Source: Candidatus Magasanikiibacteriota bacterium (GTDB taxonomy: Bacteria; Patescibacteriota; Patescibacteriia; Magasanikbacterales; GWA2-37-8). Taken from it: a DNA stretch of 64,000 bases. A program made the translations under genes and the position numbers. The notes below the pieces were generated by a model. It had not been told where the DNA came from. It saw only the letters and a list, made by a program, of their open reading frames with translations, and searched no databases. Numbering within the stretch: position 1 is the first letter of the stretch; each line of letters opens with the position of its first letter. The DNA lies in the NCBI GenBank assembly GCA_963840935.1, contig CAWJAS010000001.1, forward strand, positions 448,875 to 512,874. The letters run 5' to 3'. This document shows, piece after piece, positions 1 through 64,000 of this stretch.

Positions 1-9
1 TATAAAAAT

Positions 10-627
10 ATGAAACAAAGATCTATAAAAATCGGACATTTTTTTCTGAAGGATATCAATCCAGTGATTCGGTTTCTTATAATTTCTGATACTGTGATAA
101 TGGGGGCGGCGGGTTTGCTGGGGCCTATTTTTGCCCTTTTTATTGCGGGTTTTATTGAAGGAGGCAATGAAGCGGTGGCCGGTTTAGCGGCTGGAATATA
201 TTTAGTTACTAAAAGCGTTCTTCAAATACCGATTGCGCATTTAATAGATAGAATCAGGGGTGAGAAAGATGATTTTTGGTTAATGATTATTTTTTCTCTT
301 TTAATGGCTTTGGTACCGCTTCTTTATCTTGTAATTCACACTCCTCTTCAGTTATATATTGTCCAGTTTGTTTTGGGCGTGTTTACCGCGTTCACATTTC
401 CCACTTACATGGCATTATTTACTCGGCATATTGATAAAGACAGAGAGGGGATTGAATGGGGGGTTTACTTTACGCTGGTAGATTTGGTCAGTGCGGCATT
501 TGCCACAGTCGGTGGTTATATTGCCGTTGTCGAAGGTTTTAAGGCTTTGATAATCACAGTTGTGATATTATCATTTTTGGGAGCATTATTGTTATTACCG
601 ATTAGAAAATATATTCGAGTGCAGTAG
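10..627 (+). CDS. MFS-type transporter, C-terminal 6-TM half; probably truncated at the window start because the frame is open to nt 1
   Basis: Hydrophobic helices with short loops, typical of the second half of an MFS transporter. A rho-independent terminator follows. Confidence 0.45.
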   Translation: MKQRSIKIGHFFLKDINPVIRFLIISDTVIMGAAGLLGPIFALFIAGFIEGGNEAVAGLAAGIYLVTKSVLQIPIAHLIDRIRGEKDDFWLMIIFSLLMALVPLLYLVIHTPLQLYIVQFVLGVFTAFTFPTYMALFTRHIDKDREGIEWGVYFTLVDLVSAAFATVGGYIAVVEGFKALIITVVILSFLGALLLLPIRKYIRVQ

Positions 628-644
628 TAATAAATTTTTTTTTA

Positions 645-669
645 GCGCCCACAAGGGCGCTTTTTTTTG
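645..669 (+). terminator. Rho-independent terminator (GCGCCC-ACAA-GGGCGC followed by a T-run)
   Basis: Perfect 6-bp GC stem followed by TTTTTTTT, directly read from the sequence. Confidence 0.7.
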
Positions 670-681
670 TTGTGTTGATAC

Positions 682-727
682 TTGACAAATTTTGGCGGAG
701 ATAAATAAAAGTGTTATGCTATAAATA
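682..727 (+). promoter_or_regulatory. Sigma70-like promoter region (TTGACA at 682-687; extended -10 TGcTATAAAT at 717-726) upstream of the small gene at 802
   Basis: Consensus -35 hexamer plus an extended -10 element. The exact pairing of the -35 and -10 is ambiguous. Confidence 0.4.
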
Positions 728-801
728 GTTCATTAACAACCTTAAAGCGCACTGATGCGTGGCAAGGTGTCGGTCAACCATCCGCCAAAAGGAGGTGCAT
801 C

Positions 802-1161
802 ATGGCGACGATGGCAACGCTTTCGGTTCATGTTTCCGGCACGACCTATAACTTGTACCAGCACGTGATTGAGATGTCCAAAGAGGACAAGATTCCCGAA
901 AAGGAGGTTAACAAAACATTTTGCGAACTGATTGAGACGGCAAGACTGCGCAGGAATGAAAATCGTTTTGGCACCAGTCATTTGCCCGCCCGGCCAAGTT
1001 GGAGTGAGCTTAATTTTTATTTGATTGAAGGTTGGCTTACTTACCACGAAGTTTACAATTCGCTCAACCATCTGGTTCAGTTCGGCAGGTATTTGCCTAT
1101 TCCCAAGCGAGCAAAAGTGAACTGGCCGTTACCGAGAAAGCGCGACTGCATGGAGGCGTGA
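802..1161 (+). CDS. Hypothetical basic protein (119 aa) in a GC-rich island; strong SD AAAGGAGGTG 5 nt upstream
   Basis: ORF with a near-perfect Shine-Dalgarno sequence. Local GC is far above the flanking DNA and both strands are open, so a structured ncRNA cannot be excluded. Confidence 0.4.
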   Translation: MATMATLSVHVSGTTYNLYQHVIEMSKEDKIPEKEVNKTFCELIETARLRRNENRFGTSHLPARPSWSELNFYLIEGWLTYHEVYNSLNHLVQFGRYLPIPKRAKVNWPLPRKRDCMEA

Positions 1162-1183
1162 ATGAGGTTAATTGGTTGCTTCC

Positions 1184-1206
1184 TTGAGCCAACTTCGTTG
1201 GCTCAA
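1184..1206 (+). other. Stable stem-loop with a UUCG tetraloop (TTGAGCCAAC-TTCG-TTGGCTCAA) at the 3' end of the small gene; followed by an A-run rather than a U-run
   Basis: Perfect 9-10 bp stem read from the sequence. It is not a canonical intrinsic terminator on the + strand because no T-run follows. Confidence 0.4.
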
Positions 1207-1332
1207 AAAATGCCGTTAGAACGGCGCCGCTCCCACAAAGTGCCTCGTGAATTATTTGTCTTTTTGGCAAAAATATTCGCGAGGCCTTTTCTTTTTGAAG
1301 AATATGATTTAAAATAACAGTAAATACACAAT

Positions 1333-2130
1333 ATGTCTAAAATAACCAAAATTTGTATATCGTGTTTGTTTGTAGTTTTTTGTTTTTCCGGTTGCACATT
1401 GTTTGAAGGGCAATACCGGCCGTCCGCAACATTAGATAACTCTGAATCATCTTTGCAAGAAAGTTTTGAAGAAGCCGATAAAATGCTTGAAAAACGGTTT
1501 GACGATGTAGTTAGCGGGCGAGCGTCAGCCGGAGAATTTGCGAATACTACCACTGGCGCCAGTGGTTCACCAAATCAAAATATTAATCAAGAATCTATGC
1601 TACAAGATAATAATCAAAAACAAGCCGGGGGGCCGGAAGCGGTAATTCAAGAAAATAAAAAATATAGAGCTTTTTTGCGCACCGAAGCGGGGGATATAGA
1701 GGTTAGTTTGTTTGCCGACAAAACCCCTTTTACGGTAAATAATTTTGTATATTTATCAAAAAAGAATTTCTATAATAATACGGTTTTTCATCGAGTTATA
1801 AATGGGTTTATGATTCAAGGCGGAGATCCAAATGGAGATGGCACCGGTAATCCGGGATATAAATTTGCCGATGAGCCATTTGAAGGTGAATACTCTCGCG
1901 GTATCGTGGCTATGGCTAATTCCGGACCAAATACAAACGGAAGTCAATTTTTTATTATGCACGCGGACTATCCTTTGCAAAAGGATTATGTGATTTTTGG
2001 CAATGTTTTATCCGGCATGGATGTTGTTGATTCTATTGCCGAAGCGCCGGTAAAGTTGGGCGCAAGTGGAGAGAACTCAACACCGGTTAAACCGATAAAA
2101 ATTTTGAAAGTTGATATTATTGAAGAATAA
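1333..2130 (+). CDS. ppiB: Cyclophilin-type peptidyl-prolyl cis-trans isomerase with lipoprotein signal (lipobox FSGC)
   Basis: FHRVINGFMIQGGDP...GSQFFI cyclophilin motifs. N-terminal signal with a cysteine lipobox. Confidence 0.9.
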   Translation: MSKITKICISCLFVVFCFSGCTLFEGQYRPSATLDNSESSLQESFEEADKMLEKRFDDVVSGRASAGEFANTTTGASGSPNQNINQESMLQDNNQKQAGGPEAVIQENKKYRAFLRTEAGDIEVSLFADKTPFTVNNFVYLSKKNFYNNTVFHRVINGFMIQGGDPNGDGTGNPGYKFADEPFEGEYSRGIVAMANSGPNTNGSQFFIMHADYPLQKDYVIFGNVLSGMDVVDSIAEAPVKLGASGENSTPVKPIKILKVDIIEE

Positions 2131-2131
2131 T

Positions 2132-2707
2132 ATGTTTTTGGTACCGCCAAAATTATATTTTTTTGATAAAGTTTTTAAATATTCAATTTTGCGATTGATT
2201 CCGCATAGTGTTAAACCCAATCATTTGACTGTAATTAGGTTTTTGATGACACCTCTTGTGGTGTTTTTTTTGTGGCAAGGTAATCATTGGCTGGGCTTGG
2301 TTTTGTTTTTAATTGCAGCCGCAACAGACGCTCTTGACGGGGCGATGGCTCGCACCAGAAATCAGATTACCGATTGGGGAAAAGTGTATGACCCGCTTGC
2401 GGATAAACTATTAATTTGTTCGGTAATTTTTGTGTTACTTCTTAAGTATGTTGATTTTTATGCGGCCTGGGTAATTATTATAATTGAAGCCGTTATAATT
2501 ATTACCGCTTTAATAAAAAAACGAAAAGGCGTGGAAATACAGTCTAATTTTTGGGGTAAAATGAAAATGATTTTGCAGGTTACGGGCGTTGTTTTTATGC
2601 TTTTGGCAATAGTGTTTAATTTTGACGCTCTTGTTCCGATTAGTAGAAATGTGCTTTATTTGTCAATAGGCTTTGCTATTATTTCATTATTCACGTATAG
2701 TGCCTGA
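2132..2707 (+). CDS. pgsA: CDP-alcohol phosphatidyltransferase (PgsA-like)
   Basis: DALDGAMAR...G...DPLADK signature of the CDP-OH phosphotransferase family. Start moved to the M just after the ppiB stop. Confidence 0.75.
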   Translation: MFLVPPKLYFFDKVFKYSILRLIPHSVKPNHLTVIRFLMTPLVVFFLWQGNHWLGLVLFLIAAATDALDGAMARTRNQITDWGKVYDPLADKLLICSVIFVLLLKYVDFYAAWVIIIIEAVIIITALIKKRKGVEIQSNFWGKMKMILQVTGVVFMLLAIVFNFDALVPISRNVLYLSIGFAIISLFTYSA

Positions 2708-2708
2708 T

Positions 2709-3419
2709 ATGCCTGATATTTGGTTTAACTATTTATATCAACCGTTGCTCAATGTTTTGGTTTGGATTTATAATAATTTGGCCGGTCAAAATATGGGCTG
2801 GTCCGTTGTTATATTAACGGTTTTTTTGCGAATAGCGCTTCTTCCTTTTTCCATTATTTCTCAACGTGATATTGTGCGACAGAATAAAATTAAAGAGGAA
2901 GCCGCCAGAGCGGCCGATGTTTTTAAAAATGATTCTGTGGCGAGAAACGAAGAATTTCGCAAAATAATGAAAACAAATAAAATTTCACCTTGGGCGAAAG
3001 TGGTTGTTTTGGGAATTCAGTTGCTCGTATTAATTTTACTTTATCAAGTTTTTATAAGTGGAATATTTGGGGAGCGTTTGGTCAAGGTTTTGTATCCGTC
3101 AATCGGTTTTCCCGGCGCCATAAATAATGATTTTTTCGGTTTTAACATCGGAGAATCGCATAGTTTATTCTGGGCCGGATTGGTAGCAATATATTTGATG
3201 GCGGCAAATTTGATTGAAAAGATAGGAAGTAAACAATGGGAACGGTCAGAGGCTGTTTTTTTCATATTATTTCCCTTGTTTGTGTTTATTGTTTTGTGGC
3301 TTTTGCCGATCGCCAAAGCTCTCTTCATCTTGACTAGTATGATATTTTCTGATATATTGACGCTTGGCCGTCTTGCCTTGGTCCAACCGGAAAAAACACC
3401 GGAAAGCAAGCCTGCATAA
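2709..3419 (+). CDS. yidC: YidC/Oxa1-family membrane protein insertase (short form)
   Basis: N-terminal LNxLxWIYNNLxGxNxGWSVVILTVFLRIALLPF helix region typical of YidC; multiple TM segments. Confidence 0.7.
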   Translation: MPDIWFNYLYQPLLNVLVWIYNNLAGQNMGWSVVILTVFLRIALLPFSIISQRDIVRQNKIKEEAARAADVFKNDSVARNEEFRKIMKTNKISPWAKVVVLGIQLLVLILLYQVFISGIFGERLVKVLYPSIGFPGAINNDFFGFNIGESHSLFWAGLVAIYLMAANLIEKIGSKQWERSEAVFFILFPLFVFIVLWLLPIAKALFILTSMIFSDILTLGRLALVQPEKTPESKPA

Positions 3420-3430
3420 CACATATTTAT

Positions 3431-4009
3431 ATGGGTGGAGATTCACTGGATAAATTAATGTATAGTTTTGTCGTTGAGGATGTTCTCAAGGGTTTTTTTA
3501 TTCACGTTCCGCCCGGGTATGTTGCTTGTGTTTATGATTTGGGCAGGGGAGTCTTAAAAAAAGTTTTAACCCCGGGCCTTCATTTAAAAATTCCTTTTTG
3601 GCAAAAAGCCAAATTATTTAACACTCAAACGCTTGAATACAGTATTTCCCGCCAGTTTAAGAGCGAATTGGCTCGCGCTTTGGGCGATATTCCGATTGCC
3701 GCCATAACCATGGATAACAAAAGAGTCGGAGTTGAAGGGACAATTTTGCTTCGTCTGGATGTTCACCAGGTTCCGTTAATTTGGCAGACAATCGGGGAAG
3801 ATTTTGTTGAAAAGATTGTTAGGCCCACAATCAGAAGCAGAATAAGAATGGTTTTTTCCCGTTTTAATTATCAAGACATAATTGGGCCCAGAAGAGATGA
3901 AGTGGAAGAAATGCTTAAAGAAGAATTGGAAAATATTTTTTATCCGAGGGGTATTTATGTTGAAAACGTTTTGTTAAGTGAAATACAAATAATTGTCGGC
4001 AAGGAATAA
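3431..4009 (+). CDS. SPFH/Band-7 (prohibitin/HflC-like) domain protein
   Basis: SPFH-domain-like sequence (PGYVACVYDLGRGV...LHLKIPFWQKAK...). Confidence 0.6.
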   Translation: MGGDSLDKLMYSFVVEDVLKGFFIHVPPGYVACVYDLGRGVLKKVLTPGLHLKIPFWQKAKLFNTQTLEYSISRQFKSELARALGDIPIAAITMDNKRVGVEGTILLRLDVHQVPLIWQTIGEDFVEKIVRPTIRSRIRMVFSRFNYQDIIGPRRDEVEEMLKEELENIFYPRGIYVENVLLSEIQIIVGKE

Positions 4010-4065
4010 TTTTTCCTTGTTTTTTTATAGTATAAAAACAGTTTCGCCAACAAAAGGAGGGTGAC

Positions 4066-4203
4066 GTGTATATGAACATACTGAGGGCGAAAAGCACGCC
4101 GAAGCAGGAATGTTTGTCATTGTTCTTTTTGGCTGTTATCGTCACAGCTGGAATTGTCGCCACAGTTATTGATTTTATCTATGGCGAGCATGACGAGCGA
4201 TAG
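4066..4203 (+). CDS. Small hydrophobic peptide (about 43-45 aa) with strong SD (AAAAGGAGGGTGA); GC-rich; followed by a terminator-like hairpin at about 4234-4260
   Basis: SD plus GTG/ATG start and a single TM-like segment (LSLFFLAVIVTAGIVATVIDFIY). Absent from the ORF track because it is under 60 aa. Confidence 0.3.
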   Translation: MYMNILRAKSTPKQECLSLFFLAVIVTAGIVATVIDFIYGEHDER

Positions 4204-4272
4204 GAGTTGTCGCGAAAATTCGATGTTTATAAAGCGGTTTTTAGAGCCGCTTTTCTTATATAAAAAAACGCC

Positions 4273-4325
4273 TTGACACTGTGGACAAATATGATATATT
4301 ATCACTCACAGGGTTAGAGTGATAA
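4273..4325 (+). promoter_or_regulatory. hrcA promoter (TTGACA 4273-4278, TATATT about 4295-4300) overlapping a CIRCE-like operator TTATCACTC-N9-GAGTGATAA (4299-4325)
   Basis: Perfect 9-bp inverted repeat with a 9-bp spacer, one symmetric change from the canonical CIRCE TTAGCACTC-N9-GAGTGCTAA. It sits at the -10/+1 of the hrcA-grpE-dnaK operon. Confidence 0.75.
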
Positions 4326-4333
4326 TAATATAT

Positions 4334-5041
4334 ATGAAAAACGCTATTTTACCCACAGAAGGCAGGCAACTCAAATTAATAATATCAGTCATAGAAAATT
4401 ACATTGAAACAGCAGAGCCGGTTGGTTCCAAGTTTTTGGCTTACAAAAAAAATATTGGCTGGAGCGAAGCCACGATACGCAATGATTTTCGCGTTTTGGA
4501 AGAGGCCGGTTTATTGGTTCAGCCACACACTTCAGCCGGTAGAATTCCGACTATGGCCGGTTATCGTTTTTACGTCGATAGAATTGGCGCGGAAACAATT
4601 AGTAAGAAGGAGCAAAATAGTTTGGAAAAAGCTTTCAAAGAATCAGACTCATACGAAATCGCTTGCAAATCATTGGCGAAGGAGGCGGCATCAATCACTC
4701 GTGAAGCGGTTATCGTGGCTTTCACAGTTGATAAAATTTTTTATACGGGACTTTCCAATATATTTGAAAAACCGGAATTTGCTTCATCGAACATGGTAAT
4801 AAATACGTCGCGAATGTTTGATCAATGTGAAGAATGTTTGGATCGTTTTTTTGGTAAAGTGGGGCAAGAGCCGGCAATTTTTATCGGGCCGGAGCATCCG
4901 TTTGGCGCGCATCTTAGTGTGATTGGAGTTGGTTTTGGCAAAGAAAATGAAGGATTATTTATGGTTTTTGGGCCAATGCGCATGAATTACAAGAAAAATT
5001 TGGCTTTAGTTCAAAAAGTAAAAGAAATATTTAATCAGTAA
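4334..5041 (+). CDS. hrcA: Heat-inducible transcription repressor HrcA (short form, about 235 aa)
   Basis: N-terminal winged-helix (LKLIISVIENYIETAEPVGSKFL) typical of HrcA. Operon context with grpE-dnaK-dnaJ and a CIRCE-like operator. Confidence 0.8.
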   Translation: MKNAILPTEGRQLKLIISVIENYIETAEPVGSKFLAYKKNIGWSEATIRNDFRVLEEAGLLVQPHTSAGRIPTMAGYRFYVDRIGAETISKKEQNSLEKAFKESDSYEIACKSLAKEAASITREAVIVAFTVDKIFYTGLSNIFEKPEFASSNMVINTSRMFDQCEECLDRFFGKVGQEPAIFIGPEHPFGAHLSVIGVGFGKENEGLFMVFGPMRMNYKKNLALVQKVKEIFNQ

Positions 5042-5043
5042 TT

Positions 5044-5589
5044 ATGTTTGGAAAAAATAAAATAATCAACGACGACGTCACTGACGCATTGGTTAGGGAT
5101 GATACAGCGCCGGCGGAAGAAACGGCAGAATCGGTTGGTTGTGAAAACTGCGCTCGATTGAATGAAGAAATGGAAAAATTTAAAATTGGCTGGCAACGCG
5201 CTTTGGCGGATTACCAAAATTTGCAAAAAGAAACTGTCGCTCGACGCGTTGAATGGGCACGAATGAGTGAACAGCAAATTATTGAGGAATTTATTCCGGT
5301 ATATGAGAATTTAAAAATGTCGCTTGATAGCTCGAATTGCGAGAACGAAAATAATCCATGGCTTAATGGCGTAAAACTTGTTTTGAAACAATTCGCGGAT
5401 ATTTTGAAGTCTCACGACGTGGAAGAAATACAAGCGGTAGGTAAAAAGTTTGACCCAAAATTTCATGAAGCCATTGGTGAAGAAAAAGTGGAAAAGAAAA
5501 AATCAGGAGAGATAATAAAAGTAATTAACGGCGGATATATTATGGGTGACAAAGTGATAAAAGCGGCAAAAGTAATTGTCGCAAAATAA
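5044..5589 (+). CDS. grpE: Nucleotide exchange factor GrpE
   Basis: GrpE coiled-coil and C-terminal beta domain similarity. Position between hrcA and dnaK. Confidence 0.9.
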   Translation: MFGKNKIINDDVTDALVRDDTAPAEETAESVGCENCARLNEEMEKFKIGWQRALADYQNLQKETVARRVEWARMSEQQIIEEFIPVYENLKMSLDSSNCENENNPWLNGVKLVLKQFADILKSHDVEEIQAVGKKFDPKFHEAIGEEKVEKKKSGEIIKVINGGYIMGDKVIKAAKVIVAK

Positions 5590-5661
5590 ATAAATCAGGA
5601 CTTATAAATATTAATTTTTCTGCCTTACACTGAGCAGTGTTTGGTAGAAGGAGGTTTAAAT

Positions 5662-6105
5662 ATGAGTATTATTCGTTGGTCTCCAATGCTAGACCCGTTT
5701 TCTGAGATGGAGGAAGCGTTTAATCGTTTGCCTTCATTTGGTGGTGGACAATCACTGAAAGCTTTTGTGCCTGCAATGGATGTTTATGAAACCGATAAAG
5801 CAGTGGTGGTGGAAGCTCCGCTTGCCGGTGTAAACCCGGATGAAGTGAAGGTTAGCGTGGAAAAAGGTGTTTTAACGATTCAGGGCGAATCAAAAAAAGA
5901 ACACGAAGTGGAAGAAAAAAATTATTACAGAAAGGAAGTCCGTTCAGGCGCCTTTTATCGCCAAGTTGCTCTACCGGCTCCGGTTATGGAAGATAAAGTG
6001 TCGGCTGAATTCGAAGATGGTATGTTAAGAATTACATGTCCCAAATCCTCGCCGGCAAAGGCAAAAACAGTAGATGTCAAAGTAATTAAGAAAAATAAAA
6101 AATAA
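5662..6105 (+). CDS. Small heat-shock protein, Hsp20/alpha-crystallin family
   Basis: Alpha-crystallin domain (AMDVYETDKAVVVEAPLAGVNPDEVKVSVEKGVLTIQGE...). SD GAAGGAGG upstream of the start. Confidence 0.88.
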   Translation: MSIIRWSPMLDPFSEMEEAFNRLPSFGGGQSLKAFVPAMDVYETDKAVVVEAPLAGVNPDEVKVSVEKGVLTIQGESKKEHEVEEKNYYRKEVRSGAFYRQVALPAPVMEDKVSAEFEDGMLRITCPKSSPAKAKTVDVKVIKKNKK

Positions 6106-6183
6106 TTTTTACCGTAGAACCGCGAATAGTCCGTTCGCGGTTATATCGGAAAAATAATTAATAATTTAAATAATTTTAGACTT

Positions 6184-8100
6184 ATGTCAAAAGTATTGGG
6201 AATTGATTTGGGCACAACAAACTCCTGCATGGCTATCATTGAAGGTGGCCAGCCAAAGGTGTTGGAAAACAAAGAGGGGGCGCGCACGACGCCGTCAATC
6301 GTGGCAATTTCTAAATCAGGCGAACGCTTGGTGGGGCAACTGGCTAAACGCCAAGCCGTGACCAATCCGGAAAACACATTGTATTCAATCAAGCGTTTGA
6401 TTGGACGTCGATGGGATGACCCGGAGGTTCAAAGAGATTTAAAGTTAATGCCATATAAAATTGTTCAATCGGGTGATGGTGTAAAAATCACAATGAGTGG
6501 GAAAGATTATTCACCCCAGGAAGTATCGGCCATGATTCTTGGCAAAATGAAGGCAGACGCCGAAGAAAGATTGGGTGAAAAAATTAGCGACGCTGTTATT
6601 ACCGTGCCGGCGTATTTTGATGATTCTCAACGTAAGGCGACAAAGGACGCCGGAGAAATTGCCGGTTTAAATGTTCTGCGCGTAATTAACGAACCGACCG
6701 CAGCCGCTTTAGCGTATGGTTTTGACAAAAAAACAAATGAGCAGATTGTGGTTTATGATTTGGGCGGTGGTACATTTGATGTTTCAATTTTGGATGTGGC
6801 ACCGGATAATGTTCAGGTTCTTTCAACTAACGGAGACACACATTTGGGCGGAGATGATTTTGACCAGGTAATTATAAGCTGGATTATTGATGAGTTTAAA
6901 AAAGACCAAGGAATTGATTTGGGAAGCGACCCGCTGGCTCTCCAACGTATTAAAGAAGCGGCCGAGAAGGCAAAAATTGAATTATCAACAGCGCAGGAAT
7001 CCGAAATAAATCAGCCATTTATCACATCTGATTCCAGTGGTCCGAAGCACTTGGTATTAAAATTATCCAGGTCAAAATTGGAAGAATTAGTTGGTGATTT
7101 GGTTGAGAAGACTTTGGGGCCGGTTCAAAAAGCTTTGGATGACGCAAAATTAAAATCAACTGATATTGAAGAAGTAATCTTGGTGGGCGGAATGACCAGA
7201 ATGCCATTAGTAATCAAAACGGTAGAAAAGTTTTTTGGAAAGAAACCGAATGTTACTGTTAATCCCGATGAGGTTGTGGCTATTGGCGCATCCGTTCAAG
7301 GTGGCGTGCTTAAAGGAGAAGTAAAAGATATTTTGTTATTGGATGTTACACCTTTGTCTTTGGGTTTGGAAACGCTTGGCGGTGTAATGACAAAATTAAT
7401 TGAAAGAAATACGACTATCCCAACTTCAAAAACTCAGGTTTTTTCCACAGCGGCGGATAATCAACCGAGCGTAGAGGTTCATGTTTTGCAGGGAGAACGC
7501 CCGATGGCAACAGATAATAAAACCCTCGGCAGATTTATGCTTGACGGAATTCCGCCGGCTCCGCGCGGAGTGCCTCAGGTTGAAGTGACTTTTGATATTG
7601 ACGCAAACGGAATTTTGAACGTGAAAGCGAAGGATAAAGCGACAAATAAGGAACAATCAATTCGTATTGAAGCCTCATCCGGTTTGTCAAAAGAAGAAGT
7701 GGAAAAAATGAAACAAGAAGCCGAAGCCCATGCGGATGAAGATAAAAAGAAGCAGGAAATAATCGAGGCAAAAAATATTGCCGACACGATGATTTATACC
7801 ACGGAAAAAATGATGAAAGATGTGGAAGAAAAAAAGATTGAAATAAGTGATGAAGAAAAGAAAGCTGTTGATGAAGCACTTGCTAAATTAAAAGATGTAA
7901 AAGATAAGGACGATGTTGAGATTATCAAAAAAAATTCCGAGGAATTATCAAAAGTGGCGCAAGCTGTTGGGATGAAAATGTATCAAGCCGAGCAGAATAA
8001 TAAAGCAAGCGAAGCTAAAACAGAAGACGCTGGTGAAGCAAAAAGCGAACCGGGAACTGCTACTGACCAAGGACCGATTGAAGGTGAAGTGGTTAAATAA
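6184..8100 (+). CDS. dnaK: Molecular chaperone DnaK (Hsp70)
   Basis: [18 protein letters not shown] and the other Hsp70 signatures across the full length. Confidence 0.98.
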
Positions 8101-8103
8101 TTT

Positions 8104-9210
8104 ATGTCCAAAGATTATTATAAATTATTAGGCGTGGAAAAGAACGCAACCGCTGATGAAATTAAAAAGGCGTTCAAAAAAATGGCCATGCAATATCACC
8201 CGGATAGGCCGACAGGCGATGAAAAAAAGTTTAAAGAAATCAATGAAGCTTTTCAAGTGCTTGGTGACGCGGAAAAGCGAGCTAAATATGATCAATTTGG
8301 CGCTGATTTTGATACGCAGGGAGGTTTTGGTGGTGGTATGAATTGGGAAGATTTTATGCGAGCGGCACGGGGGCAAGGTGGCGCGTCAGGTAATATTAAT
8401 TTTGGCGGTATTGATTTGGGAGATATTTTTGGTGATATTTTTGGATTCTCGTCTCATGAAGATGTGAGAGGGGGGCGAAGACAAGCCAGAGGACGAGATA
8501 TTGAAATTGATGTCGAAATAGATTTTAAAGAAGCGGCGTTTGGAATTCAAAAAGATTTTTCCTTGCGAAAACAAGCAAAATGCGAAGTTTGCAAAGGAAG
8601 TGGAAATGAACCGGGAAGCAAGGTGGATACATGCCGGACTTGCCAAGGGCGCGGTCAGGTGACGCAACAGCAAAGAACATTTTTAGGAATAATGCAAACA
8701 GTTGTTTCTTGCCCGGACTGCAAAGGACGAGGCCAGAAGGCGACAAATAAATGCAAACACTGTGGCGGAGATGGAATATTGGCAAAAACAGCTAATATTA
8801 ATGTTAAAATTCCCGGTGGAATTGACGACGGACAATCGATTAGAATAACCGGACATGGTGAAGCTGCGCCCAACGACGGGCAATCTGGAGATTTGTATGT
8901 TCGAGTCCATGTTAAAGCTCAAAAAATATTTCACCGCGAAGGTTTTGATGTTTATACTGAATCGGAGATTAGTTATCCGCAAGCCGTTTTGGGAGACAAA
9001 ATAATTGTGCCGACTTTGGACGGCGAATTAAAAGTCATGGTGCCGGAAGGTACTGAGTCCGGCCAATTAATTCGTTTAAAAGGGCACGGAGTTCAATATT
9101 TGAGCCGTTCAGGCAGGGGAGACCATTATGTGAGAATAAAAATTCGTGTCCCAAAGAAAATTTCGCGTGAAATAAGAAAAAAATTAGAAGAGATAAAAAA
9201 TGATTTATAA
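8104..9210 (+). CDS. dnaJ: Molecular chaperone DnaJ
   Basis: J-domain with HPD. Gly-rich linker. Four CxxCxGxG zinc-finger repeats. Confidence 0.97.
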   Translation: MSKDYYKLLGVEKNATADEIKKAFKKMAMQYHPDRPTGDEKKFKEINEAFQVLGDAEKRAKYDQFGADFDTQGGFGGGMNWEDFMRAARGQGGASGNINFGGIDLGDIFGDIFGFSSHEDVRGGRRQARGRDIEIDVEIDFKEAAFGIQKDFSLRKQAKCEVCKGSGNEPGSKVDTCRTCQGRGQVTQQQRTFLGIMQTVVSCPDCKGRGQKATNKCKHCGGDGILAKTANINVKIPGGIDDGQSIRITGHGEAAPNDGQSGDLYVRVHVKAQKIFHREGFDVYTESEISYPQAVLGDKIIVPTLDGELKVMVPEGTESGQLIRLKGHGVQYLSRSGRGDHYVRIKIRVPKKISREIRKKLEEIKNDL

Positions 9211-9221
9211 GGTAGATGAAT

Positions 9222-9254
9222 AAAAAAACGCCGTGAATAACAGGCGTTTTTTTT
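9222..9254. terminator. Bidirectional rho-independent terminator (A-run, ACGCC-loop-GGCGT, T-run) between dnaJ (+) and rnhA (-)
   Basis: GC stem flanked by A-rich sequence 5' and T-rich sequence 3'. Confidence 0.7.
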
Positions 9255-9263
9255 AATATTTTT

Positions 9264-9662
9264 TTAATGATTATCCAGAATTTTATTTAATATTGCGTCC
9301 GCTTCTTTGTTGTTTTCTCTTAATGTATGACGATAAGTGATTTTTTTAAAAACTGAGGCGGAATTCCATGCTTGAATAAAAAGTTTTTGCAACGTCGGTT
9401 CTTTAACTTTATACTCACGATTCATTTGTTTTACCACTAATTCGGAATCCAACACACATTCAACTTCCGTGGCCTTTAGTTCCTTGGCTTTTTTTAGGCC
9501 GGCAATCAAGGCAGAATACTCGGCGTAATTATTTGTTTGTTCTCCAAGATATTCGCCAAATGCTTGTATTGTTTCACCGTTCGTATTTTTAATAATAACA
9601 CCGGTTGCCGCCGGTCCCGGGTTTCCGCGGGCTCCGCCATCAGAAAAAATAATTAGTTTCAT
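9264..9662 (-). CDS. rnhA: Ribonuclease HI
   Basis: SDGGARGNPGPA motif and catalytic DEDD arrangement of type-1 RNase H. Confidence 0.9.
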   Translation of the reverse strand: MKLIIFSDGGARGNPGPAATGVIIKNTNGETIQAFGEYLGEQTNNYAEYSALIAGLKKAKELKATEVECVLDSELVVKQMNREYKVKEPTLQKLFIQAWNSASVFKKITYRHTLRENNKEADAILNKILDNH

Positions 9663-9665
9663 ATT

Positions 9666-11018
9666 TTAATATGATAATTGCCAAATTCCTTTTTTTCCGT
9701 CAATTTCCGCGGAAAAATATATGATATGTTTTTTTGTGTTTACGGCGATTGATTCTATTTTAGCATTAATCAAATCGTGCGTGACAAGATAATAAGGAAA
9801 TAGGGCGGTCGCTTTATCGCTCCAAATAAGAGATAGAGTATTGAATTTATCCAGAGTAGCAATTTGATTCAATCCTTCTCCCGAGCGAGTTAATAAATTT
9901 GGTTCCGCATCATTTTTGGCGAATGTCCAAATTTCCCATGGTGTCCATATTATTAACCAGTTGTCATATGGTGAAATAATGAATTTTTCTCCGGCAATAT
10001 TGAATTTATTATTTTTAGACAAAAGAATCATTTCTGATTTATCGCGTTTTTTTAGGATTGCATAGTTATTAATTGCGCCGATTATTTGCGTATCTTGCTC
10101 GGTTGATTCAAATGAATTTTCCGGGGCAAATATTTCTGAAAAACCAAGAGTGTCGCGAATCAAGCTGATTTGGCTTGTTGAAGAGTTGGATTGTAGCGTC
10201 CAAAGTTGACCGTTTTCCATAAACCAGTCGAGCCAATTATTTTTTGCTAAGATGTAACGCTGTTCAGTGGTCGGAATAAAAGATATTAAGCGCAAGTTCG
10301 TGCTGTAATAAATCTCCGGCTGCATGCTCTCCTTCCATTGATATTTATCAATTGGATAACGAGTTAAGGCCATCAAGTCGTGTTCTTTTGAAGGATTATC
10401 GGCGTTGTAGATTAATAAATTATTGTATGGAGGAATTTTTTCGCTTATGGCCAGGTAGTTATTATTAAAAGCCCAAGAAATTTTATATTCAGTATTTATA
10501 TCAAATTCTGTTAGATTTATTTCTTCTTTATTATTTAAATTATAGATATTTATATCTTGAATTTTTTCGTTGTTTTTGATATATGCCAAAAAGTTGGAAT
10601 CGGGAGAAATGGAGATATCAGAGTAGTTCCCCTCGATTAATAATGTTGGTTGATTTTTTTGAAGCAATGATATTTCTTTTATATAAACCGTTTGTTTATT
10701 TTTAACCTCTATTTCTTTGTTCCAATCAAAATATCCCGGAGCTGAAATAAATAATTGGTACTTACCGGGTATCCGTTCATTTAAACGAATTGGAATTTTT
10801 GATTTTATTGGAATGTTGTTAATAACAACAGACGCATTTTTTGGTTCGATATCAATATTGATAGCCCCGGTTTCTTTGAGAATTCCTTTTTTCCAATCAT
10901 ATCTGTATCCGCTTGTGTACATTACAATGGCCGGAGCTAGAACGCAAAAAGCGGTTATGAATATAATAACCAGGGCTTTTCGGATTGGTTTTTTGAGCAT
11001 GCTTCCGGGATATTCCAT
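9666..11018 (-). CDS. Membrane-anchored hypothetical protein with a PEGA-like beta-sandwich domain followed by a repeat-rich (propeller-like) domain
   Basis: N-terminal TM segment, then PEGA-like VVINNIPIKSKIPIRL...GKYQLFISAPGYF. 4-nt overlap with rnhA suggests an operon. Confidence 0.45.
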   Translation of the reverse strand: MEYPGSMLKKPIRKALVIIFITAFCVLAPAIVMYTSGYRYDWKKGILKETGAINIDIEPKNASVVINNIPIKSKIPIRLNERIPGKYQLFISAPGYFDWNKEIEVKNKQTVYIKEISLLQKNQPTLLIEGNYSDISISPDSNFLAYIKNNEKIQDINIYNLNNKEEINLTEFDINTEYKISWAFNNNYLAISEKIPPYNNLLIYNADNPSKEHDLMALTRYPIDKYQWKESMQPEIYYSTNLRLISFIPTTEQRYILAKNNWLDWFMENGQLWTLQSNSSTSQISLIRDTLGFSEIFAPENSFESTEQDTQIIGAINNYAILKKRDKSEMILLSKNNKFNIAGEKFIISPYDNWLIIWTPWEIWTFAKNDAEPNLLTRSGEGLNQIATLDKFNTLSLIWSDKATALFPYYLVTHDLINAKIESIAVNTKKHIIYFSAEIDGKKGIWQLSY

Positions 11019-11104
11019 ATTTTGGTGATTTTATTGGCAATCTTGCTTTTCGAAAATTAATAATGTATAATTATCTTAATTGTTTTGGTCCCAAAAGTCA
11101 AAAT

Positions 11105-12412
11105 ATGTCATATTTAATAATCAACGGTGGAAAAAAATTGAGCGGTTCGATTACCAATCAAACCGCAAAAAATTCGGCTGTTGCCATTATGTGCGCCTCT
11201 GCAATGATACGGGGGAAGGTTGAGTTAACCGATATGCCTGAAATTGAAGAAGTGTACCGAATTGCCGAACTACTAAAAAGCATCGGAGTAAAAATAATTA
11301 AAAAAAGAGAAGGTCATTATTTGATAGATTCGGAAAATAAATTGAATATGGAAGGCCTTGATAAAAAAGCGTTTGAAAAAACACGCTCTTCTTTATTTTT
11401 GTTCGGTGCGCTGGCATCCAGGCAAAAAAAATACGTTTTACCAAAATCCGGCGGGTGCAAATTAGGTGAAAGAACGGTTCGTCCGCATCTTTACGCTTTA
11501 GAGAGTCTTGGAATAAAAGTAAAATCGAATAAAAATAATTACGCGGTAGAGAACCCGGCACACCTTCAAGGTGCCAAAATTGTTATGTATGAATCCGGTG
11601 ATACCGCAACAGAGAACGCGATTATGGGCGCAGTATTGGCCAGTGGGACAACGATCATTAAAATGGCTTCGGCAAATTACATGGTTCAGGACCTTTGTTA
11701 TTTTTTGAATAAGGCCGGAGCAAAAATAAGCGGTATCGGTTCAACCACCCTTTTGATTGAGGGAGTAAAAAAATTAAAAGGTAATTTTGTTTATCCGATT
11801 ATGCCTGACCCGATTGTCGCCATGACCTATATTGCCATAGGGGCGACGACACATTCTCCTTTAACGATTAAAAATTGTCCGATTGATTTTTTGGAGTTGG
11901 AATTGCTCAAATTATCTAAAATGGGGCAGAAATTTAAACTAAAGAATTTACGTTCTTCAAAAAACGGAAAATTTGATATTCAGGATATTGAATTAATTCC
12001 GTCCAAGTTAACCGGCTTGCCCGATAAAATAGAGTGTCGACCATTTCCCGGATTGAATATTGATAACCTCCCTTTGTTTATTCCCATTCTTTCCAGAGCG
12101 GTTGGCCGAACAATGATTCATGATTGGCCATACGAAAATAGAGCTGTTCGATATTTGGAAATGCAAAAAATCGGCTGTAATATTACTTTGCTTGACCCTC
12201 ATCGCGTTATTGTGGAAGGACCGACTGTTTTTACGGCAAATGAAGCGGTGTGTCCGCCGATTTTGAGGGTAGCGGTAATATTGCTCGTCGGGATGCTCGC
12301 CGCAAAAGGTAAATCAATTTTGCGAAATACATATATGATAGACCGTGGATATGAAAAATTATACGAAACATTAAATAAAGCCGGAGCGGATATAGTTCAA
12401 GTTAACGAATAA
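11105..12412 (+). CDS. murA: UDP-N-acetylglucosamine 1-carboxyvinyltransferase
   Basis: EPSP-synthase fold signatures and the active-site Cys context KSGGCKLGERTVRPH. Confidence 0.88.
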   Translation: MSYLIINGGKKLSGSITNQTAKNSAVAIMCASAMIRGKVELTDMPEIEEVYRIAELLKSIGVKIIKKREGHYLIDSENKLNMEGLDKKAFEKTRSSLFLFGALASRQKKYVLPKSGGCKLGERTVRPHLYALESLGIKVKSNKNNYAVENPAHLQGAKIVMYESGDTATENAIMGAVLASGTTIIKMASANYMVQDLCYFLNKAGAKISGIGSTTLLIEGVKKLKGNFVYPIMPDPIVAMTYIAIGATTHSPLTIKNCPIDFLELELLKLSKMGQKFKLKNLRSSKNGKFDIQDIELIPSKLTGLPDKIECRPFPGLNIDNLPLFIPILSRAVGRTMIHDWPYENRAVRYLEMQKIGCNITLLDPHRVIVEGPTVFTANEAVCPPILRVAVILLVGMLAAKGKSILRNTYMIDRGYEKLYETLNKAGADIVQVNE

Positions 12413-12420
12413 AAAATAAT

Positions 12421-13707
12421 ATGATAGATAAAATGTCACCTTCGCGAGTGCGCTTTTCCAAATATATCGGAATATATTTATCGATAATATTATTTGTTTG
12501 CGCTTTTGGCCTCGGTATTTTAACCGGACAGGCGATATTTGTGAATAAACAGATAACGGATGACGAAGGTCAAGTGCAAATTAGCAAAGTCATAAATCTT
12601 AATCGCACATTGAATCACAGCGACTCGGTTGATTTTTCTCAATTTTGGCAGGTATGGGACCGTATAAAAGATAAATATGTTACAGACGAAGTGAGTGAAG
12701 CGGATTTATTTTATGGCGCGATCGAAGGTATGGTTTATTCGCTTGGCGATCCATATTCTATGTATATGACTCCAACAATAGCCGAAGAATTTGCAAAAGA
12801 TTTATCGGGTGAATTTGATGGAATCGGAGCTGAGATAGGTATCAAAAACGATCAATTATCCGTTGTTTCTCCGCTGAGTAATACTCCTGCCGAGAAAGCC
12901 GGTTTAAGACCAGGGGATAAAATTTTGGCTATTGATAAAGAAAGTACTTATGGAATGGATGTGAACGTAGCCGTAAGCAAAATTCGCGGGCCGGCAGGCA
13001 CTGAAGTCGTGTTGTTAATTTCTCGAAATGGAATCGGCAAATCATTTGATGTGGCGATTAAACGAGCCAAAATAAATGTGCCATCAGTTACCTTTGAAAT
13101 AAAAAATAACAACATCGCATATATTAGGGTTTTGCAATTTAATGAAAACACCGAGCGCGATTTTAGTAAATATGTTGGTCAAATTCAGGAAAAAAATATC
13201 CAAGGTATCGTTCTTGATTTGCGCAACAATCCCGGGGGATTCTTGGACACTGCGGTTTATATGGCGGGGGAGTGGATTGAAGACGGAACAATTGTTAGCG
13301 AGCGATCAAAATATGGAGTTGATAAAAATCATTTGTCTTCGGGAAAATCAAGATTAAACAATTATAGAACGGTTGTAATGGTTAATGGCGGTTCAGCATC
13401 AGCCTCAGAAATTGTTGCCGGCGCTTTGCAAGATTATGATAAGGCCGTTTTGATTGGCGAGAAAACATTTGGCAAAGGTTCGGTACAAGATTTTGAAACA
13501 TTTATTGATGGCTCCGCTTTAAAATTAACCGTAGCTGAATGGTATACGCCAAATGGCCGGAATATTAACAAGGAAGGTATTGTTCCTGATGTCGAATTTA
13601 TTGTTGATTGGGATAATGAACAAATCGGTGAAGATAAAATGCTTGATAAGGCAATAGAAATTTTAACAGCGGAAGTTTTTCCTCCGATAGCTGAAAATAT
13701 TGAATGA
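12421..13707 (+). CDS. ctpA: Carboxy-terminal processing peptidase (S41 family, PDZ domain)
   Basis: PDZ segment (GLRPGDKILAIDKEST) and S41 catalytic region (NPGGFLD...GSASASEIVAGALQD...GEKTFGKGSVQ). Confidence 0.85.
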   Translation: MIDKMSPSRVRFSKYIGIYLSIILFVCAFGLGILTGQAIFVNKQITDDEGQVQISKVINLNRTLNHSDSVDFSQFWQVWDRIKDKYVTDEVSEADLFYGAIEGMVYSLGDPYSMYMTPTIAEEFAKDLSGEFDGIGAEIGIKNDQLSVVSPLSNTPAEKAGLRPGDKILAIDKESTYGMDVNVAVSKIRGPAGTEVVLLISRNGIGKSFDVAIKRAKINVPSVTFEIKNNNIAYIRVLQFNENTERDFSKYVGQIQEKNIQGIVLDLRNNPGGFLDTAVYMAGEWIEDGTIVSERSKYGVDKNHLSSGKSRLNNYRTVVMVNGGSASASEIVAGALQDYDKAVLIGEKTFGKGSVQDFETFIDGSALKLTVAEWYTPNGRNINKEGIVPDVEFIVDWDNEQIGEDKMLDKAIEILTAEVFPPIAENIE

Positions 13708-13726
13708 GTTATTTTTAATTATTTTT

Positions 13727-13753
13727 AAAACCCCCGCGTGTGCGGGGGTTTTA
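13727..13753. terminator. Bidirectional rho-independent terminator (AAAACCCCCGC-GTGT-GCGGGGGTTTT) between ctpA (+) and era (-)
   Basis: Perfect GC-rich stem with an A-run and a T-run on either side. Confidence 0.75.
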
Positions 13754-13755
13754 GT

Positions 13756-14652
13756 TTATATTCTATCTTCCCAATGTTTGTCTGTTTCAACTTCAAGTTC
13801 AAGGTATATTTTTTTATTAATGGCAGTTTCAAGTTCTTTACGGGCCGCAATTCCTATCTCTTTGATTGCTCTGCCACGAGCGCCGATGATCATTTTTTTG
13901 TATTTTTTATCATTGGTAAATATCACGGCTTTGATTAATAAAATATCCGGCTTTTCTTCTATTTCGGTTATTTCTACGTGAGTGGTATACGGCACTTCTT
14001 TTCGCAGCGCAAGATAAATTTTTTCACGTATTAATTCCGATACCCAAAATTTTGGATCTGTGTTTGTGAGTTGATTGGTCGGGTACATCGGTTCTCCTTC
14101 CGGCAATAACTCGAATACTCTTTTTCGTAGAGGTTCAACATGGCGATTGGCCAGAGCAGATAATTCGAAAATTTCCATTTGATTATCTTCACCGAATGAG
14201 ATATAATCATTCAGAAATATTTTTTCTTCTTTTGGTAAGTCGGATTTATTAATAACCAAAATTTTTGGCGCCTTTGCTTTTCTGGCAATCGACATAATAT
14301 ATCTTTCTTCGGTGCCGATATTTTTTGTTGGGTCTACCACATAAAGAATCAAATCGATATCTTCAATGGATTCCTCTGCTCGTTTGGTTAGTTTGCCTGT
14401 CAAAAAATTTTTCTTCTCTTTAAAAATTCCCGGCGTGTCGACAAAAACCGCTTGACTCTCGCTTCTATTTAATACCCCGTGAATATTTGTTCTGGTGGTT
14501 TGCGGTTTGGGAGTTACAATTGCGATTTTTGTGCCTATGATGGTATTCAACAAAGTGGACTTTCCAACATTGGAACGACCGATTAGCGTGATAATGCCAA
14601 ATTTTGGCTTATCTATTGATTTATTAGTCATTTTTTTGTTAAAATTAGCCAA
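13756..14652 (-). CDS. era: GTPase Era
   Basis: G1-G4 motifs (GRSNVGKST, DTPG, NKSD) plus a C-terminal KH domain. Confidence 0.9.
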   Translation of the reverse strand: MANFNKKMTNKSIDKPKFGIITLIGRSNVGKSTLLNTIIGTKIAIVTPKPQTTRTNIHGVLNRSESQAVFVDTPGIFKEKKNFLTGKLTKRAEESIEDIDLILYVVDPTKNIGTEERYIMSIARKAKAPKILVINKSDLPKEEKIFLNDYISFGEDNQMEIFELSALANRHVEPLRKRVFELLPEGEPMYPTNQLTNTDPKFWVSELIREKIYLALRKEVPYTTHVEITEIEEKPDILLIKAVIFTNDKKYKKMIIGARGRAIKEIGIAARKELETAINKKIYLELEVETDKHWEDRI

Positions 14653-14675
14653 TTAATTAGAGTCTTGTGATTTCT

Positions 14676-14704
14676 TTGTAAAATCTGTTGGCTTATAGTA
14701 TAAT
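14676..14704 (+). promoter_or_regulatory. Sigma70-like promoter TTGTAA-17-TATAAT upstream of rplI
   Basis: Hexamers and spacing read directly from the sequence. Confidence 0.45.
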
Positions 14705-14728
14705 ATTTCCAGATTTATATCAAGTTTT

Positions 14729-15172
14729 ATGAAAGTGATATTGCTGGCAAAAATTGCGGGCTTGGGTCAGCCCGATGATGTTAAGGAAGTAGCCGATGGT
14801 TATGCGGTCAATTATTTGTTTCCAAGACATTTGGCCGTGCAGGCTTCAGAAAAAGCTGTTAAAAGTTTGGGTGTTGCGAAAGCAAAAAAAGCCAAAACGC
14901 TTGAGCGAGACCTTATTGAACAACAGGCGTTAGCGAGTCGGTTAGATGGCTTAACCATTTCCATCAAAGAAAAAGCCAATGAAGCCGGTTTGTTTTATGC
15001 CGCAATTGGTCCACAAAAAATATTTGACGCATTAAAAAAATTAGACCTGGAGGTTGAAAAAAACAATATAATGGCCAAAGCCATAAAGGAAGTTGGGGAA
15101 TATAATGTTTTGATAAAATTACGGCACAGGCTGGAGGCAAGAATTCATTTAATCGCATTAAAATTGGAATAA
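14729..15172 (+). CDS. rplI: 50S ribosomal protein L9
   Basis: MKVILL...GDxVxVxxGYAxNYLFP N-domain signature of L9. Confidence 0.9.
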   Translation: MKVILLAKIAGLGQPDDVKEVADGYAVNYLFPRHLAVQASEKAVKSLGVAKAKKAKTLERDLIEQQALASRLDGLTISIKEKANEAGLFYAAIGPQKIFDALKKLDLEVEKNNIMAKAIKEVGEYNVLIKLRHRLEARIHLIALKLE

Positions 15173-15182
15173 AAAATTTGTT

Positions 15183-16811
15183 ATGAAAACAAAATATATT
15201 TTTGTTATTGGGGGAGTAATGAGCGGAGTTGGTAAAGGAATTACGGTCGCTTCGATTGGAAGAATTTTGGCTAACCGAGGCTTGCGCGTTTCAGCAATTA
15301 AAATCGACCCATATATTAACGTTGACGCGGGAACGATGAACCCGATTGAACACGGAGAAGTTTTTGTCACAGATGACGGAGATGAAACCGACCAGGATAT
15401 TGGAAATTATGAAAGATTTTTGGATAATGACATATATTGCATTAATTACATGACAACCGGGCGGATTTATCAAAGCGTAATTCAAAAAGAGAGAAGCATG
15501 GGTTATAAAGGAAAATGCGTGCAGGTTGTTCCGCATATTCCGCTTGAAGTAATTTCGCGCATCAAATCGGCCGCGCAAAAAATAAACGCAGATGTAATGA
15601 TTATTGAAATTGGCGGAACTGTCGGTGAGTATGAAAATATTCTCTTTTTGGAAGCGGCTCGAATCATGAAGCTTGACGAGCCTGATAGCGTATTATTTGT
15701 ATTAGTAAGTTATTTACCAGTACCGGGACATTTGGGTGAGATGAAAACCAAACCAACTCAGCACGCCTCTCGGACATTGAACAATTCCGGTTTGCAAGCG
15801 GATATTATAATCGCGAGAGGTAAAGAAGATTTGGACGAACCAAGACGTGAGAAATTGGCATTTTTTTGCTCTTTACGCTCGAAAGACGACGTTATTCCGG
15901 CGCCAGATGTGCGTAATATATATGTAATCCCCGATAATTTTGAGAAATATAATTTAAGCGATATTATTTCCAAAAAACTGCAATTTGAGCTTCAGCCAAA
16001 AGATGGAGAGCGTTGGCGCGAGTTTATAAGTAAAATGAATTCAGCCGACAAAGCCGTTAAAATTGCTATTATTGGAAAATATTTTGGAACAGGTAATTTT
16101 ACCCTGGCCGATTCATATATTTCTGTGATTGAAGCGATAAAAACAGCTTCTTGGTATCAAGGGGCCTTACCAGAGCTGACATGGATTGATTCTGAAGAGT
16201 ACGAAAAAGACCCGGCAAAAGTAAGTGAGCTTGGCGCCTATGATGCCGTAGTTGTACCTGGCGGGTTTGGCACACGCGGTGTGGAAGGCGTGATTAGCTC
16301 AATTAAATATGCCAGAGAAAATAATATTCCTTATCTGGGGCTTTGTTACGGAATGCAACTTGCGGCTATTGAGTTTGCTCGCAATGTGCTTGGTTATGCT
16401 GATGCCCATACGGTTGAATGTAATCCTGATAGTAATAATATCATTATCGTTGTCAATCCAAATCAAGCAAAAAATATTCAAGAAGCAAAGTATGGCGGGA
16501 CAATGCGTTTGGGCGCATATGATTGTCTTTTAAAGAATGGAACTAAAACGCGTGAATTGTATGGACAGGATAAAATCAGCGAAAGACATAGGCATCGTTT
16601 TGAATTTAATAATAAATACAAAGATGAGCTTGAACAGAACGGTTTAAAAATAGCGGGAATAAACGAGGAGTCGAATTTGGTAGAAATAATCGAGCTTGAA
16701 AATCATCCATTTTTTATCGGTACTCAATTTCATCCGGAATTTAAATCAAGGCCGTTGCGTCCGCATCCTTTGTTTATGGGGTTGATTAAAGCGGCACTTG
16801 CTAAAAAATAA
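15183..16811 (+). CDS. pyrG: CTP synthase
   Basis: Synthetase domain plus a C-terminal glutamine amidotransferase domain (GLCYGMQ, HPEF). Confidence 0.97.
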   Translation: MKTKYIFVIGGVMSGVGKGITVASIGRILANRGLRVSAIKIDPYINVDAGTMNPIEHGEVFVTDDGDETDQDIGNYERFLDNDIYCINYMTTGRIYQSVIQKERSMGYKGKCVQVVPHIPLEVISRIKSAAQKINADVMIIEIGGTVGEYENILFLEAARIMKLDEPDSVLFVLVSYLPVPGHLGEMKTKPTQHASRTLNNSGLQADIIIARGKEDLDEPRREKLAFFCSLRSKDDVIPAPDVRNIYVIPDNFEKYNLSDIISKKLQFELQPKDGERWREFISKMNSADKAVKIAIIGKYFGTGNFTLADSYISVIEAIKTASWYQGALPELTWIDSEEYEKDPAKVSELGAYDAVVVPGGFGTRGVEGVISSIKYARENNIPYLGLCYGMQLAAIEFARNVLGYADAHTVECNPDSNNIIIVVNPNQAKNIQEAKYGGTMRLGAYDCLLKNGTKTRELYGQDKISERHRHRFEFNNKYKDELEQNGLKIAGINEESNLVEIIELENHPFFIGTQFHPEFKSRPLRPHPLFMGLIKAALAKK

Positions 16812-16816
16812 TAAAA

Positions 16817-16848
16817 AACCGTCAGTTGAGACTGGCGGTTTTTTTTTA
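16817..16848. terminator. Rho-independent terminator after pyrG (AACCGTCAGT-TGAG-ACTGGCGGTT followed by T9)
   Basis: Stem with one G-U pair followed by a long T-run. Confidence 0.65.
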
Positions 16849-16881
16849 TTATTATATTATAAATGTTCAACGCACCAAGGT

Positions 16882-18270
16882 TTAACGTCCGCCCATTCTG
16901 CCCAGGATATTAAACGTTCGAAGAATGATAACAGCGTCCAAAATAGCGCCGCGATTTTTGAGGTAATATAAATCATATTCCAGTTTTCGCAGGTTTTCCT
17001 CAATATTGCCGTAATATGATTTTTGAATTTGCGCCCATCCGGTCAGACCCGGTTTGATTAGGTGTCTTAACGCGTAATAAGGCATTTGCGCGGTAAGTTG
17101 TTCAACAAATTCCGGTCTTTCCGGGCGCGGGCCAACCAAGCTCATTTGCCTTTTTAAGATATTTATAAATTGTGGTAATTCATCGAGCCTAGATCGACGC
17201 AAAAATTTTCCGATTGTCGTTATGCGGCTGTCATTTTCTTCAGCAAATTGTGCCCCGTTTATTTCGGCGCTTCCGTCGGTGTTTAACGCTTTCATTGTGC
17301 GGTATTTATAAATAGTAAAAACAATTCCATTCTGGCCGATTCTTTTTTGCGAAAAGAATATTGTACCGGGCGAAGTTAATTTTATTAGAAGAGCGATAAT
17401 GGGAAAGGAAACTGCGAATACGAGCGCCATAAGTATGGCAAAAAATATGTCAATCATCATTCTGAAACGGTCGTATATTTTTTTGTCTTGTTCCTTTAGA
17501 TTTTGTAAAAACCATGATTCTGAAAAAGTAAACGGCGGTATTCTTTTCATTATTAATTCGTAAAATTTTTCAAGCGTAAAGACACCGGTTTGCCTGAAGA
17601 GACGGCTGTATAATTCTTGTAATATTTTTGAGTCTTGTGCCGCTGTTGGAGATATAATAATAAGGTCGGGAAAAATATTTTGTTCGTCCAGTTTTTTTAT
17701 ATCATCGATTATTTTGTAGTTTTGGAAAGGGGATAGCTGTTCTTGCATTAATTGATTTTCTGTTTTTATTATTCCGACTATCTCATAACCCAGTTCGGGT
17801 TTTTTTTCTATTTTATTTATTAGGTCGTTTGTCGCGTCGGTTAAACCGATAAATATTATTTTTGTTTTTAAAATTGATTTTAATATGTATTTATTGTGAA
17901 CCGCGCGCCACAAAGATATCAGGCCGAAAGAAAAAGCGGCGCAAAGTACCATTATTGTTTTTGGCTGGGCGGTTACTTTTGAGTTCAGATAGAAAAAAAT
18001 TAAACCAAATATCATCCAGATGGCCATGCTTATTAATATTTTTTGGAAAAATGGCAGGCGATTTTTTGAGTACTCAATATCATAAAGACCGACAATAAAA
18101 AAAATGATTATTGCCAAGAAAAAAAGCTCGGTCATCGGGTAAGCTAATTCGTTGACTCGGTTAGCGTCCGGAATTCGCAAATAACGAAGCCAGATGCTTA
18201 AGTAAAAAGCGAGATAAAACATCAGCAAATCGCCGATTAAGAGGGTTAATTGTTTTAAACGATGAAGCAT
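16882..18270 (-). CDS. Polyprenyl-phosphate sugar-1-phosphate transferase (bacterial sugar transferase, WbaP/PglC family); initiating enzyme for glycan assembly
   Basis: C-terminal Bac_transf domain (KRQMSLVGPRPERPEF...KPGLTGWAQI) with N-terminal TM helices. Confidence 0.85.
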   Translation of the reverse strand: MLHRLKQLTLLIGDLLMFYLAFYLSIWLRYLRIPDANRVNELAYPMTELFFLAIIIFFIVGLYDIEYSKNRLPFFQKILISMAIWMIFGLIFFYLNSKVTAQPKTIMVLCAAFSFGLISLWRAVHNKYILKSILKTKIIFIGLTDATNDLINKIEKKPELGYEIVGIIKTENQLMQEQLSPFQNYKIIDDIKKLDEQNIFPDLIIISPTAAQDSKILQELYSRLFRQTGVFTLEKFYELIMKRIPPFTFSESWFLQNLKEQDKKIYDRFRMMIDIFFAILMALVFAVSFPIIALLIKLTSPGTIFFSQKRIGQNGIVFTIYKYRTMKALNTDGSAEINGAQFAEENDSRITTIGKFLRRSRLDELPQFINILKRQMSLVGPRPERPEFVEQLTAQMPYYALRHLIKPGLTGWAQIQKSYYGNIEENLRKLEYDLYYLKNRGAILDAVIILRTFNILGRMGGR

Positions 18271-18326
18271 ATTTTGGCTGTTTTCAAATATGTTTATCTA
18301 TTATATAATAAGCGAATATTATTGCT

Positions 18327-20240
18327 ATGAATCAATACTATCGCAATTCATGTAAAAAATCAATTCTTGGCGTTTGCGCGTTTATTTTTTCGCTTTTTTT
18401 ACCATTCAAGGCTTATGGTATTGTCCCTAACGACCCGGGGTTTATTCAGCAAAAAAGCACTTGGGATCAAATATATGCGCCGTCGGCTTGGGAGATTTCA
18501 ACAGGCACGAAAGATATCGTGGTTGCCATAATTGACACTTCGATAGATATTCGACACCCGGATTTATCTGACAATATTTGGATTAATAAAAAAGAAATAG
18601 ATGGTAATGGTATTGATGACGACGGCAATGGTTATGTGGATGATATTAATGGTTGGAATTTTGTTGATAATAATCCCTATTTATTTGATTATGAGAGCGA
18701 CGCGTTTGATTATGCCGATAATTATAGCGTTTATACTCATGGAACAATTGTCGCCGGCTTGATAGGGGCCGTAGCTGAAAATGGTAAGGCGGGGACGGGT
18801 ATTAATTGGAAAGTCAATCTGATGCCCCTGAAGGCCTTTGATGTTTTTGGTTCAGGAACTTATCTTGATATTGAGCGGGCCGTTGATTATGCCATTGATA
18901 ATGGGGCGGATATAATTAATATCAGTTTTGTCGGAGATCTTAATGAACCATCTTTAAAAACAAAGCTTAGGACCGCTTACGAAAACGGGGTTTTGACTAT
19001 TGTGGCGGCTGGAAATAATAATTTGATTGGACGTGGTGATATGGATATCGAGCCAATGTACCCGGCTTGCTTTGATAAAATGGAAGAAAATTGGATTTTG
19101 GGGGTGACTTCGGTTGATGTTTCGGACAAGCTCAGTATTTTTTCAAATTACGGCAGTTGCGTCGACATCACAGCTCCCGGCGAATTGATTTATAGCTCAA
19201 TAATAAAAAGTAAAAATGGCAATAATCAATATTTTGGCGGTCCATGGTACGGGACTTCATTTTCTACTCCCTTAATAACGGGAGCCGTCGCTTTAATTAA
19301 ATCAATTAACCCTCATTTAACGCCTTCGCAGATAATCTATATTTTGTTATCAACAGCAGATGATATTGAAGCTCATAATCCGGATTTTGTCGGTAGAATA
19401 GGATATGGAAGGCTGAATTTATACAAAGCATTGGCAAAAGCGTCATCCGAAAAATATTTATATAATCTGCCCGGAAGAATTTGTAGGGTGTCTAATGGCT
19501 ATAAAGTTGTGTGCAGTGAATCGGCGGAGATGTCTCGCGATTTGGTTGTGGCTAATTTTGGAGAAAAAATAATTTCGCTTGACGCTTTTGATAAAGAACG
19601 AATCGCAATTTTATTTTCCACAAAAGTAAAAATAATTTTTGGAGACGGCGGATATGAAAAAAATATCGCTTTAGATAAATTATATTCATATAAAAAAATA
19701 TCTTTTTTTGACTTAGACGGGAAACCAGCTGTGGCGGTTTTTGGGAGCCGTAATATTTATGAACATGTAATTTATTTTTTTGACATGGCTGGAAATGAAA
19801 TCAAAAAAATTAATTTTTCGGATAATTCGCCGCTTTCTTTTTCGCTGGTTGAGGATAATTCATTTGCCACAATAAAAAACGAAGGCCAAAGAATCGTTGT
19901 ATCTAATTTTAATTCCTCGGGAAAATTTATATCAAAAAAAATTGGTCCACCGGCTGTTTTTTCGGGCGACGTGATAAGTGGTCGGTTTTGGGGCGAAGGG
20001 TACCAATTGGCGTTTGTGGCAAATCAAAACGGGAGTCCTTCGTTGTGTGTTTTTGATTTGGATACCGGAAGTTTTTATGTGGATAAAATTAACGCCTTAT
20101 CAAGCAGATTGCTAAGCATTAAATTGGGTTTAGATAATAATAAGTCCGCGATTATGAATTACAACCCGGAAAGTGGTAAGTATCAGGTTTTTGACGGGAA
20201 AGGCGTTATTTTGGGCCAAGGGAGCCGGTCTAACGAATAA
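18327..20240 (+). CDS. Secreted subtilisin-like serine protease (S8 family) with a large C-terminal extension
   Basis: Signal peptide. D/H/S catalytic motifs (VVAIIDTSID, HGTIVAG, GTSFSTPLITG). Confidence 0.85.
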   Translation: MNQYYRNSCKKSILGVCAFIFSLFLPFKAYGIVPNDPGFIQQKSTWDQIYAPSAWEISTGTKDIVVAIIDTSIDIRHPDLSDNIWINKKEIDGNGIDDDGNGYVDDINGWNFVDNNPYLFDYESDAFDYADNYSVYTHGTIVAGLIGAVAENGKAGTGINWKVNLMPLKAFDVFGSGTYLDIERAVDYAIDNGADIINISFVGDLNEPSLKTKLRTAYENGVLTIVAAGNNNLIGRGDMDIEPMYPACFDKMEENWILGVTSVDVSDKLSIFSNYGSCVDITAPGELIYSSIIKSKNGNNQYFGGPWYGTSFSTPLITGAVALIKSINPHLTPSQIIYILLSTADDIEAHNPDFVGRIGYGRLNLYKALAKASSEKYLYNLPGRICRVSNGYKVVCSESAEMSRDLVVANFGEKIISLDAFDKERIAILFSTKVKIIFGDGGYEKNIALDKLYSYKKISFFDLDGKPAVAVFGSRNIYEHVIYFFDMAGNEIKKINFSDNSPLSFSLVEDNSFATIKNEGQRIVVSNFNSSGKFISKKIGPPAVFSGDVISGRFWGEGYQLAFVANQNGSPSLCVFDLDTGSFYVDKINALSSRLLSIKLGLDNNKSAIMNYNPESGKYQVFDGKGVILGQGSRSNE

Positions 20241-20252
20241 TTGTTTAGTCTC

Positions 20253-20281
20253 TTGCTTAACGACCCATTTTTTGTTAAAAT
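20253..20281 (+). promoter_or_regulatory. Sigma70-like promoter TTGCTT-17-TAAAAT upstream of the epimerase gene
   Basis: Hexamers and spacing read directly from the sequence. Confidence 0.4.
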
Positions 20282-20311
20282 ATGTATGATTTTTGATTAA
20301 TAATAATTTTT

Positions 20312-21334
20312 ATGGACACGCCAATTTTTGAGAAAAAAAATGTTTTAGTAACGGGTGGAGCCGGTTTTATCGGTTCACATTTATGCGAGCGCTTGTTAAA
20401 AGAGGCAAAAGTGATTTGTCTTGATGATTTTTCAAATTCCGACCCGACTAACATAAATCATCTTTTGCAATATCCTGATTTTGAATTTATTAATCATGAT
20501 ATTACTAAGCCGTTTGACCCCGATGAATTTGACGAGCTTGATAAGTTCAAAGTCAAATTTCAGGGAATTCAAGAAATCTATCATTTGGCTTGCCCGACCA
20601 GTCCCAAAGATTTTGAAAGTTTAAAAATGAGAACTTTGGCTGCAAACTCCATTGCCATGTTTAATACTCTTGATTTAGCGATAAAGTACAAAGCAAAGTA
20701 TGTTTTTGGGTCTAGTTCGGTTGTATACGGCGATGTTCGCGATGACAATCCGTTATTTAAAGAATCTGACTATGGAATTGTTGATCACTTGTCTGAAAGA
20801 GGCTGTTACGACGAAGGTAAAAAGTTTGGCGAAACTTGCGTTGAAACATATCGGCAGGTTTATGGTGTTGATGCAAAAATTGCCAGAATTTTCACAACAT
20901 ACGGACCACGAATGCGATTATTCCAGGGTTTATTGATTCCTGATTTTATTTTGAGCGCCATTGCCGGTGAAAATTTGGTTATTTACGGGGATGAAAGTTT
21001 TTCCACGTCATTGTGCTATGTGGATGATATGATAAGCGGGTTAATAAAATTTATGGCGACCGGGCCTGAAACAAGAATAATAAATTTAGGCGATGACAAA
21101 ATTCACAGGATTGTGGATGTGGCAAAAATGATTATTGAAAAAACTAGCTCCAGTTCTTCTATTTCATTTGAAGAAGATTTAAAATTTTTAACCAAAAAAG
21201 GCGGAGCTGATTTGAGCTTTGTTAAAGACGCTCTGGGCTGGATGCCTTTGACCCGCTTGGAAGATGGATTGGATAAAACAATTGAGTATGTTATCGCCAA
21301 CAAGGAAACATTACTTTTTAATCATCGTTCGTAA
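20312..21334 (+). CDS. NAD-dependent sugar-nucleotide epimerase/dehydratase, UDP-glucuronate decarboxylase (UXS)-like
   Basis: GGAGFIGSH Rossmann motif and the YxxxK catalytic region (YDEGKKFGE). Best resemblance is to UDP-xylose synthases. Confidence 0.75.
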   Translation: MDTPIFEKKNVLVTGGAGFIGSHLCERLLKEAKVICLDDFSNSDPTNINHLLQYPDFEFINHDITKPFDPDEFDELDKFKVKFQGIQEIYHLACPTSPKDFESLKMRTLAANSIAMFNTLDLAIKYKAKYVFGSSSVVYGDVRDDNPLFKESDYGIVDHLSERGCYDEGKKFGETCVETYRQVYGVDAKIARIFTTYGPRMRLFQGLLIPDFILSAIAGENLVIYGDESFSTSLCYVDDMISGLIKFMATGPETRIINLGDDKIHRIVDVAKMIIEKTSSSSSISFEEDLKFLTKKGGADLSFVKDALGWMPLTRLEDGLDKTIEYVIANKETLLFNHRS

Positions 21335-21346
21335 TTTCTAATTATC

Positions 21347-22009
21347 ATGTTGGCTGTTATAATACCGGCATATAATGAGGAAAAAAAAATAGGTCGCGTA
21401 TTGCGCGACCTTTTTGAACATGGTTATAAAAAAATTATTGTTGTTGATGATGGTTCAAGAGACGACACCGGTAAAATTGCGCAGGAAGAAGGGGCTGTGG
21501 TTATAACCCATGAGCTTAACAGGGGGCAAGGGGCGGCGCTTCAAACCGGAGATGATTATGCTGTTTTGACCGGTATTCAAACGGTGGTTCATTTTGATGC
21601 TGACGGCCAATTTGATGTTCGTGATATAAGCTATGCTCTTTCTATGCTCCAAGAAGGGGGGTATGACGCTATATTGGGCTCGCGCTTTATGGATAGGCGT
21701 TCAAGCGTGCCATTTTCAAAAAAGATGATAATTTTTCCAATCGCCAGATTAATTAATTTTTTATTAACCGGAATTTGGTTGACTGACGCGCATAACGGTT
21801 TTAGAATATTATCATCAAACGCCCTTAAAAAAATAAAAATCAAGCAAGATGGGATGGCGCATAATACCGAAATTGTTCGCCTTTTGAAAAAGAATAATCT
21901 AAAATTTTGTGAATGTCCGGTCAAGGTTACTTATCATGAATACGGCCAGAATTTATTCGGTGGCTTAAAAATATTATCGGATTTAATTAAATCAAAATTA
22001 TTTAATTAG
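21347..22009 (+). CDS. GT2-family glycosyltransferase (polyprenyl-phosphate glycosyl/mannosyl synthase-like)
   Basis: IIPAYNEE...VVDDGSRDDT...GQGAALQTG, a GT-A fold with the DxD-equivalent motif. Confidence 0.8.
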   Translation: MLAVIIPAYNEEKKIGRVLRDLFEHGYKKIIVVDDGSRDDTGKIAQEEGAVVITHELNRGQGAALQTGDDYAVLTGIQTVVHFDADGQFDVRDISYALSMLQEGGYDAILGSRFMDRRSSVPFSKKMIIFPIARLINFLLTGIWLTDAHNGFRILSSNALKKIKIKQDGMAHNTEIVRLLKKNNLKFCECPVKVTYHEYGQNLFGGLKILSDLIKSKLFN

Positions 22010-22013
22010 CATT

Positions 22014-22349
22014 ATGACTATTATCCAAATTTTATTACTAACCTTTTTTCTTTTTGCGGTAATAATAGCTTTTTTTCGGTTTAGAAGCAGTGATATAAAA
22101 TTTTTAACATTTTTATATTGGCTATCTTTCTGGCTGGTAGCTTCCGCAATTGTGGCGGTGCCGGATGCCACTTTTTATTTTGCGAACAAATTGGGGATAG
22201 GTCGAGGTTCTGATTTGATTGTCTATGTTTCTTTAGTTATAATTTTCTTTTTAATTTTTAGAATTATGGCTACAACCGAAAAACAAAAAAGAGAAATTAC
22301 CGAACTAACAAGAATTATCGCTTTAAAAAATAAAGATATTAACATATGA
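22014..22349 (+). CDS. Small 3-TM membrane protein, DUF2304-like partner of the GT2
   Basis: Size, topology and position directly after a DPM-synthase-like GT2. Confidence 0.45.
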   Translation: MTIIQILLLTFFLFAVIIAFFRFRSSDIKFLTFLYWLSFWLVASAIVAVPDATFYFANKLGIGRGSDLIVYVSLVIIFFLIFRIMATTEKQKREITELTRIIALKNKDINI

Positions 22350-23263
22350 GCGGAAGTAATCATGAAATAATTTTTCACGGTTCGCCGGACTCGCTTAGGA
22401 TGTATGCTAATAGCGCGTCACTTGAAAAAAGCAAAATTAATATTGTCGAATTGAAAGAAGAGGTTGACGCGGGAGAAAGCGAGCAAAGTATGTTGGCTCG
22501 TGAAAAGCAAGATAAATTGTTGTCTGATTTGAATGTTGCGTTTGAAGGTTTTTTTAACGGTATAAATTTGCCGGCTGAAGAAGTGCGTCCGGAGAATATG
22601 CATGTTATTCATGAGAAAAAATTTGAAAATGTAAAAAAAAGAGCCGGATCGCATGAATTATTAGGTGCTTTTGTGTATAACGGCGAAATATATATAAAAA
22701 ATGGCAATCCGAATGATATTATGCATGATTTATCTCATGCCATGATGCATACATTTTCAGGGTCAAAAAAATTGGTTAATGTTGAGGCGGAAGAGGGAAC
22801 GCCGTATTTATTTGTTTCCGAATGTAATTTAAAGTCAGGTTTTGAGCTGTCTAACGATAAAGGAAAAATATTAGGAAGGGGATTGAACGAAGCAATAACT
22901 GAAATTGGAGCTACAATGGCAAAGGCCTCCTATTTAGACAAAATCGGCCAAGACGCAAGTGTTATAAGGGAAATAAATTATTTACCCCAAGTATTTGTTC
23001 TCCAGGACTTGGCTGAAATAATGAATCCGGAAAATGTTGAAGAGGCATATGCCGAGTTTTTTAAAGGTTATATTGACAACAGTTCGCGTATTTGGAAATT
23101 ATTAAGTAAAACTTTTAAAGAGCATGGTATTGAGGACGGGCTAAAGAGCCTATTAAAAATGGATTTATCGGTGAATTCCGCGATCGAAACAGCAAAAAAA
23201 TTGGGTTTTACAAGAGCATTGGATAAAATTAAGCAGATTCAGAAGTCGGGATTAAAAAAATAA
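22346..23263 (+). CDS. Uncharacterized soluble protein (305 aa); no recognizable domain; contains HDLSHAMMH
   Basis: ORF translationally coupled to its neighbours. No TM or signal peptide. Confidence 0.35.
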   Translation: MSGSNHEIIFHGSPDSLRMYANSASLEKSKINIVELKEEVDAGESEQSMLAREKQDKLLSDLNVAFEGFFNGINLPAEEVRPENMHVIHEKKFENVKKRAGSHELLGAFVYNGEIYIKNGNPNDIMHDLSHAMMHTFSGSKKLVNVEAEEGTPYLFVSECNLKSGFELSNDKGKILGRGLNEAITEIGATMAKASYLDKIGQDASVIREINYLPQVFVLQDLAEIMNPENVEEAYAEFFKGYIDNSSRIWKLLSKTFKEHGIEDGLKSLLKMDLSVNSAIETAKKLGFTRALDKIKQIQKSGLKK

Positions 23264-23269
23264 AAAAAT

Positions 23270-24145
23270 ATGTCTCCAGATAAATACAGTGCCATTTGGG
23301 TTTCTCATAGTTCAATAAATGATTTTTTGACTTGCCCCCGGTCTTATTATTTAAAAAATGTTTACAGAGACCCGAAGACCCATCAGAAAATAAAATTAAT
23401 CAGTCCGGCATTGGCACTTGGTCAAATAGCTCATGAAGTATTAGAATCATTATCTGGCTTGCCAAAGAATCAGCGCTTATCGGAATCGTTAGTTGAAAAG
23501 TTTAACAAGGCTTGGAATAAGGTTTCCGGTAAAAAGGGTGGATTTGAGAATAGCGATATTGAATACCGGTACAAAATAAGAGGAGAAGAAATGATGCGAA
23601 AAATAATGTCAAATCCGGGACCTATTGCTGAATTATCGGTTAAAATAGATATGGATCTTCCTTTTTTTTGGTTGTCGGAAGAAGAAAATCTTATTTTGTG
23701 CGGGAAGATTGATTGGTTGCAATATTTGCCGGAAACCGATAGCGTGCACATAATTGATTTTAAAACCGGTCGAGTAGAAGAATCTGCCGAATCATTGCAA
23801 TTGCCGATTTATCGTTTGCTTGTAAATTATTGTCAAAAAAGACCGGCGAGCAAAGCCAGTTATTGGTATTTGGATCGCGAAGAAAATGGGTTGGTCGAAA
23901 AACAATTGCCGGATTTGGCGGGGGCAAAAGATAAAGTATTGGATATTGCCAGAAAAATAAAAATGGCAAGGCAGATTGATCGTTTTAAATGTCCTAATGG
24001 CGATGAAGGATGTTTTGCTTGCCGACCGTTTGAAACGATTATCCAAGGAGGAGCCGAATTGGTTGGCCAAGATGATTATGGTGCTCACGTATATGTGATT
24101 AGCGGAGGTCTTCAGGATGAAAATCGAGAAGGAATTGTTTTGTAA
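23270..24145 (+). CDS. PD-(D/E)XK nuclease, Cas4/RecB-like with a four-cysteine Fe-S cluster motif
   Basis: N-terminal CPRSYYL; catalytic D ... IIDFKTG (the DYK-T motif); C-terminal CPNGDEGCFAC (C-x6-C-x2-C). Confidence 0.7.
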   Translation: MSPDKYSAIWVSHSSINDFLTCPRSYYLKNVYRDPKTHQKIKLISPALALGQIAHEVLESLSGLPKNQRLSESLVEKFNKAWNKVSGKKGGFENSDIEYRYKIRGEEMMRKIMSNPGPIAELSVKIDMDLPFFWLSEEENLILCGKIDWLQYLPETDSVHIIDFKTGRVEESAESLQLPIYRLLVNYCQKRPASKASYWYLDREENGLVEKQLPDLAGAKDKVLDIARKIKMARQIDRFKCPNGDEGCFACRPFETIIQGGAELVGQDDYGAHVYVISGGLQDENREGIVL

Positions 24146-24156
24146 TTTTTTATAAA

Positions 24157-25284
24157 ATGAAAATAGCGCATTTAGTCTCTACTTTTCCACCGCACATAGG
24201 AGGTATGGGCGTTGTTTGCGCTGAAGAAGTATCACGCCAGGTTGCTGTTAATCCGGTTACAGTTTTAACATTGTCGTATCCGGGCAATGAATATAGTGAT
24301 GATAAATTTATGCCTTTTGACATTAAAAGGTTAAAACCCGTAATAAAATGCGGTGACGCGGGTTGGATTATAAATTTGGAAAAACACCTTAAAGGCGTCG
24401 ATATTGTTCATTTGCATTATCCTTTCTACGGCGCGCTTGGTTCGTTAAAAAAATGTAAAAAATTATATGGTTTTTCTTTGGTAATAACTTATCACATGGA
24501 CCCGCAAAGCAAGGGGATTAAAAAATTTTTTCAGAACATTTATGACATTTTTTATTCAAAAAAAATATTTGAATTGGCCGACAAAGTTTTAGCCGTTGAT
24601 TTGGATCATTTTTTACAATCTAAATTCGGCCGTTTTATCGGTAAAGAGAAATTCGCATTATTAAATAACGGCGTTGATTCAAAAATTTTTTCCTCGGGCG
24701 GTTTGGCCGAGTGGCCGGCCATTTCACCAAAGCGTGATTTGCTAAAAAATAAAAAAACTATTTTATTTGTCGGTAATTTTTTGGCGGTAAAAAATACGAA
24801 TGTAATTATTGATGCTTTGCCTATGGTTCAAAAGGATGTTATGTTTGCCATTGTCGGCGGGGGTTATGACGAGAAGAAGTTAATAAAAAAAATAGAGAAA
24901 ATGAATTTGCAAAATCGCATCGTGTTTTTGGGAAATAAAATGTCGCGTGTTCAGTTGGCCGAATGTTACAGGGCGGCCGATATTGTTGTGGTGCCTTCAT
25001 TATCAGAATCTTTTTCGCTCGTCGCTCTTGAAGCGATGTCGTGCGGAGCGATTGTGGTTTCGAGCGATTCCCCGGGCATGGAAAACAGAATTAAGAACGG
25101 AGTAAACGGATATATTATTAAAGACAACAGCGCCAAAGAATGGGCGAAACAAATCGAGGAAATTTTTAATTATGATATGCAGTCAAAAATTGAAATAAAA
25201 AAAAGGGCTCGAGAAACTGCTGTGGAATTTGATTGGCAAAAACATTGTAATATTTTGAACGGTATTTATCGCACAGTAATATAA
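24157..25284 (+). CDS. GT4-family glycosyltransferase (GT-B fold)
   Basis: C-terminal Glycos_transf_1 motif (ADIVVVPSLSESFSLVALEAMSCGAIVV). Confidence 0.85.
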   Translation: MKIAHLVSTFPPHIGGMGVVCAEEVSRQVAVNPVTVLTLSYPGNEYSDDKFMPFDIKRLKPVIKCGDAGWIINLEKHLKGVDIVHLHYPFYGALGSLKKCKKLYGFSLVITYHMDPQSKGIKKFFQNIYDIFYSKKIFELADKVLAVDLDHFLQSKFGRFIGKEKFALLNNGVDSKIFSSGGLAEWPAISPKRDLLKNKKTILFVGNFLAVKNTNVIIDALPMVQKDVMFAIVGGGYDEKKLIKKIEKMNLQNRIVFLGNKMSRVQLAECYRAADIVVVPSLSESFSLVALEAMSCGAIVVSSDSPGMENRIKNGVNGYIIKDNSAKEWAKQIEEIFNYDMQSKIEIKKRARETAVEFDWQKHCNILNGIYRTVI

Positions 25285-25286
25285 TT

Positions 25287-26102
25287 ATGAATTTTGATTA
25301 TAATAAATGTATTTGGGGTAAAAACACGGCCACATTAAAATGTTCCAATTCCTCGTCTATAAGGTTAAAAAGAGTTATTCAAATGGCCGTTGAATTGCCG
25401 GCCGGATCGAAAATTTTGGAAGTCGGTTGTGGTGGTGGTGCTTTTATTCGTGCTATTTCCATTCTTAGACCTGATTTGTGTTGTTTTGGGTGCGATATTA
25501 GCAGTACGGCCATACAACAAGCGCAAAATGTCTCTAATTCTATTGATTACGCTGTTTGCGGTGAAAAAACTCTACCTTATGATGAAAATACTTATGATGC
25601 GGTATTCATCATAGACGTGCTCGAACATGTTTTTGAACCTGAAAATTTAGTAAAAGAAATATACCGAATTATTAAGCCCGGAGGGCTATATTTTTCTTTT
25701 GTTCCTTGTGAAAATGACGGAACTTCGCTTTGGAAATATTTGGATATGTTTGGATTGAAGAAAGATGTAACAAAAAAGCATGCCGGTCATATAAATTATT
25801 TTTCCAGAAAAGAGTTATTTGATTTGTATGGGAGAATAAAATTTAATATTAAAAAAATTTCCTATTCAGAACATTTTTTTGGGCAAATACTCGGGGTTTT
25901 TTCTTTTTTCGCCATGGAAAAATTTGCCAAAAAAAATCATTTGTCACAGGTGAATAATGAAATATTTTTTGACGCCATTAATTCGAAGAAAAAAGGATGG
26001 CGCAATTTTTTTCGAACACTAGTTAACTCTTTGATTTATTTGGAATCATCATTATTTTATTACCTTCCTTCGCCTAATGTTTTTATAATTGCCATAAAAT
26101 AA
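25287..26102 (+). CDS. Class I SAM-dependent methyltransferase
   Basis: ILEVGCGGG (motif I) and DAVFIIDVLEH...KPGG (motif post-II). Confidence 0.75.
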   Translation: MNFDYNKCIWGKNTATLKCSNSSSIRLKRVIQMAVELPAGSKILEVGCGGGAFIRAISILRPDLCCFGCDISSTAIQQAQNVSNSIDYAVCGEKTLPYDENTYDAVFIIDVLEHVFEPENLVKEIYRIIKPGGLYFSFVPCENDGTSLWKYLDMFGLKKDVTKKHAGHINYFSRKELFDLYGRIKFNIKKISYSEHFFGQILGVFSFFAMEKFAKKNHLSQVNNEIFFDAINSKKKGWRNFFRTLVNSLIYLESSLFYYLPSPNVFIIAIK

Positions 26103-26103
26103 C

Positions 26104-26736
26104 ATGAAAATACTGCACATAATTCCCTCAGCGTTTGATTATTTTAATGACATCAAAGAAAAAGCAATGTCACTGGCTGAAAAACAAAAAGAACTCGGTT
26201 TTTCGGTTGAAGCTTTTACAGTACAATATCACGGGTTAACCCCCAAACAAGCGGCGGAAAGTTCTTTGCAAGCGCCGCTTTTGCATTTTAGCGGAGTTTA
26301 TAACACTGAAGAAGTAATTTCTGAATTATCTGATTTTGATATTATTCATTTTCATGCGCCATTTTTGGGAATAGTAGGAAAAATTTGCGGTTTGTTAAAA
26401 AGCAAGGCGAACAAAAGTAAAATTGTTATTAGTTATTGGCGTAATCCTATAATTAATGATTTATTTTCCGTTTATATTTATTTATATAATCGTTTCTATA
26501 TTCCCAGGCTATCTGCATTGTCTGACGCTCAAATGTTCATGGGAGCCGACGGTTCTCGCATGGCTGATATTAAAAAATGGATCAAAAATGTGAATAATAT
26601 TACTGATTTTGGCGACGAACAGGCTGTAAATAATAATATCCCCTTGACACCTGACGGTAATAGGATAAAATTAGACATAAGAAATAAGGAGGCGATTATC
26701 TGCTTATCAGTTTATAATAACTTAATAAATAATTAA
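26104..26736 (+). CDS. Hypothetical protein resembling the isolated N-terminal domain of a GT4 glycosyltransferase
   Basis: MKILHI...DIIHFH pattern typical of Glyco_trans_4-like N domains. No C-terminal catalytic domain. Confidence 0.35.
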   Translation: MKILHIIPSAFDYFNDIKEKAMSLAEKQKELGFSVEAFTVQYHGLTPKQAAESSLQAPLLHFSGVYNTEEVISELSDFDIIHFHAPFLGIVGKICGLLKSKANKSKIVISYWRNPIINDLFSVYIYLYNRFYIPRLSALSDAQMFMGADGSRMADIKKWIKNVNNITDFGDEQAVNNNIPLTPDGNRIKLDIRNKEAIICLSVYNNLINN

Positions 26737-26747
26737 TTAATATTTTT

Positions 26748-27578
26748 ATGGATCACGCAGAAAAAAAGAAGTTTTTTGAGTTATTGGAGCCAAAAAGCGC
26801 ATTGTTAGTGGGTTTGATAACAGGTTTTTTAGCGATTTGCACCATTGGTTTTATTGTTTTGAGCGCCTTGGCATTGTCTGGAGGAATAAATTGTTCCGCC
26901 AAAGCCGTGAAGGACGCTAAATTGGCTGTTGATGGTGCGGGGCAAATGGCTACACCCGAAGTTCCAAAAAGCGATAAACCTGACGTTGAATTATTTGTGA
27001 TGTCGTATTGTCCTTATGGTTTACAGATGCAAAAGGCTTATTATCCGGTTTTAGAGTTATTGGGCAAGTCGGCAAATTTTGAAGTAAAATTTGTTGATTA
27101 TATTATGCACGATAAAGTTGAGATTGATGAAAATACGAGACAATATTGCATCCAAAAAGAACAATCGGCAAAATATTTGGCATACATAAAATGTTTTACC
27201 GCAAAAGATGACTCGAAAGGTTGCCTTAAGGAAGCCGGTATAAATGAAAGCCAAGTTAATAAATGCATAACCGGCGCCGATAAGGAATTTGGAATTACGG
27301 CAAAGTACGAAGATGAATCAAGTTGGTTAAGCGGAGTTTATCCGATTTATCCGGTGCATAGTGATTTGAATGAAAAATATGGAGTTGCCGGCTCACCAAC
27401 GCTTGTAATTAACGGTGTTCAGGTTGATATTTCAAGAAGTCCGGAAGCTGTTAAACAAGCAGTCTGCGCGGCTTTCAACAACGCGCCTGGCGAGTGCGAG
27501 ACTCAACTTAGTACTCAAAGCGCTTCACCAAGCTTTGGAACGGCTGTGGGTGCAAATACAGATGCAAGTTGCGGTTAA
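26748..27578 (+). CDS. Membrane-anchored thioredoxin-fold thiol-disulfide oxidoreductase (DsbA-like)
   Basis: N-terminal TM segment. CPYG active-site motif. Downstream GSPTLVING typical of DsbA-family proteins. Confidence 0.6.
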   Translation: MDHAEKKKFFELLEPKSALLVGLITGFLAICTIGFIVLSALALSGGINCSAKAVKDAKLAVDGAGQMATPEVPKSDKPDVELFVMSYCPYGLQMQKAYYPVLELLGKSANFEVKFVDYIMHDKVEIDENTRQYCIQKEQSAKYLAYIKCFTAKDDSKGCLKEAGINESQVNKCITGADKEFGITAKYEDESSWLSGVYPIYPVHSDLNEKYGVAGSPTLVINGVQVDISRSPEAVKQAVCAAFNNAPGECETQLSTQSASPSFGTAVGANTDASCG

Positions 27579-27602
27579 CAAATAATCTATTAATATATTA
27601 AT

Positions 27603-27911
27603 ATGGGAAGATTTAAAAAAGGTTTAGTGGTTGGTGGTTTATTGGGAGCCGGACTTATGTGGCTTAATGCCACTGTAAAAGGCAAAGAATATAGAGCAAA
27701 AATATTAGCCCATCTGGACCCTTTGTATAATGAACTGAAAGAAAGTATAAAAAAACTTGAAGGGCCGACCAAAGAAATGTGGGACGCTTTGGTGGAGAGA
27801 GCGGTTGAAGAATATGGAGCAAAAAAGGAGTTGGCGATGGATATTAAGAATAACCTTATTAAAGAATTGCAAAAAAAATGGGAAAATCTGGAGAGCGAAA
27901 TTAGAAAATAA
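27603..27911 (+). CDS. Small membrane-anchored coiled-coil protein (YtxH-like)
   Basis: Gly-rich N-terminal TM segment, then a charged helical region. Confidence 0.35.
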   Translation: MGRFKKGLVVGGLLGAGLMWLNATVKGKEYRAKILAHLDPLYNELKESIKKLEGPTKEMWDALVERAVEEYGAKKELAMDIKNNLIKELQKKWENLESEIRK

Positions 27912-27922
27912 AATTACAAATT

Positions 27923-27955
27923 AAAAAACAACCTCTGTTATTAAAGGTTGTTTTT
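27923..27955. terminator. Bidirectional rho-independent terminator (AAAAACAACCT-loop-AGGTTGTTTTTT)
   Basis: Perfect stem with an A-run and a T-run, lying between convergent genes. Confidence 0.75.
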
Positions 27956-29736
27956 TAATTTATTTTTTTTAAATCCTTTACAGCCAGTTGCAATTCGCGG
28001 TTTCCGTTCCATTCATTGACGCTTACCGTAAAAGCAATGTCAATTTTGTCACCCGGAGATAAAATATTTTTCCAATCAGACGGATGTTTTGTTGTGTTGC
28101 CAAAACCAAAAGCAATTAATTTTTTAACTATATTTGTGTTGTGTTTAACAGATAAGCGAAGGTGCTTTCCTTCTTGTCCCACTGGGCTGATTTCGATGAC
28201 GGTGATGTTTTTAGCCGCGTAAATCGGTTCTTCATTACCGACCCCGAATGGTTCAAATTTTTGCAATAGGTCATAAAGTTTCCAGTCAACATTTTCCAAA
28301 CTAATTTCCGCATCAATAAAAATTTGAGGTGTTAAGTCTTCCTTTTCGATTTTTATTTTTGCCAGTTCAATCATTCTTTTTTTGAAGTCCTCGATTAGTT
28401 CCGTTTGCTTAAGAGAAAATCCACAGGCCATGGGATGCCCGCCATATTTGGAAAAAAGATCATCCATTGATTGAAGAGCATTCATTATATTAAACTGCGG
28501 AATGCTCCTGGCGGAACCGGCAATCTCGATACCATTTATAAGACCCATGGCAAAAGCCGGTTTTCCAAAATTATCTTTTAATTTTCCGGAGATCAGTCCG
28601 GCCAAGCCGAGCGGTAAGTCGCTGTTATAATAAAATAAAACCGGGTTATCTGTTTGTTTTGTTTCTTTAATGTGTTTTATTGCGGAATTTACGTATTGTT
28701 CGGTAATTTTTTGTCTGTCCGTGTTATTTTTGCCCAGTTGCTCCGCGGTTTCTTTGACTTCCGCGCTATCTTCGGTTGAAAGAAGAATAAATGCCGTATT
28801 GGCATGGTCCATCCTACCGGCTGCGTTCAATCTGGGAACAATTTGATAGCTGACAGTTTCTGAATTAATATTACCTTTTTTTGGCGCGCCTTTTTCGTTA
28901 AAAATCGAAGCGTTTATCAGGAGTTGTTTTAATCCGATGTTTTTTGTTTTGTTCAACACAGTTAAGCCGTATTTTGTTAGAGTTCTTGATTCGCCAATAA
29001 GCGGTACCATATCTCCGATGGTGGCAATGGCGACGAGGTCAAGAAGCCATTTTTCGAATCCCTCGTGCGATTGTTCATCGAACAACGCATTGTTATTTTT
29101 TTTATGTTCATTTAAAAGACCTTGGGAAAGTTTGAATGCCACGGCTGCTCCAGACAAACCTTTATCGGGATATTTACTTCCTGGCAAATCAGTGTGAATT
29201 ATCGCATCAGCCGGCGGAAGTTTTTTTGGAGGCGTGTGGTGGTCGGTGACAACCACTTTGATTCTATTATTCTTTAAATTTTCAATTTCTTTGTAGTTAG
29301 ATATTCCGCAATCACAAGTAATTAATAAATCAATTTTTTGTTCAATAAATAATTCCGCGGTATTAGGGTTAATGCCATACCCGTCATCTTGTCGATGGGG
29401 GATAAAGACATCAAGATTTTTAGCACCCAGTGATTTTAATGTGTTAATCAAAATAACAGAAGCGCAAACTCCGTCCGCGTCATAGTCGCCGTGAACAATT
29501 ATTTTTTTATTGTCTTTAATCGCGGTTAATATTATTTTTACCGCCTTTTTCATGTCATCAAATAAAATCGGGTCGTGCACGTCGGTTGAGTAATCGGGGT
29601 TCAAAAATTCGTCAATTTTTTCTTGAGTCTGTAAATTACGGTTCCATAAAAGACGCGCTACAATAGGAGGTAGTTCTGGATGTGAGTTTATAAAATTTTC
29701 CGGTGGTTCCGGATAAACAATCCATTTTTTAATCAT
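27955..29736 (-). CDS. recJ: Single-stranded-DNA-specific exonuclease RecJ
   Basis: DHH motifs (DYDADG, DHH) and DHHA1 domain, followed by an OB-fold C-terminus. Confidence 0.9.
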   Translation of the reverse strand: MIKKWIVYPEPPENFINSHPELPPIVARLLWNRNLQTQEKIDEFLNPDYSTDVHDPILFDDMKKAVKIILTAIKDNKKIIVHGDYDADGVCASVILINTLKSLGAKNLDVFIPHRQDDGYGINPNTAELFIEQKIDLLITCDCGISNYKEIENLKNNRIKVVVTDHHTPPKKLPPADAIIHTDLPGSKYPDKGLSGAAVAFKLSQGLLNEHKKNNNALFDEQSHEGFEKWLLDLVAIATIGDMVPLIGESRTLTKYGLTVLNKTKNIGLKQLLINASIFNEKGAPKKGNINSETVSYQIVPRLNAAGRMDHANTAFILLSTEDSAEVKETAEQLGKNNTDRQKITEQYVNSAIKHIKETKQTDNPVLFYYNSDLPLGLAGLISGKLKDNFGKPAFAMGLINGIEIAGSARSIPQFNIMNALQSMDDLFSKYGGHPMACGFSLKQTELIEDFKKRMIELAKIKIEKEDLTPQIFIDAEISLENVDWKLYDLLQKFEPFGVGNEEPIYAAKNITVIEISPVGQEGKHLRLSVKHNTNIVKKLIAFGFGNTTKHPSDWKNILSPGDKIDIAFTVSVNEWNGNRELQLAVKDLKKIN

Positions 29737-29841
29737 AATACTAGAACATGAACGCCGGCATCACAGTAAAGATAACCATTGCCGCTACGGCAAACAAAGC
29801 GATAACAATCCACAGATTTTTTGCTGTTTTATGCTTCATAA

Positions 29842-31641
29842 TTATTTTTTTAAAACTTTTAGATATGCTTCGGGCGGTATATCTACCTTGCCGTGAGCGG
29901 CCATTTTTTTCTTGCCTTTTTTTTGTTTTTTTAGCAATTTCATTTTTCTTGTTACATCACCGCCGTATAATTTTGCCAAAACGTCTTTACGGTAAGCGGA
30001 TAATCTTTCGGCGGCGATTATTTTGCCACCCACCGCCGCTTGAATTTTGAGTTCGAATTGATGGCGAGGTAATGTTTCTTTTAATGTTTCCACAATTTTT
30101 TTACCGGTCTTATAGGCTTCGTCTTCCCACACAAGGGTGGCCAGTTCCTCCACCGGATTTTCGGCAATAAGAATATCTAGTTTTACTATTTTTGTCGGTT
30201 CATATTCTTTGAATTCATAATTCATTGAAGCATAGCCGGATGTTACGGTTTTGAGTTTGTCATAAAAATCCGTAATTAAAGAAGCCAAAGGAATTTCGTA
30301 ATGCAATACTACTCTTTGGTCTGATGTGCCGGACAAAAATTCAGTGTTGACATATCGTCCTCGTTTTTCGGAAACCAAAGCCATAACATTTCCAACATAA
30401 TCTTTTGGTGTAATTATATCGAGTATCATCCACGGTTCCGATGTTGATAAAATATTTGAAGGGTTTGGCATTTCTTGGGGGCCGTGAATGGTAATTTCTT
30501 CATTGTTGCTTTTAACTATTTGATAAGCGACGCTTGGCACGGTTATTACTATGTCCATGTCATGCTCTCTTCTTAATCTTTCTTGAAAGATATCCAAGTG
30601 CAACATGCCCAAAAAACCGCACCTGAAGCCAAAACCAAGGGCTTGCGAGTGTTCTGGTTCATAAAACAAGGATGAATCATTAAGTTTTAATTTTTCAATC
30701 GCTTCACGCAATTCTTGATATTCGTTTCCTTCTTTGGGAAAAATTCCAGCAAACACCATCGGCTGGACTTCTTTGTATCCGGGCAGGGGAGCGTCTGCAG
30801 GCGAATTGCCCAAAGTAATCGTATCGCCGACTCGACAGTCCTTAACTTCTTTTAATCCCGTCACTATATATCCAATTTCACCGTTTTTGAGCGATTTAGC
30901 CGGATAAAGTTTTGGCGTGTAATAACCAATTTCCAACACATCGGCATCTACTTCCGCGGTCATAAGCTGAATTTTTTGACCTTTTTGAATATCTCCGTCC
31001 ACGATTCGCACCGAAGCAAGCACTCCCTTGAACTCATTATATTCAGAATCAAAAATTAAGGCTCGAGATTTTTTTTCGGAATTATTTTTTGGCGCTGGAA
31101 TTCTTTTGATTATTGCTTCTAAAATATCAGGCACTCCTTGTCCGGTTTTTCCTGAAGCCAAAATAATATCGCTTTCCTCACAACCGATTAGGTGAATAAT
31201 TTCTTTTTTTACTCGTTCTATGTTGGCCAGAGGCATGTCGATTTTATTGATAATCGGAATGATGGTTAAGTTCTGGTCAAGGGCCAAATATAAATTTCCG
31301 ATGGTTTGAGCTTGAACCCCTTGGGTGGCGTCAACCAAAAGAATCGCTCCTTCAACGGCTGCGAGTGACCGGGAAACTTCGTAATTAAAATCAACATGTC
31401 CGGGCGTGTCTATTAAATTCAAAATATAATTATTTTTGTCTGATGCTTTGTACAGCATTCTGACCGGAGTTAATTTTATGGTAATACCGCGTTCTCTTTC
31501 CAAATCCATTGAATCCAAAAGTTGGTTTTTCATTTCACGACTTGATACCGTGGCGGTTAATTCCAAAAGACGGTCGGCCAAGGTGCTTTTTCCGTGGTCA
31601 ATGTGGGCTATGATGCAAAAATTTCTTATTTGTTCATTCAT
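29842..31641 (-). CDS. lepA: Elongation factor 4 (LepA)
   Basis: GTPase domain AHIDHGKST and the LepA-specific C-terminal domain. Confidence 0.97.
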   Translation of the reverse strand: MNEQIRNFCIIAHIDHGKSTLADRLLELTATVSSREMKNQLLDSMDLERERGITIKLTPVRMLYKASDKNNYILNLIDTPGHVDFNYEVSRSLAAVEGAILLVDATQGVQAQTIGNLYLALDQNLTIIPIINKIDMPLANIERVKKEIIHLIGCEESDIILASGKTGQGVPDILEAIIKRIPAPKNNSEKKSRALIFDSEYNEFKGVLASVRIVDGDIQKGQKIQLMTAEVDADVLEIGYYTPKLYPAKSLKNGEIGYIVTGLKEVKDCRVGDTITLGNSPADAPLPGYKEVQPMVFAGIFPKEGNEYQELREAIEKLKLNDSSLFYEPEHSQALGFGFRCGFLGMLHLDIFQERLRREHDMDIVITVPSVAYQIVKSNNEEITIHGPQEMPNPSNILSTSEPWMILDIITPKDYVGNVMALVSEKRGRYVNTEFLSGTSDQRVVLHYEIPLASLITDFYDKLKTVTSGYASMNYEFKEYEPTKIVKLDILIAENPVEELATLVWEDEAYKTGKKIVETLKETLPRHQFELKIQAAVGGKIIAAERLSAYRKDVLAKLYGGDVTRKMKLLKKQKKGKKKMAAHGKVDIPPEAYLKVLKK

Positions 31642-31642
31642 A

Positions 31643-33262
31643 TTAATCTTTTGTTTCCATGAGTTCGGTAGTGATTACATTTTGAGGTTTTAAGAATTTA
31701 CCGGTCAGCGCGGATTTAAGGTGAATCATTTCTTCAAGTTTTAATAGCCAGCATACGGTTAAATAAACGGCTAATCCGGTAATACCGGCGATAGCGCCTT
31801 GACCGAAGATTCCCCAAAAGTAATTCAAATTGAAAAAGTTGGATAATGGGTATTTTAACAGTTGGACTATTACAGCCATGAACATTGAAGCAACGGAAAT
31901 TTTTAGTAATGAGTTCATAATTCTATATCCATCAATGTGGGGTAATTTTCTTCGTAAGAACACGATTAATAAAAAGGCGCTTATTATTGCTCCGATTGAA
32001 GCTGCCGCGGCCAATCCGGCCACTCCCATTATTCGCATTAGGATTAGGGCGGAAATAATGGCGCAAGCCTCGGCAATAAGAGCTATAAACAATGGTGTTT
32101 TTGTGTCCGATAGTGAAAAGAATGCTCGTGAAAATAAAGGTATTAAACCCTGAGCGAATAATCCAAAAGAAAAGAAAGCCAAAGTATCGGCGGTTTGTAT
32201 TGTGGCCGTCCAATCAAATTGGCCGGTTCCCAAAACGACGCGCACAATTTGAGCGCGTAAGAGCATTAATATGATCGAAAAAGGTATTATCAAAAAAAGG
32301 ATTTGTCTTATGGCGGACGATAAATTCGCGATGAAAAGTTCCATATCATTATTGGCCGCGGCGGATGCAAGTATGGGAAATACCGCCAGAGCAAAAGGAA
32401 TCGCCAAAATTCCCACAGGTACCGCTTGCAAGTTTGACGCGTAATTGTAAACAGCAATACTGCCGATTGGTAAAAGCGAGGCCAAAATAGTTGTTACCAA
32501 GATATTAATTTCTGTAACAGCCGAGCTTATTGTGCGAGGTATCATTAATTTGGCGATTATTCTTGTGTTCGCGTCTTTTAGGTTAAAACTCCAGCTCCAG
32601 CGCCAACCGGCTTGTTTTGCTCCGATAAATAATAATGAAAAGTGCATGAATGCCCCCAACACAACGCCCCAGGCCAATCCGGTCGGACCGATAATTTTTA
32701 CAAAAAAAGTCGCGCCAATTATTATGCCAAGATTATAAAAAATAGGAGCGACGGAATAAAAAACAAAGCGCCTTAGTGATTGCAAAATTCCACCCAATGT
32801 CATTGATAAACCAAGAATAATCGGAGACAAAAACATTATTCTGGCAAATTGTGTGGCCAAAACGGTGTTTTGGATATCAAATCCCGGTGCGATTAAGGGA
32901 ACAATAAAGTGTGCCAGAGCAATTCCAACTATTGAAAACATTATTAGAGCGACACCAATAATATTAAATACGTTATTGGCCAATCGCCATGCAGAAGTTT
33001 TGTTTTCGGATTGCGAGAAAATTTTTGTGAACGTTGGAATAAAACCGGCGGTTAGAGCCCCGATAATTAGCAGAGTATAAATTAAGTCAGGTATTTTAAA
33101 GGCTGCGTGATAAGCGTCCATAATTGAACCGGCGCCAAAATAATGCGCCAAAATTCTGTCTCTGAATAATCCGATGATTCGGCTAACCAAAGTCGCGCTC
33201 GCGATAATTAACGCTGCTCCGGTGATGGTTTTTGATTGATTGTTTAAAACTTTGAGTATCAT
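31643..33262 (-). CDS. murJ: Lipid II flippase MurJ (MviN)
   Basis: 14-TM MOP-family topology with the MurJ N-terminal signature (ASATLVSRIIGLFRD...). Confidence 0.9.
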   Translation of the reverse strand: MILKVLNNQSKTITGAALIIASATLVSRIIGLFRDRILAHYFGAGSIMDAYHAAFKIPDLIYTLLIIGALTAGFIPTFTKIFSQSENKTSAWRLANNVFNIIGVALIMFSIVGIALAHFIVPLIAPGFDIQNTVLATQFARIMFLSPIILGLSMTLGGILQSLRRFVFYSVAPIFYNLGIIIGATFFVKIIGPTGLAWGVVLGAFMHFSLLFIGAKQAGWRWSWSFNLKDANTRIIAKLMIPRTISSAVTEINILVTTILASLLPIGSIAVYNYASNLQAVPVGILAIPFALAVFPILASAAANNDMELFIANLSSAIRQILFLIIPFSIILMLLRAQIVRVVLGTGQFDWTATIQTADTLAFFSFGLFAQGLIPLFSRAFFSLSDTKTPLFIALIAEACAIISALILMRIMGVAGLAAAASIGAIISAFLLIVFLRRKLPHIDGYRIMNSLLKISVASMFMAVIVQLLKYPLSNFFNLNYFWGIFGQGAIAGITGLAVYLTVCWLLKLEEMIHLKSALTGKFLKPQNVITTELMETKD

Positions 33263-33282
33263 TTTATTCTTTCATTATTCGG

Positions 33283-33966
33283 TTATTTTGCGTTTTTGTT
33301 CTCGAAATTAACCACAATAAATGCGTATGGCGTGTTTTGAGATTTATCGGAATGCTCAACGTATAAATTGACGCTTAATTTATTATCGCGAATAAATAAT
33401 ATTTGTTTGTAATTATGACCGGTCGTTTCGGAACTAATTGTAAAACCGGCCTCTTTTAATTTTGTTTCATAATAATGAATCATCGTTTGCGGTTCACTGG
33501 AAATATTATCCCATTCTATTCTTACGGTATCTTCATCATCGGGTGTCGGTTTAATTAATAGTTTCCATATTTCTCTGGCAACTTCGATTTTTTCCGTTTT
33601 GACTGTTGAGCTGGCGTCGCCCGTCTCGTTGTAGATTAATGGTGAAAGTAAAATTTTTGGAAAAAAAGTTGCCAGTTCCATACTGCGACTTTTGTATTTT
33701 CCGGAGATGACAGTAATTTTGTTAATGTTATACTGGTCATAAATCGGCACTTCGGAGGGGAAATAGGAGGGTAGGTTTTTAATTTCTTTTGGTCCGGCAC
33801 CAATAAATATTTTTATACCAATTACTATGGCAACGACAAAAATTAAAACACAACCACACCCGGAAAGGCAGGCGGTTGTAAACCATGGGCCGCGTTTTTT
33901 TAGTTCCTGAATTGGCGGTTCAATAATTTCAACACCACGCGTTAAATCGTCTGTTTTTGATGTCAT
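33283..33966 (-). CDS. Hypothetical membrane-anchored protein
   Basis: Single N-terminal TM segment (CLSGCGCVLIFVVAIVIGI). No recognizable domain. Confidence 0.4.
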   Translation of the reverse strand: MTSKTDDLTRGVEIIEPPIQELKKRGPWFTTACLSGCGCVLIFVVAIVIGIKIFIGAGPKEIKNLPSYFPSEVPIYDQYNINKITVISGKYKSRSMELATFFPKILLSPLIYNETGDASSTVKTEKIEVAREIWKLLIKPTPDDEDTVRIEWDNISSEPQTMIHYYETKLKEAGFTISSETTGHNYKQILFIRDNKLSVNLYVEHSDKSQNTPYAFIVVNFENKNAK

Positions 33967-34053
33967 AGTCTGAATAATTGTATCAGAATATCAGTATTTT
34001 GTGTAGAGCAGAATATGTGGTAAAATATGGCTATAATTTACTTGAAAAAAATT

Positions 34054-35418
34054 ATGAAACTATCATTTTTTGGGGCGGCAAAAGAGGTGACCGGCTCTTG
34101 TTCACTTTTGGAAACAAATACATCCGGCGTTTTAATTGATTGTGGCGCCTTTCAGGGGGGTGATTTTGTGGAGGAAAGAAATAACGACCCTTTTGTGTTT
34201 GAGGCTGAAAAATTATCAGCGGTAATAATAACCCATGCCCATCTTGACCACATTGGACGCTTGCCCATGCTTATTAAATCAAATTATAACGGATTTATTT
34301 ATGCCACTCCGCCGACAATTGAATTAATAAAAATTGTTTTGGAGGACGCGCATGATGTTATGGTGCACAATTCCAAAAAATACGGCTCGCCCGTATTATA
34401 CAGTTTGGATGATGTGGCTAAAGTTATTGAGCAATGCAAAAGCGTTGATTATTATGAAGAAAAATTTATTTCGGAACAAAAAGATTTATCTTTTAAATTT
34501 TATGAAGCCGGCCATATTTTTGGCTCTGCTTTTGTGGAAATAAAAACAGAAGGAAAAAAAATTATTTTTTCCGGTGATTTTGGAAACATTAATGTTCCTA
34601 TTTTGCGTGATTCCGATGATTTACCAAGCGATGTTGATGTTTTGATTTGCGAATCAACATATGGGAATAGAGAACATGATAATCGGTTAAATCGACAGGA
34701 TGCCATTATGGATATTGTTAAACGCGCAATGGAAAGAGGCGGAACACTGATGATGCCCGCTTTTTCAGTCGAAAGGACGCAGGAGATAATGTATGACCTT
34801 AATGAGTTGATTGACCACAGGAATGAATTGCCAAAGAATATTCCCATATTTTTGGATTCACCATTGGCTATTGAGGCAACTGAAGTTTTTGGGCGACATG
34901 TTAATTATTTTGACAAGGATGCAAAAAAATTCATTTTTTCCGGCGATGATTTATTCAATTTTTCCGGATTGAAAATTTGTTATTCAAGAGAAGAATCTAA
35001 AAATATTAATTCGGTTAAAGGTCCGAAGATTATTATTGCCGGCGCCGGCATGATGAACGGCGGTCGTATTCAGCATCATGCCCTCAGGTATTTGTTTGAA
35101 CCGAATAGCACCATATTTTTTACCGGTTTTCAGGCTTTTAGAACGCTGGGAAGAAAAATACTGGAAGGAAATTCGCCTGTTAATATTTTAGGACATTCGG
35201 TTGATGTTAAATGCCATGTTGAATATGTTGACGTGCTTTCGGCTCACGCTGATAAGAACCGCTTGTTTGAATGGGTAAGTAACAAAGGTAATGCGCCTAA
35301 AAAAATATTTTTAAATCATGGCGATATTGAGCAGATCGAGCCTTTTGCCGAGCGCATCAAAAACGAATTAAAAATAGAAGTTTACCCAGCGACTCCGGAA
35401 GAAGTTTACAATATTTAA
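34054..35418 (+). CDS. MBL-fold beta-CASP ribonuclease (RNase J-like)
   Basis: HAHLDH metallo-beta-lactamase motif, beta-CASP region and a C-terminal RMMBL-like segment. Start placed at the second ATG because the first overlaps the -10 element. Confidence 0.8.
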   Translation: MKLSFFGAAKEVTGSCSLLETNTSGVLIDCGAFQGGDFVEERNNDPFVFEAEKLSAVIITHAHLDHIGRLPMLIKSNYNGFIYATPPTIELIKIVLEDAHDVMVHNSKKYGSPVLYSLDDVAKVIEQCKSVDYYEEKFISEQKDLSFKFYEAGHIFGSAFVEIKTEGKKIIFSGDFGNINVPILRDSDDLPSDVDVLICESTYGNREHDNRLNRQDAIMDIVKRAMERGGTLMMPAFSVERTQEIMYDLNELIDHRNELPKNIPIFLDSPLAIEATEVFGRHVNYFDKDAKKFIFSGDDLFNFSGLKICYSREESKNINSVKGPKIIIAGAGMMNGGRIQHHALRYLFEPNSTIFFTGFQAFRTLGRKILEGNSPVNILGHSVDVKCHVEYVDVLSAHADKNRLFEWVSNKGNAPKKIFLNHGDIEQIEPFAERIKNELKIEVYPATPEEVYNI

Positions 35419-35440
35419 AAGAAAAAAACTTTATCCACAG

Positions 35441-35465
35441 CCCCGATTAAATCGGGGTTTTTTGT
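35441..35465 (+). terminator. Rho-independent terminator (CCCCGATT-TAA-ATCGGGG followed by a T-run)
   Basis: Read directly from the sequence. Confidence 0.7.
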
Positions 35466-35499
35466 TTAATATTAGCCAAAAAAAATTTGGGTTATTGTG

Positions 35500-35551
35500 T
35501 TGACTAATGTATCTATGTGGTATAAAATGGATTGTAGTGGTGAGAAGTGGT
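35500..35551 (+). promoter_or_regulatory. mraZ promoter (TTGACT-17-TAAAAT) with three phased GTGGT repeats (35517, 35537, 35547), a putative MraZ operator
   Basis: Consensus promoter. Direct repeats at 10-nt phase resemble the GTGGG-type MraZ box arrays known in other bacteria. Confidence 0.55.
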
Positions 35552-35563
35552 AAATCAAATGTT

Positions 35564-35995
35564 ATGTTTATTGGTGAATATCAGCACAACCTAGACGATA
35601 AAGGGCGTTTAGCCATTCCTGTTAAATTCAGAAAAGAGCTTCAAAAAGGCGCAGTTGTTACCAGGGGATTGGATAATTGTTTGTTTCTATATACAAAAAC
35701 AGAATGGGAAAAATTGGCCCAAAAACTATCCGCCTTGCCGATAAGCCAATCAAACAGCCGAGCATTCGCCAGATTAATGCTTGCCGGCGCTATGGATGTT
35801 TTAATCGATAAACAAGGAAGAATAGTTTTGCCGGAATATTTACGGACTTTTGCCTCTTTAAAAAAAGAAATTATCGTAGCTGGATTATATGGACGTTTGG
35901 AACTATGGGATGCAAAGAAATGGTCTGATTACAAATTTATGACTGAAAAAGAAAGCGGTGAAATAGCGGAAAGAATGGCCGAATTAGGGGTTTAA
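35564..35995 (+). CDS. mraZ: Transcriptional regulator MraZ
   Basis: Duplicated SpoVT/AbrB-like halves with DxxxR motifs (NLDDKGRLAIP ... IDKQGRIVLP). Confidence 0.9.
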   Translation: MFIGEYQHNLDDKGRLAIPVKFRKELQKGAVVTRGLDNCLFLYTKTEWEKLAQKLSALPISQSNSRAFARLMLAGAMDVLIDKQGRIVLPEYLRTFASLKKEIIVAGLYGRLELWDAKKWSDYKFMTEKESGEIAERMAELGV

Positions 35996-36916
35996 TTGTA
36001 TATGCGACATGTACCTGTATTGTCAGATGAAGTGATTAAATTCTTGCGTTTGTCGCCGGGTAATAATGTTATTGATTGTACCTTGGGAGATGGCGGGCAT
36101 TCAAAGAGAATTTTGGAAGAAACGGCGCCTGACGGGAAATTACTTGGAATTGATTGCGACTCGGAATCGCTCAAAAGAGCTCAAGAATTTTTGGCTGATA
36201 ATACAAAAAGAATCGTATTTGTTCGCGCTAATTTCCGAAATTTAAAAAGCATAATTGACAACAATTTTAATTACAAAATAAATGGCATATTAATGGATTT
36301 GGGCTGGTCTACTCCTCAGTTTATGGAACGTGGCAGAGGATTCAGTTTTAACCTGCCGGTTGGTATCGATGAACCGCTTGATATGCGCTATGACAATTCA
36401 GAGAGTGAGATAACAGCACAAGAAATAGTTAATACTTATAGTGAAAATAAATTATCGGAAATATTTAGGCAATACGGTGAAGAGAAGTTTTATAAAGAAA
36501 TTGCCGTCGCCATTGTTGAAAAAAGAAAAATAAAAAAAATTAATAGCAGTAATGATTTGGTTGAAATAGTTTTAAGCGTTTATAGAAAAAAATTAAAATC
36601 GCGTCTGGATATTCCCCGAATAGGGAAAATACACCCGGCGACAAAAGTATTCCAGGCTCTGCGAATTGTGGTCAATGACGAGCTTGAGGCACTAAAACAA
36701 GCATTGCCTCAAGCTCTTGGCTCTCTTTGCCCCCAAGGAAGGTTGGCCGCTATCACATTTCATTCGCTCGAGGACAGAATAGTAAAACATTATTTTAAAG
36801 CGATTTCCGACCGAGCGATAATAATTACAAAAAAACCGATTATAGCGTCTTTGAGTGAAATCAATTCCAATCCCAAAGCCCGCAGTGCCAAGCTAAGAAT
36901 AATAGAAAAAATATGA
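35996..36916 (+). CDS. rsmH: 16S rRNA (cytosine1402-N4)-methyltransferase RsmH
   Basis: HVPVL start region and SAM-binding DCTLGDGGHS. Confidence 0.92.
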   Translation: MYMRHVPVLSDEVIKFLRLSPGNNVIDCTLGDGGHSKRILEETAPDGKLLGIDCDSESLKRAQEFLADNTKRIVFVRANFRNLKSIIDNNFNYKINGILMDLGWSTPQFMERGRGFSFNLPVGIDEPLDMRYDNSESEITAQEIVNTYSENKLSEIFRQYGEEKFYKEIAVAIVEKRKIKKINSSNDLVEIVLSVYRKKLKSRLDIPRIGKIHPATKVFQALRIVVNDELEALKQALPQALGSLCPQGRLAAITFHSLEDRIVKHYFKAISDRAIIITKKPIIASLSEINSNPKARSAKLRIIEKI

Positions 36917-37284
36917 GATTAGTCAGAAAAATTAGATATCAATTTGATGATTATAAAAGAATAATTAAGAATTATTTTGATTATTCTCGCTTGCCGGCAT
37001 GGCTTACCGGGCGAATTTCTAGGTGTTCTATTTTTGTGATTCTTGTGGTGTGTTCCGTTTGCTATGTTATGCAAATAGCAAACGCCACGAGTAGTGGCTA
37101 TGAAATGCGCGACTTGCAAAGGCAGGTTAATTTATTGAACGAAGAAATAAATAAAATAAACATTGAAGCCGTATCGTATGGTTCTTTGTTAAACCTGGAA
37201 AAGCGCATTCAAGAGTCTGGAATGTCTCGAGTGTCAAATATTGTTTATGTAACTGCTCCGGATGTGATGTTCGCCAAAAAATAA
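36913..37284 (+). CDS. ftsL: Cell division protein FtsL-like (single TM plus coiled coil)
   Basis: Position after rsmH in the dcw cluster. Topology is a TM segment followed by a leucine-zipper-like helix. Confidence 0.55.
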   Translation: MRLVRKIRYQFDDYKRIIKNYFDYSRLPAWLTGRISRCSIFVILVVCSVCYVMQIANATSSGYEMRDLQRQVNLLNEEINKINIEAVSYGSLLNLEKRIQESGMSRVSNIVYVTAPDVMFAKK

Positions 37285-37306
37285 TGACTCGTATTTATAT
37301 ATTTAT

Positions 37307-37333
37307 TCCGGCTATTCCGCCGGATTTTTTTTT
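37307..37333 (+). terminator. Rho-independent terminator (TCCGGC-loop-GCCGGA followed by T9)
   Basis: Read directly from the sequence. Confidence 0.7.
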
Positions 37334-37362
37334 ATGGTATAATTCCAGCGATTATTTATCAT

Positions 37363-37716
37363 ATGCTTATTGCGGTTTTGCCAAGAATTTTATTGGAAAC
37401 AATAGTTGATATTCTGTTGTTTCCTTTATGGTGGTACACAAAAGGCGCCTGGCGCGCCGTTGTTTATTGCGCCAAACTTTTTAAATACGGCAATGAATTG
37501 ATGAACCCCGGTTTGTGGCTCAAAAATATTTTCGTGCCGATGTTCGGTCAATATGATATTCAGGGCAGAATTATCAGTTTTTTAATGAGATTTGCTCAAA
37601 TTATCGCCCGGTCCATTGGGTTGTTTTTGTGGTTGATTGTTTGTGTTATTATATTTTTTTGTTGGCTCGGCATCCCCATAATTATTATTTGGGGTCTTCT
37701 AAATGTATATAAATAA
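37363..37716 (+). CDS. Hypothetical small membrane protein
   Basis: Several hydrophobic helices. Translationally adjacent to the Clp-like gene. Confidence 0.35.
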   Translation: MLIAVLPRILLETIVDILLFPLWWYTKGAWRAVVYCAKLFKYGNELMNPGLWLKNIFVPMFGQYDIQGRIISFLMRFAQIIARSIGLFLWLIVCVIIFFCWLGIPIIIIWGLLNVYK

Positions 37717-37718
37717 AT

Positions 37719-40499
37719 ATGTTATTTGAACCGGTTCAGCCAATTAATATTTTGACTTGTCCGTCATGTAAGGGCACCGGCTTGCGTGGTTTTAGTAAAT
37801 GCTCGGTATGTAAAAGCCAATCAATGATTTTGTGGCGCAGAAATAAAATTTTGCAGTGGGCGGAGCCTTTGACTCGCCAAAACATCGCTTTGCAGAACGG
37901 TCGCAGAATTTGGAATAAAATTAGAAGAATAACTTTGATTGTTTTATGGCTTAATTCATGGATTTGGGCAGTTTTTTTAATGTATCGGGATGGTGTTTTT
38001 GATAAAATCGTAAGTTATCCCGAAAATGCTTTATTAATTTTTAATTCGTTATCGCCATTTCCCAAAGTGCTTTTTTGGCTCGGTTTGATTTTTTTGACTT
38101 ATTTGTGGCATAGAATAATATCAGAAAAAAAGCATCATATTTTTGTTGAAAAATATGAGTATAAAAATGATATCGACGATGCTAAAATTGATTTGGGTGA
38201 TTTATCCGCGTCTGATTGGGGGTCGATTGGTCGCACAAAGGCGAAGCGTATTTCAATAGATAAGGTTTATACGGATGAAGCATTGTCGGCATTATTTGAA
38301 ACTTACAGTTTTGCCGATAAAAATAATTATGCGGAAGTAAGTGTGGAGCATCTTTTTTATTCCTTGCTTGGTTTTAATCGAATTTCCAATTTATTTATCA
38401 GACTCGGTATTCCGGCAAAAATTCTTCAAAGTAATATTTCTCTTCTTTTTAACGCTCCTTCGCAGACTCAGAATCAAAATAGTATGCCGTTAATTTCTGA
38501 GGGCGTAAAACAAGTGATGTTTAACGCCTATGAAGAAGCCTATGAAGCTCACCAAGAATTTGTTATGGTGACGGAATTGCTATCTGCATGCGTCAAGCAA
38601 TCGCCGGTTATTCAAGAGGTTATTTATGATTTGAATATTGATAAAGATAAACTGACGAACGTGATTGAATGGGCGAGAATCAGAGAAAGACTATATCGCC
38701 AATACACTAAACAATCTGCCAAAGCTTCCCGTCGCTCAAAGCATGGCATGGATAAGGCAATGACCGCCTTAGCGACGCAATATTTGAATAAATTTAGCGA
38801 GGATATGACGTTAAAGGCCCAGCTTGATTATTATGATTTTTGCGTCGCCAGAGAAAAAGAATTCGATGAAATTTTTCGAGTGGCGAGTAGTGGTGCTTCA
38901 AATATACTTTTGGTTGGCGAACATGGCGTCGGAAAAAGAACAATAATGGAAGGGTTGGCCGAAAGAATAATCTCCGATGACGTACCAGATCGTTTATCGG
39001 ATAAACGATTGGTTAAATTAAACATATCTTCTTTGCTTGCGGGGACCACCGCGGCCGGCGCAATTGAAAGATTGGCGATTATAATGAATGAAATCGCGCG
39101 CGCGCGAAACGTAATTTTATTTATTAATAATATTCACGAAATTGTTGGTGTATCAGCCGGAGAACAAGGAAGTTTGGATTTAGCCGGCACATTATCAGAA
39201 TATTTGTCCGATGGAAGATTTTTGATTTTTGCCACAACCACAAATGAAGATTTTGCCCGGCATATTCAAAATACCTCGCTTGCCAATATTGCGCAGAGAA
39301 TAGATATTGGCGAAATGGACGAAAATCAAGCGATACAAGTTGTAGAATCAAAAATAATATTTATTGAGCATAAAAGTAGAGTATTTTTTTCTTATGATGC
39401 GGTAGAAAAAACAGTCCAATTGTCGGCCAGATATTTGCACGATATGTTTTTACCCGGCAGTGCTTTGGAAATAGCTCGAGAGGCCGCGGTTTATACCAGA
39501 ACAAAAAAGGGCGCTGATTCTCTTGTTAGTGGCGAAGAAGTTGGCAAAGTAATTTCTAAAAAAACCGGAATACCGGTGACCTCGATTTCATCCGATGAAT
39601 CCGATAAATTATTGAAGCTTGAAGAAGAAATGCACAAAAGAGTAGTTGGCCAGGATGAAGCGGTTGATTTGATTGCCAATGCTTTGAGAAGGGCTAGGGT
39701 CGAAATTCGTTCAAAAAATCGTCCGATTGCCAATTTCTTGTTTCTGGGTCCAACTGGAGTGGGCAAAACAGAATTGGCAAAAACAATTTCGGAAGTTTAT
39801 TTTGGTGGGGAAGAAAGGATGATAAGGCTTGACATGAGCGAATACCAAGACAAAACGGGAATATATCGACTGATTGGGGCTCCGGGCGAACAGGGAACCG
39901 GCATATTAACCGAAGCTATCAAACGTCATCCATTTACTTTGTTGTTACTTGACGAAGTGGAAAAGGCCGACCCCGATATTTTGAATATATTTTTGCAAGT
40001 CATGGATGATGGCCGTTTGACGGACAGTACCGGAAAAGTGGTTGATTTTACTAATTGTATAATTATTGCCACATCAAATGCCGGCACGCAATATGTGCAA
40101 GACCAAATGCGAGAGGGTATCGGGAGTGAACAAATTAAAGAACGCCTGCTTCACGGTGAGTTAAAAGATTATTTTAAACCTGAATTTTTGAATCGCTTTG
40201 ATGGTATTGTTTTATTCAAAGGTTTGACGAAGGAAGATATTAAAAAGATTGCTTCCATAATGCTCAAACGCGTTGCTTTGGATTTGAGTCAAAAAGGAAT
40301 TGAGCTTATTGTCGAAGATGAAGCTCTTGAGTATTTGGCCACCGTCGGTTACGATCCGGAATTTGGAGCCAGGCCGATGCGTCGAGCGCTTCAGGAGCGA
40401 ATCGAAAATAAGTTGGCAGAAATGATTTTATCGGGAGCCGTCAAAAGAAGGGACAAGGTTATTATCGGAGAAAATGGCAATATCTCAACTGTATTTTAA
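37719..40499 (+). CDS. Membrane-anchored ClpA/ClpC-like double-AAA+ ATPase: N-terminal zinc ribbon, two TM helices, Clp_N repeats, D1 (Walker B degenerate to NN) and D2 (intact)
   Basis: CPSCKGTG...CSVCKS zinc ribbon. D1 Walker A GEHGVGKRT with Walker B ILFINNIHE. D2 Walker A GPTGVGKTELAK, Walker B LLLLDEVEKA, sensor TSNAG and arginine finger GARPMRR. Confidence 0.8.
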   Translation: MLFEPVQPINILTCPSCKGTGLRGFSKCSVCKSQSMILWRRNKILQWAEPLTRQNIALQNGRRIWNKIRRITLIVLWLNSWIWAVFLMYRDGVFDKIVSYPENALLIFNSLSPFPKVLFWLGLIFLTYLWHRIISEKKHHIFVEKYEYKNDIDDAKIDLGDLSASDWGSIGRTKAKRISIDKVYTDEALSALFETYSFADKNNYAEVSVEHLFYSLLGFNRISNLFIRLGIPAKILQSNISLLFNAPSQTQNQNSMPLISEGVKQVMFNAYEEAYEAHQEFVMVTELLSACVKQSPVIQEVIYDLNIDKDKLTNVIEWARIRERLYRQYTKQSAKASRRSKHGMDKAMTALATQYLNKFSEDMTLKAQLDYYDFCVAREKEFDEIFRVASSGASNILLVGEHGVGKRTIMEGLAERIISDDVPDRLSDKRLVKLNISSLLAGTTAAGAIERLAIIMNEIARARNVILFINNIHEIVGVSAGEQGSLDLAGTLSEYLSDGRFLIFATTTNEDFARHIQNTSLANIAQRIDIGEMDENQAIQVVESKIIFIEHKSRVFFSYDAVEKTVQLSARYLHDMFLPGSALEIAREAAVYTRTKKGADSLVSGEEVGKVISKKTGIPVTSISSDESDKLLKLEEEMHKRVVGQDEAVDLIANALRRARVEIRSKNRPIANFLFLGPTGVGKTELAKTISEVYFGGEERMIRLDMSEYQDKTGIYRLIGAPGEQGTGILTEAIKRHPFTLLLLDEVEKADPDILNIFLQVMDDGRLTDSTGKVVDFTNCIIIATSNAGTQYVQDQMREGIGSEQIKERLLHGELKDYFKPEFLNRFDGIVLFKGLTKEDIKKIASIMLKRVALDLSQKGIELIVEDEALEYLATVGYDPEFGARPMRRALQERIENKLAEMILSGAVKRRDKVIIGENGNISTVF

Positions 40500-40854
40500 T
40501 ATGCTTTATTTAATAAAAGTATTTATCAAGGACCCGTGGATTATTGTCCCGCTCGCAACCGGATTGGCGACGCAATTATTTGTTTGGCCATTTATTTTTT
40601 TTCAATTAGGCCAAAGAAGTGATTATTTATTTCTTCACTATAATATAATTTTCGGAGTTGATTTGGTTGGTCCGTGGTGGAAAATTTTGTATTTACCGCT
40701 TGGAGGGCTTGGTATTATTATTCTTAATATTGCTTTATCTTTGTATATTTATAATCACGACAAATTAATATCTCGGATGCTACTTTTTTTTGCCGCTCTT
40801 TTTTCTCTGTTTTTGGTTTGGGCGGTTTATCTGGCCGTTGATATTAATTTATAA
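40474..40854 (+). CDS. Hypothetical small membrane protein
   Basis: Hydrophobic ORF between the Clp-like gene and ftsW. Confidence 0.3.
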   Translation: MAISQLYFNMLYLIKVFIKDPWIIVPLATGLATQLFVWPFIFFQLGQRSDYLFLHYNIIFGVDLVGPWWKILYLPLGGLGIIILNIALSLYIYNHDKLISRMLLFFAALFSLFLVWAVYLAVDINL

Positions 40855-40856
40855 AT

Positions 40857-41963
40857 ATGGCTAATTCTTTGACTTCAAAAAAGACAGACGGTCTTTTTTT
40901 GGTTTACGTTGGTATAATTGTACTATTTGGGCTGGTTGTTTTATTATCCGCCAGTTCGGCCTATGGATATTCAAAATTCGGTGATACTTATTACTTTGTG
41001 AAACGTCAACTTTTGTATGGGGTATTGCCGGGGTTGGTGTTATTTTTTATTTTTTATAGATTAAATACTAAGATCTGGCAAAAGATTTCATGGTCAATTT
41101 ATTTCATAAGCATTTTGGGTTTAGTCGCGGTTTTTATTCCAAGCATTGGAGCGGATTTTAACAAGTACGCAAAATCCTGGGTCGATATCGGTTTTATTCA
41201 TTTTCAACCGGCTGAATTCGCTAAATTAGCGTTAATCATTATTTCCGCAAAATTATTAAGCGATCCGGATACAGATTTAAATGATTTTAAATTCGGTCTA
41301 TTACCGGTATTAATTACGGCAATGCCTTTGTTTCTTTTGGTGATGCTTCAACCGGATTTGGGAACACTTATAATTATGGCCGGTATTTTTTGTGGCATGC
41401 TTTATTTGGGGAAAATACCAAAAACATATTTGACAATAATAATTTTATGCGGAGTGACGGCCTTTACTTTGCTTGCTATTGTAAAACCATACAGAATGGA
41501 CAGGTTGACTATTTTTTTACACCCCGAACTTGACCCACAAGGGATAGGTTACCATGTAAATCAAGCGTATTTGGCGGTTGGGTCTGGTGGTTTTTGGGGA
41601 TTGGGTCTTGGTCATTCCAGGCAAAAACATCAGTATTTGCCCGAAGTCCATGGCGATTCGATTTACGCGATTGTTGCCGAGGAAATGGGTTTTTTAATCT
41701 CTCTTGGATTAATTGTTCTTATTTTATTGATTTCGTGGCGTTGCCTAAAAATCGCCAAGGAATCATCGGATGAATTTAATTATTTGTTAATAGCAGGTAT
41801 TGCAATCTGGTTTTTTTGGCAATCTTTTATTAATATCGGCGCGATGATAGGTATTTTGCCTTTAACCGGCGTAACTTTGCCGTTTGTGAGCCACGGTGGT
41901 TCGTCTATGATGGTTTGTTTGGCCTCAGTTGGTATTGTGGCGAGTGTGAGTAAGCGCGGATAA
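40857..41963 (+). CDS. ftsW: SEDS-family peptidoglycan glycosyltransferase (FtsW/RodA)
   Basis: SEDS motifs (FQPAEFAKL, GDSIYAIVAEEMGF, PFVSHGGSS). dcw context favours FtsW. Confidence 0.8.
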   Translation: MANSLTSKKTDGLFLVYVGIIVLFGLVVLLSASSAYGYSKFGDTYYFVKRQLLYGVLPGLVLFFIFYRLNTKIWQKISWSIYFISILGLVAVFIPSIGADFNKYAKSWVDIGFIHFQPAEFAKLALIIISAKLLSDPDTDLNDFKFGLLPVLITAMPLFLLVMLQPDLGTLIIMAGIFCGMLYLGKIPKTYLTIIILCGVTAFTLLAIVKPYRMDRLTIFLHPELDPQGIGYHVNQAYLAVGSGGFWGLGLGHSRQKHQYLPEVHGDSIYAIVAEEMGFLISLGLIVLILLISWRCLKIAKESSDEFNYLLIAGIAIWFFWQSFINIGAMIGILPLTGVTLPFVSHGGSSMMVCLASVGIVASVSKRG

Positions 41964-42035
41964 ATTTTTGGTTTTTTGGCTTTACAAAATGCCAAATTAT
42001 GGTAAGCTATATTTGCTAAATATAGCGTATTTTTT

Positions 42036-42908
42036 TTGTATAAACAGTTTATAGAATGTATGGATTTGTCTATTATTACAGTGATTCATAATGATCGAGA
42101 AAATATTTTACGTCAATTACGTTCTGTAAATAACGGTTTTAACAATCTCCAGATTGAACAATGGGTGGTTGATAATGGCTCTGAAGATGGTTCGGCTGAT
42201 GAAATTGCCAAAGAATTTCCTTCCGTACATTTAATAAAAAACTTGGATAACAAAGGATTTGCTACGGCAAACAATCAGGCGGTAGAAAAATCTTCCGGCG
42301 ATTTTTTTCTTTTTTTAAATCCCGATATGGCTGTTTCACCGGGTAGCTTGGACATGATTACCGATTGGATGCGAAAACGGGCTGAAGTTGGGATTGCCAG
42401 CTGTAAATTAATTGATGAAAACGGAGTTTTTAATGAAGAAGCAAAACCGAGAAGATTCCCAAAAGTGACCGACCAACTGGCTATTATTTTAAAATTACCC
42501 CATTTGTTTCCGAGTATATTAAAAAAATATTTATATTCTGATTTTAATCCAGACGAAGAAAGGGAAGTAGACACGGTTCGGGGTTCATTTATGATAATGC
42601 GTAAATCATTTGTTGATGCCGTTGGGTACGCGTTTGATCCAAGATTTTTTATTTGGTTTGAAGACGTTGATATTTGCAAAGAGTGTTGGAATAGAGGGTT
42701 AAAAGTTTTTTACACGCCAATAATTTCTTGCGTTGATTTTGTTGGTCAAACATTCAAAAAAAAGCCTACTGTTTGGAAGCAAGTGAATTTTACCAAAAGC
42801 ATGCTCCAATATTTCAAAAAGTGGGAGCCTTGGTACAATTGGATTTGGATTGCCGTATTTAGACCGGTTGGAATTACATTAACCGCTATTCAAAATATAT
42901 TAAAATAA
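42036..42908 (+). CDS. GT2-family glycosyltransferase
   Basis: ITVIHND...VVDNGSEDGS...DNKGFATANNQ. Confidence 0.8.
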   Translation: MYKQFIECMDLSIITVIHNDRENILRQLRSVNNGFNNLQIEQWVVDNGSEDGSADEIAKEFPSVHLIKNLDNKGFATANNQAVEKSSGDFFLFLNPDMAVSPGSLDMITDWMRKRAEVGIASCKLIDENGVFNEEAKPRRFPKVTDQLAIILKLPHLFPSILKKYLYSDFNPDEEREVDTVRGSFMIMRKSFVDAVGYAFDPRFFIWFEDVDICKECWNRGLKVFYTPIISCVDFVGQTFKKKPTVWKQVNFTKSMLQYFKKWEPWYNWIWIAVFRPVGITLTAIQNILK

Positions 42909-42915
42909 ATAATTT

Positions 42916-44007
42916 ATGAAAAAACTAAGTGTAAATTTGGTTATTAAAAATGGCGCTCGTTATATTCCGTTTATTATTTCATCACTAAAAAAGCAAACTT
43001 TTCAAGATTTTGAAGTCGTTTTTATCGACAATGCCTCTGATGATAGCACGGCTGATTTGCTTCAGGATAGTTTGGTCAAAGAAAATATCGAGCATCGTAT
43101 TTTGCGTAATGCGGATAACAAGGGTTTTGCTGTCGGACAAAATCAGGCTTATAAAGAATCCAAAACGCCATATTTTTTACTACTTAACGCGGACACATAT
43201 TTAATGCCCGATGTTCTCGAAAAAGCGATTAATTTTCTCGACCTGCATCCTGAAACCGCTGCTGTCGCTCCAAGGCTGATGCGCTGGGATTTTGAATCAT
43301 CTTTAGCGGGTTACAGAGACGGAACGGAAATTTCATCGGCCGTTCATCACGGGTTTACATCACAAATTGACGCTATCGGAATCAGATTATTTAGAAACAG
43401 ACGAGCTGTGGAATGGTTAACAAAAGAAGAATGGGCCAAAGACAGTCAATCCGATGACGTTCGTAAAATATTTGAAAAATCAGCTCTTGAGGTTTTTGGA
43501 GTATCGGGCGCCTTTGCTATTTACAGAAGAAGCATCATCGAAAAAGTATTATTACCGGGCGATAATTTATTCGACCCCACATATCATTCATACAAAGAAG
43601 ACCTTGATTTGGCGTACAGATTGAGAAATGCCGGTTATGTTTCATATGTTTTACTTGATACGGCGGTATATCACGATAGAACCGGCGCCGGGCCAAAAAA
43701 GATGAGTGATTTTGCCGCGCTAATGAATAAAAAAAGACAATCATATTTTGTGCGATTTCATTCATACAAAAATCATCTGCGCACATTATACAAAAATGAA
43801 TATTGGCAAAATTTGCTAATGGATTTTCCGTTAATTTTTTGGTATGAATTCAAAAAATTTATTTTTTTATTGTTTAGCAATCCAAAAGTGATATTTTTGG
43901 GCTGGCGAGAGATTTGCAGGGAGAGAAAATACACAAAGGAAGCAAGAAAATCGATAATCAAATCCAGAAAAATGTATTGGAAGGGTTTAAGACGTTGGTG
44001 GTTATAA
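42916..44007 (+). CDS. GT2-family glycosyltransferase (rhamnosyltransferase-like)
   Basis: FIDNASDDST...DNKGFAVGQNQ. Confidence 0.8.
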   Translation: MKKLSVNLVIKNGARYIPFIISSLKKQTFQDFEVVFIDNASDDSTADLLQDSLVKENIEHRILRNADNKGFAVGQNQAYKESKTPYFLLLNADTYLMPDVLEKAINFLDLHPETAAVAPRLMRWDFESSLAGYRDGTEISSAVHHGFTSQIDAIGIRLFRNRRAVEWLTKEEWAKDSQSDDVRKIFEKSALEVFGVSGAFAIYRRSIIEKVLLPGDNLFDPTYHSYKEDLDLAYRLRNAGYVSYVLLDTAVYHDRTGAGPKKMSDFAALMNKKRQSYFVRFHSYKNHLRTLYKNEYWQNLLMDFPLIFWYEFKKFIFLLFSNPKVIFLGWREICRERKYTKEARKSIIKSRKMYWKGLRRWWL

Positions 44008-44009
44008 TT

Positions 44010-44841
44010 ATGTTTGATGTTTGCGTCACAATTGTTAACACGAATGAAAGAGAAGAGATTGAAAAATCTCTTGATTCCTTATATTCCGAATTCGATTGAA
44101 TCGATGTTGGATTTTTGCGTCGTAATTGTTGATAATGCCTCTAAAGACAATATTCAGGAATTAATTCAAAAGTACAAAAATTTATCGGTAATAAAGCAGG
44201 ATAAAAACAATGGTTTTGGTTATTCGCATAATCGTGCTTTTCAATCGGTCGAAGCACGATATTATTTTTTGTTAAATCCCGATACCGAATTCCCGGCTGG
44301 CAGAAATTTTTTGCGTCGTTTTGTTGATTTTATGGATAACAATCCAAAGATCGGTTTGGCCGGTCCAAAAATTTATTATCCCGATGGAAGTTTGCAGTAT
44401 TCTTGTTATAGATTTCCCACTTTTTTTCAGCCAATTTTTAGCCGTACCAGTTTGGGAAGAACACTGATGGGGCAAAAAGCGACCGAAAACTATTTAATGA
44501 AGGATTTTGACCATAATTCTACGATTCCGGTTGATTGGGTAATGGGGTCGGCCATGTTTTTTCGGCGTGATGCATATAAAGAAATCGGCGGTTTTGATGA
44601 ACGGTTTTTTATGTATGCCGAAGACAGTGATTTATGCAGGCGTTTGTGGGAAGCGGGTTGGGCGGTATATTACGTTCACGACGGTTGGCTTCGCCATGTA
44701 CACGGGCGAGCTTCGGCCAAAACTCAAGGAGTGCTCAAATCAATTTTCAGAAATCGCTACACCAGAATCCATATTTATAGTTGGTTAAAATATTTTATTA
44801 AGTGGCGCAATAATAGAAAATTTTATTCGCACAATATATGA
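44010..44841 (+). CDS. GT2-family glycosyltransferase with an apparent frameshift. The N-terminal strand (MFDVCVTIVNTNEREEIEKSLDSLYSEF, 44010-44099) is in a different frame from the rest (44014-44841). This could be a pseudogene or a sequence error.
   Basis: GT-A beta1/alpha1 is encoded in frame A and stops at 44097-44099. Beta2 onward (DFCVVIVDNASKD...) continues in frame B. Removing a single nucleotide near 44095 would restore one ORF. Confidence 0.5.
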
Positions 44842-45932
44842 TTTATCCCAAAATCGCCATTGTGTATTTGTGCTGGGCCGATGAACCGATAAAATATTTG
44901 CGAGATGCGCTTGATGCAATATCTAATCAAGATTATCCAAAAAATAGTTTGATTTTGCACGTTGTTTATAATGGGCCAAGAGTAAATGAAGAAAGTTTTG
45001 CCTCGTTTATTGAAAGCGAAACCAAGAAAAGGCAAGATAATCTACCAGAGACGGTATTTGTTGATTTAAAAAGTAATATTGGATTTTCCGCAGGAAATAA
45101 CTTGGGTGTCAGGCAAGCCATTGCCAAAGGGGCGGAATACGTTTTTTTGCATAATTCTGATGGATATTTGGCGAGTGATACAATAAGCAAATTATTTGAA
45201 GCCATAGAAAGCGATAAAAAAATAGGCGTTTGTCAGCCTTTAATTTTGCTTGACCCCGAAAAAAATCTTATTAATTCCGCGGGTAATAATTTGCATTACA
45301 TGCAAATAGGTTATTGCGATAAGTATCGTCAAAAAATAGACGAAAATTTATTGCCAAATACTGATATTGGTTATGCGAGCGGAGCCGGAGTTTTGATGCG
45401 AGTTGATTTGTTGAATGAGCATGGTTTATGGAATGAACGCTTTTTTCTTTATCATGAAGATACGGAATATTCTGAACGTTTGCGTCTCTTGGGTTACAAA
45501 ATAAAATTAGTCGGTAACGCCGTGTTTTATCACAAGTATGAGTTCAAAAATAAGCCGAATAAATTTTTTTGGATCGAAAGAAATCGCCATGGTCTGGAAT
45601 TAATGTTTTACAAATGGCCGACATTGTTATTATTGCTTCCGTTGGAAATATTATTTAATCTGGGTTTGCTGGCGTCGTCAATATTTGGCGGTTGGTTAAA
45701 AGAATTGTTAAAAGTTTATGCATATTGGTTAAGTCCAAAAAATTGGCGGGAATGGATGGCTGATCGCAAAATTATTCAAAGTAAACGCACGATGACCGAC
45801 AGAAAATTATTGGCATCCATGACCCCGTTTATATCTTTGGGAGATTTTAAAGCTCCAAAGATAGTTGAGATGTTGGCTAATTTTGTCTTTACAATTTATT
45901 GGTTTTTAATTAAAATATTAATCTGGTGGTAG
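44838..45932 (+). CDS. GT2-family glycosyltransferase with a C-terminal membrane segment
   Basis: IAIVYLCWADEP...NIGFSAGNN GT-A signature with a hydrophobic C-terminus. Confidence 0.8.
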   Translation: MIYPKIAIVYLCWADEPIKYLRDALDAISNQDYPKNSLILHVVYNGPRVNEESFASFIESETKKRQDNLPETVFVDLKSNIGFSAGNNLGVRQAIAKGAEYVFLHNSDGYLASDTISKLFEAIESDKKIGVCQPLILLDPEKNLINSAGNNLHYMQIGYCDKYRQKIDENLLPNTDIGYASGAGVLMRVDLLNEHGLWNERFFLYHEDTEYSERLRLLGYKIKLVGNAVFYHKYEFKNKPNKFFWIERNRHGLELMFYKWPTLLLLLPLEILFNLGLLASSIFGGWLKELLKVYAYWLSPKNWREWMADRKIIQSKRTMTDRKLLASMTPFISLGDFKAPKIVEMLANFVFTIYWFLIKILIWW

Positions 45933-45941
45933 CACACTTTA

Positions 45942-47045
45942 ATGAATACAATTATGAAAATATTAGTCTGCGGAGGAGCCGGGTTTATCGGTTCAAACTT
46001 CATACATCATATTTTGGAAAAACACCCTCATTACGAAGTGGTTAATTATGATAAATTAACCTACGCCGGCAATTTGGAAAACCTAAAAGATATTGAAAAT
46101 AATTTGGAGTATTCAACCCGTTATACATTTATTCGCGGAGATATTTGTGATTACAAACTTCTTTCGGAAGTAGTGGAAAAATATAAAATTGACCATGTGA
46201 TAAATTTTGCGGCTGAAACTCATGTTGACAGGTCGATTTATGGCGATTGTTCCGATTTTGTAATGACAAATACCTATGGTGTTTTAATGATATGCAATTT
46301 GGTGCGATATTATGGTTTGCAGAAATTTGTGAATGTTTCCACTGATGAAGTATATGGGACGCTTGGTCTTGATGAGGACAGAAAATTTACCGAGCTAACT
46401 CCAATCGAACCGAATATGCCATATGCCGCGGCGAAAGCCGGCGGAGATATGGTTTGCCGTTCATATTTTGTGACGCACAAACTCCCGGTTGTGGTGACGC
46501 ATTGCTCTAATAATTACGGACCATATCAATATCCTGAAAAATTAATACCGTCTTCGGTTTTTAGATTATTAAAAAACAAGCCAATTCTTATGCATGGTTC
46601 CGGAGTGAATGTGAGAGATTGGATTTATGTGCGAGATCACTGTTCGGCACTCGACCTGATGCTTCATAGCGGAGTTCCCGGAGAAATATATAATGTTGGC
46701 GTGGACAACGAAAGAAACAATTTGGAAATTGCGAAAATGATTTTATCGGCAATGAACAAATCGGAATCTATGATTGAGTTTGTGGAGGATAGACCCGGCA
46801 ATGATTTGCGCTACGCCATTGATTCATCAAAAATTGAATCTCTTGGATGGAAACCGGTTTATACCAGAGAGCAATTTAACGTTGGAATGTCAGAGACGAT
46901 TAATTGGTATTTGACACACCGTGATTGGGTGGAAAACTTATGGTCAAAGCATGTTGAGGCGTATGACATCAATCACGCGCCGACGCGTGAAAAAAGAGAA
47001 AAAATTCACCAAGAAAAAATAATAGGCGGTAACGAATCGATATAA
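45942..47045 (+). CDS. rfbB: dTDP-glucose 4,6-dehydratase
   Basis: GGAGFIGSN and the YxxxK catalytic region (YAAAKAGGD). Overall RmlB architecture. Confidence 0.92.
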   Translation: MNTIMKILVCGGAGFIGSNFIHHILEKHPHYEVVNYDKLTYAGNLENLKDIENNLEYSTRYTFIRGDICDYKLLSEVVEKYKIDHVINFAAETHVDRSIYGDCSDFVMTNTYGVLMICNLVRYYGLQKFVNVSTDEVYGTLGLDEDRKFTELTPIEPNMPYAAAKAGGDMVCRSYFVTHKLPVVVTHCSNNYGPYQYPEKLIPSSVFRLLKNKPILMHGSGVNVRDWIYVRDHCSALDLMLHSGVPGEIYNVGVDNERNNLEIAKMILSAMNKSESMIEFVEDRPGNDLRYAIDSSKIESLGWKPVYTREQFNVGMSETINWYLTHRDWVENLWSKHVEAYDINHAPTREKREKIHQEKIIGGNESI

Positions 47046-47049
47046 AAAT

Positions 47050-47454
47050 ATGAATTTGGATTTTAAACAATTAAAATTAAAAGTGGTTGAGAATGAGAAA
47101 GCAATTTACAGTTTTGCCGAACTTCACCAATTTATTGATTTTGGAGTAAAGAGAATATATTTTATTCAAAATTGCGTTCAAAATACCGGACAGCATTGCC
47201 ACAAAGAAGAAAAGGAATTGTTTATTATGGTAAAAGGCAAATGCACGGCAATTATTGATCGCGGGAACGGCAAAGAAGAAATTCCTTTTCAATCACCCGG
47301 TGACGCCATATATGTGGGCGCCTATGTTTGGCATGGGTTCAAGGATTTTACCGAAGACGCCGTGTTGTTGGCCTGTTCATCCACAAATTATCGTGAAGAT
47401 AGAAGTGATTATATTGAGGACTACGAAGAATATAAAAAAGTAATTAGCGCGTAA
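47050..47454 (+). CDS. FdtA/WxcM-like cupin, putative dTDP-4-keto-6-deoxyhexose 3,4-ketoisomerase
   Basis: Aligns along its length with FdtA-type isomerases (KRIYFI...HCHK...VWHGFKDF...DYIEDYEEY). About 134 aa. Confidence 0.7.
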   Translation: MNLDFKQLKLKVVENEKAIYSFAELHQFIDFGVKRIYFIQNCVQNTGQHCHKEEKELFIMVKGKCTAIIDRGNGKEEIPFQSPGDAIYVGAYVWHGFKDFTEDAVLLACSSTNYREDRSDYIEDYEEYKKVISA

Positions 47455-47456
47455 TT

Positions 47457-48314
47457 ATGAAAGGTAAGGTCGTAATATTTGGGGCCAGAGGAACTCTCGG
47501 ACAAGAATTAGTCAGAGAGTTTTTTGAAAATGATTATGACGTTATTTCTTTGGACAAAGAAGATTTTGACATTACGGATTCAAACGAATTAACTAATAAA
47601 ATTATTGATTTAAAACCGTTAATTATTATTAACGCCTCCGGTTATAACGCGGTTGATTTGGCGGAAAAAGATGAAGATGAAAAAAAGTCGGCCTATGCGA
47701 TTAACGCCGAAGCGCCCAAAATAATGGCTGAAACTGCAAAAAAAATTGACTCGATTTTTGTTAATTATTCCACGGATTTTGTTTTTGATGGAGGAAAGGG
47801 GAGTGGGTATGTGGAAGAAGACACACCCAACCCTCTTTCTGAATACGGAAAGTCAAAATTTTTGGGTGAAATAAATATTCAAAATGCGGGCGGGAAATTT
47901 TATATTATTCGGCCGTCAAGAATTTTTGGTCGGCTGGGAAAGTCAGGCGGTAAAAAAAGTTTTGTGGAAATAATGCTCGAAAAAAAGGATCTGCCCGAGA
48001 TAAAAGTTGTTAATGATGAAACCGGTTCACCGACATATGCCCCGGATTTGGCAAAATTTACTCGTGAGCTGATTAAAGACAACGAACCCTATGGGATTTA
48101 TCACGGAGTTAATGAGGGGTCGTGTTCATGGTATGAATGGGCCGAAGAGATTTTTAGCTTGGCTGACGCAAGACCGATATTAATTCCGATTTCTTCGGCA
48201 GAGTTTGGCAATCCCGCCAAAAGGCCAAAAAATTCTTCATTAATCAACACAAAAACAAAACTGCTTCGCCATTGGCAGGAAGCATTAAAAGAATGTTTAC
48301 TAAATAATTTTTAA
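47457..48314 (+). CDS. rfbD: dTDP-4-dehydrorhamnose reductase-like (RmlD family)
   Basis: N-terminal GxxGxxG and the RmlD substrate-binding-domain pattern. Confidence 0.82.
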   Translation: MKGKVVIFGARGTLGQELVREFFENDYDVISLDKEDFDITDSNELTNKIIDLKPLIIINASGYNAVDLAEKDEDEKKSAYAINAEAPKIMAETAKKIDSIFVNYSTDFVFDGGKGSGYVEEDTPNPLSEYGKSKFLGEINIQNAGGKFYIIRPSRIFGRLGKSGGKKSFVEIMLEKKDLPEIKVVNDETGSPTYAPDLAKFTRELIKDNEPYGIYHGVNEGSCSWYEWAEEIFSLADARPILIPISSAEFGNPAKRPKNSSLINTKTKLLRHWQEALKECLLNNF

Positions 48315-48317
48315 TAT

Positions 48318-48929
48318 ATGAATATTGATTTCAAAAATGTCATCAAACATTATGCCGGAAGAACAAATGAAAAAATGAAGGAGGTTTTAATGAGCCCGGA
48401 TGCTCCTGCGCCGGAAATTCATTATTATATGATTCGTGGCGGTAAAGACCAAAAAAACATTACCGTCTGGGAACCTGGTACAGTGAACGGCGAATATATT
48501 AAAACATATGGGCATTATCATGTGGGAGAACTTGATGAAACATACGAAATTTTGATGGGCGAGGGTGTTGCCTTACTTCAGAAATTAGCGGTTGATAATG
48601 AAGGGAATCCGATAGCTGATGTTGTTGAAGAATTTAAAGCCATAAAAGTAAAAGCAGGGGATAAAGTATATATGCCTACGGGTTTTGGCCATTTGCTCGC
48701 GAATACTTGCGAAACATATTTTGTAACAGCCGACAATAGTCCGGTTGATTTTGAAGACAGAGACCCTGCCGGTTTGCCGGGCCACGCTGATTATGAACCG
48801 GTAAAGAAAATGCGCGGGTTTGCCTATTACGTGATTGATCACGATGGTGAACCGGTTCTTGTAAAAAATGATTTGTATAAAGAAATAAAAAACACCGATT
48901 TTGGCGGTTTGCAGGTGATAAAAAAATAA
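48318..48929 (+). CDS. Cupin-type phosphoglucose isomerase-like protein (archaeal cPGI family)
   Basis: Matches the cPGI signatures TX3P...GXE...TXGHXH...EXY (TVWEPGTVNGEY-IKTYGHYHVGELDETYEI) and a P...H...N motif (MPTGFGHLLAN). Confidence 0.55.
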   Translation: MNIDFKNVIKHYAGRTNEKMKEVLMSPDAPAPEIHYYMIRGGKDQKNITVWEPGTVNGEYIKTYGHYHVGELDETYEILMGEGVALLQKLAVDNEGNPIADVVEEFKAIKVKAGDKVYMPTGFGHLLANTCETYFVTADNSPVDFEDRDPAGLPGHADYEPVKKMRGFAYYVIDHDGEPVLVKNDLYKEIKNTDFGGLQVIKK

Positions 48930-48951
48930 CAACTTGAAAATAAGTTGTTAT

Positions 48952-49138
48952 TCGTCGGGGTGACAGGACTTGGTCTCGACTCTCGTCGGCTTCCGCCTCC
49001 TCGGTCTGACCACCGCCTCGCGGTCGCGCCTCCCAAATAGTCGGCGCGACATCGCTCCGGCGTTCAAGTCCAAAAGCGACGCAAACTATTGCGTCGCTTC
49101 ATCCCTCCTCACTTTGTTCGTCGGGGTGACAGGACTTG
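48952..49138 (-). repeat. tRNA-flank structured element, copy 1, with its flanking 21-nt direct repeats TCGTCGGGGTGACAGGACTTG (48952-48972 and 49118-49138), which duplicate the 3' end of tRNA-Pro(CGG)
   Basis: Direct repeats read from the sequence. The internal 56-nt block at 49010-49065 is identical to a block in copy 2. GC-rich stems are present (GTCGCGCC...GGCGCGAC). Confidence 0.6.
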
Positions 49139-49194
49139 AACCTGCGGCCTCGTCGTCCCGAACGACGCGCTCTAGCCAACTGAGCTACACCCCG
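49121..49194 (-). tRNA. tRNA-Pro (anticodon CGG)
   Basis: Manual cloverleaf fold: 7-bp acceptor, D-arm GCTC/GAGC, anticodon stem CGTCG/CGACG with loop UUCGGGA, and a T-arm. 74 nt, no encoded CCA. Confidence 0.85.
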
Positions 49195-49280
49195 AATTGA
49201 ATGAAATCAGTATAGTAAATATATGGTCTATTGTCAACTGCGAACAATATAAAAAAGTAATATTTTTAGTGATATATTTT

Positions 49281-49310
49281 TCAACACTTCACCCTAGGGT
49301 GAAGTGTTGA
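49281..49310. other. Perfect 30-bp palindrome TCAACACTTCACCC-TA-GGGTGAAGTGTTGA in an AT-rich spacer
   Basis: Read directly from the sequence. Confidence 0.6.
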
Positions 49311-49336
49311 ATTTTGCTAACCTGAGGCATCGTTCA

Positions 49337-49608
49337 TCGGGCTAGCGGGACTCGAACCCGCGGTCTCATTTTTCACATTCTCCAATTTGTCGGGCTAGCG
49401 GGACTCGGCTTCGGCTCAAATTTTCTTCCGAAAATTTGGCCTAGCCACCGCCTCGCGGTCGCGCCTCCCAAATAGTCGGCGCGACATCGCTCCGGCGTTC
49501 TCGTCCCGACGCGAGCAAAACTATTTGCTCGCTCTACGCCCCCTCACTTCGTTCGTCGGGCTAGCGGGACTCGAACCCGCGGTCTCATTTTTCACATTCT
49601 CCAATTTG
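49337..49608 (-). repeat. Tandem array: 53-nt unit (tRNA-Pro 3' half plus 20-nt trailer) at 49337-49389, structured element copy 2 at 49390-49555, second 53-nt unit at 49556-49608, immediately followed by intact tRNA-Pro(GGG)
   Basis: The 33-nt tRNA 3' halves (49337-49369 and 49556-49588) are identical to tRNA-Pro(GGG) residues 49609-49641. Element copy 2 begins with a degenerate T-arm in which GGCTTCGGCT replaces GAACCCGCGG. Confidence 0.6.
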
Positions 49609-49682
49609 TCGGGCTAGCGGGACTCGAACCCGCGGTCTCATGCACCCCATGCATGCGCGATAGCCAACTTCGCTATAGCCCG
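49609..49682 (-). tRNA. tRNA-Pro (anticodon GGG)
   Basis: Manual cloverleaf fold: acceptor CGGGCTA/TAGCCCG, anticodon stem CATGC/GCATG with loop AUGGGGU (G37), T-arm GCGGG/CCCGC. 74 nt. Confidence 0.85.
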
Positions 49683-49800
49683 ACAAATTGTCCAATGTGA
49701 AAACCTGGGTTTTTCGGTTTGCTTCGCAAACATCTAAAAACCCGTTCTCGCCGTCGCGAGTGAAACTGTTCACTCGCTCGCTTTAAGCGACGGCTCAAAC

Positions 49801-49838
49801 CCCCATGCATGCGCGATAGCCAACTTCGCTATAGCCCG
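49801..49838 (-). repeat. Duplicate of the 5' 38 nt of tRNA-Pro(GGG) (acceptor 5' strand through the anticodon loop), about 118 nt upstream of the intact gene on the tRNA strand
   Basis: 38/38 identity with 49645-49682. The spacer contains a long hairpin (GCCGTCGC...GCGACGGC) followed by a T-run. Confidence 0.6.
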
Positions 49839-50003
49839 TTTGAGTGAGAGTAAAAAGCAAGAAAACTTGCATATTACCGAGCGAGGGCGGGTTATATGAA
49901 ATATAGCTCGGTACATGTATATTTTGGGCAATTTTAGCACATGTTTATTTTCTTTTCAAGCTTTTGGTTTTATGCTATAATATAGCTCTAATTACTATAT
50001 AAT

Positions 50004-51038
50004 ATGATTGATATAAATAAATACTTTCGAGAGGCGATAAAACAAGGCGCTTCAGATTTACATTTGGTTGGCGGTGAAATTCCCATGCTTCGTGTTCACG
50101 GCGAACTCAGTGAATTGGAGCAAAAACCAATGAATAACGCTTTTTTGAATAACGCCATATATAAAATTTTATCTCCGGTTCAGCAAAAAAAATACGAGGA
50201 ACACAAAGAGCTTGATTTTGCCTATGAAATTGATGGAATTCGTTTTAGAGTCAATTTGCACCAACAATCAGAAAATATCGGGTTGTCTGCTCGCGTTATT
50301 CCCATGGAAATTCCCACGCCGGAGGAATTGCGAATAGACGGCGAATTATTGGCATTGTCAGAAGCTTATGATGGCTTGGTTTTGGTTACCGGCCCAACCG
50401 GATGCGGAAAGTCGACCACCCTTGCTTGTTTAATTGAAGAAATTAATAAAAATAGAAAAGCGCACATCATCACCATTGAGGACCCGATTGAGTTTATGTT
50501 TAAAGATAAAAAAAGTTTGATTGAACAGCGTGAGGTCGGCAGGGATACTGATTCTTTTGCCTCGGCGCTTAAGCATGTTTTGCGTCAAGACCCCAATGTG
50601 ATTTTGGTTGGAGAAATGCGTGACCCGGAAACAATCGCCACGGTTTTGACTGCAGCTGAAACCGGTCATCTGGTATTTTCAACTTTACATACTCCGAGCG
50701 CCGCCGAAGCCGTAGAAAGAATCGTTGATGTTTTTGAGGGTCCAAAGCAAAAACAAATATTAATTCAGTTAGCGTCCGTATTGCGTGCTGTGGTTGCGCA
50801 GGATTTATTGCCGGCAAAAGGAGGCGGTAGAATTCCGGCCAGAGAAATACTTATTAATACTCCGGCTATCTCCAATTTAATAATGGAAAATAATATCTCT
50901 CAAATAAAATCAATGATTCAAATTGGAGCAAAAGAGGGTATGAGCACGATGGAAAATTCACTAAAAAAATTAGTTGATGAAAATTTAATTGATGAAGAAA
51001 TAGCTTATCGCAGAATGGGCAAGAGTAAAAAGATTTAA
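50004..51038 (+). CDS. pilT: Type IV pilus retraction ATPase PilT
   Basis: PilT N-terminal signature and Walker A GPTGCGKSTT. Asp box and His box present. Confidence 0.9.
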   Translation: MIDINKYFREAIKQGASDLHLVGGEIPMLRVHGELSELEQKPMNNAFLNNAIYKILSPVQQKKYEEHKELDFAYEIDGIRFRVNLHQQSENIGLSARVIPMEIPTPEELRIDGELLALSEAYDGLVLVTGPTGCGKSTTLACLIEEINKNRKAHIITIEDPIEFMFKDKKSLIEQREVGRDTDSFASALKHVLRQDPNVILVGEMRDPETIATVLTAAETGHLVFSTLHTPSAAEAVERIVDVFEGPKQKQILIQLASVLRAVVAQDLLPAKGGGRIPAREILINTPAISNLIMENNISQIKSMIQIGAKEGMSTMENSLKKLVDENLIDEEIAYRRMGKSKKI

Positions 51039-51039
51039 T

Positions 51040-52476
51040 ATGATGAGCGTGGAAAAAATATTAAAAAAAATTTCTACTGTTTCCAAAAAAAATAAAATTC
51101 CCGTTTATATTGTCGGTGGGTTCGTCAGAGATTTGATGATGGGAGTCCCTCAAAAAAAAGACATAGATTTTGTGATTGAAGGTAGTGGTATAAAATTTGC
51201 CGAACTGTTTGATGAATCCATGAAAAAAGTAGGTAGTTTGATTAAATTTTCTGATTTTGATACGGCCAGATATATTATTGATGATAAAAAAGGGGATAGC
51301 TTGATTTTGGAGTTCGCGGGGGCAAGAAGCGAATCATACACAGCGGAATCTCGCAAGCCAAAGGTGGTTTCAGCAACTCTTCAAAGTGATTTATCCAGAC
51401 GTGATTTTCGAATTAACGCCATGGCAGTTCCAGTTGAAGTGTATTCGGGAATAAAAAAACCGACTTTAGTTGAAATCAAAAAAAAATTAATTGACCCTTT
51501 TGATGGAACACAAGACATAAAGAATAAGATTTTGGTGACGCCTCTTGATCCAGACCAGACATTTAGTGATGACCCACTGCGCATGTTGCGGGCTGTTCGT
51601 TTTGCCGCTCAATTGAATTTTGGTATTGATAAGAAAGTTTTGGAATCAATCCATAAAAATTGCAATCGTCTTAAAATTGTTTCAGCCGAAAGAATTCAAG
51701 AAGAATTATTCAAATTAATGTCTTGTGTCAGCCCGTCAGTAGGTTTAATTTTAATGTTTCAGACCGGTCTTTTGGATACTATTTTGCCTGAAGTGTCCGC
51801 GCTCGACGGGGTTGAAGAGGTTTATGGGCACCAGCATAAAAATAATTTATTTCACACATTCAAGGTTGTTGATAATATCGCGGAAAGGTCAGATAAAATT
51901 CTACTCCGGCTCGCCGGTTTATTTCATGACATTGGCAAAACATCAACAAAAAAATTTCTGCCTAAAATTGGATGGACTTTTTACCAGCATGAACACGTCG
52001 GCCGAAAAATGGTATCTCAAATAGCCAAACGCCTGCATTTGTCGAATGATGACGCCGATTATTTGCGCAAATTAGTCAGATGGCACCAACAGCCGATTTC
52101 ACTCATGGACGAGGGGATTACCGATTCGGCCGTAAGGCGAATAATTGTAAATTTGGGTGATGAACTTGATGATTTGCTTATTTTGGGTCGTTCAGATATT
52201 ACCACCGGCAATCCATCAAAAAAATCAATTCGTTTAAAAAATTACGATAAATTGGAAAAACGCATTGCGGAGGTTCTTGAGAAAGATAAACTTCGCGCTT
52301 TTCAATCACCGGTCAGAGGCGATGAAATAATGAAGGTTTGCGGGTTGAATGCCGGCCCGATCGTTGGTAAAATAAAAAAAGAAATAGAAGAAGCGATTCT
52401 TGACGGAATTATTCCAAATGAGTATCAACCGGCCTATGATTATATGGTCAAAATAAAAAATAAATATTTAAAATAA
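51040..52476 (+). CDS. cca: CCA-adding tRNA nucleotidyltransferase / poly(A) polymerase with HD domain
   Basis: Pol-beta head (GGFVRDLMMG...DIDF). HD motif (HDIGK). Confidence 0.85.
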   Translation: MMSVEKILKKISTVSKKNKIPVYIVGGFVRDLMMGVPQKKDIDFVIEGSGIKFAELFDESMKKVGSLIKFSDFDTARYIIDDKKGDSLILEFAGARSESYTAESRKPKVVSATLQSDLSRRDFRINAMAVPVEVYSGIKKPTLVEIKKKLIDPFDGTQDIKNKILVTPLDPDQTFSDDPLRMLRAVRFAAQLNFGIDKKVLESIHKNCNRLKIVSAERIQEELFKLMSCVSPSVGLILMFQTGLLDTILPEVSALDGVEEVYGHQHKNNLFHTFKVVDNIAERSDKILLRLAGLFHDIGKTSTKKFLPKIGWTFYQHEHVGRKMVSQIAKRLHLSNDDADYLRKLVRWHQQPISLMDEGITDSAVRRIIVNLGDELDDLLILGRSDITTGNPSKKSIRLKNYDKLEKRIAEVLEKDKLRAFQSPVRGDEIMKVCGLNAGPIVGKIKKEIEEAILDGIIPNEYQPAYDYMVKIKNKYLK

Positions 52477-52493
52477 GTAATTCTTGATATTTT

Positions 52494-54236
52494 ATGTTTG
52501 TTGTCAAAAGAAAAAAAACATTAATTGCGGTTGTGATTGCCGTTTTATTAATCGGCGTAGTTGTTTATGGCCAATATCAAAAAGCTAACGCCCCGACTGA
52601 ATATGAAACAGCCGTGGCTCTTAGAGGCGATGTGATTCAAACCGTTGAGGCCACTGGTAAAATCACTTCTTCCGATGATATTAAACTTCGCTTTGAAATG
52701 GGTGGAATAATTAAAGAGATTAAAGTAAAAGAAGGAGACGTAGTAAAAAACGGCGATATTTTGATGACTTTAAAATCAGCGGAACTTGATGCGGCGGTGG
52801 CTCAGGCTTCGGCAAACTTGAATCAGAGATTGGCCGGTGCGACAAAAGAAGATATCGCTTTTTATCAATCCGCCGCAGATTTGGCTAAAGCATCGCTTGA
52901 CGCCACAATAGCGGATAAAGATTATTCAATAGCCACAGCGGAAAGCGCGGTTCAAAATGCATTAAATAATTTAAAATTGGCCGATGGGGGTGAAAATAGC
53001 GTTATAGTTACAAACGCTTACGAAAGCGCTGTTGCTGTTTTGCAAAGCAGTTTATCTGTGATTGAAAATTCCGTCACTCAGGCTGATAATATTTTGGGTG
53101 TAGACAATATGCTCGCGAATGATGATTTTGAACAATATTTGTCTTCGCTTGATACAAGCATATTATTTTCCGCAAAAGATTATTATCAAATAGTCAGCGC
53201 CAAAGTACCGACAATTAGAATCGAAATTACGGGCATAACCAATTTATCGTCAAAAACTTTGATTGATGAAGAGCTTAATAAAGTTGAATCAATCCTTAGT
53301 GAGTGTGTTCAGCTACTCTCGCTAACGCGCGATGTGTTAAATGCCACTGCCCCGGTCGGAACATTAACTCAATCAGCTTTGGATACCAAAAAAACAACCA
53401 TAGAGTCTGCTAGAACTAGCGCCACCAGTCAATACAATACAGTTATAAACACTCGTCAAAATATAATTACAGCCAAAAATAGTTATTCAAGCTATCTGAT
53501 AGCATATGAAAAAGCGGTCAGGGACTTGGAAAATGTGAAGAAAACGGCAGAGACAAATATCGCCATGAAAGAGGCTTCATATAATCAAGCGCTCGCAAAT
53601 TTGAATTCTAAGTTGAACCCTCCTCGTGAAGTCGATGTGGCCGCTTTACGCGCTGTTTTGTCGCAAACCTTGGCTAATAGGGCTAAAACGATTTTGAAAG
53701 CGCCGATTGACGGAACAATAACGAAGATACACAAAAAAATAGGTGAATATGTTTCCATGACGGAAATTGCTATTGAAATTTTATCTCCTCATTATGAAAT
53801 AGAAGTTGATATTCCAGAGACAGATGTGGTAAAACTTAATCTTAATAATTCATCAACTATTACTCTTGACGCGTTTGGCGATGATGTTAAATTTACGGGC
53901 CACGTAATTTCAATTGAACCCGCTTCAACGGTTATTCAAGATGTGGTCTATTACAGAGTCAAGGTAGCCATCGATGAAACAGAAAATGAAATTATGCCCG
54001 GCATGACCGCAAACGTTACTATTAATACAGATGTCGCGGTGGATGTGGTTTATATTCCAAGCAGGTCGGTGAGAACGGACGATGATGGAAATAAATATGT
54101 GAAATTATTAAAAGATGGGAACGAAGTGGATACGCCGGTTACTTTGGGTTTAAAAGCCGACAATGGACTAGTGGAAATTACCGAAGGCGTAAATGAAGGT
54201 GACACGGTGATTATTAGAGTTATTGAAAAAAAATAA
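52494..54236 (+). CDS. Periplasmic adaptor subunit (HlyD/MacA-like) with an unusually long alpha-helical hairpin
   Basis: N-terminal TM segment, biotinyl-lipoyl-like halves, long coiled coil, and a C-terminal beta-barrel/MP domain. Confidence 0.78.
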   Translation: MFVVKRKKTLIAVVIAVLLIGVVVYGQYQKANAPTEYETAVALRGDVIQTVEATGKITSSDDIKLRFEMGGIIKEIKVKEGDVVKNGDILMTLKSAELDAAVAQASANLNQRLAGATKEDIAFYQSAADLAKASLDATIADKDYSIATAESAVQNALNNLKLADGGENSVIVTNAYESAVAVLQSSLSVIENSVTQADNILGVDNMLANDDFEQYLSSLDTSILFSAKDYYQIVSAKVPTIRIEITGITNLSSKTLIDEELNKVESILSECVQLLSLTRDVLNATAPVGTLTQSALDTKKTTIESARTSATSQYNTVINTRQNIITAKNSYSSYLIAYEKAVRDLENVKKTAETNIAMKEASYNQALANLNSKLNPPREVDVAALRAVLSQTLANRAKTILKAPIDGTITKIHKKIGEYVSMTEIAIEILSPHYEIEVDIPETDVVKLNLNNSSTITLDAFGDDVKFTGHVISIEPASTVIQDVVYYRVKVAIDETENEIMPGMTANVTINTDVAVDVVYIPSRSVRTDDDGNKYVKLLKDGNEVDTPVTLGLKADNGLVEITEGVNEGDTVIIRVIEKK

Positions 54237-54237
54237 C

Positions 54238-54960
54238 ATGGAATTAATTAAAGTCGAAAAATTAAAAAAAAGTTTTGTTAATGAAGGTGTCGAAACGTCC
54301 GTTTTGCATGGAATTGATTTTGTAATTGAAAAGGGCGAATTCGTGGCCATTATGGGACCGTCCGGTTCCGGCAAATCCACCTTAATGCATATTTTGGGAT
54401 TTTTGGATAAGTTAACCGAAGGTAAATTCTATTTTGATGGTCGTGATGTTAGCAAGCTTGATGACGATGAATTGGCAAAAATGAGGAGCGACAAAGTCGG
54501 TTTTATTTTCCAGGCTTTTAATTTACTACCCAGAACGACCGTGTTTGAAAATGTAATTTTACCGCTCGCTTATACGGATTTGCCTGAAAGCGCCCAAATT
54601 AAAGAAGCTAAACAGGTTATTGAATCAGTTGGGCTTTCTCATAGAATTAATTACACACCCGGGCAATTATCAGGCGGTGAAAAACAGCGAGTGGCAATTG
54701 CTCGGGCGCTTGTTAACGAGCCCTCAATTATCTTTGCCGATGAACCGACGGGTAATCTTGATTCAAAGTCCGGTTTGCAAATAATGAAATTACTTCAAAA
54801 TTTGAACAAACAAGGCCACACAATTATTTTGGTTACTCACGAAAGATATACCGCCGAACACGCCAAAAGAATTATCAAGCTCAAAGACGGTATAATTGTC
54901 TCTGATGAAGAAGTAAAAAATAGATTAAATGCCGATGGCGCCGAGGAATTGGTAAAATAG
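54238..54960 (+). CDS. ABC transporter ATP-binding protein (MacB/LolD-type)
   Basis: Walker [10 protein letters not shown], signature LSGGEKQR, Walker B IIFADEPT. Confidence 0.92.
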
Positions 54961-54966
54961 CGAAAT

Positions 54967-56208
54967 ATGAATTTTTTGAAGACAATGCGTTCAGTGCTTT
55001 TGCTGATTGGTCGCAATAAAATGCGGTCATTTTTAACTATGCTTGGAATAATTATCGGAATTATGGCCGTCATCGTTATCATGTCTGTTGGAGCAGGCGC
55101 GCAGAGCCTGATTCTCAATCAAATAAAAAGCATGGGTACAAATTTGATTGGAATATTGCCGGGTAAATCAGATGAAAACGGCGGACCACCGGCCTCTGTT
55201 TATGGTATTACCATTACAACATTAAAATATGATGACGTGAGAGCAATTATTTCAAAAAATAATCCGCATATTTCATCTATCGCGGTTTATGTGCGCGGAG
55301 TCGATACGTTGGTTTCTGGTGATAGAAAAATCGATACAACTTTTATAGGCACGTCTGCGGATTTGCCTGACGTGGAAGAAACATCAGTCGCGAGCGGAAG
55401 ATTTTTTTCTGCTGAAGAAGAAAGAACAACGGCCAGAGTCGTTGTTTTGGGAGACCAGGTGGCCAGAGATTTATTTTTAGACGAAAATCCCATTGGCAGA
55501 ACGATAAAAATTAAAAAAACCAATTTTAATGTAATAGGAGTGATGAAAAAAAGAGGTACGGTTGGGTTTCAAAATCAAGATAATCAAGTCTATGTGCCGG
55601 TAACGGCGGCGCAAAAATTATTGCTTGGCATTGATTATTTAAGCATGGCAAGGGCAAAAATTGACAATGAGAATAATATCGACCAGGCTATACAATTCAT
55701 GGGAGATATATTGAGAGACCGCCATGACATAAGCAAGCCGGCGGATGATGATTTTACCATTCAAGCAATGGCGCAAGGAGTTGACGCCCTTGCAAACGTT
55801 ACCAATGCTCTGCGCTTGTTTTTAACATTTGTGGCCGCTATCGCTCTGCTTGTCGGCGGTATCGGAATTATGAACATTATGCTTGCGGCGGTTGAAGAAA
55901 GGACCAAAGAAATAGGGCTTCGAAAAGCGCTTGGAGCCCGAAAGCGTCATATTATTTCACAATTTTTGGTTGAAACGGTAATGATAACACTAATGGGTGG
56001 AATAATTGGAATTATTTTGGGAGTCGGGATATCATTTTCCGTGGCGCGTATTGCTCAAAATATGGGTTATAATTGGGATTTTTTAATCTCTCCACTTTCA
56101 ATATTACTTGCCACCGGTGTTTCGATAAGTTTGGGGATAATTTTTGGTTTATCACCGGCGAACAAAGCCAGCAAATTAAATCCGGTTGATGCTTTACGGT
56201 ATGAATAA
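54967..56208 (+). CDS. ABC transporter permease (MacB-type periplasmic domain plus FtsX)
   Basis: N-terminal TM segment, large periplasmic domain, and a C-terminal FtsX 3-TM bundle. Confidence 0.85.
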   Translation: MNFLKTMRSVLLLIGRNKMRSFLTMLGIIIGIMAVIVIMSVGAGAQSLILNQIKSMGTNLIGILPGKSDENGGPPASVYGITITTLKYDDVRAIISKNNPHISSIAVYVRGVDTLVSGDRKIDTTFIGTSADLPDVEETSVASGRFFSAEEERTTARVVVLGDQVARDLFLDENPIGRTIKIKKTNFNVIGVMKKRGTVGFQNQDNQVYVPVTAAQKLLLGIDYLSMARAKIDNENNIDQAIQFMGDILRDRHDISKPADDDFTIQAMAQGVDALANVTNALRLFLTFVAAIALLVGGIGIMNIMLAAVEERTKEIGLRKALGARKRHIISQFLVETVMITLMGGIIGIILGVGISFSVARIAQNMGYNWDFLISPLSILLATGVSISLGIIFGLSPANKASKLNPVDALRYE

Positions 56209-57463
56209 AATTTTTCATGAAATTAAAAAAACGATTCGGTTTGCATACAAATCATTGTTGTTAAAAAAAACAAGAACGACTTTGACAATTCTTGGAATCA
56301 GCATCGGTATTGCCATAGTAATTGCTATTATGTCTGCTGGCAGGGGTCTTAATGCAATGATTTTGTCTGAAATGGATATTTTTGGGCCAAATACTATAAA
56401 TATAGAAATTAAAGTACCCACCACAAAGCAAATGTCGAGTGAAAACATGACTGGAATTTCTCAAGGGGTCGCAATAACCACTTTGAATGACAAAGACAGA
56501 AAAGATATTGAAAATCATCCGAATATTGTTGCCGCTTATGGGTATATGATGGGTCAAGAAATTGTGAGTTATGAAGGCCAGACAAAAAAAATAATGCTTG
56601 CGGGAGAAGGTTATCAAATGATTGAAGTGGAAAAATTTGAAATTGTGAGCGGTCGGATGTACACAAAAGACGAGGAGGATTCGCTGGCGCAAGTCGCGGT
56701 TTTGGGGTATGAAGTAAAAAAGAATTTTTTTGGCGATGAACCGGCTGAAGGGAAAATCGTTCGAATTGCCGGCAAACCATTTCGGGTTGTTGGAACCGCC
56801 GCCAAAAGAGGTGCAATGTCTTTTATAAACATGGATGATTTTATTTATATTCCGGTTAAAACTCTTCAAAAAAGATTATCGGGAATTGATTATTTTACAA
56901 ACATCATCGCAAAAATGAAAGATAGTTCATTAGCCGAAGCCACCATCGAAGATTTGGAGATAACAATCAGAGAAAACCATGATATTACCGACCCGAATAA
57001 AGATGATTTTGCCATAATGACAATGGACGAAGCGGCTGAAATATTAGAAACCGTCATAAACGGTATAATATATTTACTCGTTGTTTTAATTTGTGTTTCA
57101 CTTGTCGTCGGAGGAGTTGGTATTATGAATATTATGTATGTATCCGTAACTGAGAGAACGTTTGAAATCGGACTGCGAAAAGCTTTGGGAGCAAGCAACC
57201 AAAATATTATGTGGCAATTTTTGGCTGAGGCAATTATTGTGACCATAGCCGGAGGAGTGGTCGGCATAATATTTGGAGCTCTTTTTGCCTTCTTGATTTA
57301 CATTGCCGCGGTTTCATATAATTTAGCCTGGATATATTCAATACCTGTTTCTTCGATAATTTTGTCTATTAGTTTTTCGGCAATCATTGGTATTATTTTT
57401 GGGCTATATCCGGCAAAAAGGGCCGCTTCGCTAGACCCGATTGAAGCTCTTCGCAAAGAGTAG
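56186..57463 (+). CDS. ABC transporter permease (second MacB/FtsX-type paralogue)
   Basis: Same architecture as the preceding gene. Confidence 0.85.
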   Translation: MMLYGMNKIFHEIKKTIRFAYKSLLLKKTRTTLTILGISIGIAIVIAIMSAGRGLNAMILSEMDIFGPNTINIEIKVPTTKQMSSENMTGISQGVAITTLNDKDRKDIENHPNIVAAYGYMMGQEIVSYEGQTKKIMLAGEGYQMIEVEKFEIVSGRMYTKDEEDSLAQVAVLGYEVKKNFFGDEPAEGKIVRIAGKPFRVVGTAAKRGAMSFINMDDFIYIPVKTLQKRLSGIDYFTNIIAKMKDSSLAEATIEDLEITIRENHDITDPNKDDFAIMTMDEAAEILETVINGIIYLLVVLICVSLVVGGVGIMNIMYVSVTERTFEIGLRKALGASNQNIMWQFLAEAIIVTIAGGVVGIIFGALFAFLIYIAAVSYNLAWIYSIPVSSIILSISFSAIIGIIFGLYPAKRAASLDPIEALRKE

Positions 57464-57547
57464 GATGGGAGCTTGCCATAACTCGTTGATATTTGGTACT
57501 ATTCATTTGATTAACAGGGGCCCGATAAAGGCCTATTTTAAAGTATT

Positions 57548-59335
57548 ATGGCGGATATTCAAGCAATTAAAGACCGAATAGATATTGTGCAATTACTGCA
57601 AGAATATTTGAATTTGAAGAAGGCCGGGGCAAATTGGAAAGCAAATTGCCCGTTTCATAATGAAAAGACGCCGTCTTTCATGGTTCATCCGGAAAAGCAA
57701 ATCTGGCATTGTTTTGGTTGCGGTAAGGGCGGAGATATTTTTGCTTTCATTCAAGAAATGGAGGGGTTGGATTTTGTTGAGGCATTAAAACTTTTGGCAG
57801 ATAGAGCGGGCGTTAAACTGACAGACACACGAAGCAGTGAACTAAATAAAAATCAAAAAATTCGTTTGATTGAGATTAATTCCAAAGCGGCTTCATTTTT
57901 TCATAATTTTTTAATTGAAATGAGTGCGGCGCGCCCGGCATATGAATATCTAACAAAACAAAGAGGGCTCAGCGATGAAACAATAAAAAATTGGCAGATT
58001 GGATATGTGCCGGAGCAATGGGATTTACTCACTCAATACATGCTAAAAAAAGGGGTTGGCATTGATGACCTTGTCGCTTCCGGATTAACAATAAAAAATA
58101 CCGAAAGAAATAGCTGGTATGATAGGTTTAGAGGAAGACTAATGTTTCCGATTTGGGACGCGCATGGTAATACCGTCGGTTTTACCGGAAGAATATTGGT
58201 TGAAAAAGAAAACAGTGGAGGCAAGTATGTGAATACTCCCCAAACGGCTCTTTATGATAAGTCCAGAGTGATTTATGGTTTGAATAAAGCCAAACAAGAA
58301 ATAAAAACAAAGGATTTGGCGATTATGGTTGAGGGCCAGATGGATGTTATTGCTTGCCATGAAGCGGGTATGAAAAATGTAATAGCCGCCTCCGGCACAG
58401 CGCTCACAGAAGAACAAATTAAACTCATAAAAAGATTTACAAATAATATCGCCATCGCTTTTGATTCAGATAACGCCGGGCAAGAAGCGGCAAAAAGGGG
58501 GATAGATGTCGCTTTATCCGCCGGGTTAAATATTAAGGTGATTTCCATACCGGAAGGACAAGGGAAGGACGCCGACGAATGTATAAGAAAGAACCCCAAG
58601 AATTGGCGTCTGGCGGTTGACTCGGCCGTGCAGATTATGGAGTGGTATTTTAATCGTCTTTTTAAATCGATTAATCTGGATGATTTTAAGGCAAAACAAG
58701 AGGCGACTTCAAGTTTTTTGGCTGAGCTAAAAAAAATTCCCTACGCGATTGAGCGAGAATCATGGATAAGAAAATTAAGCGATAAAATAATGGTTGAACC
58801 GGCGATTCTTACCGAGGAATTAAAGAAAATAAAAACCCAGACCGGACCAAAAAAAGAGACTGTGCACAACGCGCAAGAAAATGACAAAAATACGAGTGTT
58901 AATGTTGTTGATAAGACTGATTTGTTAAAAGAAAAATTTTGGTCTTTGGTTGTTCGTCAACCATCCATATATTCGGCTTTACGGTCGACTTTATCAGATA
59001 ATATTTTTGACTCAGGAGATTATCAAAAACTTTACCTATTCGCGGAAATGAAATATAATAATATCAGCTCAAATAGTTTTGTCGGGAATATTTTTAGTGA
59101 TTATCCGGATCAGAATATTATTGATCTCTTTTTGATGCATGCGGAAAAAGATTATTCCGATTTTTCCGATGAAATAAGATTAAAAGAAGCCGAGACATTG
59201 TTAAATAACATTAAAGATTTGCATTTGAAAAAATCGCGACAAAATTTACTTAATACACTCGAAGAGGCGAAAGAGCAGGGGAACGAAGAATTGCAAAATA
59301 GTATTTTAAAAAAAATAAATGATTTAATTAAATAA
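57548..59335 (+). CDS. dnaG: DNA primase
   Basis: Zinc-binding [11 protein letters not shown]...CFGCG, RNA polymerase domain and TOPRIM domain. Confidence 0.93.
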
Positions 59336-59340
59336 TAGTT

Positions 59341-60687
59341 ATGTCCCAAAAAAAGAGGACAATTAAAAAAGCGGGGATCCGAAAAACGGTCCAGAAGGCC
59401 GTAAATAAAAAAGGAAAAACCGCAAAATTAAAAAAGCATAAAAAAATTATCAAAAAGGCGGTTAAGAAAATGCCGAAAAAGAAGGTGGTAAAATTAAAAG
59501 TCAAGAAAAATAAGTTGCAAAAAAAGGCTCCCACCAAGAAGATATTAAAGAAAAAAATTGCAAAACGCGATGTGGTTGTTGAAGAAGTGGCGGAACCGAC
59601 AGATATTCAAATATGGCATTTGGTTGACAAAGGGCGTTCAAGAGGTTTTTTGACAGAAATAGAAATGCTTTCGGTTTTTTTTAGGCCGGAACGTTATTTG
59701 GATTTGTATGAAGGTTTTTTGAATCTTCTTGAAAGAAACGGTGTTACATTGGTTGAAAATAGCCATAATGGTTTGCTTGGAACCGTTTCAGAAAGAAAAG
59801 AAATGCTTAAGGAATTCCAGGGCGAACAGCCTGATATGGATGTGCCTTTTGATTTGAGCCAAATATCTTCAGATTCAATTCAGATGTATTTGCGTGAAAT
59901 CGGCAAAATTCCATTATTAAAGGCTGAGGAAGAGGTATCACTCGCCAAAAGAAAAGAAAAAGGGGATAAGTCTGCTGAAAGAAAAATCATTGAAGCAAAC
60001 CTTCGCTTGGTGGTGTCTATAGCCAAAAAATTTGTTGGAAAATCACTATCTTTACTTGATTTGATTCAGGAAGGAAACATTGGGTTGTTCAGAGCGGTTA
60101 AAAAATTCGATTACAGAAAAGGTTATAAGTTTTCCACATATGCCACTTGGTGGATCAGGCAGGCGATAACGCGAGCGCTGGCTGACCAGTCCCGTACGAT
60201 TCGCATCCCTGTTCATATGGTTGAGACCATCAATCGCTTTCAGCAAGTCCAAAGGCGTCTTTTGCAGGATTTGGGCAGAGATCCGACCCCGGAAGAATTA
60301 GCCGCGGAAATGGGGGAAGAGGTCGATAAAATTAATCATATTATTAAAATCTCTCAGGAAACAGTATCGCTTGAAGTTTCGGTGGGTGATGACGACGACG
60401 ATTCTTCGCTGCAAGATTTCATTGAGGACGTAAAAAATGTCTCTCCGGACCGCGCTGCCGGTCTTCAAATTTTGCGTGACTATGTTAAAGAGGCGATTAT
60501 CGACTTATCAGCCAGGGAACAAAAGATTTTGGAAATGCGTTTTGGTTTAAACGATGGCGTTACGCACACTCTTGAGGAGGTTGGACAGGAATTCGGAGTA
60601 ACAAGAGAAAGAATTCGTCAGATTGAAGCTAAAGCTCTGGAGAAAATAAAAGAAATGAATATTTTGCAGAAATTGCGCGATTATTAA
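59341..60687 (+). CDS. rpoD: RNA polymerase sigma factor RpoD (sigma-70) with a Lys-rich N-terminal tail
   Basis: Regions 1.2-4 are present, including [10 protein letters not shown] and the 4.2 HTH. Confidence 0.95.
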
Positions 60688-60706
60688 TTTTTGACCCCCG
60701 GTTTAT

Positions 60707-61780
60707 ATGAAAATACTTTTTTCCGGTGGAGGAACTCTGGGCGCGGTGATGCCGATATTATCTGTTGCCTTGGCTTTAAAAAATAAATATTCTTCAAAAA
60801 TTATCTGGGTCGGGACAAAGAATGGCCCTGAAGCAGATGTCATCAAATCATATGGCATTGATTTTAGGTATATAAAATCCGGAAAATTAAGACGGTATTT
60901 TTCATTGTATAATTTTTTTGATTTATTCAAAATTACTTTGGCTTTTTTTGAGTCAATGGCGCTTTTAAAAAAAGAAAAACCGGACCTTCTTGTTTCAGCC
61001 GGAGGTTTTGTTAGCGTGCCATTGCATTTATCGGCTCGTTTTTTAAAAATTCCAACATGGGTTCACCAGCAGGATGTTCGCGTCGGGTTAGCAAATAAAA
61101 TAATGGCGAAGACCGCGTCAAAAATTACTGTTGCTCTTCAAAGAAGTATTAATTCTTTTGATTCAGCAAAGACTGAGTGGATTGGGAATTTTTGTCGCCC
61201 CTTTGACACTATTACCGCAGAAGAATCAAAAAAAATATTTGCCATAAGTGACTGCGAACCGGTAATTCTTGCGGTGGGCGGAAGTACCGGTGCGGCAAAA
61301 TTAAATGATTTGGTATTGGATGCGATAAATTTGTTGCCGAGAAATTTTCATATTATTCACATCGTCGGCCAAGAACGCTCGGCGGAGCGTTGTTTTTCGG
61401 CAATGAATGAGCATCAAAACTATAAGGTCTATAAATTTTTGAATTCTGAAATGCCGTATGCGCTGAATTTGGCGCAGGTTGTGATTACAAGGGCCGGCTT
61501 CTCTTCACTCACGGAATTATCATTTTTGGAAAAAGCCACGATTATTTTGCCAATATCTGACAGCCACCAGGAATCAAACGCCGAAATTTTTAAAACGGAT
61601 AATTCCGCGGTTATTTTGGATGAACGAACGGCAAGTGGAAGAGATTTGGCCGATGCCGTTATCGCTTTGATTGATAATCCTGAGAAGCGCAAATTAATGG
61701 GTCGCAAGATGAAAAAAACGCTTCCGATTGCCAATGAATTTAAAATTTTTGAGATAGTTGAGCAATTAATTAAAAAATAG
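60707..61780 (+). CDS. murG: Undecaprenyldiphospho-muramoylpentapeptide beta-N-acetylglucosaminyltransferase
   Basis: GT28 N- and C-domains (SGGGTLG...; GGSTGA). Confidence 0.85.
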   Translation: MKILFSGGGTLGAVMPILSVALALKNKYSSKIIWVGTKNGPEADVIKSYGIDFRYIKSGKLRRYFSLYNFFDLFKITLAFFESMALLKKEKPDLLVSAGGFVSVPLHLSARFLKIPTWVHQQDVRVGLANKIMAKTASKITVALQRSINSFDSAKTEWIGNFCRPFDTITAEESKKIFAISDCEPVILAVGGSTGAAKLNDLVLDAINLLPRNFHIIHIVGQERSAERCFSAMNEHQNYKVYKFLNSEMPYALNLAQVVITRAGFSSLTELSFLEKATIILPISDSHQESNAEIFKTDNSAVILDERTASGRDLADAVIALIDNPEKRKLMGRKMKKTLPIANEFKIFEIVEQLIKK

Positions 61781-61782
61781 CG

Positions 61783-62994
61783 CTAAGCGCCATTTTTTAA
61801 TTTTAGATTTTGAATAGAGATTTTTATATTTTTTATTTGATTGTTTAAATTTATTTTTGATTTATATTTTATCGGCAAATATTCCGGAGTATAACCGAGC
61901 CAATAGCCGGTTTTTTTATTTTCAAATAATACCTCTCTGAATTTACCGACAAATTTTTTTGTGAATTTTTTAGCCGTCATCTCGGCTGTTAAAATTAGCA
62001 TTCTGCTTCGTTCTTTTTTAATTATATCTTGAATTTGATTTGGCAAATTCACGGCCGGCGTTGTCGCTCTTGGGGAATATTGAAAAACATGAATTTTGGC
62101 GAACATTGCTTTTTTTGCCAGTTCCATAGTTTTCTTAAAGTCTGCCTCTGTTTCCCCGGGGAAACCAACAATAACGTCTGTGGTGAAAGAAAATAAATTA
62201 TTAATTTTTCTGATTCTTTTAATTATATCGAAGAACTTTTCGGCGGTATAACCGCGATTCATTTTTTTTAAAATTTCGTCTGAGCCGGATTGCAATGACA
62301 AATGCCAATGAGGCATGAATCTTTTATCGCTTAAATAAATATTTACTAAATTATTTGTTACCAATCTTGGGTCAACGGAGCCCAAACGAATCCGTTCAAT
62401 TTTTGTCTGCTCTTTAATTAATTTTAATAATTCGGCCAAATCCGAATTTCCATCTTTGTATTGGCAAATATTAACTCCGGTCAAAACAATTTCTTTGTAT
62501 CCTTCTTTTTCTAGTGCTAATATTTTTTTAATAATTGATTTTGACGGTACGCTTTTGGATTTTCCACGAAATTTGGGGATAATGCAATAGGAGCAATTGA
62601 AGTTACATCCGCTTTGAATTTTAACAAAAGAGCGAGTTTTGGATAATTCTTCAGTGTTATTTTTTTTGTTGGAGTATTTGTTTTTTTTGGCCAATGAATC
62701 AATTTTTTTTAGCACAGTCAAATCATTTTTTGCGACAAAATCAATTTCAGGTAAATCCGAGTTTTCCAAACATCCGCAGGCAATAACGAATGAGCCATTT
62801 TTTTTCTCCTTTCTAATTAGTTCGCGCGCTGTTTGACTGGCGCCCATCGTCACGGCGCAAGCGCGAATAACAGAAACATCCGCCTTGGCATGGCGACCGA
62901 CTATTTGATACCCCTTGGAGCGAAAAATTCTCTTCATTTCATCGCTCTCAGCCTGATTTAATTTGCAACCAAGAGTTAAAATTGCTATTTTCAT
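61783..62994 (-). CDS. Radical-SAM methylthiotransferase (MiaB/MtaB/RimO family)
   Basis: UPF0004 N-domain with three Cys, and a radical SAM CNFNCSYC motif. Confidence 0.8.
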   Translation of the reverse strand: MKIAILTLGCKLNQAESDEMKRIFRSKGYQIVGRHAKADVSVIRACAVTMGASQTARELIRKEKKNGSFVIACGCLENSDLPEIDFVAKNDLTVLKKIDSLAKKNKYSNKKNNTEELSKTRSFVKIQSGCNFNCSYCIIPKFRGKSKSVPSKSIIKKILALEKEGYKEIVLTGVNICQYKDGNSDLAELLKLIKEQTKIERIRLGSVDPRLVTNNLVNIYLSDKRFMPHWHLSLQSGSDEILKKMNRGYTAEKFFDIIKRIRKINNLFSFTTDVIVGFPGETEADFKKTMELAKKAMFAKIHVFQYSPRATTPAVNLPNQIQDIIKKERSRMLILTAEMTAKKFTKKFVGKFREVLFENKKTGYWLGYTPEYLPIKYKSKINLNNQIKNIKISIQNLKLKNGA

Positions 62995-63088
62995 ATTAAT
63001 CGGATAATATCATATGAATAAAAAATAATCAAAATATAAAGTATATTACTGCCATTATCAGGAAATAAAGTATTTCATAATTCAGCTA

Positions 63089-63117
63089 TTGACAAAATGA
63101 AAAATATATGCTATACT
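63089..63117 (+). promoter_or_regulatory. Consensus sigma70 promoter TTGACA-17-TATACT
   Basis: Perfect -35 hexamer, 17-nt spacer, near-consensus -10. Confidence 0.6.
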
Positions 63118-63172
63118 CATGCCAATGTCCGCTTATCACTAGGCGACAGCTACATTTAAGGTTGCGCATTAT

Positions 63173-63304
63173 ATGATGTACAACGCATTTGACGGGGAGG
63201 AAAACACCACTCCGGTCACTTCTGACGACACAACTGTTGCAGAAGAAACAACAGAGGAAGTTTCAGCCGAAGAACCGGTTGAGGAAACCCCGGCAGCTGT
63301 GTAA
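63173..63304 (+). CDS. Small highly acidic, Thr/Glu-rich peptide (43 aa, MMYNAFDGEENTTPVTSDDTTVAEETTEEVSAEEPVEETPAAV); alternatively a small ncRNA
   Basis: Lies between a consensus promoter and an intrinsic terminator. The SD is weak. Confidence 0.3.
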   Translation: MMYNAFDGEENTTPVTSDDTTVAEETTEEVSAEEPVEETPAAV

Positions 63305-63326
63305 TTAATACAGCACCAAAATAGAA

Positions 63327-63358
63327 ACACCCCGAGTAATTGGGGTGTTTTTGTTTTG
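63327..63358 (+). terminator. Rho-independent terminator (ACACCCC-loop-GGGGTGT followed by TTTTTGTTTT)
   Basis: Read directly from the sequence. Confidence 0.7.
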
Positions 63359-63582
63359 TGACCCGGTCCCGAAGGGATCCCTTTGGGACTGGGATTCGGC
63401 TTCGGCTAAAATTTTCTTCCGAAAATTTTGCCTAGCCACCTTCGCCAGTTGGCGAATCGCGGTTTGGCTCGCCCGCAAGCTCGCCAAACATCGCTCCGGC
63501 GTTCTCATCCCAACGCGAGCAAAGCAGTTTGCTCGCTTCCGGGTCAAACAAAAAATCCCTTTACAGGGATGTATTTGTTTTG

Positions 63583-63590
<8 letters not shown>
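63350..63590 (-). repeat. tRNA-flank structured element, copy 3 (interior 63367-63573), bounded by 17-nt direct repeats TTTGTTTTGTGACCCGG (63350-63366 and 63574-63590) derived from the 3' end of tRNA-Lys
   Basis: Shares the AAATTTTC-TTCC-GAAAATTT hairpin and the CATCGCTCCGGCGTTCTC...GCGAGCAAA...TTTGCTCGC module with copy 2, with compensatory changes. Confidence 0.6.
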
Positions 63591-63655
<65 letters not shown>

Positions 63656-63782
63656 TTATGTAGTTCTATTATTATAAAATTTTTTTGAATGCTAATGTCG
63701 TATTTATTAATTGTATGACCGGTAGCGAAGCTGGAAGCTGCCGTGCCCCGCACAGTGAGCCGATAGGCGAACTGTTGCTGGG

Positions 63783-63799
63783 GAGCTACCAGGCCTTAT
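63783..63799 (-). repeat. 17-nt duplicate of the tRNA-Lys 5' end (GAGCTACCAGGCCTTAT on +) lying about 125 nt upstream of the gene on the tRNA strand
   Basis: Exact match to 63643-63659. Confidence 0.55.
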
Positions 63800-64000
63800 A
63801 ATAAAAAATAGACAATTTACAGGGAAAATGATACACTATATGCAGAAAAAAATCAAGGGGGAGAAAAAATGGTGTATAAATCATTTATTTTTGAATTATG
63901 TTGGATAAAAAGTTTTTTGCTAAAATTAGGTCAATTTTATTAAATTACTCCAAAAAAAGACGAGAAATAATTAAAATTTCCGGCGATGCCCAACAGCTTT

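What the first reader, a model, noticed from the sequence alone, without database searches (positions are those of the whole stretch)
36913..41963. Minimal dcw cluster in which ftsI and the mur ligases are replaced by a membrane-tethered zinc-ribbon Clp-like AAA+ ATPase flanked by two small membrane proteins
Between ftsL and ftsW there is no ftsI, murE, murF, mraY or murD. The interval instead holds a 117-aa membrane protein, a 926-aa ClpA/C-like unfoldase and a 126-aa membrane protein. The unfoldase carries an N-terminal C4 zinc ribbon and two TM helices ahead of the Clp_N repeats. Its D1 Walker B is degenerate (NN instead of DE). The ClpP-docking tripeptide position reads IGS rather than IGF/LGF, suggesting it does not partner with ClpP. 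It may be a dedicated membrane-protein extractase or disaggregase coupled to the divisome. I know of no well-characterized Clp ATPase with this architecture and genomic placement.
Basis: partly seen in the sequence, partly recalled or inferred. Interest (0 to 1): 0.65.

Follow-up and report, generated by a model that had tools for sequence, protein, structure and literature searches.

The report
Membrane-tethered Clp-like ATPase without pore tyrosines
A conserved gene pair in uncultivated CPR bacteria encodes a small membrane protein and a membrane-anchored relative of the Clp/Hsp100 protein-unfolding machines; this relative keeps one working ATPase ring but has lost the residues such machines use to grip and thread proteins, so it probably works differently, and nobody appears to have described it.

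Summary
The order mraZ-rsmH-ftsL-X117-Clp(926 aa)-Y-ftsW is in the window, with no ftsI, murE, murF, mraY or murD. The Clp-like protein has a C4 zinc ribbon, two TM helices and a Clp_N-like domain.

Its D1 ring is degenerate: the Walker A Thr, Walker B DE and Arg fingers are all lost. D2 is intact. There is no M-domain and no conserved ClpP-docking tripeptide; "IGS" is not conserved.

The true unit is X117+Clp. X117 lies directly upstream in 76 of 80 genome loci, and also in Uhrbacteria, Kerfeldbacteria and Falkowbacteria relatives. The pair follows a conserved terminator plus an extended -10 promoter after ftsL.

Y belongs with ftsW, not with Clp. A class B PBP exists elsewhere in related genomes, so ftsI is displaced rather than functionally replaced. 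In one Kerfeldbacteria locus a fully canonical Hsp100 sits two genes downstream.

My best reading is a ClpP-independent ATP-driven remodeller or switch at the membrane that does not thread substrates, analogous to Torsin with its membrane cofactor. It is linked to envelope biogenesis by gene position only. I file it as a new variant of a known kind. Function is untested.

The parts
35507..35995 (+). mraZ (context; first gene of the upstream operon)
   Evidence: PF02381 3.4e-40; found upstream in most related loci.
35996..36916 (+). rsmH/mraW, 16S rRNA methyltransferase (context)
   Evidence: PF01795 5.8e-100; upstream in 61 of 67 informative loci.
36913..37284 (+). ftsL-like bitopic protein (123 aa; one TM plus coiled coil)
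   Evidence: Overlaps rsmH by 4 nt. Weak NF053549 FtsL hit, 2.6e-5, below cut-off. TM at about residues 31-60. Homologues upstream in 61 of 67 loci.
37307..37333 (+). Intrinsic-terminator-like hairpin TCCGGCTATTCCGCCGGA followed by T9, just after ftsL
   Evidence: A hairpin plus T-run at the same place in most related loci.
37335..37343 (+). Extended -10 promoter-like element TGGTATAAT, 20 nt upstream of the X117 start codon
   Evidence: Read directly from the sequence. TGnTATAAT or TGnTATACT conserved at the same position in most related ftsL-X117 spacers.
37363..37716 (+). X117: small membrane protein, predicted helical hairpin; obligate partner of the Clp-like gene
   Evidence: No Pfam, NCBIfam or PADLOC family. 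219 homologues, all 'hypothetical' and from Patescibacteria. Invariant motif FPxWW..G / NxFxPMxGQxD..G..SF..R. AlphaFold pLDDT 93 with helices 2-47 and 66-116. No structural neighbour in the PDB. Directly upstream of Clp in 76 of 80 loci and in L078, L080, L088-L091.
37719..40499 (+). 926-aa membrane-tethered Clp/Hsp100-like double AAA+ protein
37758..37811 (+). C4 zinc ribbon (C14-x2-C17 ... C28-x2-C31); the first half matches the DnaJ-type CxxCxGxG pattern
   Evidence: Invariant cysteines; beta strands in the model. The DnaJ-like resemblance comes from reading the sequence, not from a database hit (Pfam finds nothing in residues 1-175).
37926..38126 (+). TM hairpin: TM1 residues 70-90, poorly conserved outer loop 91-112, TM2 residues 113-136
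   Evidence: Hydropathy detects TM1 only; helices H53-90 and H113-136 in the model. Basic flanks on both cytoplasmic sides. Column identity of the loop 0.29 against 0.55 for the TM helices.
38244..38633 (+). Clp_N-like N-domain (residues 176-305)
   Evidence: Aligns to the ClpA and ClpB N-domains. Pfam Clp_N only 0.0085, below cut-off; precomputed PF02861 on homologues.
38730..38798 (+). Most conserved non-motor segment, RSKxGMDKAMTALATPYLNxFS (residues 338-360); residues 338-350 are predicted disordered
   Evidence: Column identity 0.86; pLDDT below 50 for residues 338-350.
38799..39518 (+). D1 AAA+ module, catalytically degenerate: Walker A GVGKRT, pore loop TTAAGAIERL (canonical KYRGEFEERL), Walker B INN (canonical IDE), Arg fingers ANIAQ (canonical ERRFQ)
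   Evidence: Degenerate across the superfamily too.
39639..40496 (+). D2 AAA+ module plus D2-small domain. Intact: Walker A GPTGVGKTE, Walker B LLLDEVEKA, sensor 1 N787, Arg finger R826, sensor 2 GARPMRR. No M-domain precedes it.
39876..39902 (+). D2 pore-1 loop GAPGEQGTG: a 4-residue deletion relative to GAPPGYVGY, with no aromatic residue
   Evidence: HMMER alignment to ClpC (6em9) and ClpB (1qvr); MAFFT alignment with E. coli ClpA and ClpB. Family consensus GAPGEKGTG. Hypervariable across the superfamily.
40501..40854 (+). Y: 117-aa three-TM protein (the ORF opens at 40474; probable start 40501). Partner of ftsW, not of Clp.
   Evidence: The Y-ftsW pair occurs away from Clp in L086 and L087.
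40857..41963 (+). ftsW (SEDS peptidoglycan polymerase), 2 nt after Y
   Evidence: PF01098 3.6e-95; TIGR02614 353.8 bits, above its cut-off.

Best explanation
The core of this locus is a conserved two-gene module, X117 plus a membrane-tethered Hsp100/Clp-class ATPase. It is found in Magasanikbacteria and related CPR lineages (Uhrbacteria, Kerfeldbacteria and Falkowbacteria are named among the sources).

The ATPase is anchored by an N-terminal cytoplasmic zinc ribbon and a TM hairpin. A flexible acidic linker of about 40 residues leads to a Clp_N-like domain and two AAA+ modules in the cytoplasm.

D1 is a catalytically dead structural ring. D2 is the only motor. There is no M-domain, so no ClpB-type coupling to DnaK. 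There is no conserved ClpP-docking tripeptide, so it is not a protease partner.

Both pore-1 loops have lost the aromatic residue. The D2 loop is hypervariable across the superfamily while the D2 ATP site is invariant. I therefore infer that ATP hydrolysis does not drive processive polypeptide threading. Instead it probably drives a conformational switch or remodelling step at the inner face of the membrane. X117 would serve as membrane receptor, cofactor or client through its conserved cytoplasmic helical hairpin. This would resemble Torsin with its membrane cofactors LAP1/LULL1.

The likely field of action is envelope biogenesis. In this window the module is co-oriented and tightly packed with Y-ftsW. 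In most relatives it is followed by a WecA/MraY-family phosphotransferase. It usually sits just after mraZ-rsmH-ftsL.

Shown: the architecture, the state of each motif, their conservation, the X117-Clp linkage, and promoter- and terminator-like sequence elements conserved between ftsL and X117. Inferred: hexamer formation, non-threading action, a physical X117-Clp complex, and envelope clients.
For: Architecture and fold:
- (Foldseek to ClpC and ClpB, E about 1e-55).

D1 is dead and D2 is intact in 121 family members and in about 95 superfamily representatives:
- D2 Walker A and B are essentially invariant.
- D1 Walker B is DE in only 1 of the roughly 95 representatives (P0353).
- D1 pore loop is never KYR.

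Pore loops:
- The D2 pore-loop deletion is seen in independent alignments.
- Only about 8 representatives keep [PSA]-G-[YF] at the canonical D2 pore position.

Other absences:
- No M-domain: a single-stretch match to ClpA and the alignment.
- No ClpP tripeptide.

X117-Clp linkage:
- 76 of 80 loci, with a gap of typically 1-4 nt.
- Holds in Falkowbacteria-, Uhrbacteria- and Kerfeldbacteria-type loci.
- Conserved terminator plus TGnTATAAT upstream of X117.

X117 itself:
- Confident two-helix hairpin model with a basic, conserved loop region.

Paralogue control:
- A fully canonical Hsp100 (KYRG, GYVG, DE in both rings) lies two genes downstream of the membrane form in L089. The motif losses therefore mark a specialised paralogue, not lineage-wide drift.

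Neighbours:
- ftsW in the window clade; a GT4 WecA/MraY-family gene in 55 loci.

Precedent:
- Torsins are Clp/Hsp100-related, membrane-associated, lack aromatic pore loops and depend on cofactors (PMC5425593).
Against: - No experiment or complex model supports an X117-Clp contact.
- About 8 deep-branching representatives keep a PPG[YF]-type D2 loop, so the ancestral protein may have threaded substrates and some members may still do so.
- Non-aromatic loops do not formally exclude translocation.
- The link to envelope biogenesis rests on gene position only. The module has its own promoter. In distant relatives it lies next to ATP synthase, yidC, secA or nusG-rplKA genes.
- Hexamer formation is assumed from homology.
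- Unlike Torsin, this protein keeps its own Arg finger and sensor 2, so it need not depend on a cofactor for ATPase activity.
Confidence: 0.42

Rival explanations
1. One reading: a genuine membrane-protein extractase or disaggregase. It would thread substrates from the membrane through its channel using non-canonical pore loops, and it would serve the divisome.
For: - The D1 face and N-domain are tethered towards the membrane, as in FtsH or Msp1-type extractases (topology).
- The D2 motor is complete.
- A minority of superfamily members retain a PPG[YF]-type D2 loop.
- Many double-ring AAA+ proteins have one degenerate ring (general knowledge).
- Conserved position after ftsL.
Against: - Neither ring has an aromatic pore-1 residue in the Magasanikbacteria clade.
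- The D2 loop varies freely in length and sequence while the ATP site is invariant. That pattern is not expected of a substrate-gripping element.
- The module has a separate promoter and is separable from ftsL.
- No ftsW or ftsL neighbour in several distant relatives.
Confidence: 0.25
2. A general membrane-proximal proteostasis or regulatory ATPase whose place beside dcw genes is only historical. It would have no specific role in division or envelope synthesis.
For: - Own promoter after a terminator.
- Insertions of 2-8 kb between ftsL and X117 in L012, L028, L044 and L050.
- Variable downstream genes.
- Unrelated neighbours in L025, L065, L078-L080, L090 and L091.
Against: - The neighbourhood is kept between lineages as distant as Magasanikbacteria and Uhrbacteria.
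- In both arrangements the gene immediately downstream, tightly coupled, is a polytopic enzyme that uses undecaprenyl-linked substrates: FtsW, or a WecA/MraY-family GT4.
Confidence: 0.2
3. A ClpP-coupled AAA+ protease subunit of the ClpA/ClpC type that happens to be membrane anchored.
For: - Public annotations call it 'ATP-dependent Clp protease ATP-binding subunit' or ClpC.
- ClpA-like lack of an M-domain.
- Against ClpC, the family consensus A-G-[LVI] aligns with the A-G-F tip.
Against: - Scores are far below the equivalog cut-offs: ClpA 528 against 993; ClpB 558 against 1232.
- No [LIVM]-G-[FLM] in 0 of 80 superfamily loops and in only 2 of 121 family members. The glycine itself is not conserved across the superfamily.
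- The loop is 6 residues shorter than in ClpC (29 against 35 residues between the anchor motifs).
- No pore tyrosines.
- No ClpP or ClpS gene in the window or in 1.3 Mb of related flanks, although this is not a whole-genome test.
Confidence: 0.04
4. A decayed pseudo-enzyme or purely structural scaffold with no ATPase function.
For: Extensive loss of motifs in D1 and of both pore loops.
Against: - D2 Walker A, Walker B, sensor 1, Arg finger and sensor 2 are invariant in 121 of 121 family members, and D2 Walker A and B in nearly all superfamily members.
- The D2 large domain is the most conserved region, with column identity 0.87.
- Intact full-length ORFs occur in more than 100 lineages.
Confidence: 0.04

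Closest known systems
ClpA / ClpC (class I Clp/Hsp100 unfoldases, partners of ClpP)
   Same: Clp_N-like N-domain, two AAA+ modules and a D2-small domain. No long ClpB-type M-domain, as in ClpA. Best sequence and structure matches are ClpC (6em9, 1e-132; Foldseek 4e-55) and ClpA (TIGR02639, single stretch covering residues 190-916).
   Different: N-terminal zinc ribbon plus TM hairpin. D1 Walker A, Walker B and Arg fingers are lost. No KYR or GYVG pore tyrosines. No conserved ClpP tripeptide. No ClpC-type short M-domain. Scores are about half the equivalog cut-offs.
ClpB / Hsp104 disaggregases
   Same: ClpP-independent double-ring Hsp100. The D2 module is about 50% identical (1qvr D2, 333 bits).
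   Different: No coiled-coil M-domain, hence no known route to DnaK coupling. No pore tyrosines. Dead D1. Membrane anchored. At least one CPR genome carries a canonical Hsp100 beside the membrane form (L089).
Torsin ATPases with LAP1/LULL1 (eukaryotic)
   Same: Related to Clp/Hsp100 D2, membrane-associated, lack aromatic pore loops, and work with membrane-spanning partner proteins (PMC5425593). This is an analogy of mechanism only.
   Different: Torsins have a single AAA+ module, lack their own Arg finger (the cofactor supplies it) and reside in the ER lumen. Here the Arg finger and sensor 2 are intact, there are two rings, and the partner X117 is a small helical hairpin rather than an AAA-like fold. 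No homology beyond the AAA+ core is claimed.
FtsH and Msp1/ATAD1 (membrane-anchored AAA+ machines)
   Same: N-terminal membrane anchor placing a hexameric AAA+ ring at the cytoplasmic membrane face.
   Different: Those proteins have aromatic pore loops and thread substrates, and FtsH carries a protease domain. They belong to the classical AAA clade, not the Hsp100 class.
Canonical dcw cluster (mraZ-rsmH-ftsL-ftsI-murE-murF-mraY-murD-ftsW-murG...)
   Same: mraZ-rsmH-ftsL at the head and ftsW downstream in the window. murG, murJ and a murA-like gene lie elsewhere in the window.
   Different: ftsI and murE/F/D/mraY are absent from the interval. A terminator and a new promoter follow ftsL. ftsW arrives as part of a separate Y-ftsW-glycosyltransferase block, and only in the window's clade.

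Membership tests
Clp/Hsp100 class I (two-ring ClpA/B/C type) | Two tandem AAA+ modules, the second of AAA_2 type with a ClpB_D2-small domain | tested here: met
   PF07724 4.4e-52, PF10431 4.3e-26, AAA_lid_9 2.9e-7. Foldseek to ClpC and ClpB at 1e-55 to 1e-47.
Clp/Hsp100 class I (two-ring ClpA/B/C type) | Double Clp_N repeat N-domain | tested here: inconclusive
   Pfam Clp_N 0.0085, below the gathering score. Aligns with the ClpA and ClpB N-domains. The model is helical over residues 176-305. PF02861 is precomputed on homologues.
Clp/Hsp100 class I (two-ring ClpA/B/C type) | Catalytic D1: Walker A GKT, Walker B hhhhDE, Arg fingers | tested here: not met
   GVGKRT, ILFINN and ANIAQ here. Family consensus GK[RK][ST], [HN]N, NVFTK. 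Also degenerate across the superfamily.
Clp/Hsp100 class I (two-ring ClpA/B/C type) | Aromatic pore-1 loops (KYR in D1, GYVG in D2) | tested here: not met
   D1 reads TTAAGA. D2 reads GAPGEQGTG with a 4-residue deletion.
ClpA/ClpC/ClpX-type ClpP partner | [LIV]-G-[FL] tripeptide at the tip of the D2 helix-loop-helix | tested here: not met
   E-G-I / I-G-S in the query. Family consensus A-G-[LVI]-S. 0 of 80 superfamily loops and 2 of 121 family members match [LIVM]G[FLM].
ClpA/ClpC/ClpX-type ClpP partner | clpP present in the genome | not testable with these tools
   No ClpP hit in the 64-kb window or in 80 flanking loci. Whole genomes could not be read.
ClpB/Hsp104 | Coiled-coil M-domain inserted in the D1 small domain | tested here: not met
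   A gap of more than 100 columns opposite the E. coli ClpB M-domain. ClpB models match in two stretches, ClpA in one.
NCBIfam equivalogs ClpA (TIGR02639), ClpB (TIGR03346), ClpV, ClpG, ClpK | Score at or above the curated cut-off | tested here: not met
   528 against 993; 558 against 1232; 434 against 885; 430 against 1900; 430 against 1900.
dcw (division and cell wall) cluster | mraZ-rsmH-ftsL head followed by ftsI, mur ligases, mraY and ftsW in one co-oriented block | tested here: not met
   The head and ftsW are present. ftsI, murE, murF, mraY and murD are absent. A terminator and promoter lie between ftsL and X117.
FtsL | Small bitopic protein with a leucine-zipper-like periplasmic coiled coil, encoded directly after rsmH | tested here: inconclusive
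   Position, size, one TM helix and a heptad-like region fit. The only sequence support is NF053549 at 24 bits against a cut-off of 55. No hit to E. coli FtsL.
Torsin-like (works like, not member) | Hsp100-related AAA+ without aromatic pore loops, acting with a membrane cofactor | tested here: inconclusive
   The loop loss and the obligate membrane-protein neighbour are shown. Physical interaction and cofactor dependence are untested. The Arg finger is retained, unlike in Torsin.
Anti-phage defence systems (PADLOC) | Match to a defence-system protein model beyond the generic AAA+ core | tested here: not met
   Only generic D2-core hits (PDC-M37B, DolB). X117 and Y have none. The genomic context is housekeeping.

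The most novel reading that the evidence does not exclude
X117 plus the membrane Clp is a bacterial counterpart of the Torsin-cofactor principle. It would be an ancient Hsp100 paralogue, found so far only in CPR lineages, that has given up substrate threading. It would use its single active ring as an ATP-driven switch on a dedicated small membrane partner, controlling enzymes of division or lipid-carrier glycan synthesis (FtsW, or a WecA/MraY-type transferase). It would then be a new functional class within Clp/Hsp100.
Probability: 0.3. Interest if true: 0.8.

Novelty: new variant of a known kind. Interest (0 to 1): 0.65.

Why it matters
Hsp100/Clp proteins are the textbook case of substrate threading by aromatic pore loops. 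Here a large, strongly conserved bacterial branch keeps a pristine D2 ATPase but has discarded both pore tyrosines, D1 catalysis, the M-domain and the ClpP loop. It has gained a membrane anchor and an obligate small membrane partner. That gives a natural test of what an Hsp100 ring can do without threading.

The branch has at least 150 clusters at 50% identity and is currently annotated as 'ClpC' or 'Clp protease subunit'.

It also bears on how CPR bacteria, which have minimal genomes, organise division and envelope synthesis. The module occupies the slot after ftsL, where ftsI and the mur genes normally sit. Finally, it flags a systematic mis-annotation in public CPR genomes.

Tried and rejected
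1. Exact look-up of the window protein in public assemblies found nothing on record.
2. Literature searches for CPR dcw/Clp, Magasanikbacteria Clp, and membrane or zinc-ribbon Hsp100 found no description of the family.
4. Pfam on the N-terminal 175 residues alone gave no family, so the DnaJ-like CxxCxGxG resemblance stays a reading of the sequence.
5. Rfam on the whole window found only three tRNAs and no RNA element in the ftsL-X117 spacer.
6. PADLOC gave only generic AAA+ core hits, so a defence system was rejected.
7. I considered that the common downstream GT4 gene is MraY, which would put X117-Clp exactly in the ftsI-murE-murF slot. I rejected this as unproven. WecA scores 111-121 bits and MraY 62-85 bits, both far below their cut-offs.
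8. I considered Y a second partner of Clp and rejected it.
9. I considered 'IGS' a decayed ClpP loop. It is not conserved, so it is not informative.

Full report
**1. What is in the window**

The + strand carries these genes in order:
- mraZ (35507-35995)
- rsmH (35996-36916)
- a 123-aa ftsL-like bitopic protein (36913-37284)
- X117 (37363-37716)
- a 926-aa Clp-like protein (37719-40499)
- a small three-TM protein, Y (ORF from 40474; probable start 40501)
- ftsW (40857-41963)
- four GT2 glycosyltransferases and sugar-nucleotide enzymes

The interval holds no FtsI, MurE, MurF, MraY or MurD homologue, and neither does the rest of the 64-kb window (phmmer with the E. coli proteins). The window does hold a murA-like gene, murJ and murG. 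The lineage therefore makes peptidoglycan but has a scattered dcw set. Homologues name the source as Patescibacteria, mostly Magasanikbacteria.

**2. Anatomy of the 926-aa protein**

Pfam finds AAA_2 (4e-52), ClpB_D2-small (4e-26), an AAA lid and only a sub-threshold Clp_N. NCBIfam places it at about half the cut-off of every Hsp100 equivalog. ClpA matches in one stretch and ClpB in two. The best solved relatives are ClpC, ClpB and ClpA.

I aligned it to ClpC and ClpB from the PDB search and to E. coli ClpA and ClpB fetched for the purpose. Columns were counted over 121 family members. The results:
- **Zinc ribbon.** An invariant C4 ribbon (C14, C17, C28, C31). Its first half reads CxxCxGxG.
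- **Membrane anchor.** A TM hairpin (residues 70-90 and 113-136) with basic cytoplasmic flanks and a poorly conserved outer loop. A disordered acidic linker follows (residues 137-175).
- **N-domain.** Residues 176-305 align to the ClpA and ClpB N-domains.
- **D1.** Walker A is GK[RK][ST], so the Mg-binding Thr is lost. Walker B is [HN]N instead of DE. The Arg fingers read NVFTK instead of ERRFQ. The pore loop is TTPAGAVERL instead of KYRGEFEERL.
- **M-domain.** None.
- **D2.** Walker A, Walker B, sensor 1, Arg finger and sensor 2 are invariant. The pore-1 loop is GAPGEKGTG, a 4-residue deletion that removes the GYVG tyrosine.
- **ClpP loop.** The loop that carries IGL/VGF in ClpA/ClpC reads A-G-[LVI]-S in the family and E-G-I-G-S here.

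No [LIVM]-G-[FLM] occurs in 0 of 80 superfamily loops, and in only 2 of 121 family members.

The AlphaFold model (pLDDT 81.5) agrees with this domain order. The most conserved non-motor segment is residues 338-360 (RSKxGMDKAMTALATPYLN), with column identity 0.86. Residues 338-350 are predicted disordered, which suggests a docking motif.

**3. The family is large and old**

A profile of the N-terminal 560 residues was run against 1.84 billion cluster representatives. It found at least 150 representatives with E below 1e-63, and about 100 of them are full length.
- 97 of 98 full-length representatives have N-terminal TM segments.
- 62 of 98 match a simple C4 pattern.

Sources that carry names are Patescibacteria, Uhrbacteria and Kerfeldbacteria. 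The genome scan adds Falkowbacteria.

Across this superfamily:
- D2 Walker A and B are essentially invariant.
- D1 Walker B is DE in only one representative (P0353); elsewhere it is EN, ED, DN, HN or NN.
- D1 never has KYR.
- The D2 pore loop varies in length and is rich in Gly, Ser and Pro. Only about 8 representatives keep [PSA]-G-[YF] at the canonical position.

An invariant ATP site beside a freely drifting pore loop is the opposite of what a substrate-gripping loop should show.

**4. Gene neighbourhood**

I analysed 80 genome loci with up to 10-kb flanks. Further loci for distant members came from exact look-ups.

*X117 and Clp.*
- X117 lies directly upstream of the Clp gene in 76 of 80 loci; the other four are truncated. 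The gap is usually 1-4 nt.
- A profile of X117 recognises the upstream 120-131-aa gene in Falkowbacteria-, Uhrbacteria- and Kerfeldbacteria-type loci at 1e-22 to 1e-38.
- X117-Clp is the invariant unit.

*Upstream.*
- mraZ-rsmH-ftsL lies upstream in 61 of 67 informative loci, and in the Uhrbacteria locus L088.
- The ftsL-X117 spacer almost always holds a GC-rich hairpin with a T-run, followed by TGnTATAAT. In the window the hairpin is at 37307-37324, the T9 run reaches 37333, and TGGTATAAT is at 37335-37343.
- Insertions of 2-8 kb occur there in four loci.
- In L025, L065, L078-L080, L090 and L091 the upstream genes are unrelated: secA/secDF, nusG-rplKA, ATP synthase, and yidC.
- The module therefore looks like its own transcription unit, parked after ftsL. 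No transcript data were available to confirm this.

*Downstream.*
- In 55 loci the order is a GT4 polyprenyl-phosphate sugar-phosphate transferase, then DUF192, then rplU. The GT4 gene scores better against WecA than MraY, and both scores are sub-threshold.
- Only six loci, the closest relatives, share the window's Y-ftsW-GT2 arrangement.

*Y.*
- Y has 26 homologues.
- In L086 and L087 it sits directly before ftsW inside polysaccharide clusters with no Clp gene nearby.
- Y is ftsW's companion, not Clp's.

*ftsI and a canonical Hsp100.*
- A 591-aa class B PBP (SpoVD/PBP2-like, 378 bits) lies 5.5 kb upstream of mraZ in L062, and partly in L067. ftsI has moved; it has not been lost or functionally replaced.
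- In the Kerfeldbacteria locus L089 a canonical 857-aa Hsp100 lies two genes downstream of the membrane form. It has GEPGTGKT, KYRG, IILFIDE, GYVG and VILFDEIEKA. The membrane protein is therefore a specialised paralogue, not a lineage-typical ClpB.

**5. X117**

- It has 219 homologues, all annotated 'hypothetical', with no Pfam, NCBIfam or PADLOC family.
- Invariant residues cluster in FPxWW..G and NxFxPMxGQxD..G..SF..R.
- The model is confident (pLDDT 93). Two long helices (2-47 and 66-116) are joined by the conserved loop.
- Hydrophobic ends lie at residues 1-23 and about 85-112. The basic middle points to a cytoplasmic helical hairpin between two TM segments. The orientation is inferred from the positive-inside rule.
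- No solved structure resembles it.

**6. How it most likely works**

*Shown:*
- a membrane tether
- a dead D1
- an intact D2
- no pore aromatics
- no M-domain
- no ClpP tripeptide
- an obligate small membrane-protein neighbour
- promoter- and terminator-like elements conserved ahead of X117
- envelope-enzyme neighbours
- coexistence with a canonical Hsp100

*Inferred:*
- The protein forms an Hsp100-type hexamer with its N-face towards the membrane.
- ATP turnover in D2 drives a conformational or remodelling cycle rather than processive threading.
- X117 is its receptor, cofactor or client.
- The targets belong to division or lipid-carrier glycan synthesis.

The nearest mechanistic precedent is Torsin. 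Torsin is related to Clp/Hsp100, is membrane-associated, lacks aromatic pore loops and depends on membrane cofactors (PMC5425593). Here, however, the Arg finger is retained. Confidence is about 0.42.

*Rivals:*
- a true extractase using non-canonical loops (0.25)
- a membrane ATPase whose dcw position is only historical (0.20)
- a ClpP partner (0.04)
- an inert scaffold (0.04)

**7. Comparison, novelty and verdict**

The protein belongs to the Clp/Hsp100 class by fold and by its D2 module. It fails the defining tests for ClpA/ClpC (ClpP loop, pore tyrosines, active D1) and for ClpB (M-domain). It also falls below every curated equivalog cut-off. Nothing describing this family was found in the profile libraries or in the paper library.

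I rate it a new variant of a known kind. There is a real chance (about 0.3) that it is a new functional class of Hsp100.

It needs correction on four points: the unit is X117-Clp rather than X-Clp-Y, the replacement of ftsI is positional only, an unfoldase role is doubtful, and coupling to the divisome is unproven.

Noticed in passing
window 40501-41963; L086:8001-9474; L087:8001-9466: Y (117 aa, three TM helices, no family) and the SEDS gene ftsW form a tightly coupled pair of their own. The pair recurs inside polysaccharide and glycosyltransferase clusters in other Magasanikbacteria, next to rpmA. Y may be an unrecognised small partner of a SEDS polymerase.
   Followed up: partly
L089:9333-11906 (Kerfeldbacteria, GCA_016182495.1): A canonical 857-aa Hsp100 with all motifs intact lies two genes downstream of the membrane-tethered paralogue. 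A 171-aa gene lies between them.
   Followed up: partly
L005:8044-9589 and 54 other loci; L090:9671-11253: Downstream of the Clp gene most relatives carry a GT4 polyprenyl-phosphate sugar-phosphate transferase followed by DUF192 and rplU. The GT4 gene scores better against WecA than MraY, both sub-threshold. Whether it is the lineage's MraY is unresolved.
   Followed up: partly
L062:337-2112; L067:10-975: A class B penicillin-binding protein (SpoVD/PBP2-like) lies about 5.5 kb upstream of mraZ in two Magasanikbacteria. It is detached from ftsL and ftsW.
   Followed up: partly
window 34027-35418 (+): A beta-CASP metallo-beta-lactamase-fold ribonuclease lies just upstream of mraZ, conserved at this position in most related loci. 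Its best NCBIfam hit is the type VII CRISPR Cas14 model (391 bits, cut-off 800), then aCPSF1. It is probably a housekeeping RNase.
   Followed up: no
L005:12891-15005 and about 32 other loci: A conserved protein of about 700 aa with no Pfam or NCBIfam match recurs a few genes downstream of the module, after recR-ybaB-dnaB on the opposite strand.
   Followed up: no
window 4319-9210 (+): A complete hrcA-grpE-dnaK-dnaJ heat-shock operon. The organism therefore has an Hsp70 system, although the membrane Clp lacks the M-domain needed to couple to it.
   Followed up: no
window 48000-50000: A local GC rise (0.45 against about 0.37) with loss of GC skew. It coincides with a largely non-coding stretch carrying two tRNA-Pro genes (49120-49194 and 49608-49682, - strand).
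   Followed up: no
window 33283-33966 (-): A 227-aa protein with an N-terminal TM segment and no family match, between murJ and the beta-CASP RNase.
   Followed up: no
window 42036-47045 (+): Directly after ftsW come four GT2 glycosyltransferases and a dTDP-glucose/GDP-mannose-type dehydratase. The same block follows Y-ftsW in L086 and L087. ftsW is thus embedded in a cell-surface glycan cluster rather than a mur cluster.
   Followed up: partly

Follow-up and report, generated by a model that had tools for sequence, protein, structure and literature searches.

What is the GC-rich DNA that lies directly 3' of every tRNA gene in the 64-kb stretch analyzed here (the window)? The window contains three tRNA genes, Pro-CGG, Pro-GGG and Lys-UUU, all on the minus strand, such that "3' of the tRNA" means lower coordinates, and each of the three is followed by a GC-rich element of 150-230 nt (Table 1). 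The 1-kb bin at 49001-50000 has a GC content of 49.8%, versus 33-43% in the remaining bins, in agreement with the GC-rich blocks that a first-pass annotation had placed 3' of both tRNA-Pro genes. The repeats of the tRNA 3' end that it had described at the block boundaries are present as well, 22 nt long at tRNA-Pro(CGG) and, at tRNA-Pro(GGG), as an 18-nt tRNA segment inside a 78-nt repeat, and the blocks indeed encode nothing, as no credible ORF was found in any of the three. A third copy, which it had also announced, exists after tRNA-Lys(UUU), although outside the region that the annotation covered. A covariance model (R1) matched these three tRNA-linked elements and nothing else in the 64 kb; another GC-rich block, at 49683-49800, 5' of tRNA-Pro(GGG), is a separate insert unmatched by the model.

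Table 1. Host tRNA genes, elements and repeats in the window.
Feature	Position	Strand	Basis or remark
tRNA-Pro(CGG), intact host of element 1	49121..49194	-	ARAGORN; Rfam tRNA 66.5 bits
Element 1, 5' part	49074..49120	-	Sequence and fold
Element 1, three-way-junction module	48964..49073	-	Covariance model R1, 101 bits, E 9e-24
Distal 22-nt copy of tRNA-Pro(CGG) 3' end	48951..48972	-	Equals 49118-49139
tRNA-Pro(GGG), intact host of element 2	49609..49682	-	ARAGORN; Rfam
78-nt direct repeat, proximal copy	49549..49626	-	Repeat search, 99% identity to distal copy
Element 2, 5' part	49509..49555	-	Sequence and fold
Element 2, three-way-junction module	49399..49508	-	Covariance model R1, 103.6 bits, E 2e-24
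78-nt direct repeat, distal copy	49330..49407	-	18-nt tRNA segment lies inside it
tRNA-Lys(UUU), host of element 3	63583..63655	-	ARAGORN; Rfam
Element 3, 5' part	63513..63582	-	Sequence and fold
Element 3, three-way-junction module	63390..63512	-	Covariance model R1, 71.5 bits, E 4e-16
Distal copy of tRNA-Lys 3' end	63350..63398	-	Sequence

Read in the tRNA sense, the 5' part of element 1 consists of the linker GAACAAAGUGA, an acceptor-like strand (GGGAUGA, 49099-49105) and a hairpin (hairpin 1, 49076-49097); the linker motif, together with the Pro-specific GAGGGAUG, is seen again in two other loci (L234 and L240). Its module ends with tRNA nt 56-64 of the distal repeat, and the distal copy begins at T-loop nt 56, includes the discriminator and runs on for 4 nt. 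A sigma70-like promoter (TTGACA-17-TATACT, 49237-49209) lies upstream of the host tRNA, and an intrinsic-terminator-like hairpin (~48921-48949) follows the distal copy. Element 2 has the linker GAACGAAGUGA, an acceptor-like strand at 49534-49542 and hairpin 1 at 49511-49532; in the proximal copy of its 78-nt repeat, tRNA nt 56-73 are joined by 21 nt of trailer and by an older fragment of tRNA (nt 44-73), and a terminator (49280-49311) stands after the distal copy. The longest block identical between the two elements is the 56-nt core reported in the first-pass annotation (49010-49065 and 49445-49500), whose coordinates proved exact, and a 29-mer from this core occurs twice versus zero occurrences expected. 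The stems GCGACGCAA/TTGCGTCGC and GCGAGCAAA/TTTGCTCGC are one and the same 9-bp hairpin, and the substitutions between them are paired, as had been claimed, with the hairpin kept in both copies. The 5' part of element 3 contains a small hairpin with a T-run, an acceptor-like strand (GACCCGG, 63539-63545) that is the perfect Watson-Crick complement of CCGGGUC, and hairpin 1 (63515-63536). Its module bears a 13-nt extra insertion and has in common with other copies the 17-mer ACATCGCTCCGGCGTTC, which gave three matches versus 0.08 expected; its distal copy comprises CGAAUCCCAG, a 22-nt inserted hairpin (63367-63388), and CCGGGUCAC with 8 nt of trailer. Fold z-scores for the whole elements were -5.4 (element 1, 48952-49119), -6.8 (element 2, 49389-49555) and -7.6 (element 3, 63353-63581).

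The elements belong to a large family. The covariance model returned more than 140 matches in contigs of Patescibacteria (CPR), with covariation above that of shuffles, and further copies are found in Magasanikbacteria, Komeilibacteria, Saccharibacteria-labelled and other Patescibacteria genomes. A metagenome scan yielded at least 120 loci; when genome contigs were scanned with a short 15-mer, about 110 of the at least 120 loci listed were chance matches in GC-rich genomes, and 10 true CPR loci were recovered from the genome-contig matches by blastn. Two motifs were fixed in the search patterns, so their invariance is partly by construction and the sample is skewed to canonical copies. Among 143 module matches, 121 lie at most 450 nt 3' of a same-strand tRNA, so the idea that copies always abut tRNA 3' ends is true of most, although orphan modules without a recognizable upstream tRNA exist, and an Rfam search at those modules found no hidden tRNAs. 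The element occurs at about 18 tRNA isotypes, including all isotypes sampled more than once; the single tRNA-Trp and the single tRNA-Tyr in the sampled contigs are without it. Each copy ends in the sequence of its own neighboring tRNA, and modules are intact even beside decayed or absent tRNAs. Of the explanations offered at first pass, a tRNA-linked structured ncRNA family is thus strongly supported, with copies almost all directly 3' of tRNAs and related by compensatory changes.

The core of the element is a ~105-nt three-way junction, the closing helix of which is built with the duplicated tRNA segment. In the tRNA sense, a complete element starts with a short linker, GAAC(A/G)AAGUGA. Next comes a 7-nt strand able to pair with the acceptor 3' strand of the tRNA, followed by a 9-bp hairpin and a second such strand, which is the complement of tRNA nt 58-63. 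The conserved core of ~90 nt (GAACGCCGGAGCGAUG ... CCGCGAGGCGGUG ... GAAGC) has two arms, and the element closes with the duplicated part of the neighboring tRNA, which runs from nt 56 in the T-loop to the 3' end. The distance from motif to repeat is fixed at 87-94 nt, with the repeat beginning at nt 56. Compensatory double changes occur in 22 of the 33 consensus pairs, and pairing holds in 95.2% of cells, compared with 77% in shuffles (none of 500 reached the observed value) and 35-42% when the partners are slid. Helix P1 is backed by five covarying pairs, and the P2 helix covaries too, in divergent copies. A coding role for the conserved GGAGCGAUG was considered and rejected, as 7-nt length variants break the frame and ORFs are absent.

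In the predicted fold, the duplicated segment folds back on both complementary strands to form a tRNA-like acceptor/T-stem helix, in which the three-way junction replaces the T-loop and one hairpin replaces the D and anticodon arms. An acceptor-type helix is stacked on a T-stem-type helix and followed by the discriminator, as in a tRNA, and CCA is kept in the element wherever the tRNA gene encodes it. The acceptor-like strand has a fixed position, 0-3 nt before hairpin 1, and is a perfect 7/7 complement in 22% of copies versus 0.2% of controls (at least 6/7 in 39% versus 7%). At tRNA-Lys and initiator tRNA-Met, this strand is the Watson-Crick complement of the 3' strand and does not repeat the 5' strand of the tRNA itself. 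About 60% of copies are without a good acceptor-like strand, and hairpin 1 is absent in some, indicating that complete tRNA mimicry is dispensable.

Several features bear on whether the folded molecule is RNA or DNA. Outside P1, G-U mismatches outnumber A-C mismatches 39 to 14, favoring the tRNA-sense strand, and the fold contains GNRA-type loops and tandem G-A motifs, which are typical of RNA. Co-transcription of tRNA and element is plausible, since promoters lie upstream of the tRNAs, terminators lie past the distal repeats, and only 12 of 92 spacers between tRNA and element contain a terminator-like hairpin; those 13% of copies count against co-transcription. Selection could instead act on folded single-stranded DNA, with the element serving as a recombination or replication site like integron attC or CTX phage attP, and P1 mimicking one half of the tRNA T-arm duplex; P1 does reproduce the duplex sequence of tRNA gene nt 56-63, and some copies sit behind terminator-like hairpins. 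We regard this as highly improbable given the RNA-typical features, the promoters and terminators common to element and tRNA, and the lack of any associated recombinase.

The repeats speak to the origin of the elements. Repeats of 18-22 nt, identical at both ends, derive from the tRNA 3' part and start at nt 56, and some extend over 36-83 nt, running into the host trailer or terminators. Identity of the distal copy to the tRNA is 77-100% over nt 56-74, then ~50%, and ~30% past the tRNA end. In a syntenic locus (L252), both tRNA-Pro genes are present without the module; homologues of the window's GPI gene were used in the look-up, the exact protein not being on record. Repeats that include trailer and terminator (78 nt in the window), together with this syntenic relative lacking the element, point to duplicative insertion at the T-loop rather than at att sites. 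Further tRNA fragments, from diverged alleles, are present in two loci (L091 and L114).

The attL/attR footprint proposed at first pass, by which the blocks would be attachment and arm-site remnants of internally deleted integrase-dependent elements or prophages, is largely refuted, and we consider it barely credible. One class of integrase reportedly crosses over in the T-loop, and direct repeats that begin there fit such enzymes, as would the tRNA fragments from diverged alleles. However, in place of the intact T-loop expected of an att core, the distal site has a conserved RNA junction of 90 nt, and the duplicated segment is base-paired in the fold. One sequence family is found at ~18 tRNA isotypes, host-specific trailer sequence lies inside the repeats, and the covariation shows selection on pairing. 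No integrase, tyrosine integrases included, was found in or near any copy: the 676 ORFs within 1.5 kb of the 143 modules contain no integrase-like cluster, and clustering of the neighbor proteins revealed no enriched family. Viral contigs gave no matches in a first scan and, in a second, four chance matches that were GC-rich, without a model match and without a tRNA. The idea of a conserved arm-site scaffold, also raised in the annotation, is likewise not supported. The only ORF inside an insert lies in L052, where it separates tRNA-Glu from the module; it carries no integrase domain and was rejected as the partner of an autonomous version, since Pfam showed no nuclease or recombinase domain, and its family, ~230-aa HTH proteins, is adjacent to tRNAs in many CPR contigs at loci without the module. 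Homing-endonuclease-like genes are scattered near these tRNA loci.

A miniature mobile element, another of the early candidates, fares better in part: the filled versus empty syntenic locus and the duplication-like repeats with trailer agree with it, whereas dependence on an integrase is not supported. Spelled out, the element would be a tRNA-specific, non-autonomous SINE or MITE analogue without host function, whose folded RNA or single-stranded DNA serves to propagate the element itself. Guide strands, those complementary to tRNA nt 56-63 and 66-72, would select the cognate tRNA gene, and a trans-acting enzyme would nick the T-loop at 55/56, with a variable target duplication that always restores the tRNA. 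The fixed left end and variable right end of the repeat fit this reading, as do the empty site, a tandem copy at one locus (L156), nearly identical Arg and Lys copies in L152, the mosaic copies of the window, a locus with a long, nearly perfect repeat and perfectly matched guide strands (L147), the scattered homing-endonuclease-like genes, and a 5' end that varies (the acceptor-like strand and hairpin 1 being present or absent) while the 3' module is always kept. The variable-length target-site duplication and 5' variability are SINE-like; duplications of 18-83 nt are unlike the fixed-length duplication of MITEs. Against it, no transposase, integrase or reverse transcriptase linked to the element was found among the ORFs near copies, and group II introns reportedly do not occur in Patescibacteria (PMC13011429). 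Terminal inverted repeats are absent (those found are internal hairpins or a leader/trailer pair), a 3' A-rich tail is lacking, no truncated modules were found among the copies, and old, diverged copies keep the fold by compensatory changes, which is unusual for decaying non-autonomous elements. We consider this reading possible but on the unlikely side.

The age of the copies is informative here. Copies on the same contig differ from one another as much (60% identity at variable columns) as those on different contigs do (63%), and the fold is kept in all. Neither a recent burst nor a strict vertical history by isotype serves as a general description, as there is no clustering by genome or isotype (60%, 64% and 63% identity). 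That the copies of a genome are for the most part old and have drifted apart while retaining the fold suggests selection on RNA, although selection for self-propagation could also preserve the fold.

We therefore favor, with about even confidence, the interpretation that the elements are genes of an undescribed family of structured RNAs attached 3' of Patescibacteria tRNA genes, tRNA-mimicking, born by insertion and selected for their fold. Each window element would be transcribed from the tRNA's own promoter, within the tRNA precursor, and the mimicry, judging from shape, may allow RNase P, RNase Z and the CCA-adding enzyme to free, together with the tRNA, a stable ~170-nt RNA in which the conserved junction would do the work, most likely as a platform for protein binding. 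The family probably arose, and may occasionally still spread, through duplicative insertion at T-loop position 55/56, with the copied stretch of target starting at nt 56 and ending at varying distances past the tRNA end, and most present-day copies would be old paralogues maintained by selection on the RNA fold.

The junction could alternatively be catalytic. An intron-like or repair ribozyme would use GGGAUUCGAAC to bring tRNA nt 53-55 into line with the spare segment, nt 56-76, and its junction would catalyze cleavage or ligation; the distal 3' segment could thereby be spliced onto the body of the tRNA, or a damaged tRNA 3' part be replaced. The strand before the core is antisense to T-loop/T-stem nt 56-63, the conserved GAA(C) continues that strand and could pair with U54, U55 and G53, the core sequence is highly conserved, as ribozyme cores are, orphan modules without a recognizable upstream tRNA exist, and group I introns often interrupt Patescibacteria tRNA genes, at position 35/36 (PMC13011429). 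However, Rfam 15 gave no ribozyme or intron family match at E up to 10, the intact upstream tRNA makes splicing unnecessary, and in divergent copies GAA may be followed by C, A or G; we think a ribozyme of this kind very unlikely. A broader proposal, which we consider a long shot, would make every copy a self-contained RNA-guided system for one tRNA. Its guide strands for tRNA nt 56-63 and 66-72, working with the conserved junction, would either insert the element at 55/56 as a programmable bacterial SINE-like element or act as a repair kit, a ribozyme or platform that grafts a spare 3' segment onto damaged tRNA; in a related and equally speculative version, the copies would be aminoacylatable minihelices with a non-ribosomal role.

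The family is apparently undescribed, as neither Rfam 15 nor the searched literature contains anything like it. Rfam 15 returned nothing but tRNA matches in the window and 10 related loci, and nothing relevant in 48700-50100 at E up to 10; tRNA and tmRNA models called only the three true tRNAs, the sole tmRNA match being an 18-nt T-arm fragment; the Intron_gpI model had no match, the upstream tRNA being uninterrupted; and a literature search on tRNA-like or T-loop elements in CPR found nothing relevant. If confirmed, a large, phylum-wide structured-RNA family that occupies a sizeable minority of Patescibacteria tRNA genes has been missed by standard annotation. Patescibacteria genomes are tiny, and non-coding sequence retained there is unlikely to be junk. 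The family would also represent a new tRNA-mimic architecture, with a three-way junction for the T-loop and an acceptor and T-stem borrowed from the neighbor, and a route of insertion into essential tRNA genes without an integrase, and it would open tRNA processing and RNA biology in this uncultivated radiation to concrete tests. In practice, genomic-island predictors that rely on tRNA fragments can be misled by the duplicated tRNA ends.

The elements bear similarity to several known systems. Like integrative elements and islands that insert at the T-loop, and their deleted derivatives (CIMEs), they have a direct repeat from the T-loop to the 3' end, with the tRNA gene restored upstream and the original terminator displaced downstream. 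Unlike those, the insert is only 150-230 nt, contains no integrase and represents one family at nearly all isotypes, the repeat varies in length and sometimes includes the trailer, and the distal T-loop is a covarying RNA junction. Further parallels are tRNA-like RNAs (the tRNA-like domain of tmRNA, the bacterial Y RNA YrlA, viral tRNA-like structures, mascRNA and plant mitochondrial t-elements), which likewise mimic the acceptor/T-stem, graft an extra domain onto a tRNA scaffold and probably engage tRNA-processing enzymes. In tmRNA and YrlA, however, the extra domain emerges from the anticodon side and not from the T-loop, and, in contrast to all of these RNAs, the acceptor/T-stem sequence here is that of the adjacent tRNA, the element is multi-copy per genome, and it has no Rfam match.

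Resemblance to tRNA-derived SINEs and target-primed insertion lies in a short, non-coding, tRNA-related sequence with variable target duplications and a variable 5' end. The host here is bacterial, though, the tRNA part comes from the 3' end of the target instead of being an internal promoter, an A-rich tail is lacking, no reverse transcriptase partner is known, and the copies are old and structurally conserved. Finally, group I introns at position 35/36 of Patescibacteria tRNAs (PMC13011429) are also structured RNAs at a defined tRNA-gene position in the same phylum, and archaeal non-canonical T-loop introns are inserted at the same loop. The element described here differs from both in having a ~105-nt module with no group I core and no bulge-helix-bulge, and in leaving an uninterrupted copy of the tRNA, such that splicing is not required.

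The three tRNA genes in the window, all on the minus strand, are each followed at the 3' side by one element. The 1-kb bin containing both tRNA-Pro genes is 49.8% GC, compared with 33-43% in the rest of the window. The first-pass annotation had claimed that the two tRNA-Pro blocks share an identical 56-nt segment, that each is closed by a duplicate of the tRNA's 3' portion, and that they encode nothing. These claims were borne out: the 56 nt are identical, the tRNA-Pro(CGG) block closes with a 22-nt copy and the tRNA-Pro(GGG) block with 18 nt of tRNA lying within a 78-nt, 99%-identical repeat, and none of the GC-rich blocks contains a credible ORF. The 9-bp stems cited as compensatory are indeed one and the same hairpin in both copies. 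The annotation had also counted three copies; a third genuine copy exists, but it follows tRNA-Lys(UUU), outside the region to which the family had been assigned. The three elements can be aligned end to end in tRNA sense, share a 17-mer (three occurrences versus 0.08 expected), and fold much more stably than shuffled sequence (z = -5.4, -6.8 and -7.6). A covariance model of the ~105-nt three-way-junction part (the module), trained on 41 copies, matched exactly these three elements and nothing further in the window.

tRNA genes, repeats and neighboring features in the window
Feature	Position	Strand
tRNA-Pro(CGG)	49121-49194	minus
tRNA-Pro(GGG)	49609-49682	minus
tRNA-Lys(UUU)	63583-63655	minus
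Identical 56-nt segment, tRNA-Pro elements	49010-49065 = 49445-49500	
22-nt repeat closing the tRNA-Pro(CGG) block	48951-48972 = 49118-49139	
78-nt repeat around the tRNA-Pro(GGG) element	49330-49407 = 49549-49626	
Hairpin in the distal tRNA-Lys repeat	63367-63388	
5' copy of tRNA-Pro(GGG) nt 1-37	49801-49838 = 49645-49682	minus
Whole 5' region of tRNA-Pro(GGG)	49683-49838	
Last 20 nt of the tRNA-Pro(GGG) 5' insert	49683-49703	
3' trailer of tRNA-Pro(GGG)	49589-49608	
5' region of tRNA-Lys	63657-63800	minus
5' copy of tRNA-Lys start and leader	63785-63800	
PolyA_pol/HD-domain protein	51040-52476	

A first genome scan, although its pattern was too short, recovered 10 true homologues, each directly 3' of a tRNA and all from Patescibacteria genomes (Magasanikbacteria, Komeilibacteria, a Saccharibacteria-labelled MAG and several 'Patescibacteria group' MAGs) or from one MAG labelled 'uncultured Gammaproteobacteria'. 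The latter (CAYOXC01) carries two modules (loci L005 and L026), and its contig CAYOXC010000001 (L005) additionally has a CPR-type cupin glucose-6-phosphate isomerase (GPI); the label looks wrong. A more specific pattern found at least 120 loci in metagenomes and none in viral contigs. The first-pass annotation had asked whether further copies abut tRNA 3' ends, and 121 of the 143 modules among 139 CPR loci lie no more than 450 nt downstream of a same-strand tRNA. All isotypes sampled more than once in these loci carry the module; the only isotypes without it in the sampled contigs are a single tRNA-Trp and a single tRNA-Tyr, and 85 other tRNAs in the same contigs lack one. The repeat starts at nt 56 in almost all copies, 87-94 nt from the GAACGCC motif. 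For several orphan modules (L134, L199, L220, L232, L246), neither ARAGORN nor Rfam detected an upstream tRNA; an upstream GGGCGGAA and a GTTCNAAC..TCGT motif are common to them, and in L232 42 nt of trailer plus terminator are perfectly duplicated downstream of an unrecognisable tRNA-like part.

Read in tRNA sense, the element starts, in both Pro elements, with the linker GAAC(A/G)AAGUGA. Next come a complement of the neighboring tRNA's acceptor 3' strand, hairpin 1, a complement of tRNA nt 58-63 and a conserved two-armed core (P2-P3 and P4-P6), and the element closes with the duplicated tRNA segment, whose first nucleotide is T-loop C56. In this segment C56 and R57 take part in P4 and nt 58-63 make up P1; the duplicated piece is therefore a structural component of the three-way junction. 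The acceptor-like strand occupies a fixed position, 0-3 nt ahead of hairpin 1, and all 7 nt are complementary in 22% of copies versus 0.2% of mismatched-tRNA controls (at least 6/7 complementary in 39% versus 7%). For the window tRNA-Lys and one initiator tRNA-Met it puts Watson-Crick pairs where the tRNA itself has G-U or C-A pairs, indicating that it is a complement of the 3' strand and not a copy of the 5' strand. In copies that have this strand, the whole element is predicted to be a tRNA-like molecule with an acceptor stem, a single hairpin where a tRNA has its D and anticodon arms, and an analogue of the T-stem with the junction as its loop; its 3' end carries the discriminator, followed by CCA where the tRNA gene encodes it. 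Identity of the distal copy to the tRNA is 77-100% up to nt 74 and falls beyond that to ~50% and then ~30%. The distal tRNA-Lys repeat contains a 22-nt perfect hairpin, UCCCAAAGGGAUCCCUUCGGGA (tRNA sense), between the T-stem and acceptor 3' strands. A T-loop intron or a repair ribozyme is considered less likely than a tRNA-like RNA.

The structure is under selection. Covariation extends beyond the first copies, as the annotation had asked: RNAalifold predicted 33 pairs, and at 22 of these both partners have changed in a compensatory way. In the named structure 95.2% of cells are paired, versus 77% in column shuffles (none of 500 is as high) and 35-42% after shifting partners by 1-3 columns, and the covariation score is 0.50 versus 0.17. 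Two motifs were fixed by the search pattern, and their invariance is in part built in; helix P2 still covaries in divergent copies that the model alone recovered (CGCC:GGCG, CGGC:GCCG, CAGC:GCUG). Outside P1, G-U pairs and A-C mismatches stand at 39:14 in tRNA sense, a sequence bias that favours a sense-strand RNA; action of the element as a DNA-level recombination site is less likely. Copies on the same contig are usually as divergent (60% identity at variable columns) as those on different contigs (63%), and copies at the same isotype are scarcely more alike (64%); a 97% pair in L152 and mosaic 75-82% pairs in the window depart from this pattern. This divergence, together with a specific 5' part common to Pro-associated elements of three genomes and the retention of intact modules beside decayed or unrecognisable tRNAs, indicates an old family in which each copy is maintained individually and duplication or gene conversion takes place occasionally. 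The same evidence fits a decaying parasite that recently expanded poorly. A strong sigma70-like putative promoter lies upstream of tRNA-Pro(CGG) and a further one upstream of the tRNA-Pro(GGG) unit, and terminator hairpins follow the distal repeats in the window, while a terminator-like hairpin separates tRNA and module in only 12 of 92 distinct spacers, suggesting that co-transcription with the tRNA is likely the rule.

The repeats had been read as a classic attL/attR footprint, but they are not att cores. The 78-nt repeat runs from C56 through the tRNA end and a 21-nt trailer into an older tRNA fragment, as expected of a target duplication and not of sequence carried by an element; integrase remnants are a less likely origin. 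At other loci the repeat extends 36-83 nt, terminator included, and one locus has a tandem copy. A syntenic relative, L252, has the gene order of the window (FdtA, epimerase, GPI, tRNAs, PilT-like ATPase, CCA-enzyme-like gene) and a GPI 78% identical to that of the window. Both of its tRNA-Pro genes are present and no module was found, even with covariance-model filters off; its tRNA-Pro(GGG) trailer continues directly into the terminator. Contigs with a 93%-identical GPI do contain the module, indicating gain or loss of the element at orthologous sites; a loss may have come about through recombination between the repeats. A small GIY-YIG gene (3126-3470, minus) follows tRNA-Pro(CGG) in L252, preceded by GUCGAAUGCCCUGAGCGA..., which resembles the module's 5' motif. 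By synteny with L252, the window encodes a PolyA_pol/HD-domain protein (CCA-adding enzyme type) two genes from the tRNA-Pro cluster, probably by coincidence.

The main rival to a maintained RNA gene is a selfish, guide-bearing, non-autonomous mobile element, which would account well for the duplications and for the variable 5' ends. It sits poorly with how old and structurally conserved the copies are, no enzyme partner was found near modules, and group II introns are reported absent from Patescibacteria (PMC13011429). No protein family is enriched near modules; homing-endonuclease-like genes are scattered there (an HTH family with a LAGLIDADG-like motif, GIY-YIG, LAGLIDADG, YraN-like). A CPR-wide family of ~230 aa, with an N-terminal HTH, a 'LYWGEGY' motif and no Pfam domain, is encoded immediately adjacent to tRNA genes (L052 5457-6149; L121, L124, L127), in L052 between tRNA and module.

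Other inserts occur at tRNA genes. On its 5' side, tRNA-Pro(GGG) has an exact 38-nt repeat of nt 1-37 of the same tRNA and then a 118-nt structured insert (z = -4.6), a mirror image of the 3' elements with a junction in the anticodon loop (37/38). This GC-rich insert was rejected as a family member, as the module model does not match it. Its last 20 nt are 89% complementary to the 3' trailer, such that a leader/trailer helix would enclose the tRNA; L252 has the trailer and lacks the leader. Upstream of tRNA-Lys, its first 13 nt recur together with 3 leader nt and are accompanied by a ~128-nt insert, GC-rich in its 5' half, with the junction in the D-stem, and comparable 5' fragments lie ahead of tRNA-Val (L005, L127) and tRNA-Asp (L091). 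Two regions of L127 (1730-1915 and 2140-2430) also carry inserts. tRNA-Leu(GAG) is followed there by a different insert of ~165 nt with a 20-nt repeat starting in the T-loop, an arrangement that suggests further families inserting by the same logic; close by, the anticodon loop of another tRNA is interrupted by ~235 nt, probably a group I intron.

The best-supported reading of the family is one of structured RNA genes that resemble tRNAs and are attached to tRNA genes. On this reading they were created by duplicative insertion at T-loop 55/56, and selection on the RNA keeps the copies; with ends like those of a tRNA, the RNA would be open to RNase P, RNase Z and the CCA-adding enzyme as a substrate, and our best guess is that the conserved junction would serve as a protein platform. 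Rfam 15 holds no matching family. The literature covers group I introns in Patescibacteria tRNA genes and rRNA insertions; full-text searches returned nothing on T-loop or 3'-appended elements, and no paper combining 'tRNA-like' with Patescibacteria. The family is noteworthy because it is widespread, strongly conserved and unannotated. Its repeat recalls T-loop integrative elements, its outer helix recalls tRNA mimics (tmRNA, YrlA, viral TLS, t-elements) and its duplications recall SINEs, but it differs from each of these in defining features, and we regard it as a variant on known kinds, tRNA mimicry and tRNA-targeted insertion.

Follow-up and report, generated by a model that had tools for sequence, protein, structure and literature searches.

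Transfer RNA genes are classic landing pads of mobile DNA, and it is integrase proteins that have until now been credited with recognising them. In the integrative elements that target them (genomic islands and CIMEs) a second copy of the tRNA 3' part marks the distal end of the insert, the tRNA itself is restored, empty sites are found in relatives, and elements accrete in tandem. The IS200/IS605 transposons share with the ORF-less PATEs a strand-specific single-stranded DNA structure with one subterminal hairpin near each end; they enter on the 3' side of a set tetranucleotide without truly duplicating the target, excise precisely, and carry a 4-nt guide at the 5' foot of a hairpin, the guide and cleavage rules of IS608 being those reportedly set out by Barabas et al. 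in 2008. Members of the IS91 family target GTTC or CTTG, again with no target duplication, and have subterminal palindromes and ssDNA circles; ~170 bp of their ends suffice for transposition, and the end is often over-run with flanking DNA carried along (10.1101/2025.01.24.634351). The bridge (seek) RNA of IS110/IS1111 elements is non-coding and structured, and its short programmable segments covary with the insertion target. Finally, partial tRNA copies are already known as scars of integration (10.1101/2022.07.05.498093).

Here we compare with these systems a pile-up of tRNA-Pro(GGG) pieces in a 64-kb stretch of DNA (the window) from a Patescibacteria genome of ~770 kb, in which all RNA features lie on the minus strand; standard tRNA numbering is used throughout. 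The best reading of the locus is that a small non-autonomous mobile element has inserted in nested fashion, been duplicated and been lost at a tRNA hotspot. On balance we lean towards the pile-up being a genuine, strain-variable hotspot built at tRNA 3' ends by structured, ORF-less elements of ~150 nt, here called X, which would be non-autonomous and acted on, as folded single-stranded DNA, by an enzyme whose gene lies elsewhere. X is apparently undescribed (no account of such an element came up in literature searches), and it sits behind tRNA genes in these CPR/Patescibacteria.

ARAGORN and Rfam agree on three tRNA genes in the window, tRNA-Pro(GGG) at 49609-49682, tRNA-Pro(CGG) at 49121-49194 and tRNA-Lys(TTT) at 63583-63655, and call neither a further tRNA nor any fragment. 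The tRNA-Pro(GGG) gene has no encoded CCA and one extra D-loop base relative to standard numbering, scores 62.9 bits against the tRNA family (RF00005) with anticodon GGG, and is the only intact gene of its kind, as the original prediction had supposed. Promoter-like sites are seen at 49209-49237 for tRNA-Pro(CGG) (TTGACA-17-TATACT) and at 49931-49959 (TTGAAA-17-TAAAAT, with a TG) upstream of the first piece of the pile-up, an exact copy of tRNA-Pro(GGG) positions 1-37 (38 nt, 49801-49838) that lies just downstream of this promoter, at the spot where relatives begin the intact gene. Spacer L1 follows (49704-49800), giving a weak match to the covariance model of X at 49718-49791 (E 0.01); its X-like 5' module consists of a hairpin (49756-49777) and then GAGAAC, with two 'slot' segments that pair mutually, and a second hairpin (49707-49743) comes after. 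Between the spacer and the gene lies an inverted copy of the native 3' flank (49684-49703, 17 of 20 positions matching), which together with 49589-49608 lengthens the acceptor stem to about 25 bp (-56.7 kcal/mol, z -6.9), the inverted arms (28 nt) being 89% complementary.

Behind the intact gene the order in tRNA sense is tRNA 3' end, 20-mer and 33-nt fragment. A first copy of the 20-nt 3' flank (49589-49608), of which the first 15 nt form the native flank behind tRNA-Pro(GGG) in a relative (L008), leads into 3' fragment C (tRNA positions 41-73, 33 nt, 49556-49588), the 149-nt Pro(GGG) copy of X (49407-49555), 17 nt that repeat positions 57-73 exactly and adjoin the last base of X (49390-49406), a second copy of the flank (49370-49389) and 3' fragment E (again positions 41-73, 49337-49369). 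The remnant UGAACGA (49330-49336), identical to the first 7 nt of an X leader, ends a 78-nt direct repeat (49330-49407 and 49549-49626; 77 of 78 positions identical, spacing 219), and beyond it lies a perfect, terminator-like 16+16 palindrome (49280-49311, no strand assigned) homologous to the terminator behind the tRNA flank in L008. The 20-mer is found in two exact copies and in one inverted copy with 3 mismatches, whereas shuffles average 0.09 matches. Positions 38-40 of the tRNA are absent from the fragments, which span 1-37 and 41-73. Three junctions, those following position 37, preceding position 41 and at flank +20, do not resemble att crossovers, and they and the inverted 20-mer are left unexplained by the model given below.

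Every repeat listed in the original prediction is borne out at its coordinates and lies far above chance: the 53-nt unit is present twice (49337-49389 and 49556-49608), inside the longer 78-nt repeat, the inverted trailer stands beside the tRNA, and the duplicate of the first 38 nt is exact. The composition of the unit was also correctly given as a 33-nt 3' half and a 20-nt trailer, although their order was reversed, the 20-mer preceding the fragment in tRNA sense. The hairpin and T-run proposed as a terminator or attenuator between the 5' fragment and the gene exist (two hairpins and a T5 run), but on the minus strand a terminator scan reported none in this stretch. What had been taken for a degenerate 3' half at 49390-49406 is instead the exact 17-nt copy that abuts X, and X itself, the organising piece between the two 53-nt units, had been missed.

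X (49407-49555) is G+C-rich and structured, has no ORF, and is built, in order, of the leader CGAACGAAGUGAGG, a segment P1', hairpin H1, a segment P2' followed by GAAC, a conserved stem P3 with hairpin H2, and hairpin H3. A Pro(CGG) copy, X', lies at 48972-49120; next come tRNA-Pro(CGG) positions 57-73 once more plus CGAA (48951-48971), and then native flank and terminator. A third copy (63398-63545) stands behind a terminator-like hairpin after tRNA-Lys, and its P1' (GACCCGG) and P2' (UGGGAU) match tRNA-Lys; the copy of tRNA-Lys positions 57-73 behind it (63359-63397) is interrupted by a 22-nt hairpin (63367-63388). Compared with shuffles, folding gave z -7.0 for X and z -6.6 for X'. About 13 copies of X are available in total, and in a covariance-model alignment of 11 of these 96.3% of paired cells can pair, with compensatory changes in 25 of 45 pairs; none of 500 shuffles reached the observed pairing and compensation values, and slid controls gave about 37%. 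The 12 G-U cells of the alignment indicate that the tRNA-sense strand is the one that folds (-87.1 kcal/mol for X, versus -76.6 for the antisense), and the fold persists under DNA parameters. Conserved features include a GNRA loop and internal loops with tandem GA. Rfam holds no family for X or X' at the gathering threshold or at E <= 10, and in Rfam 15 they match none of group I/II introns, omega-RNA/HEARO, tmRNA or Y RNA even at E <= 10.

The layout of an X locus is tRNA, leader or terminator, X, a copy of positions 57-73(74), and native flank. The 3' end of X meets tRNA position 57, so that the junction falls in the T-loop between positions 56 and 57, immediately 3' of GTTC, and T-loop GTTC lies upstream of each copy compared. 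Among the nine copies in the junction comparison, seven end in RRCC or GGGC (terminal tetranucleotides AGCC, GACC, GGCC or GGGC) and continue with an exact copy from position 57, which is 17-18 nt long in six; the Lys copy has an exact 9 nt and then its 22-nt insert. Two internal segments of X are matched to the adjoining tRNA. P2' with the conserved GAAC is complementary to positions 53-65, and P1' to positions 66-72, being the Watson-Crick complement of the 3' strand even where tRNA-Lys has G-U pairs; in the Pro copies P1 has a central mismatch or bulge. Pairing with positions 53-73 of the own tRNA is far stronger than with any other tRNA (-29.8 versus -18.6 kcal/mol for Lys, -33.8 versus -20.7 for Ser, and -25.7 versus -15.8 for Arg). 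Immediately 5' of P3 stands GAAC, the complement of GTTC, and GGYY covaries with RRCC, forming a 4-bp stem that ends at the 3' junction of X. The model gives no account of how the two matched segments are re-set for a new tRNA.

A possible origin of each X from its own duplicated tRNA was considered and dropped, since P1' complements the 3' strand rather than copying the 5' strand; moreover leader, H1 and core are conserved across tRNA types. Other candidates were likewise set aside: a peptide encoded in X (its short ORFs show no conservation), tRNA-primed reverse transcription (the copy continues into genomic flank, not CCA), and H2 as Alu/SRP or the leader as a twister (the sequences vary across the family, and Rfam finds no match).

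Comparison with relatives reveals how variable these loci are. In an independent metagenome assembly (L007; neighbouring gene PilT 95% identical) the 5' fragment, spacer, inverted 20-mer, tRNA, 20-mer and one 3' fragment are all present with few SNPs, and because the same pieces recur in this independent assembly, the shared part of the array is not an artefact; the second 78-nt copy occurs in this window only. The same relative has a clean tRNA-Pro(CGG) site where X' is missing. L003 (PilT identity 100%) has, on k-mer-based contigs, a plain tRNA-Pro(GGG) with X immediately after, and L008 has the tRNA, its native flank and the terminator. Pieces have been gained and lost among these three and the window, which upholds the recombination hotspot of the original prediction. 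Further afield, X-family copies were found in other metagenomes behind tRNA-Pro, Lys, Arg and Ser, with degenerate ones behind Val and Arg(GCG). One locus (L025) holds a full X between ~72-nt repeats where another (L023) holds a remnant only, a third (L017) carries a tandem array, and in a fourth (L021) a 5-kb island separates tRNA-Pro(CGG) from X and the right-hand tRNA copy. All three tRNAs of the window carry X, versus none of nine in two close relatives (L035 and L036). Most copies lie between tRNA and terminator, inside tRNA transcription units, and three are positioned behind terminators, which argues against X needing transcription.

In the model that we prefer, X would insert 3' of GTTC in the T-loop and bring its own copy of positions 57-73, and for this reason the tRNA would stay intact. 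X could also exit precisely, leaving a junction of the form GGTTC/GAGTCC...CCCGA/CAAATTGG. The array of the window may then be read as a 219-nt unit (tRNA 41-73, X, tRNA 57-73 and 20 nt of native flank) present ~2.2 times after the intact gene, of which the first would have lost X and the last been cut 7 nt into X; a separate event would have placed the X-like spacer and the copy of positions 1-37 on the 5' side. X is probably moved as folded single-stranded DNA, and the GAAC/GTTC pairing and the covarying 4-bp stem would correspond to the guide/cleavage-site pairs of HUH transposons of the IS200/IS605 or IS91 type.

As in IS200/IS605 elements and PATEs, X has subterminal hairpins on one strand (P3/H2 and H3), here supported by covariation. 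Entry on the 3' side of a set tetranucleotide, the target not being truly duplicated, would also be a likeness if the left-hand 57-73 copy is counted as part of the element, and the proposed precise exit would be another. Judged from sequence, candidate pairs for a 4-nt guide at a hairpin foot are GAAC/GTTC and GGYY/RRCC. On the other hand, X has no sequence similarity to these elements, no TnpA was found with it, and from putative cleavage site to candidate guide it measures about 75 nt, including the tRNA 57-73 copy and both tRNA-matched segments, versus ~15-19 nt in IS608. Compared with the IS91 family (IS801, IS1294) and its minimal derivatives, X copies are preceded by the target GTTC and have subterminal palindromes, a pair at one end and a single one at the other, and an IS91-like over-run of the end would explain the long flanking repeats and tandem units. 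X differs in that it ends in RRCC/GGGC, not GTTC or CTCG, and in that no Y2 transposase was found with it; to our knowledge IS91 elements carry no target-matched segments and do not restore a tRNA. When X is folded, the copy of positions 57-72 pairs with P1' and P2' to yield a duplex of the target tRNA gene sequence, bulges included, in the manner of the integron attC or CTX phage attP sites; the target of X is a tRNA gene, not the attI or dif of the IntI and Xer systems.

Searches for the enzyme covered several sets of genes. In Pfam scans neither the ORFs surrounding X copies nor 28 ORFs of the window contained a transposase, integrase or reverse transcriptase, the sole 'RVT_3' match being an RNase H-type protein at 9264-9662, and in a Pfam summary of 70 ORFs no such enzyme is among the 25 commonest families shown. 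A Y1 HUH transposase (TnpA) domain was absent from the scanned ORFs of the 64-kb window and of the fetched loci, as was any recombinase domain from X-flanking ORFs and the L021 island. For relatives of X, a contig scan with the 20-nt H2 core returned only a chance match in Bifidobacterium, the pattern being too specific, while viral contigs gave nothing or chance matches that the covariance model rejected, and BLASTN of X' against phages and plasmids gave nothing. Window proteins looked up by exact sequence matched no record.

A bolder version of the preferred model is, in our estimation, a tentative possibility: that X is a new class of protein-less mobile element 'programmed' for one tRNA, with a scaffold of ~150 nt, two exchangeable segments that pair with positions 53-72 across the T-loop insertion point, and a spare set of the last 17 nt that spares the host gene. 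Such an element would be guided by base pairing, and a trans-acting enzyme or perhaps the nucleic acid itself would move it.

We consider it unlikely that kb-sized tyrosine-integrase elements entered tRNA-Pro(GGG) and were later deleted, with X as a conserved att-proximal end. The tRNA 3' parts do form direct repeats, relatives do have empty sites, the 5-kb island of L021 lies between a tRNA and X with its right-hand copy, and tRNA fragments are known integration scars. Identity blocks running from the T-loop to the 3' end are reportedly typical of integrase att sites (Williams, 2002), and we counted this too in favour of integration. The 17-nt copy resembles an attR-type remnant left by insertion at the tRNA 3' end, and the idea of integration and excision scars in the original prediction survives in part; no integrase was found in any island or flank scanned, nor any kb-sized element, and the alternation of attL and attR that had been envisaged was not seen. 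Deletion remnants would not be expected to keep a size of ~150 nt and a covarying fold with compensatory changes in 11 copies. The attP side lacks symmetric core sites beside the copy, matched internal segments are unexpected for arm sites, and, unlike in known tRNA-targeting elements, the repeat begins at one T-loop position behind four tRNA types.

It is doubtful, too, that X and the 17-nt copy are a functional tRNA-like non-coding RNA, a minihelix mimic formed by P1 and P2 that is co-transcribed and co-evolves with the tRNA, the pile-up being a local duplication. In its favour the sense strand folds, with G-U pairs; P1 would stack on P2 as acceptor stem on T stem; the extra hairpin of the Lys copy would give a cloverleaf-like four-way junction; the GNRA loop and tandem-GA internal loops are conserved; and most copies lie within tRNA transcription units. 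An acceptor-like helix on a T-stem-like helix with a large insertion also recalls tmRNA and the bacterial Y RNA YrlA, from which X differs in having no T-loop or Rfam match, a helix sequence that varies with the neighbouring tRNA, and a multi-copy, patchy distribution. This patchiness among close relatives, the empty sites, tandem arrays and remnants, and the copies behind terminators all speak against a functional RNA. In addition, the 17-nt copy stays exact even at unpaired or mismatched positions, which indicates DNA duplication rather than selection for pairing, and the conserved GAAC pairs with the GUUC of the real tRNA, not of the copy.

A further proposal, which we regard as improbable, is that X is an RNA-guided element of the IS110 bridge-RNA, TnpB omega-RNA or intron type, in which RNA pairing across positions 56 and 57 directs a recombinase or nuclease, or in which X self-splices. 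A contiguous guide of P2' and GAAC does span the insertion point, P1' extends it, and its specificity covaries with the tRNA. The 17-nt 3' copy, which resembles a TnpB-type guide in length and position with GTTC where the TAM would be, was likewise counted in favour; a guide equal to positions 57-73 would, however, also hit the occupied tRNA gene itself, and the TnpB-type guide was rejected on this ground. No IS110, TnpB or IscB gene was found near X copies, X has no cis-encoded DEDD or serine recombinase and no ORF within it, the Rfam intron and omega-RNA families do not match, and some copies stand behind terminators. Moreover, the half-sites that bridge RNAs read are on opposite strands, and the repeat left behind is no more than a 2-nt core, whereas the segments of X read one strand across the site and its repeat is 17-18 nt.

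That the array is an assembly artefact of expanded or collapsed repeats is barely credible, as is a split or permuted tRNA gene, which the original prediction had raised: the second 78-nt copy is indeed confined to this window and the contigs of related strains break at the pile-up repeats, but the independent L007 assembly holds most of the array a few SNPs apart, and the halves lack positions 38-40, their flanks do not have the complementarity by which split tRNAs are joined, and the gene also exists in intact form.

What has been found here is a gene-less element of 150 nt at an identical T-loop position behind at least four tRNA types, each copy complementary to its own tRNA. X accounts for tRNA 'fragments' that confuse annotation and break assemblies, and a covariance model is now available for mapping the family. 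Should targeting rest on this complementarity, X would be a compact insertion module that can be re-targeted naturally, and it would add a new cause of instability at tRNA loci to the small Patescibacteria genomes.

ARAGORN and Rfam returned only three tRNA genes in the window, tRNA-Pro(GGG) (49609-49682), tRNA-Pro(CGG) (49121-49194) and tRNA-Lys(TTT) (63583-63655), all on the minus strand, which holds all RNA features of the locus; tRNA-Pro(GGG) is thus present as a single intact gene, as the original prediction expected. None of the three encodes its CCA. Two genes away from the tRNA cluster, the plus strand encodes a CCA-adding enzyme (51040-52476) with a PolyA_pol head, an RNA-binding domain and an HD domain. 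The region 3' of tRNA-Pro(CGG) and the stretch between two 53-nt units beside tRNA-Pro(GGG) are linked by a 202-nt repeat with 76% identity. Here lie a 149-nt G+C-rich structured element, X (49407-49555), and its second copy X' (48972-49120), each beginning directly at a tRNA 3' end, with the 17 nt after each equal to nucleotides 57-73 of the adjoining tRNA, a stretch in which the two tRNAs differ at five positions. The copies share an identical 52-nt core (49445-49496 and 49010-49061); outside it the hairpin H1, the tRNA-matched segments and the type of hairpin H3 all differ, a mosaic pointing to gene conversion or an exchange of modules between copies spaced 435 nt apart.

X and X' fold at -87.1 and -82.9 kcal/mol (z of -7.0 and -6.6 against shuffles), and no Rfam family matches either, even at E <= 10. 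Across 11 aligned copies, paired cells make up 96.3% and compensatory changes occur in 25 of the 45 pairs, values reached by none of 500 shuffles (slid controls gave approximately 37%). Twelve G-U cells in this alignment identify the folding strand as that of the tRNA sense; the antisense strand of X folds more weakly, and the X fold persists with DNA parameters.

JGI metagenomes, searched with a gapped pattern built from conserved X motifs, yielded copies behind tRNA-Pro(CGG) (locus L013), tRNA-Pro(GGG) (L014 and L019), tRNA-Ser(GCT) (L015) and tRNA-Arg(TCT) (L020), as well as a tandem array (L017) and a copy where no tRNA was called (L018). The covariance model R1 of X added a third window copy behind tRNA-Lys(TTT) (63398-63545, minus strand), degenerate copies behind tRNA-Val and tRNA-Arg(GCG), and copies in the syntenic loci L025 and L021. 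All three window tRNA genes carry X, and the evidence on the element comprises approximately 13 copies and one 64-kb window. PilT homologues place the host in the Patescibacteria (CPR) near Magasanikbacteria.

In seven of nine copies the last bases of X are RRCC or GGGC, and an exact tRNA copy follows from position 57 (standard numbering, with one additional D-loop base in tRNA-Pro(GGG)), immediately past the expected place of the T-loop GTTC. The tRNA copy is 17-18 nt long in six of the seven exact-junction copies. At the Lys locus (63359-63545, minus strand) the match is exact for 9 nt, and a 22-nt hairpin insert (63367-63388) then splits the downstream tRNA copy, yielding a cloverleaf-like four-way junction. 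H1 is flanked by two variable slots: P1' is complementary to tRNA positions 66-72 (the acceptor 3' strand), and the complement of positions 53-65 is formed by P2' plus an invariant GAAC, reaching 4 bp beyond the downstream copy. For the Lys, Ser and Arg copies pairing with their own tRNA leads that with any other by 10-13 kcal/mol, while the Pro copies cross-match each other, as expected. The Lys P1', GACCCGG, complements the 3' strand in Watson-Crick pairs and does not reproduce the tRNA 5' strand GGCCUGG. Because leader, H1, core and H3 are common to copies across tRNA types, X is a single scaffold with tRNA-specific inserts rather than a collection of tRNA duplicates that decayed independently. 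At the L017 contig end (1-300) X, a tRNA 3'-end copy, X, another copy and a third X follow one another, the third with a differing P2' and an additional small hairpin.

The original prediction read the fragments around tRNA-Pro(GGG) (49337-49850) as integration and excision scars or a split tRNA. In tRNA sense the pieces run as promoter, tRNA 1-37, a 97-nt spacer L1 (49704-49800), an inverted 20-mer, the intact tRNA, the 20-mer, tRNA 41-73, the 149-nt X, tRNA 57-73, the 20-mer, tRNA 41-73, UGAACGA, 18 nt of unknown origin and a palindromic terminator; positions 38-40 are absent from every fragment. The repeat finder recovered the predicted 53-nt unit inside a 78-nt direct repeat (49330-49407 and 49549-49626; 77/78 identical, spacing 219) and the 5'-half duplicate as an exact 38-nt copy of tRNA 1-37 (49801-49838), and the 20-mer does have two exact occurrences and an inverted one with three mismatches (0.09 expected). 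What had been called a degenerate 3' half is in fact an exact 17-nt copy of the tRNA 3' end. Inverted arms of 28 nt lie either side of the intact gene; the flank on its 5' side repeats the 3' flank in inverted form and extends the acceptor stem by approximately 25 bp. L1 holds an X-like leader, a hairpin and GAGAAC, and its two slots pair mutually.

Related loci, obtained via PilT and MtaB homologues with some alleles from k-mer-based contigs, differ in which pieces they hold. L003-L006 (PilT 100%) have a plain tRNA-Pro(GGG) where the window has the 5' fragment, with X immediately 3', and their contigs end within the X core, a repeat. L007 (PilT 95%) has the same 5' fragment, L1, inverted 20-mer, tRNA, 20-mer and 3' fragment with an X variant next; behind its tRNA-Pro(CGG) the native flank and the terminator follow directly, with the X' site cleanly empty. 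L008 (PilT 83%) reads tRNA-Pro(GGG), CAAATTGGAGAATGT, terminator, and the 20-nt trailer is therefore nothing more than native 3' flank. A palindrome, GGGCTATA-TTTCA-TATAGCCC, made of tRNA-Pro(GGG) nt 2-9 and their complement, lies approximately 50 nt upstream of the gene position, degenerate in the window (49889-49909), perfect in L003 (~215-235) and, in L008 (3800-3830), part of a duplication that also takes in the promoter region and the tRNA's first 9 nt.

L025 carries a full X behind tRNA-Pro(CGG) between ~72-nt repeats extending from position 57 across a terminator and into the first 15 nt of X, and L023 and L024 hold a remnant alone at the equivalent site. In L021 a ~5-kb island (4038-9399) separates tRNA-Pro(CGG) from X and its right-hand tRNA copy; the island's products are McrB_N-HNH, HNH_repeat-HNH, Schlafen/AlbA_2 and unknown proteins, none of them recognisable as an integrase. 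L021 and L018 both have a short GGTTCGAG T-loop fragment immediately upstream of X. L035 and L036 have X on none of nine tRNAs, against three of three in the window. At tRNA-Lys 3' ends, L035 has a ~420-nt insert (9141-9580) with an internal 84-aa ORF and flanking 12-nt repeats, each made of the final 6 nt of the tRNA and 6 nt of flank, and L036 a ~125-nt tandem duplication (9474-9640) that starts in the acceptor 3' strand with GCCGG microhomology. Small GIY-YIG nuclease ORFs occur on the minus strand of L035 (48-308) and L008 (2729-3073), the latter next to a tRNA gene and at the position that X' takes up in the window.

A unit made up of tRNA 41-73, X, tRNA 57-73 and native flank (33+149+17+20) adds up to the 219-nt spacing. 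On this reading about 2.2 such units follow position 40 of the intact tRNA-Pro(GGG): the first has neither X nor the 17-nt copy, the outcome expected of precise X loss, the second is complete, and the third ends 7 nt into X. The window X is bounded by the 78-nt repeats, a likeness to the L025 arrangement. The 5' fragment, L1 and inverted 20-mer, present in L007 and missing from L003, would be a separate event. The unit reading leaves the junctions after 37, before 41 and at flank +20, and the inverted 5' flank, unaccounted for.

X contains no ORF. Neither the surroundings of any copy nor the scanned window ORFs yielded a recombinase, transposase or reverse transcriptase. The sole 'RT-like' name among the ORFs scanned, a 132-aa protein (9264-9662, minus strand; Pfam RVT_3 and RNase_H), was rejected as a reverse transcriptase, being RNase H-type. 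An HUH-type enzyme, acting in trans on X as folded single-stranded DNA, would fit best, because the fold is strand-specific, the junction is fixed 3' of GTTC, the conserved P3/H2 hairpin carries an invariant GAAC at its 5' foot, a 4-bp GGYY/RRCC stem covaries and terminates exactly at the other junction, and the tRNA copy is exact. Precise empty sites, long flanking repeats, tandem units and three copies behind terminators point the same way. The left-hand positions 57-73 would then be part of X and preserve tRNA function, with the displaced original as the right-hand copy. IS200/IS605 elements have, at the feet of their hairpins, 4-nt guides that pair with the cleavage sites. The IS91 family has a GTTC or CTTG target, no target duplication, subterminal palindromes, single-stranded DNA circles, a need for ~170 bp of the ends and frequent end over-run (10.1101/2025.01.24.634351). 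Against the HUH reading stand the RRCC end of X, the lack of a known enzyme, and the lack of an account of how the matched segments are re-set for a new tRNA.

That the pile-up is integrase scars left by larger elements is doubtful: such tRNA fragments are already known (10.1101/2022.07.05.498093), but no integrase was found and a conserved fold is unexpected of deletion remnants. It is likewise unlikely that X is a tRNA-like RNA gene, with which its fold and location agree, whereas patchy distribution, upstream terminators and exactness of the tRNA copy do not. An RNA-guided bridge-RNA, omega-RNA or intron-like element is a long shot, and an assembly artefact or split tRNA highly improbable. 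For an ORF-less, covarying scaffold of 150 nt with tRNA-matched segments at a fixed T-loop junction we found no match in Rfam 15 or in phage and plasmid collections, and no description in the papers searched. The patchiness, tandem arrays and remnants of X are the behaviour of a mobile or selfish sequence, unlike that of a fixed RNA gene.
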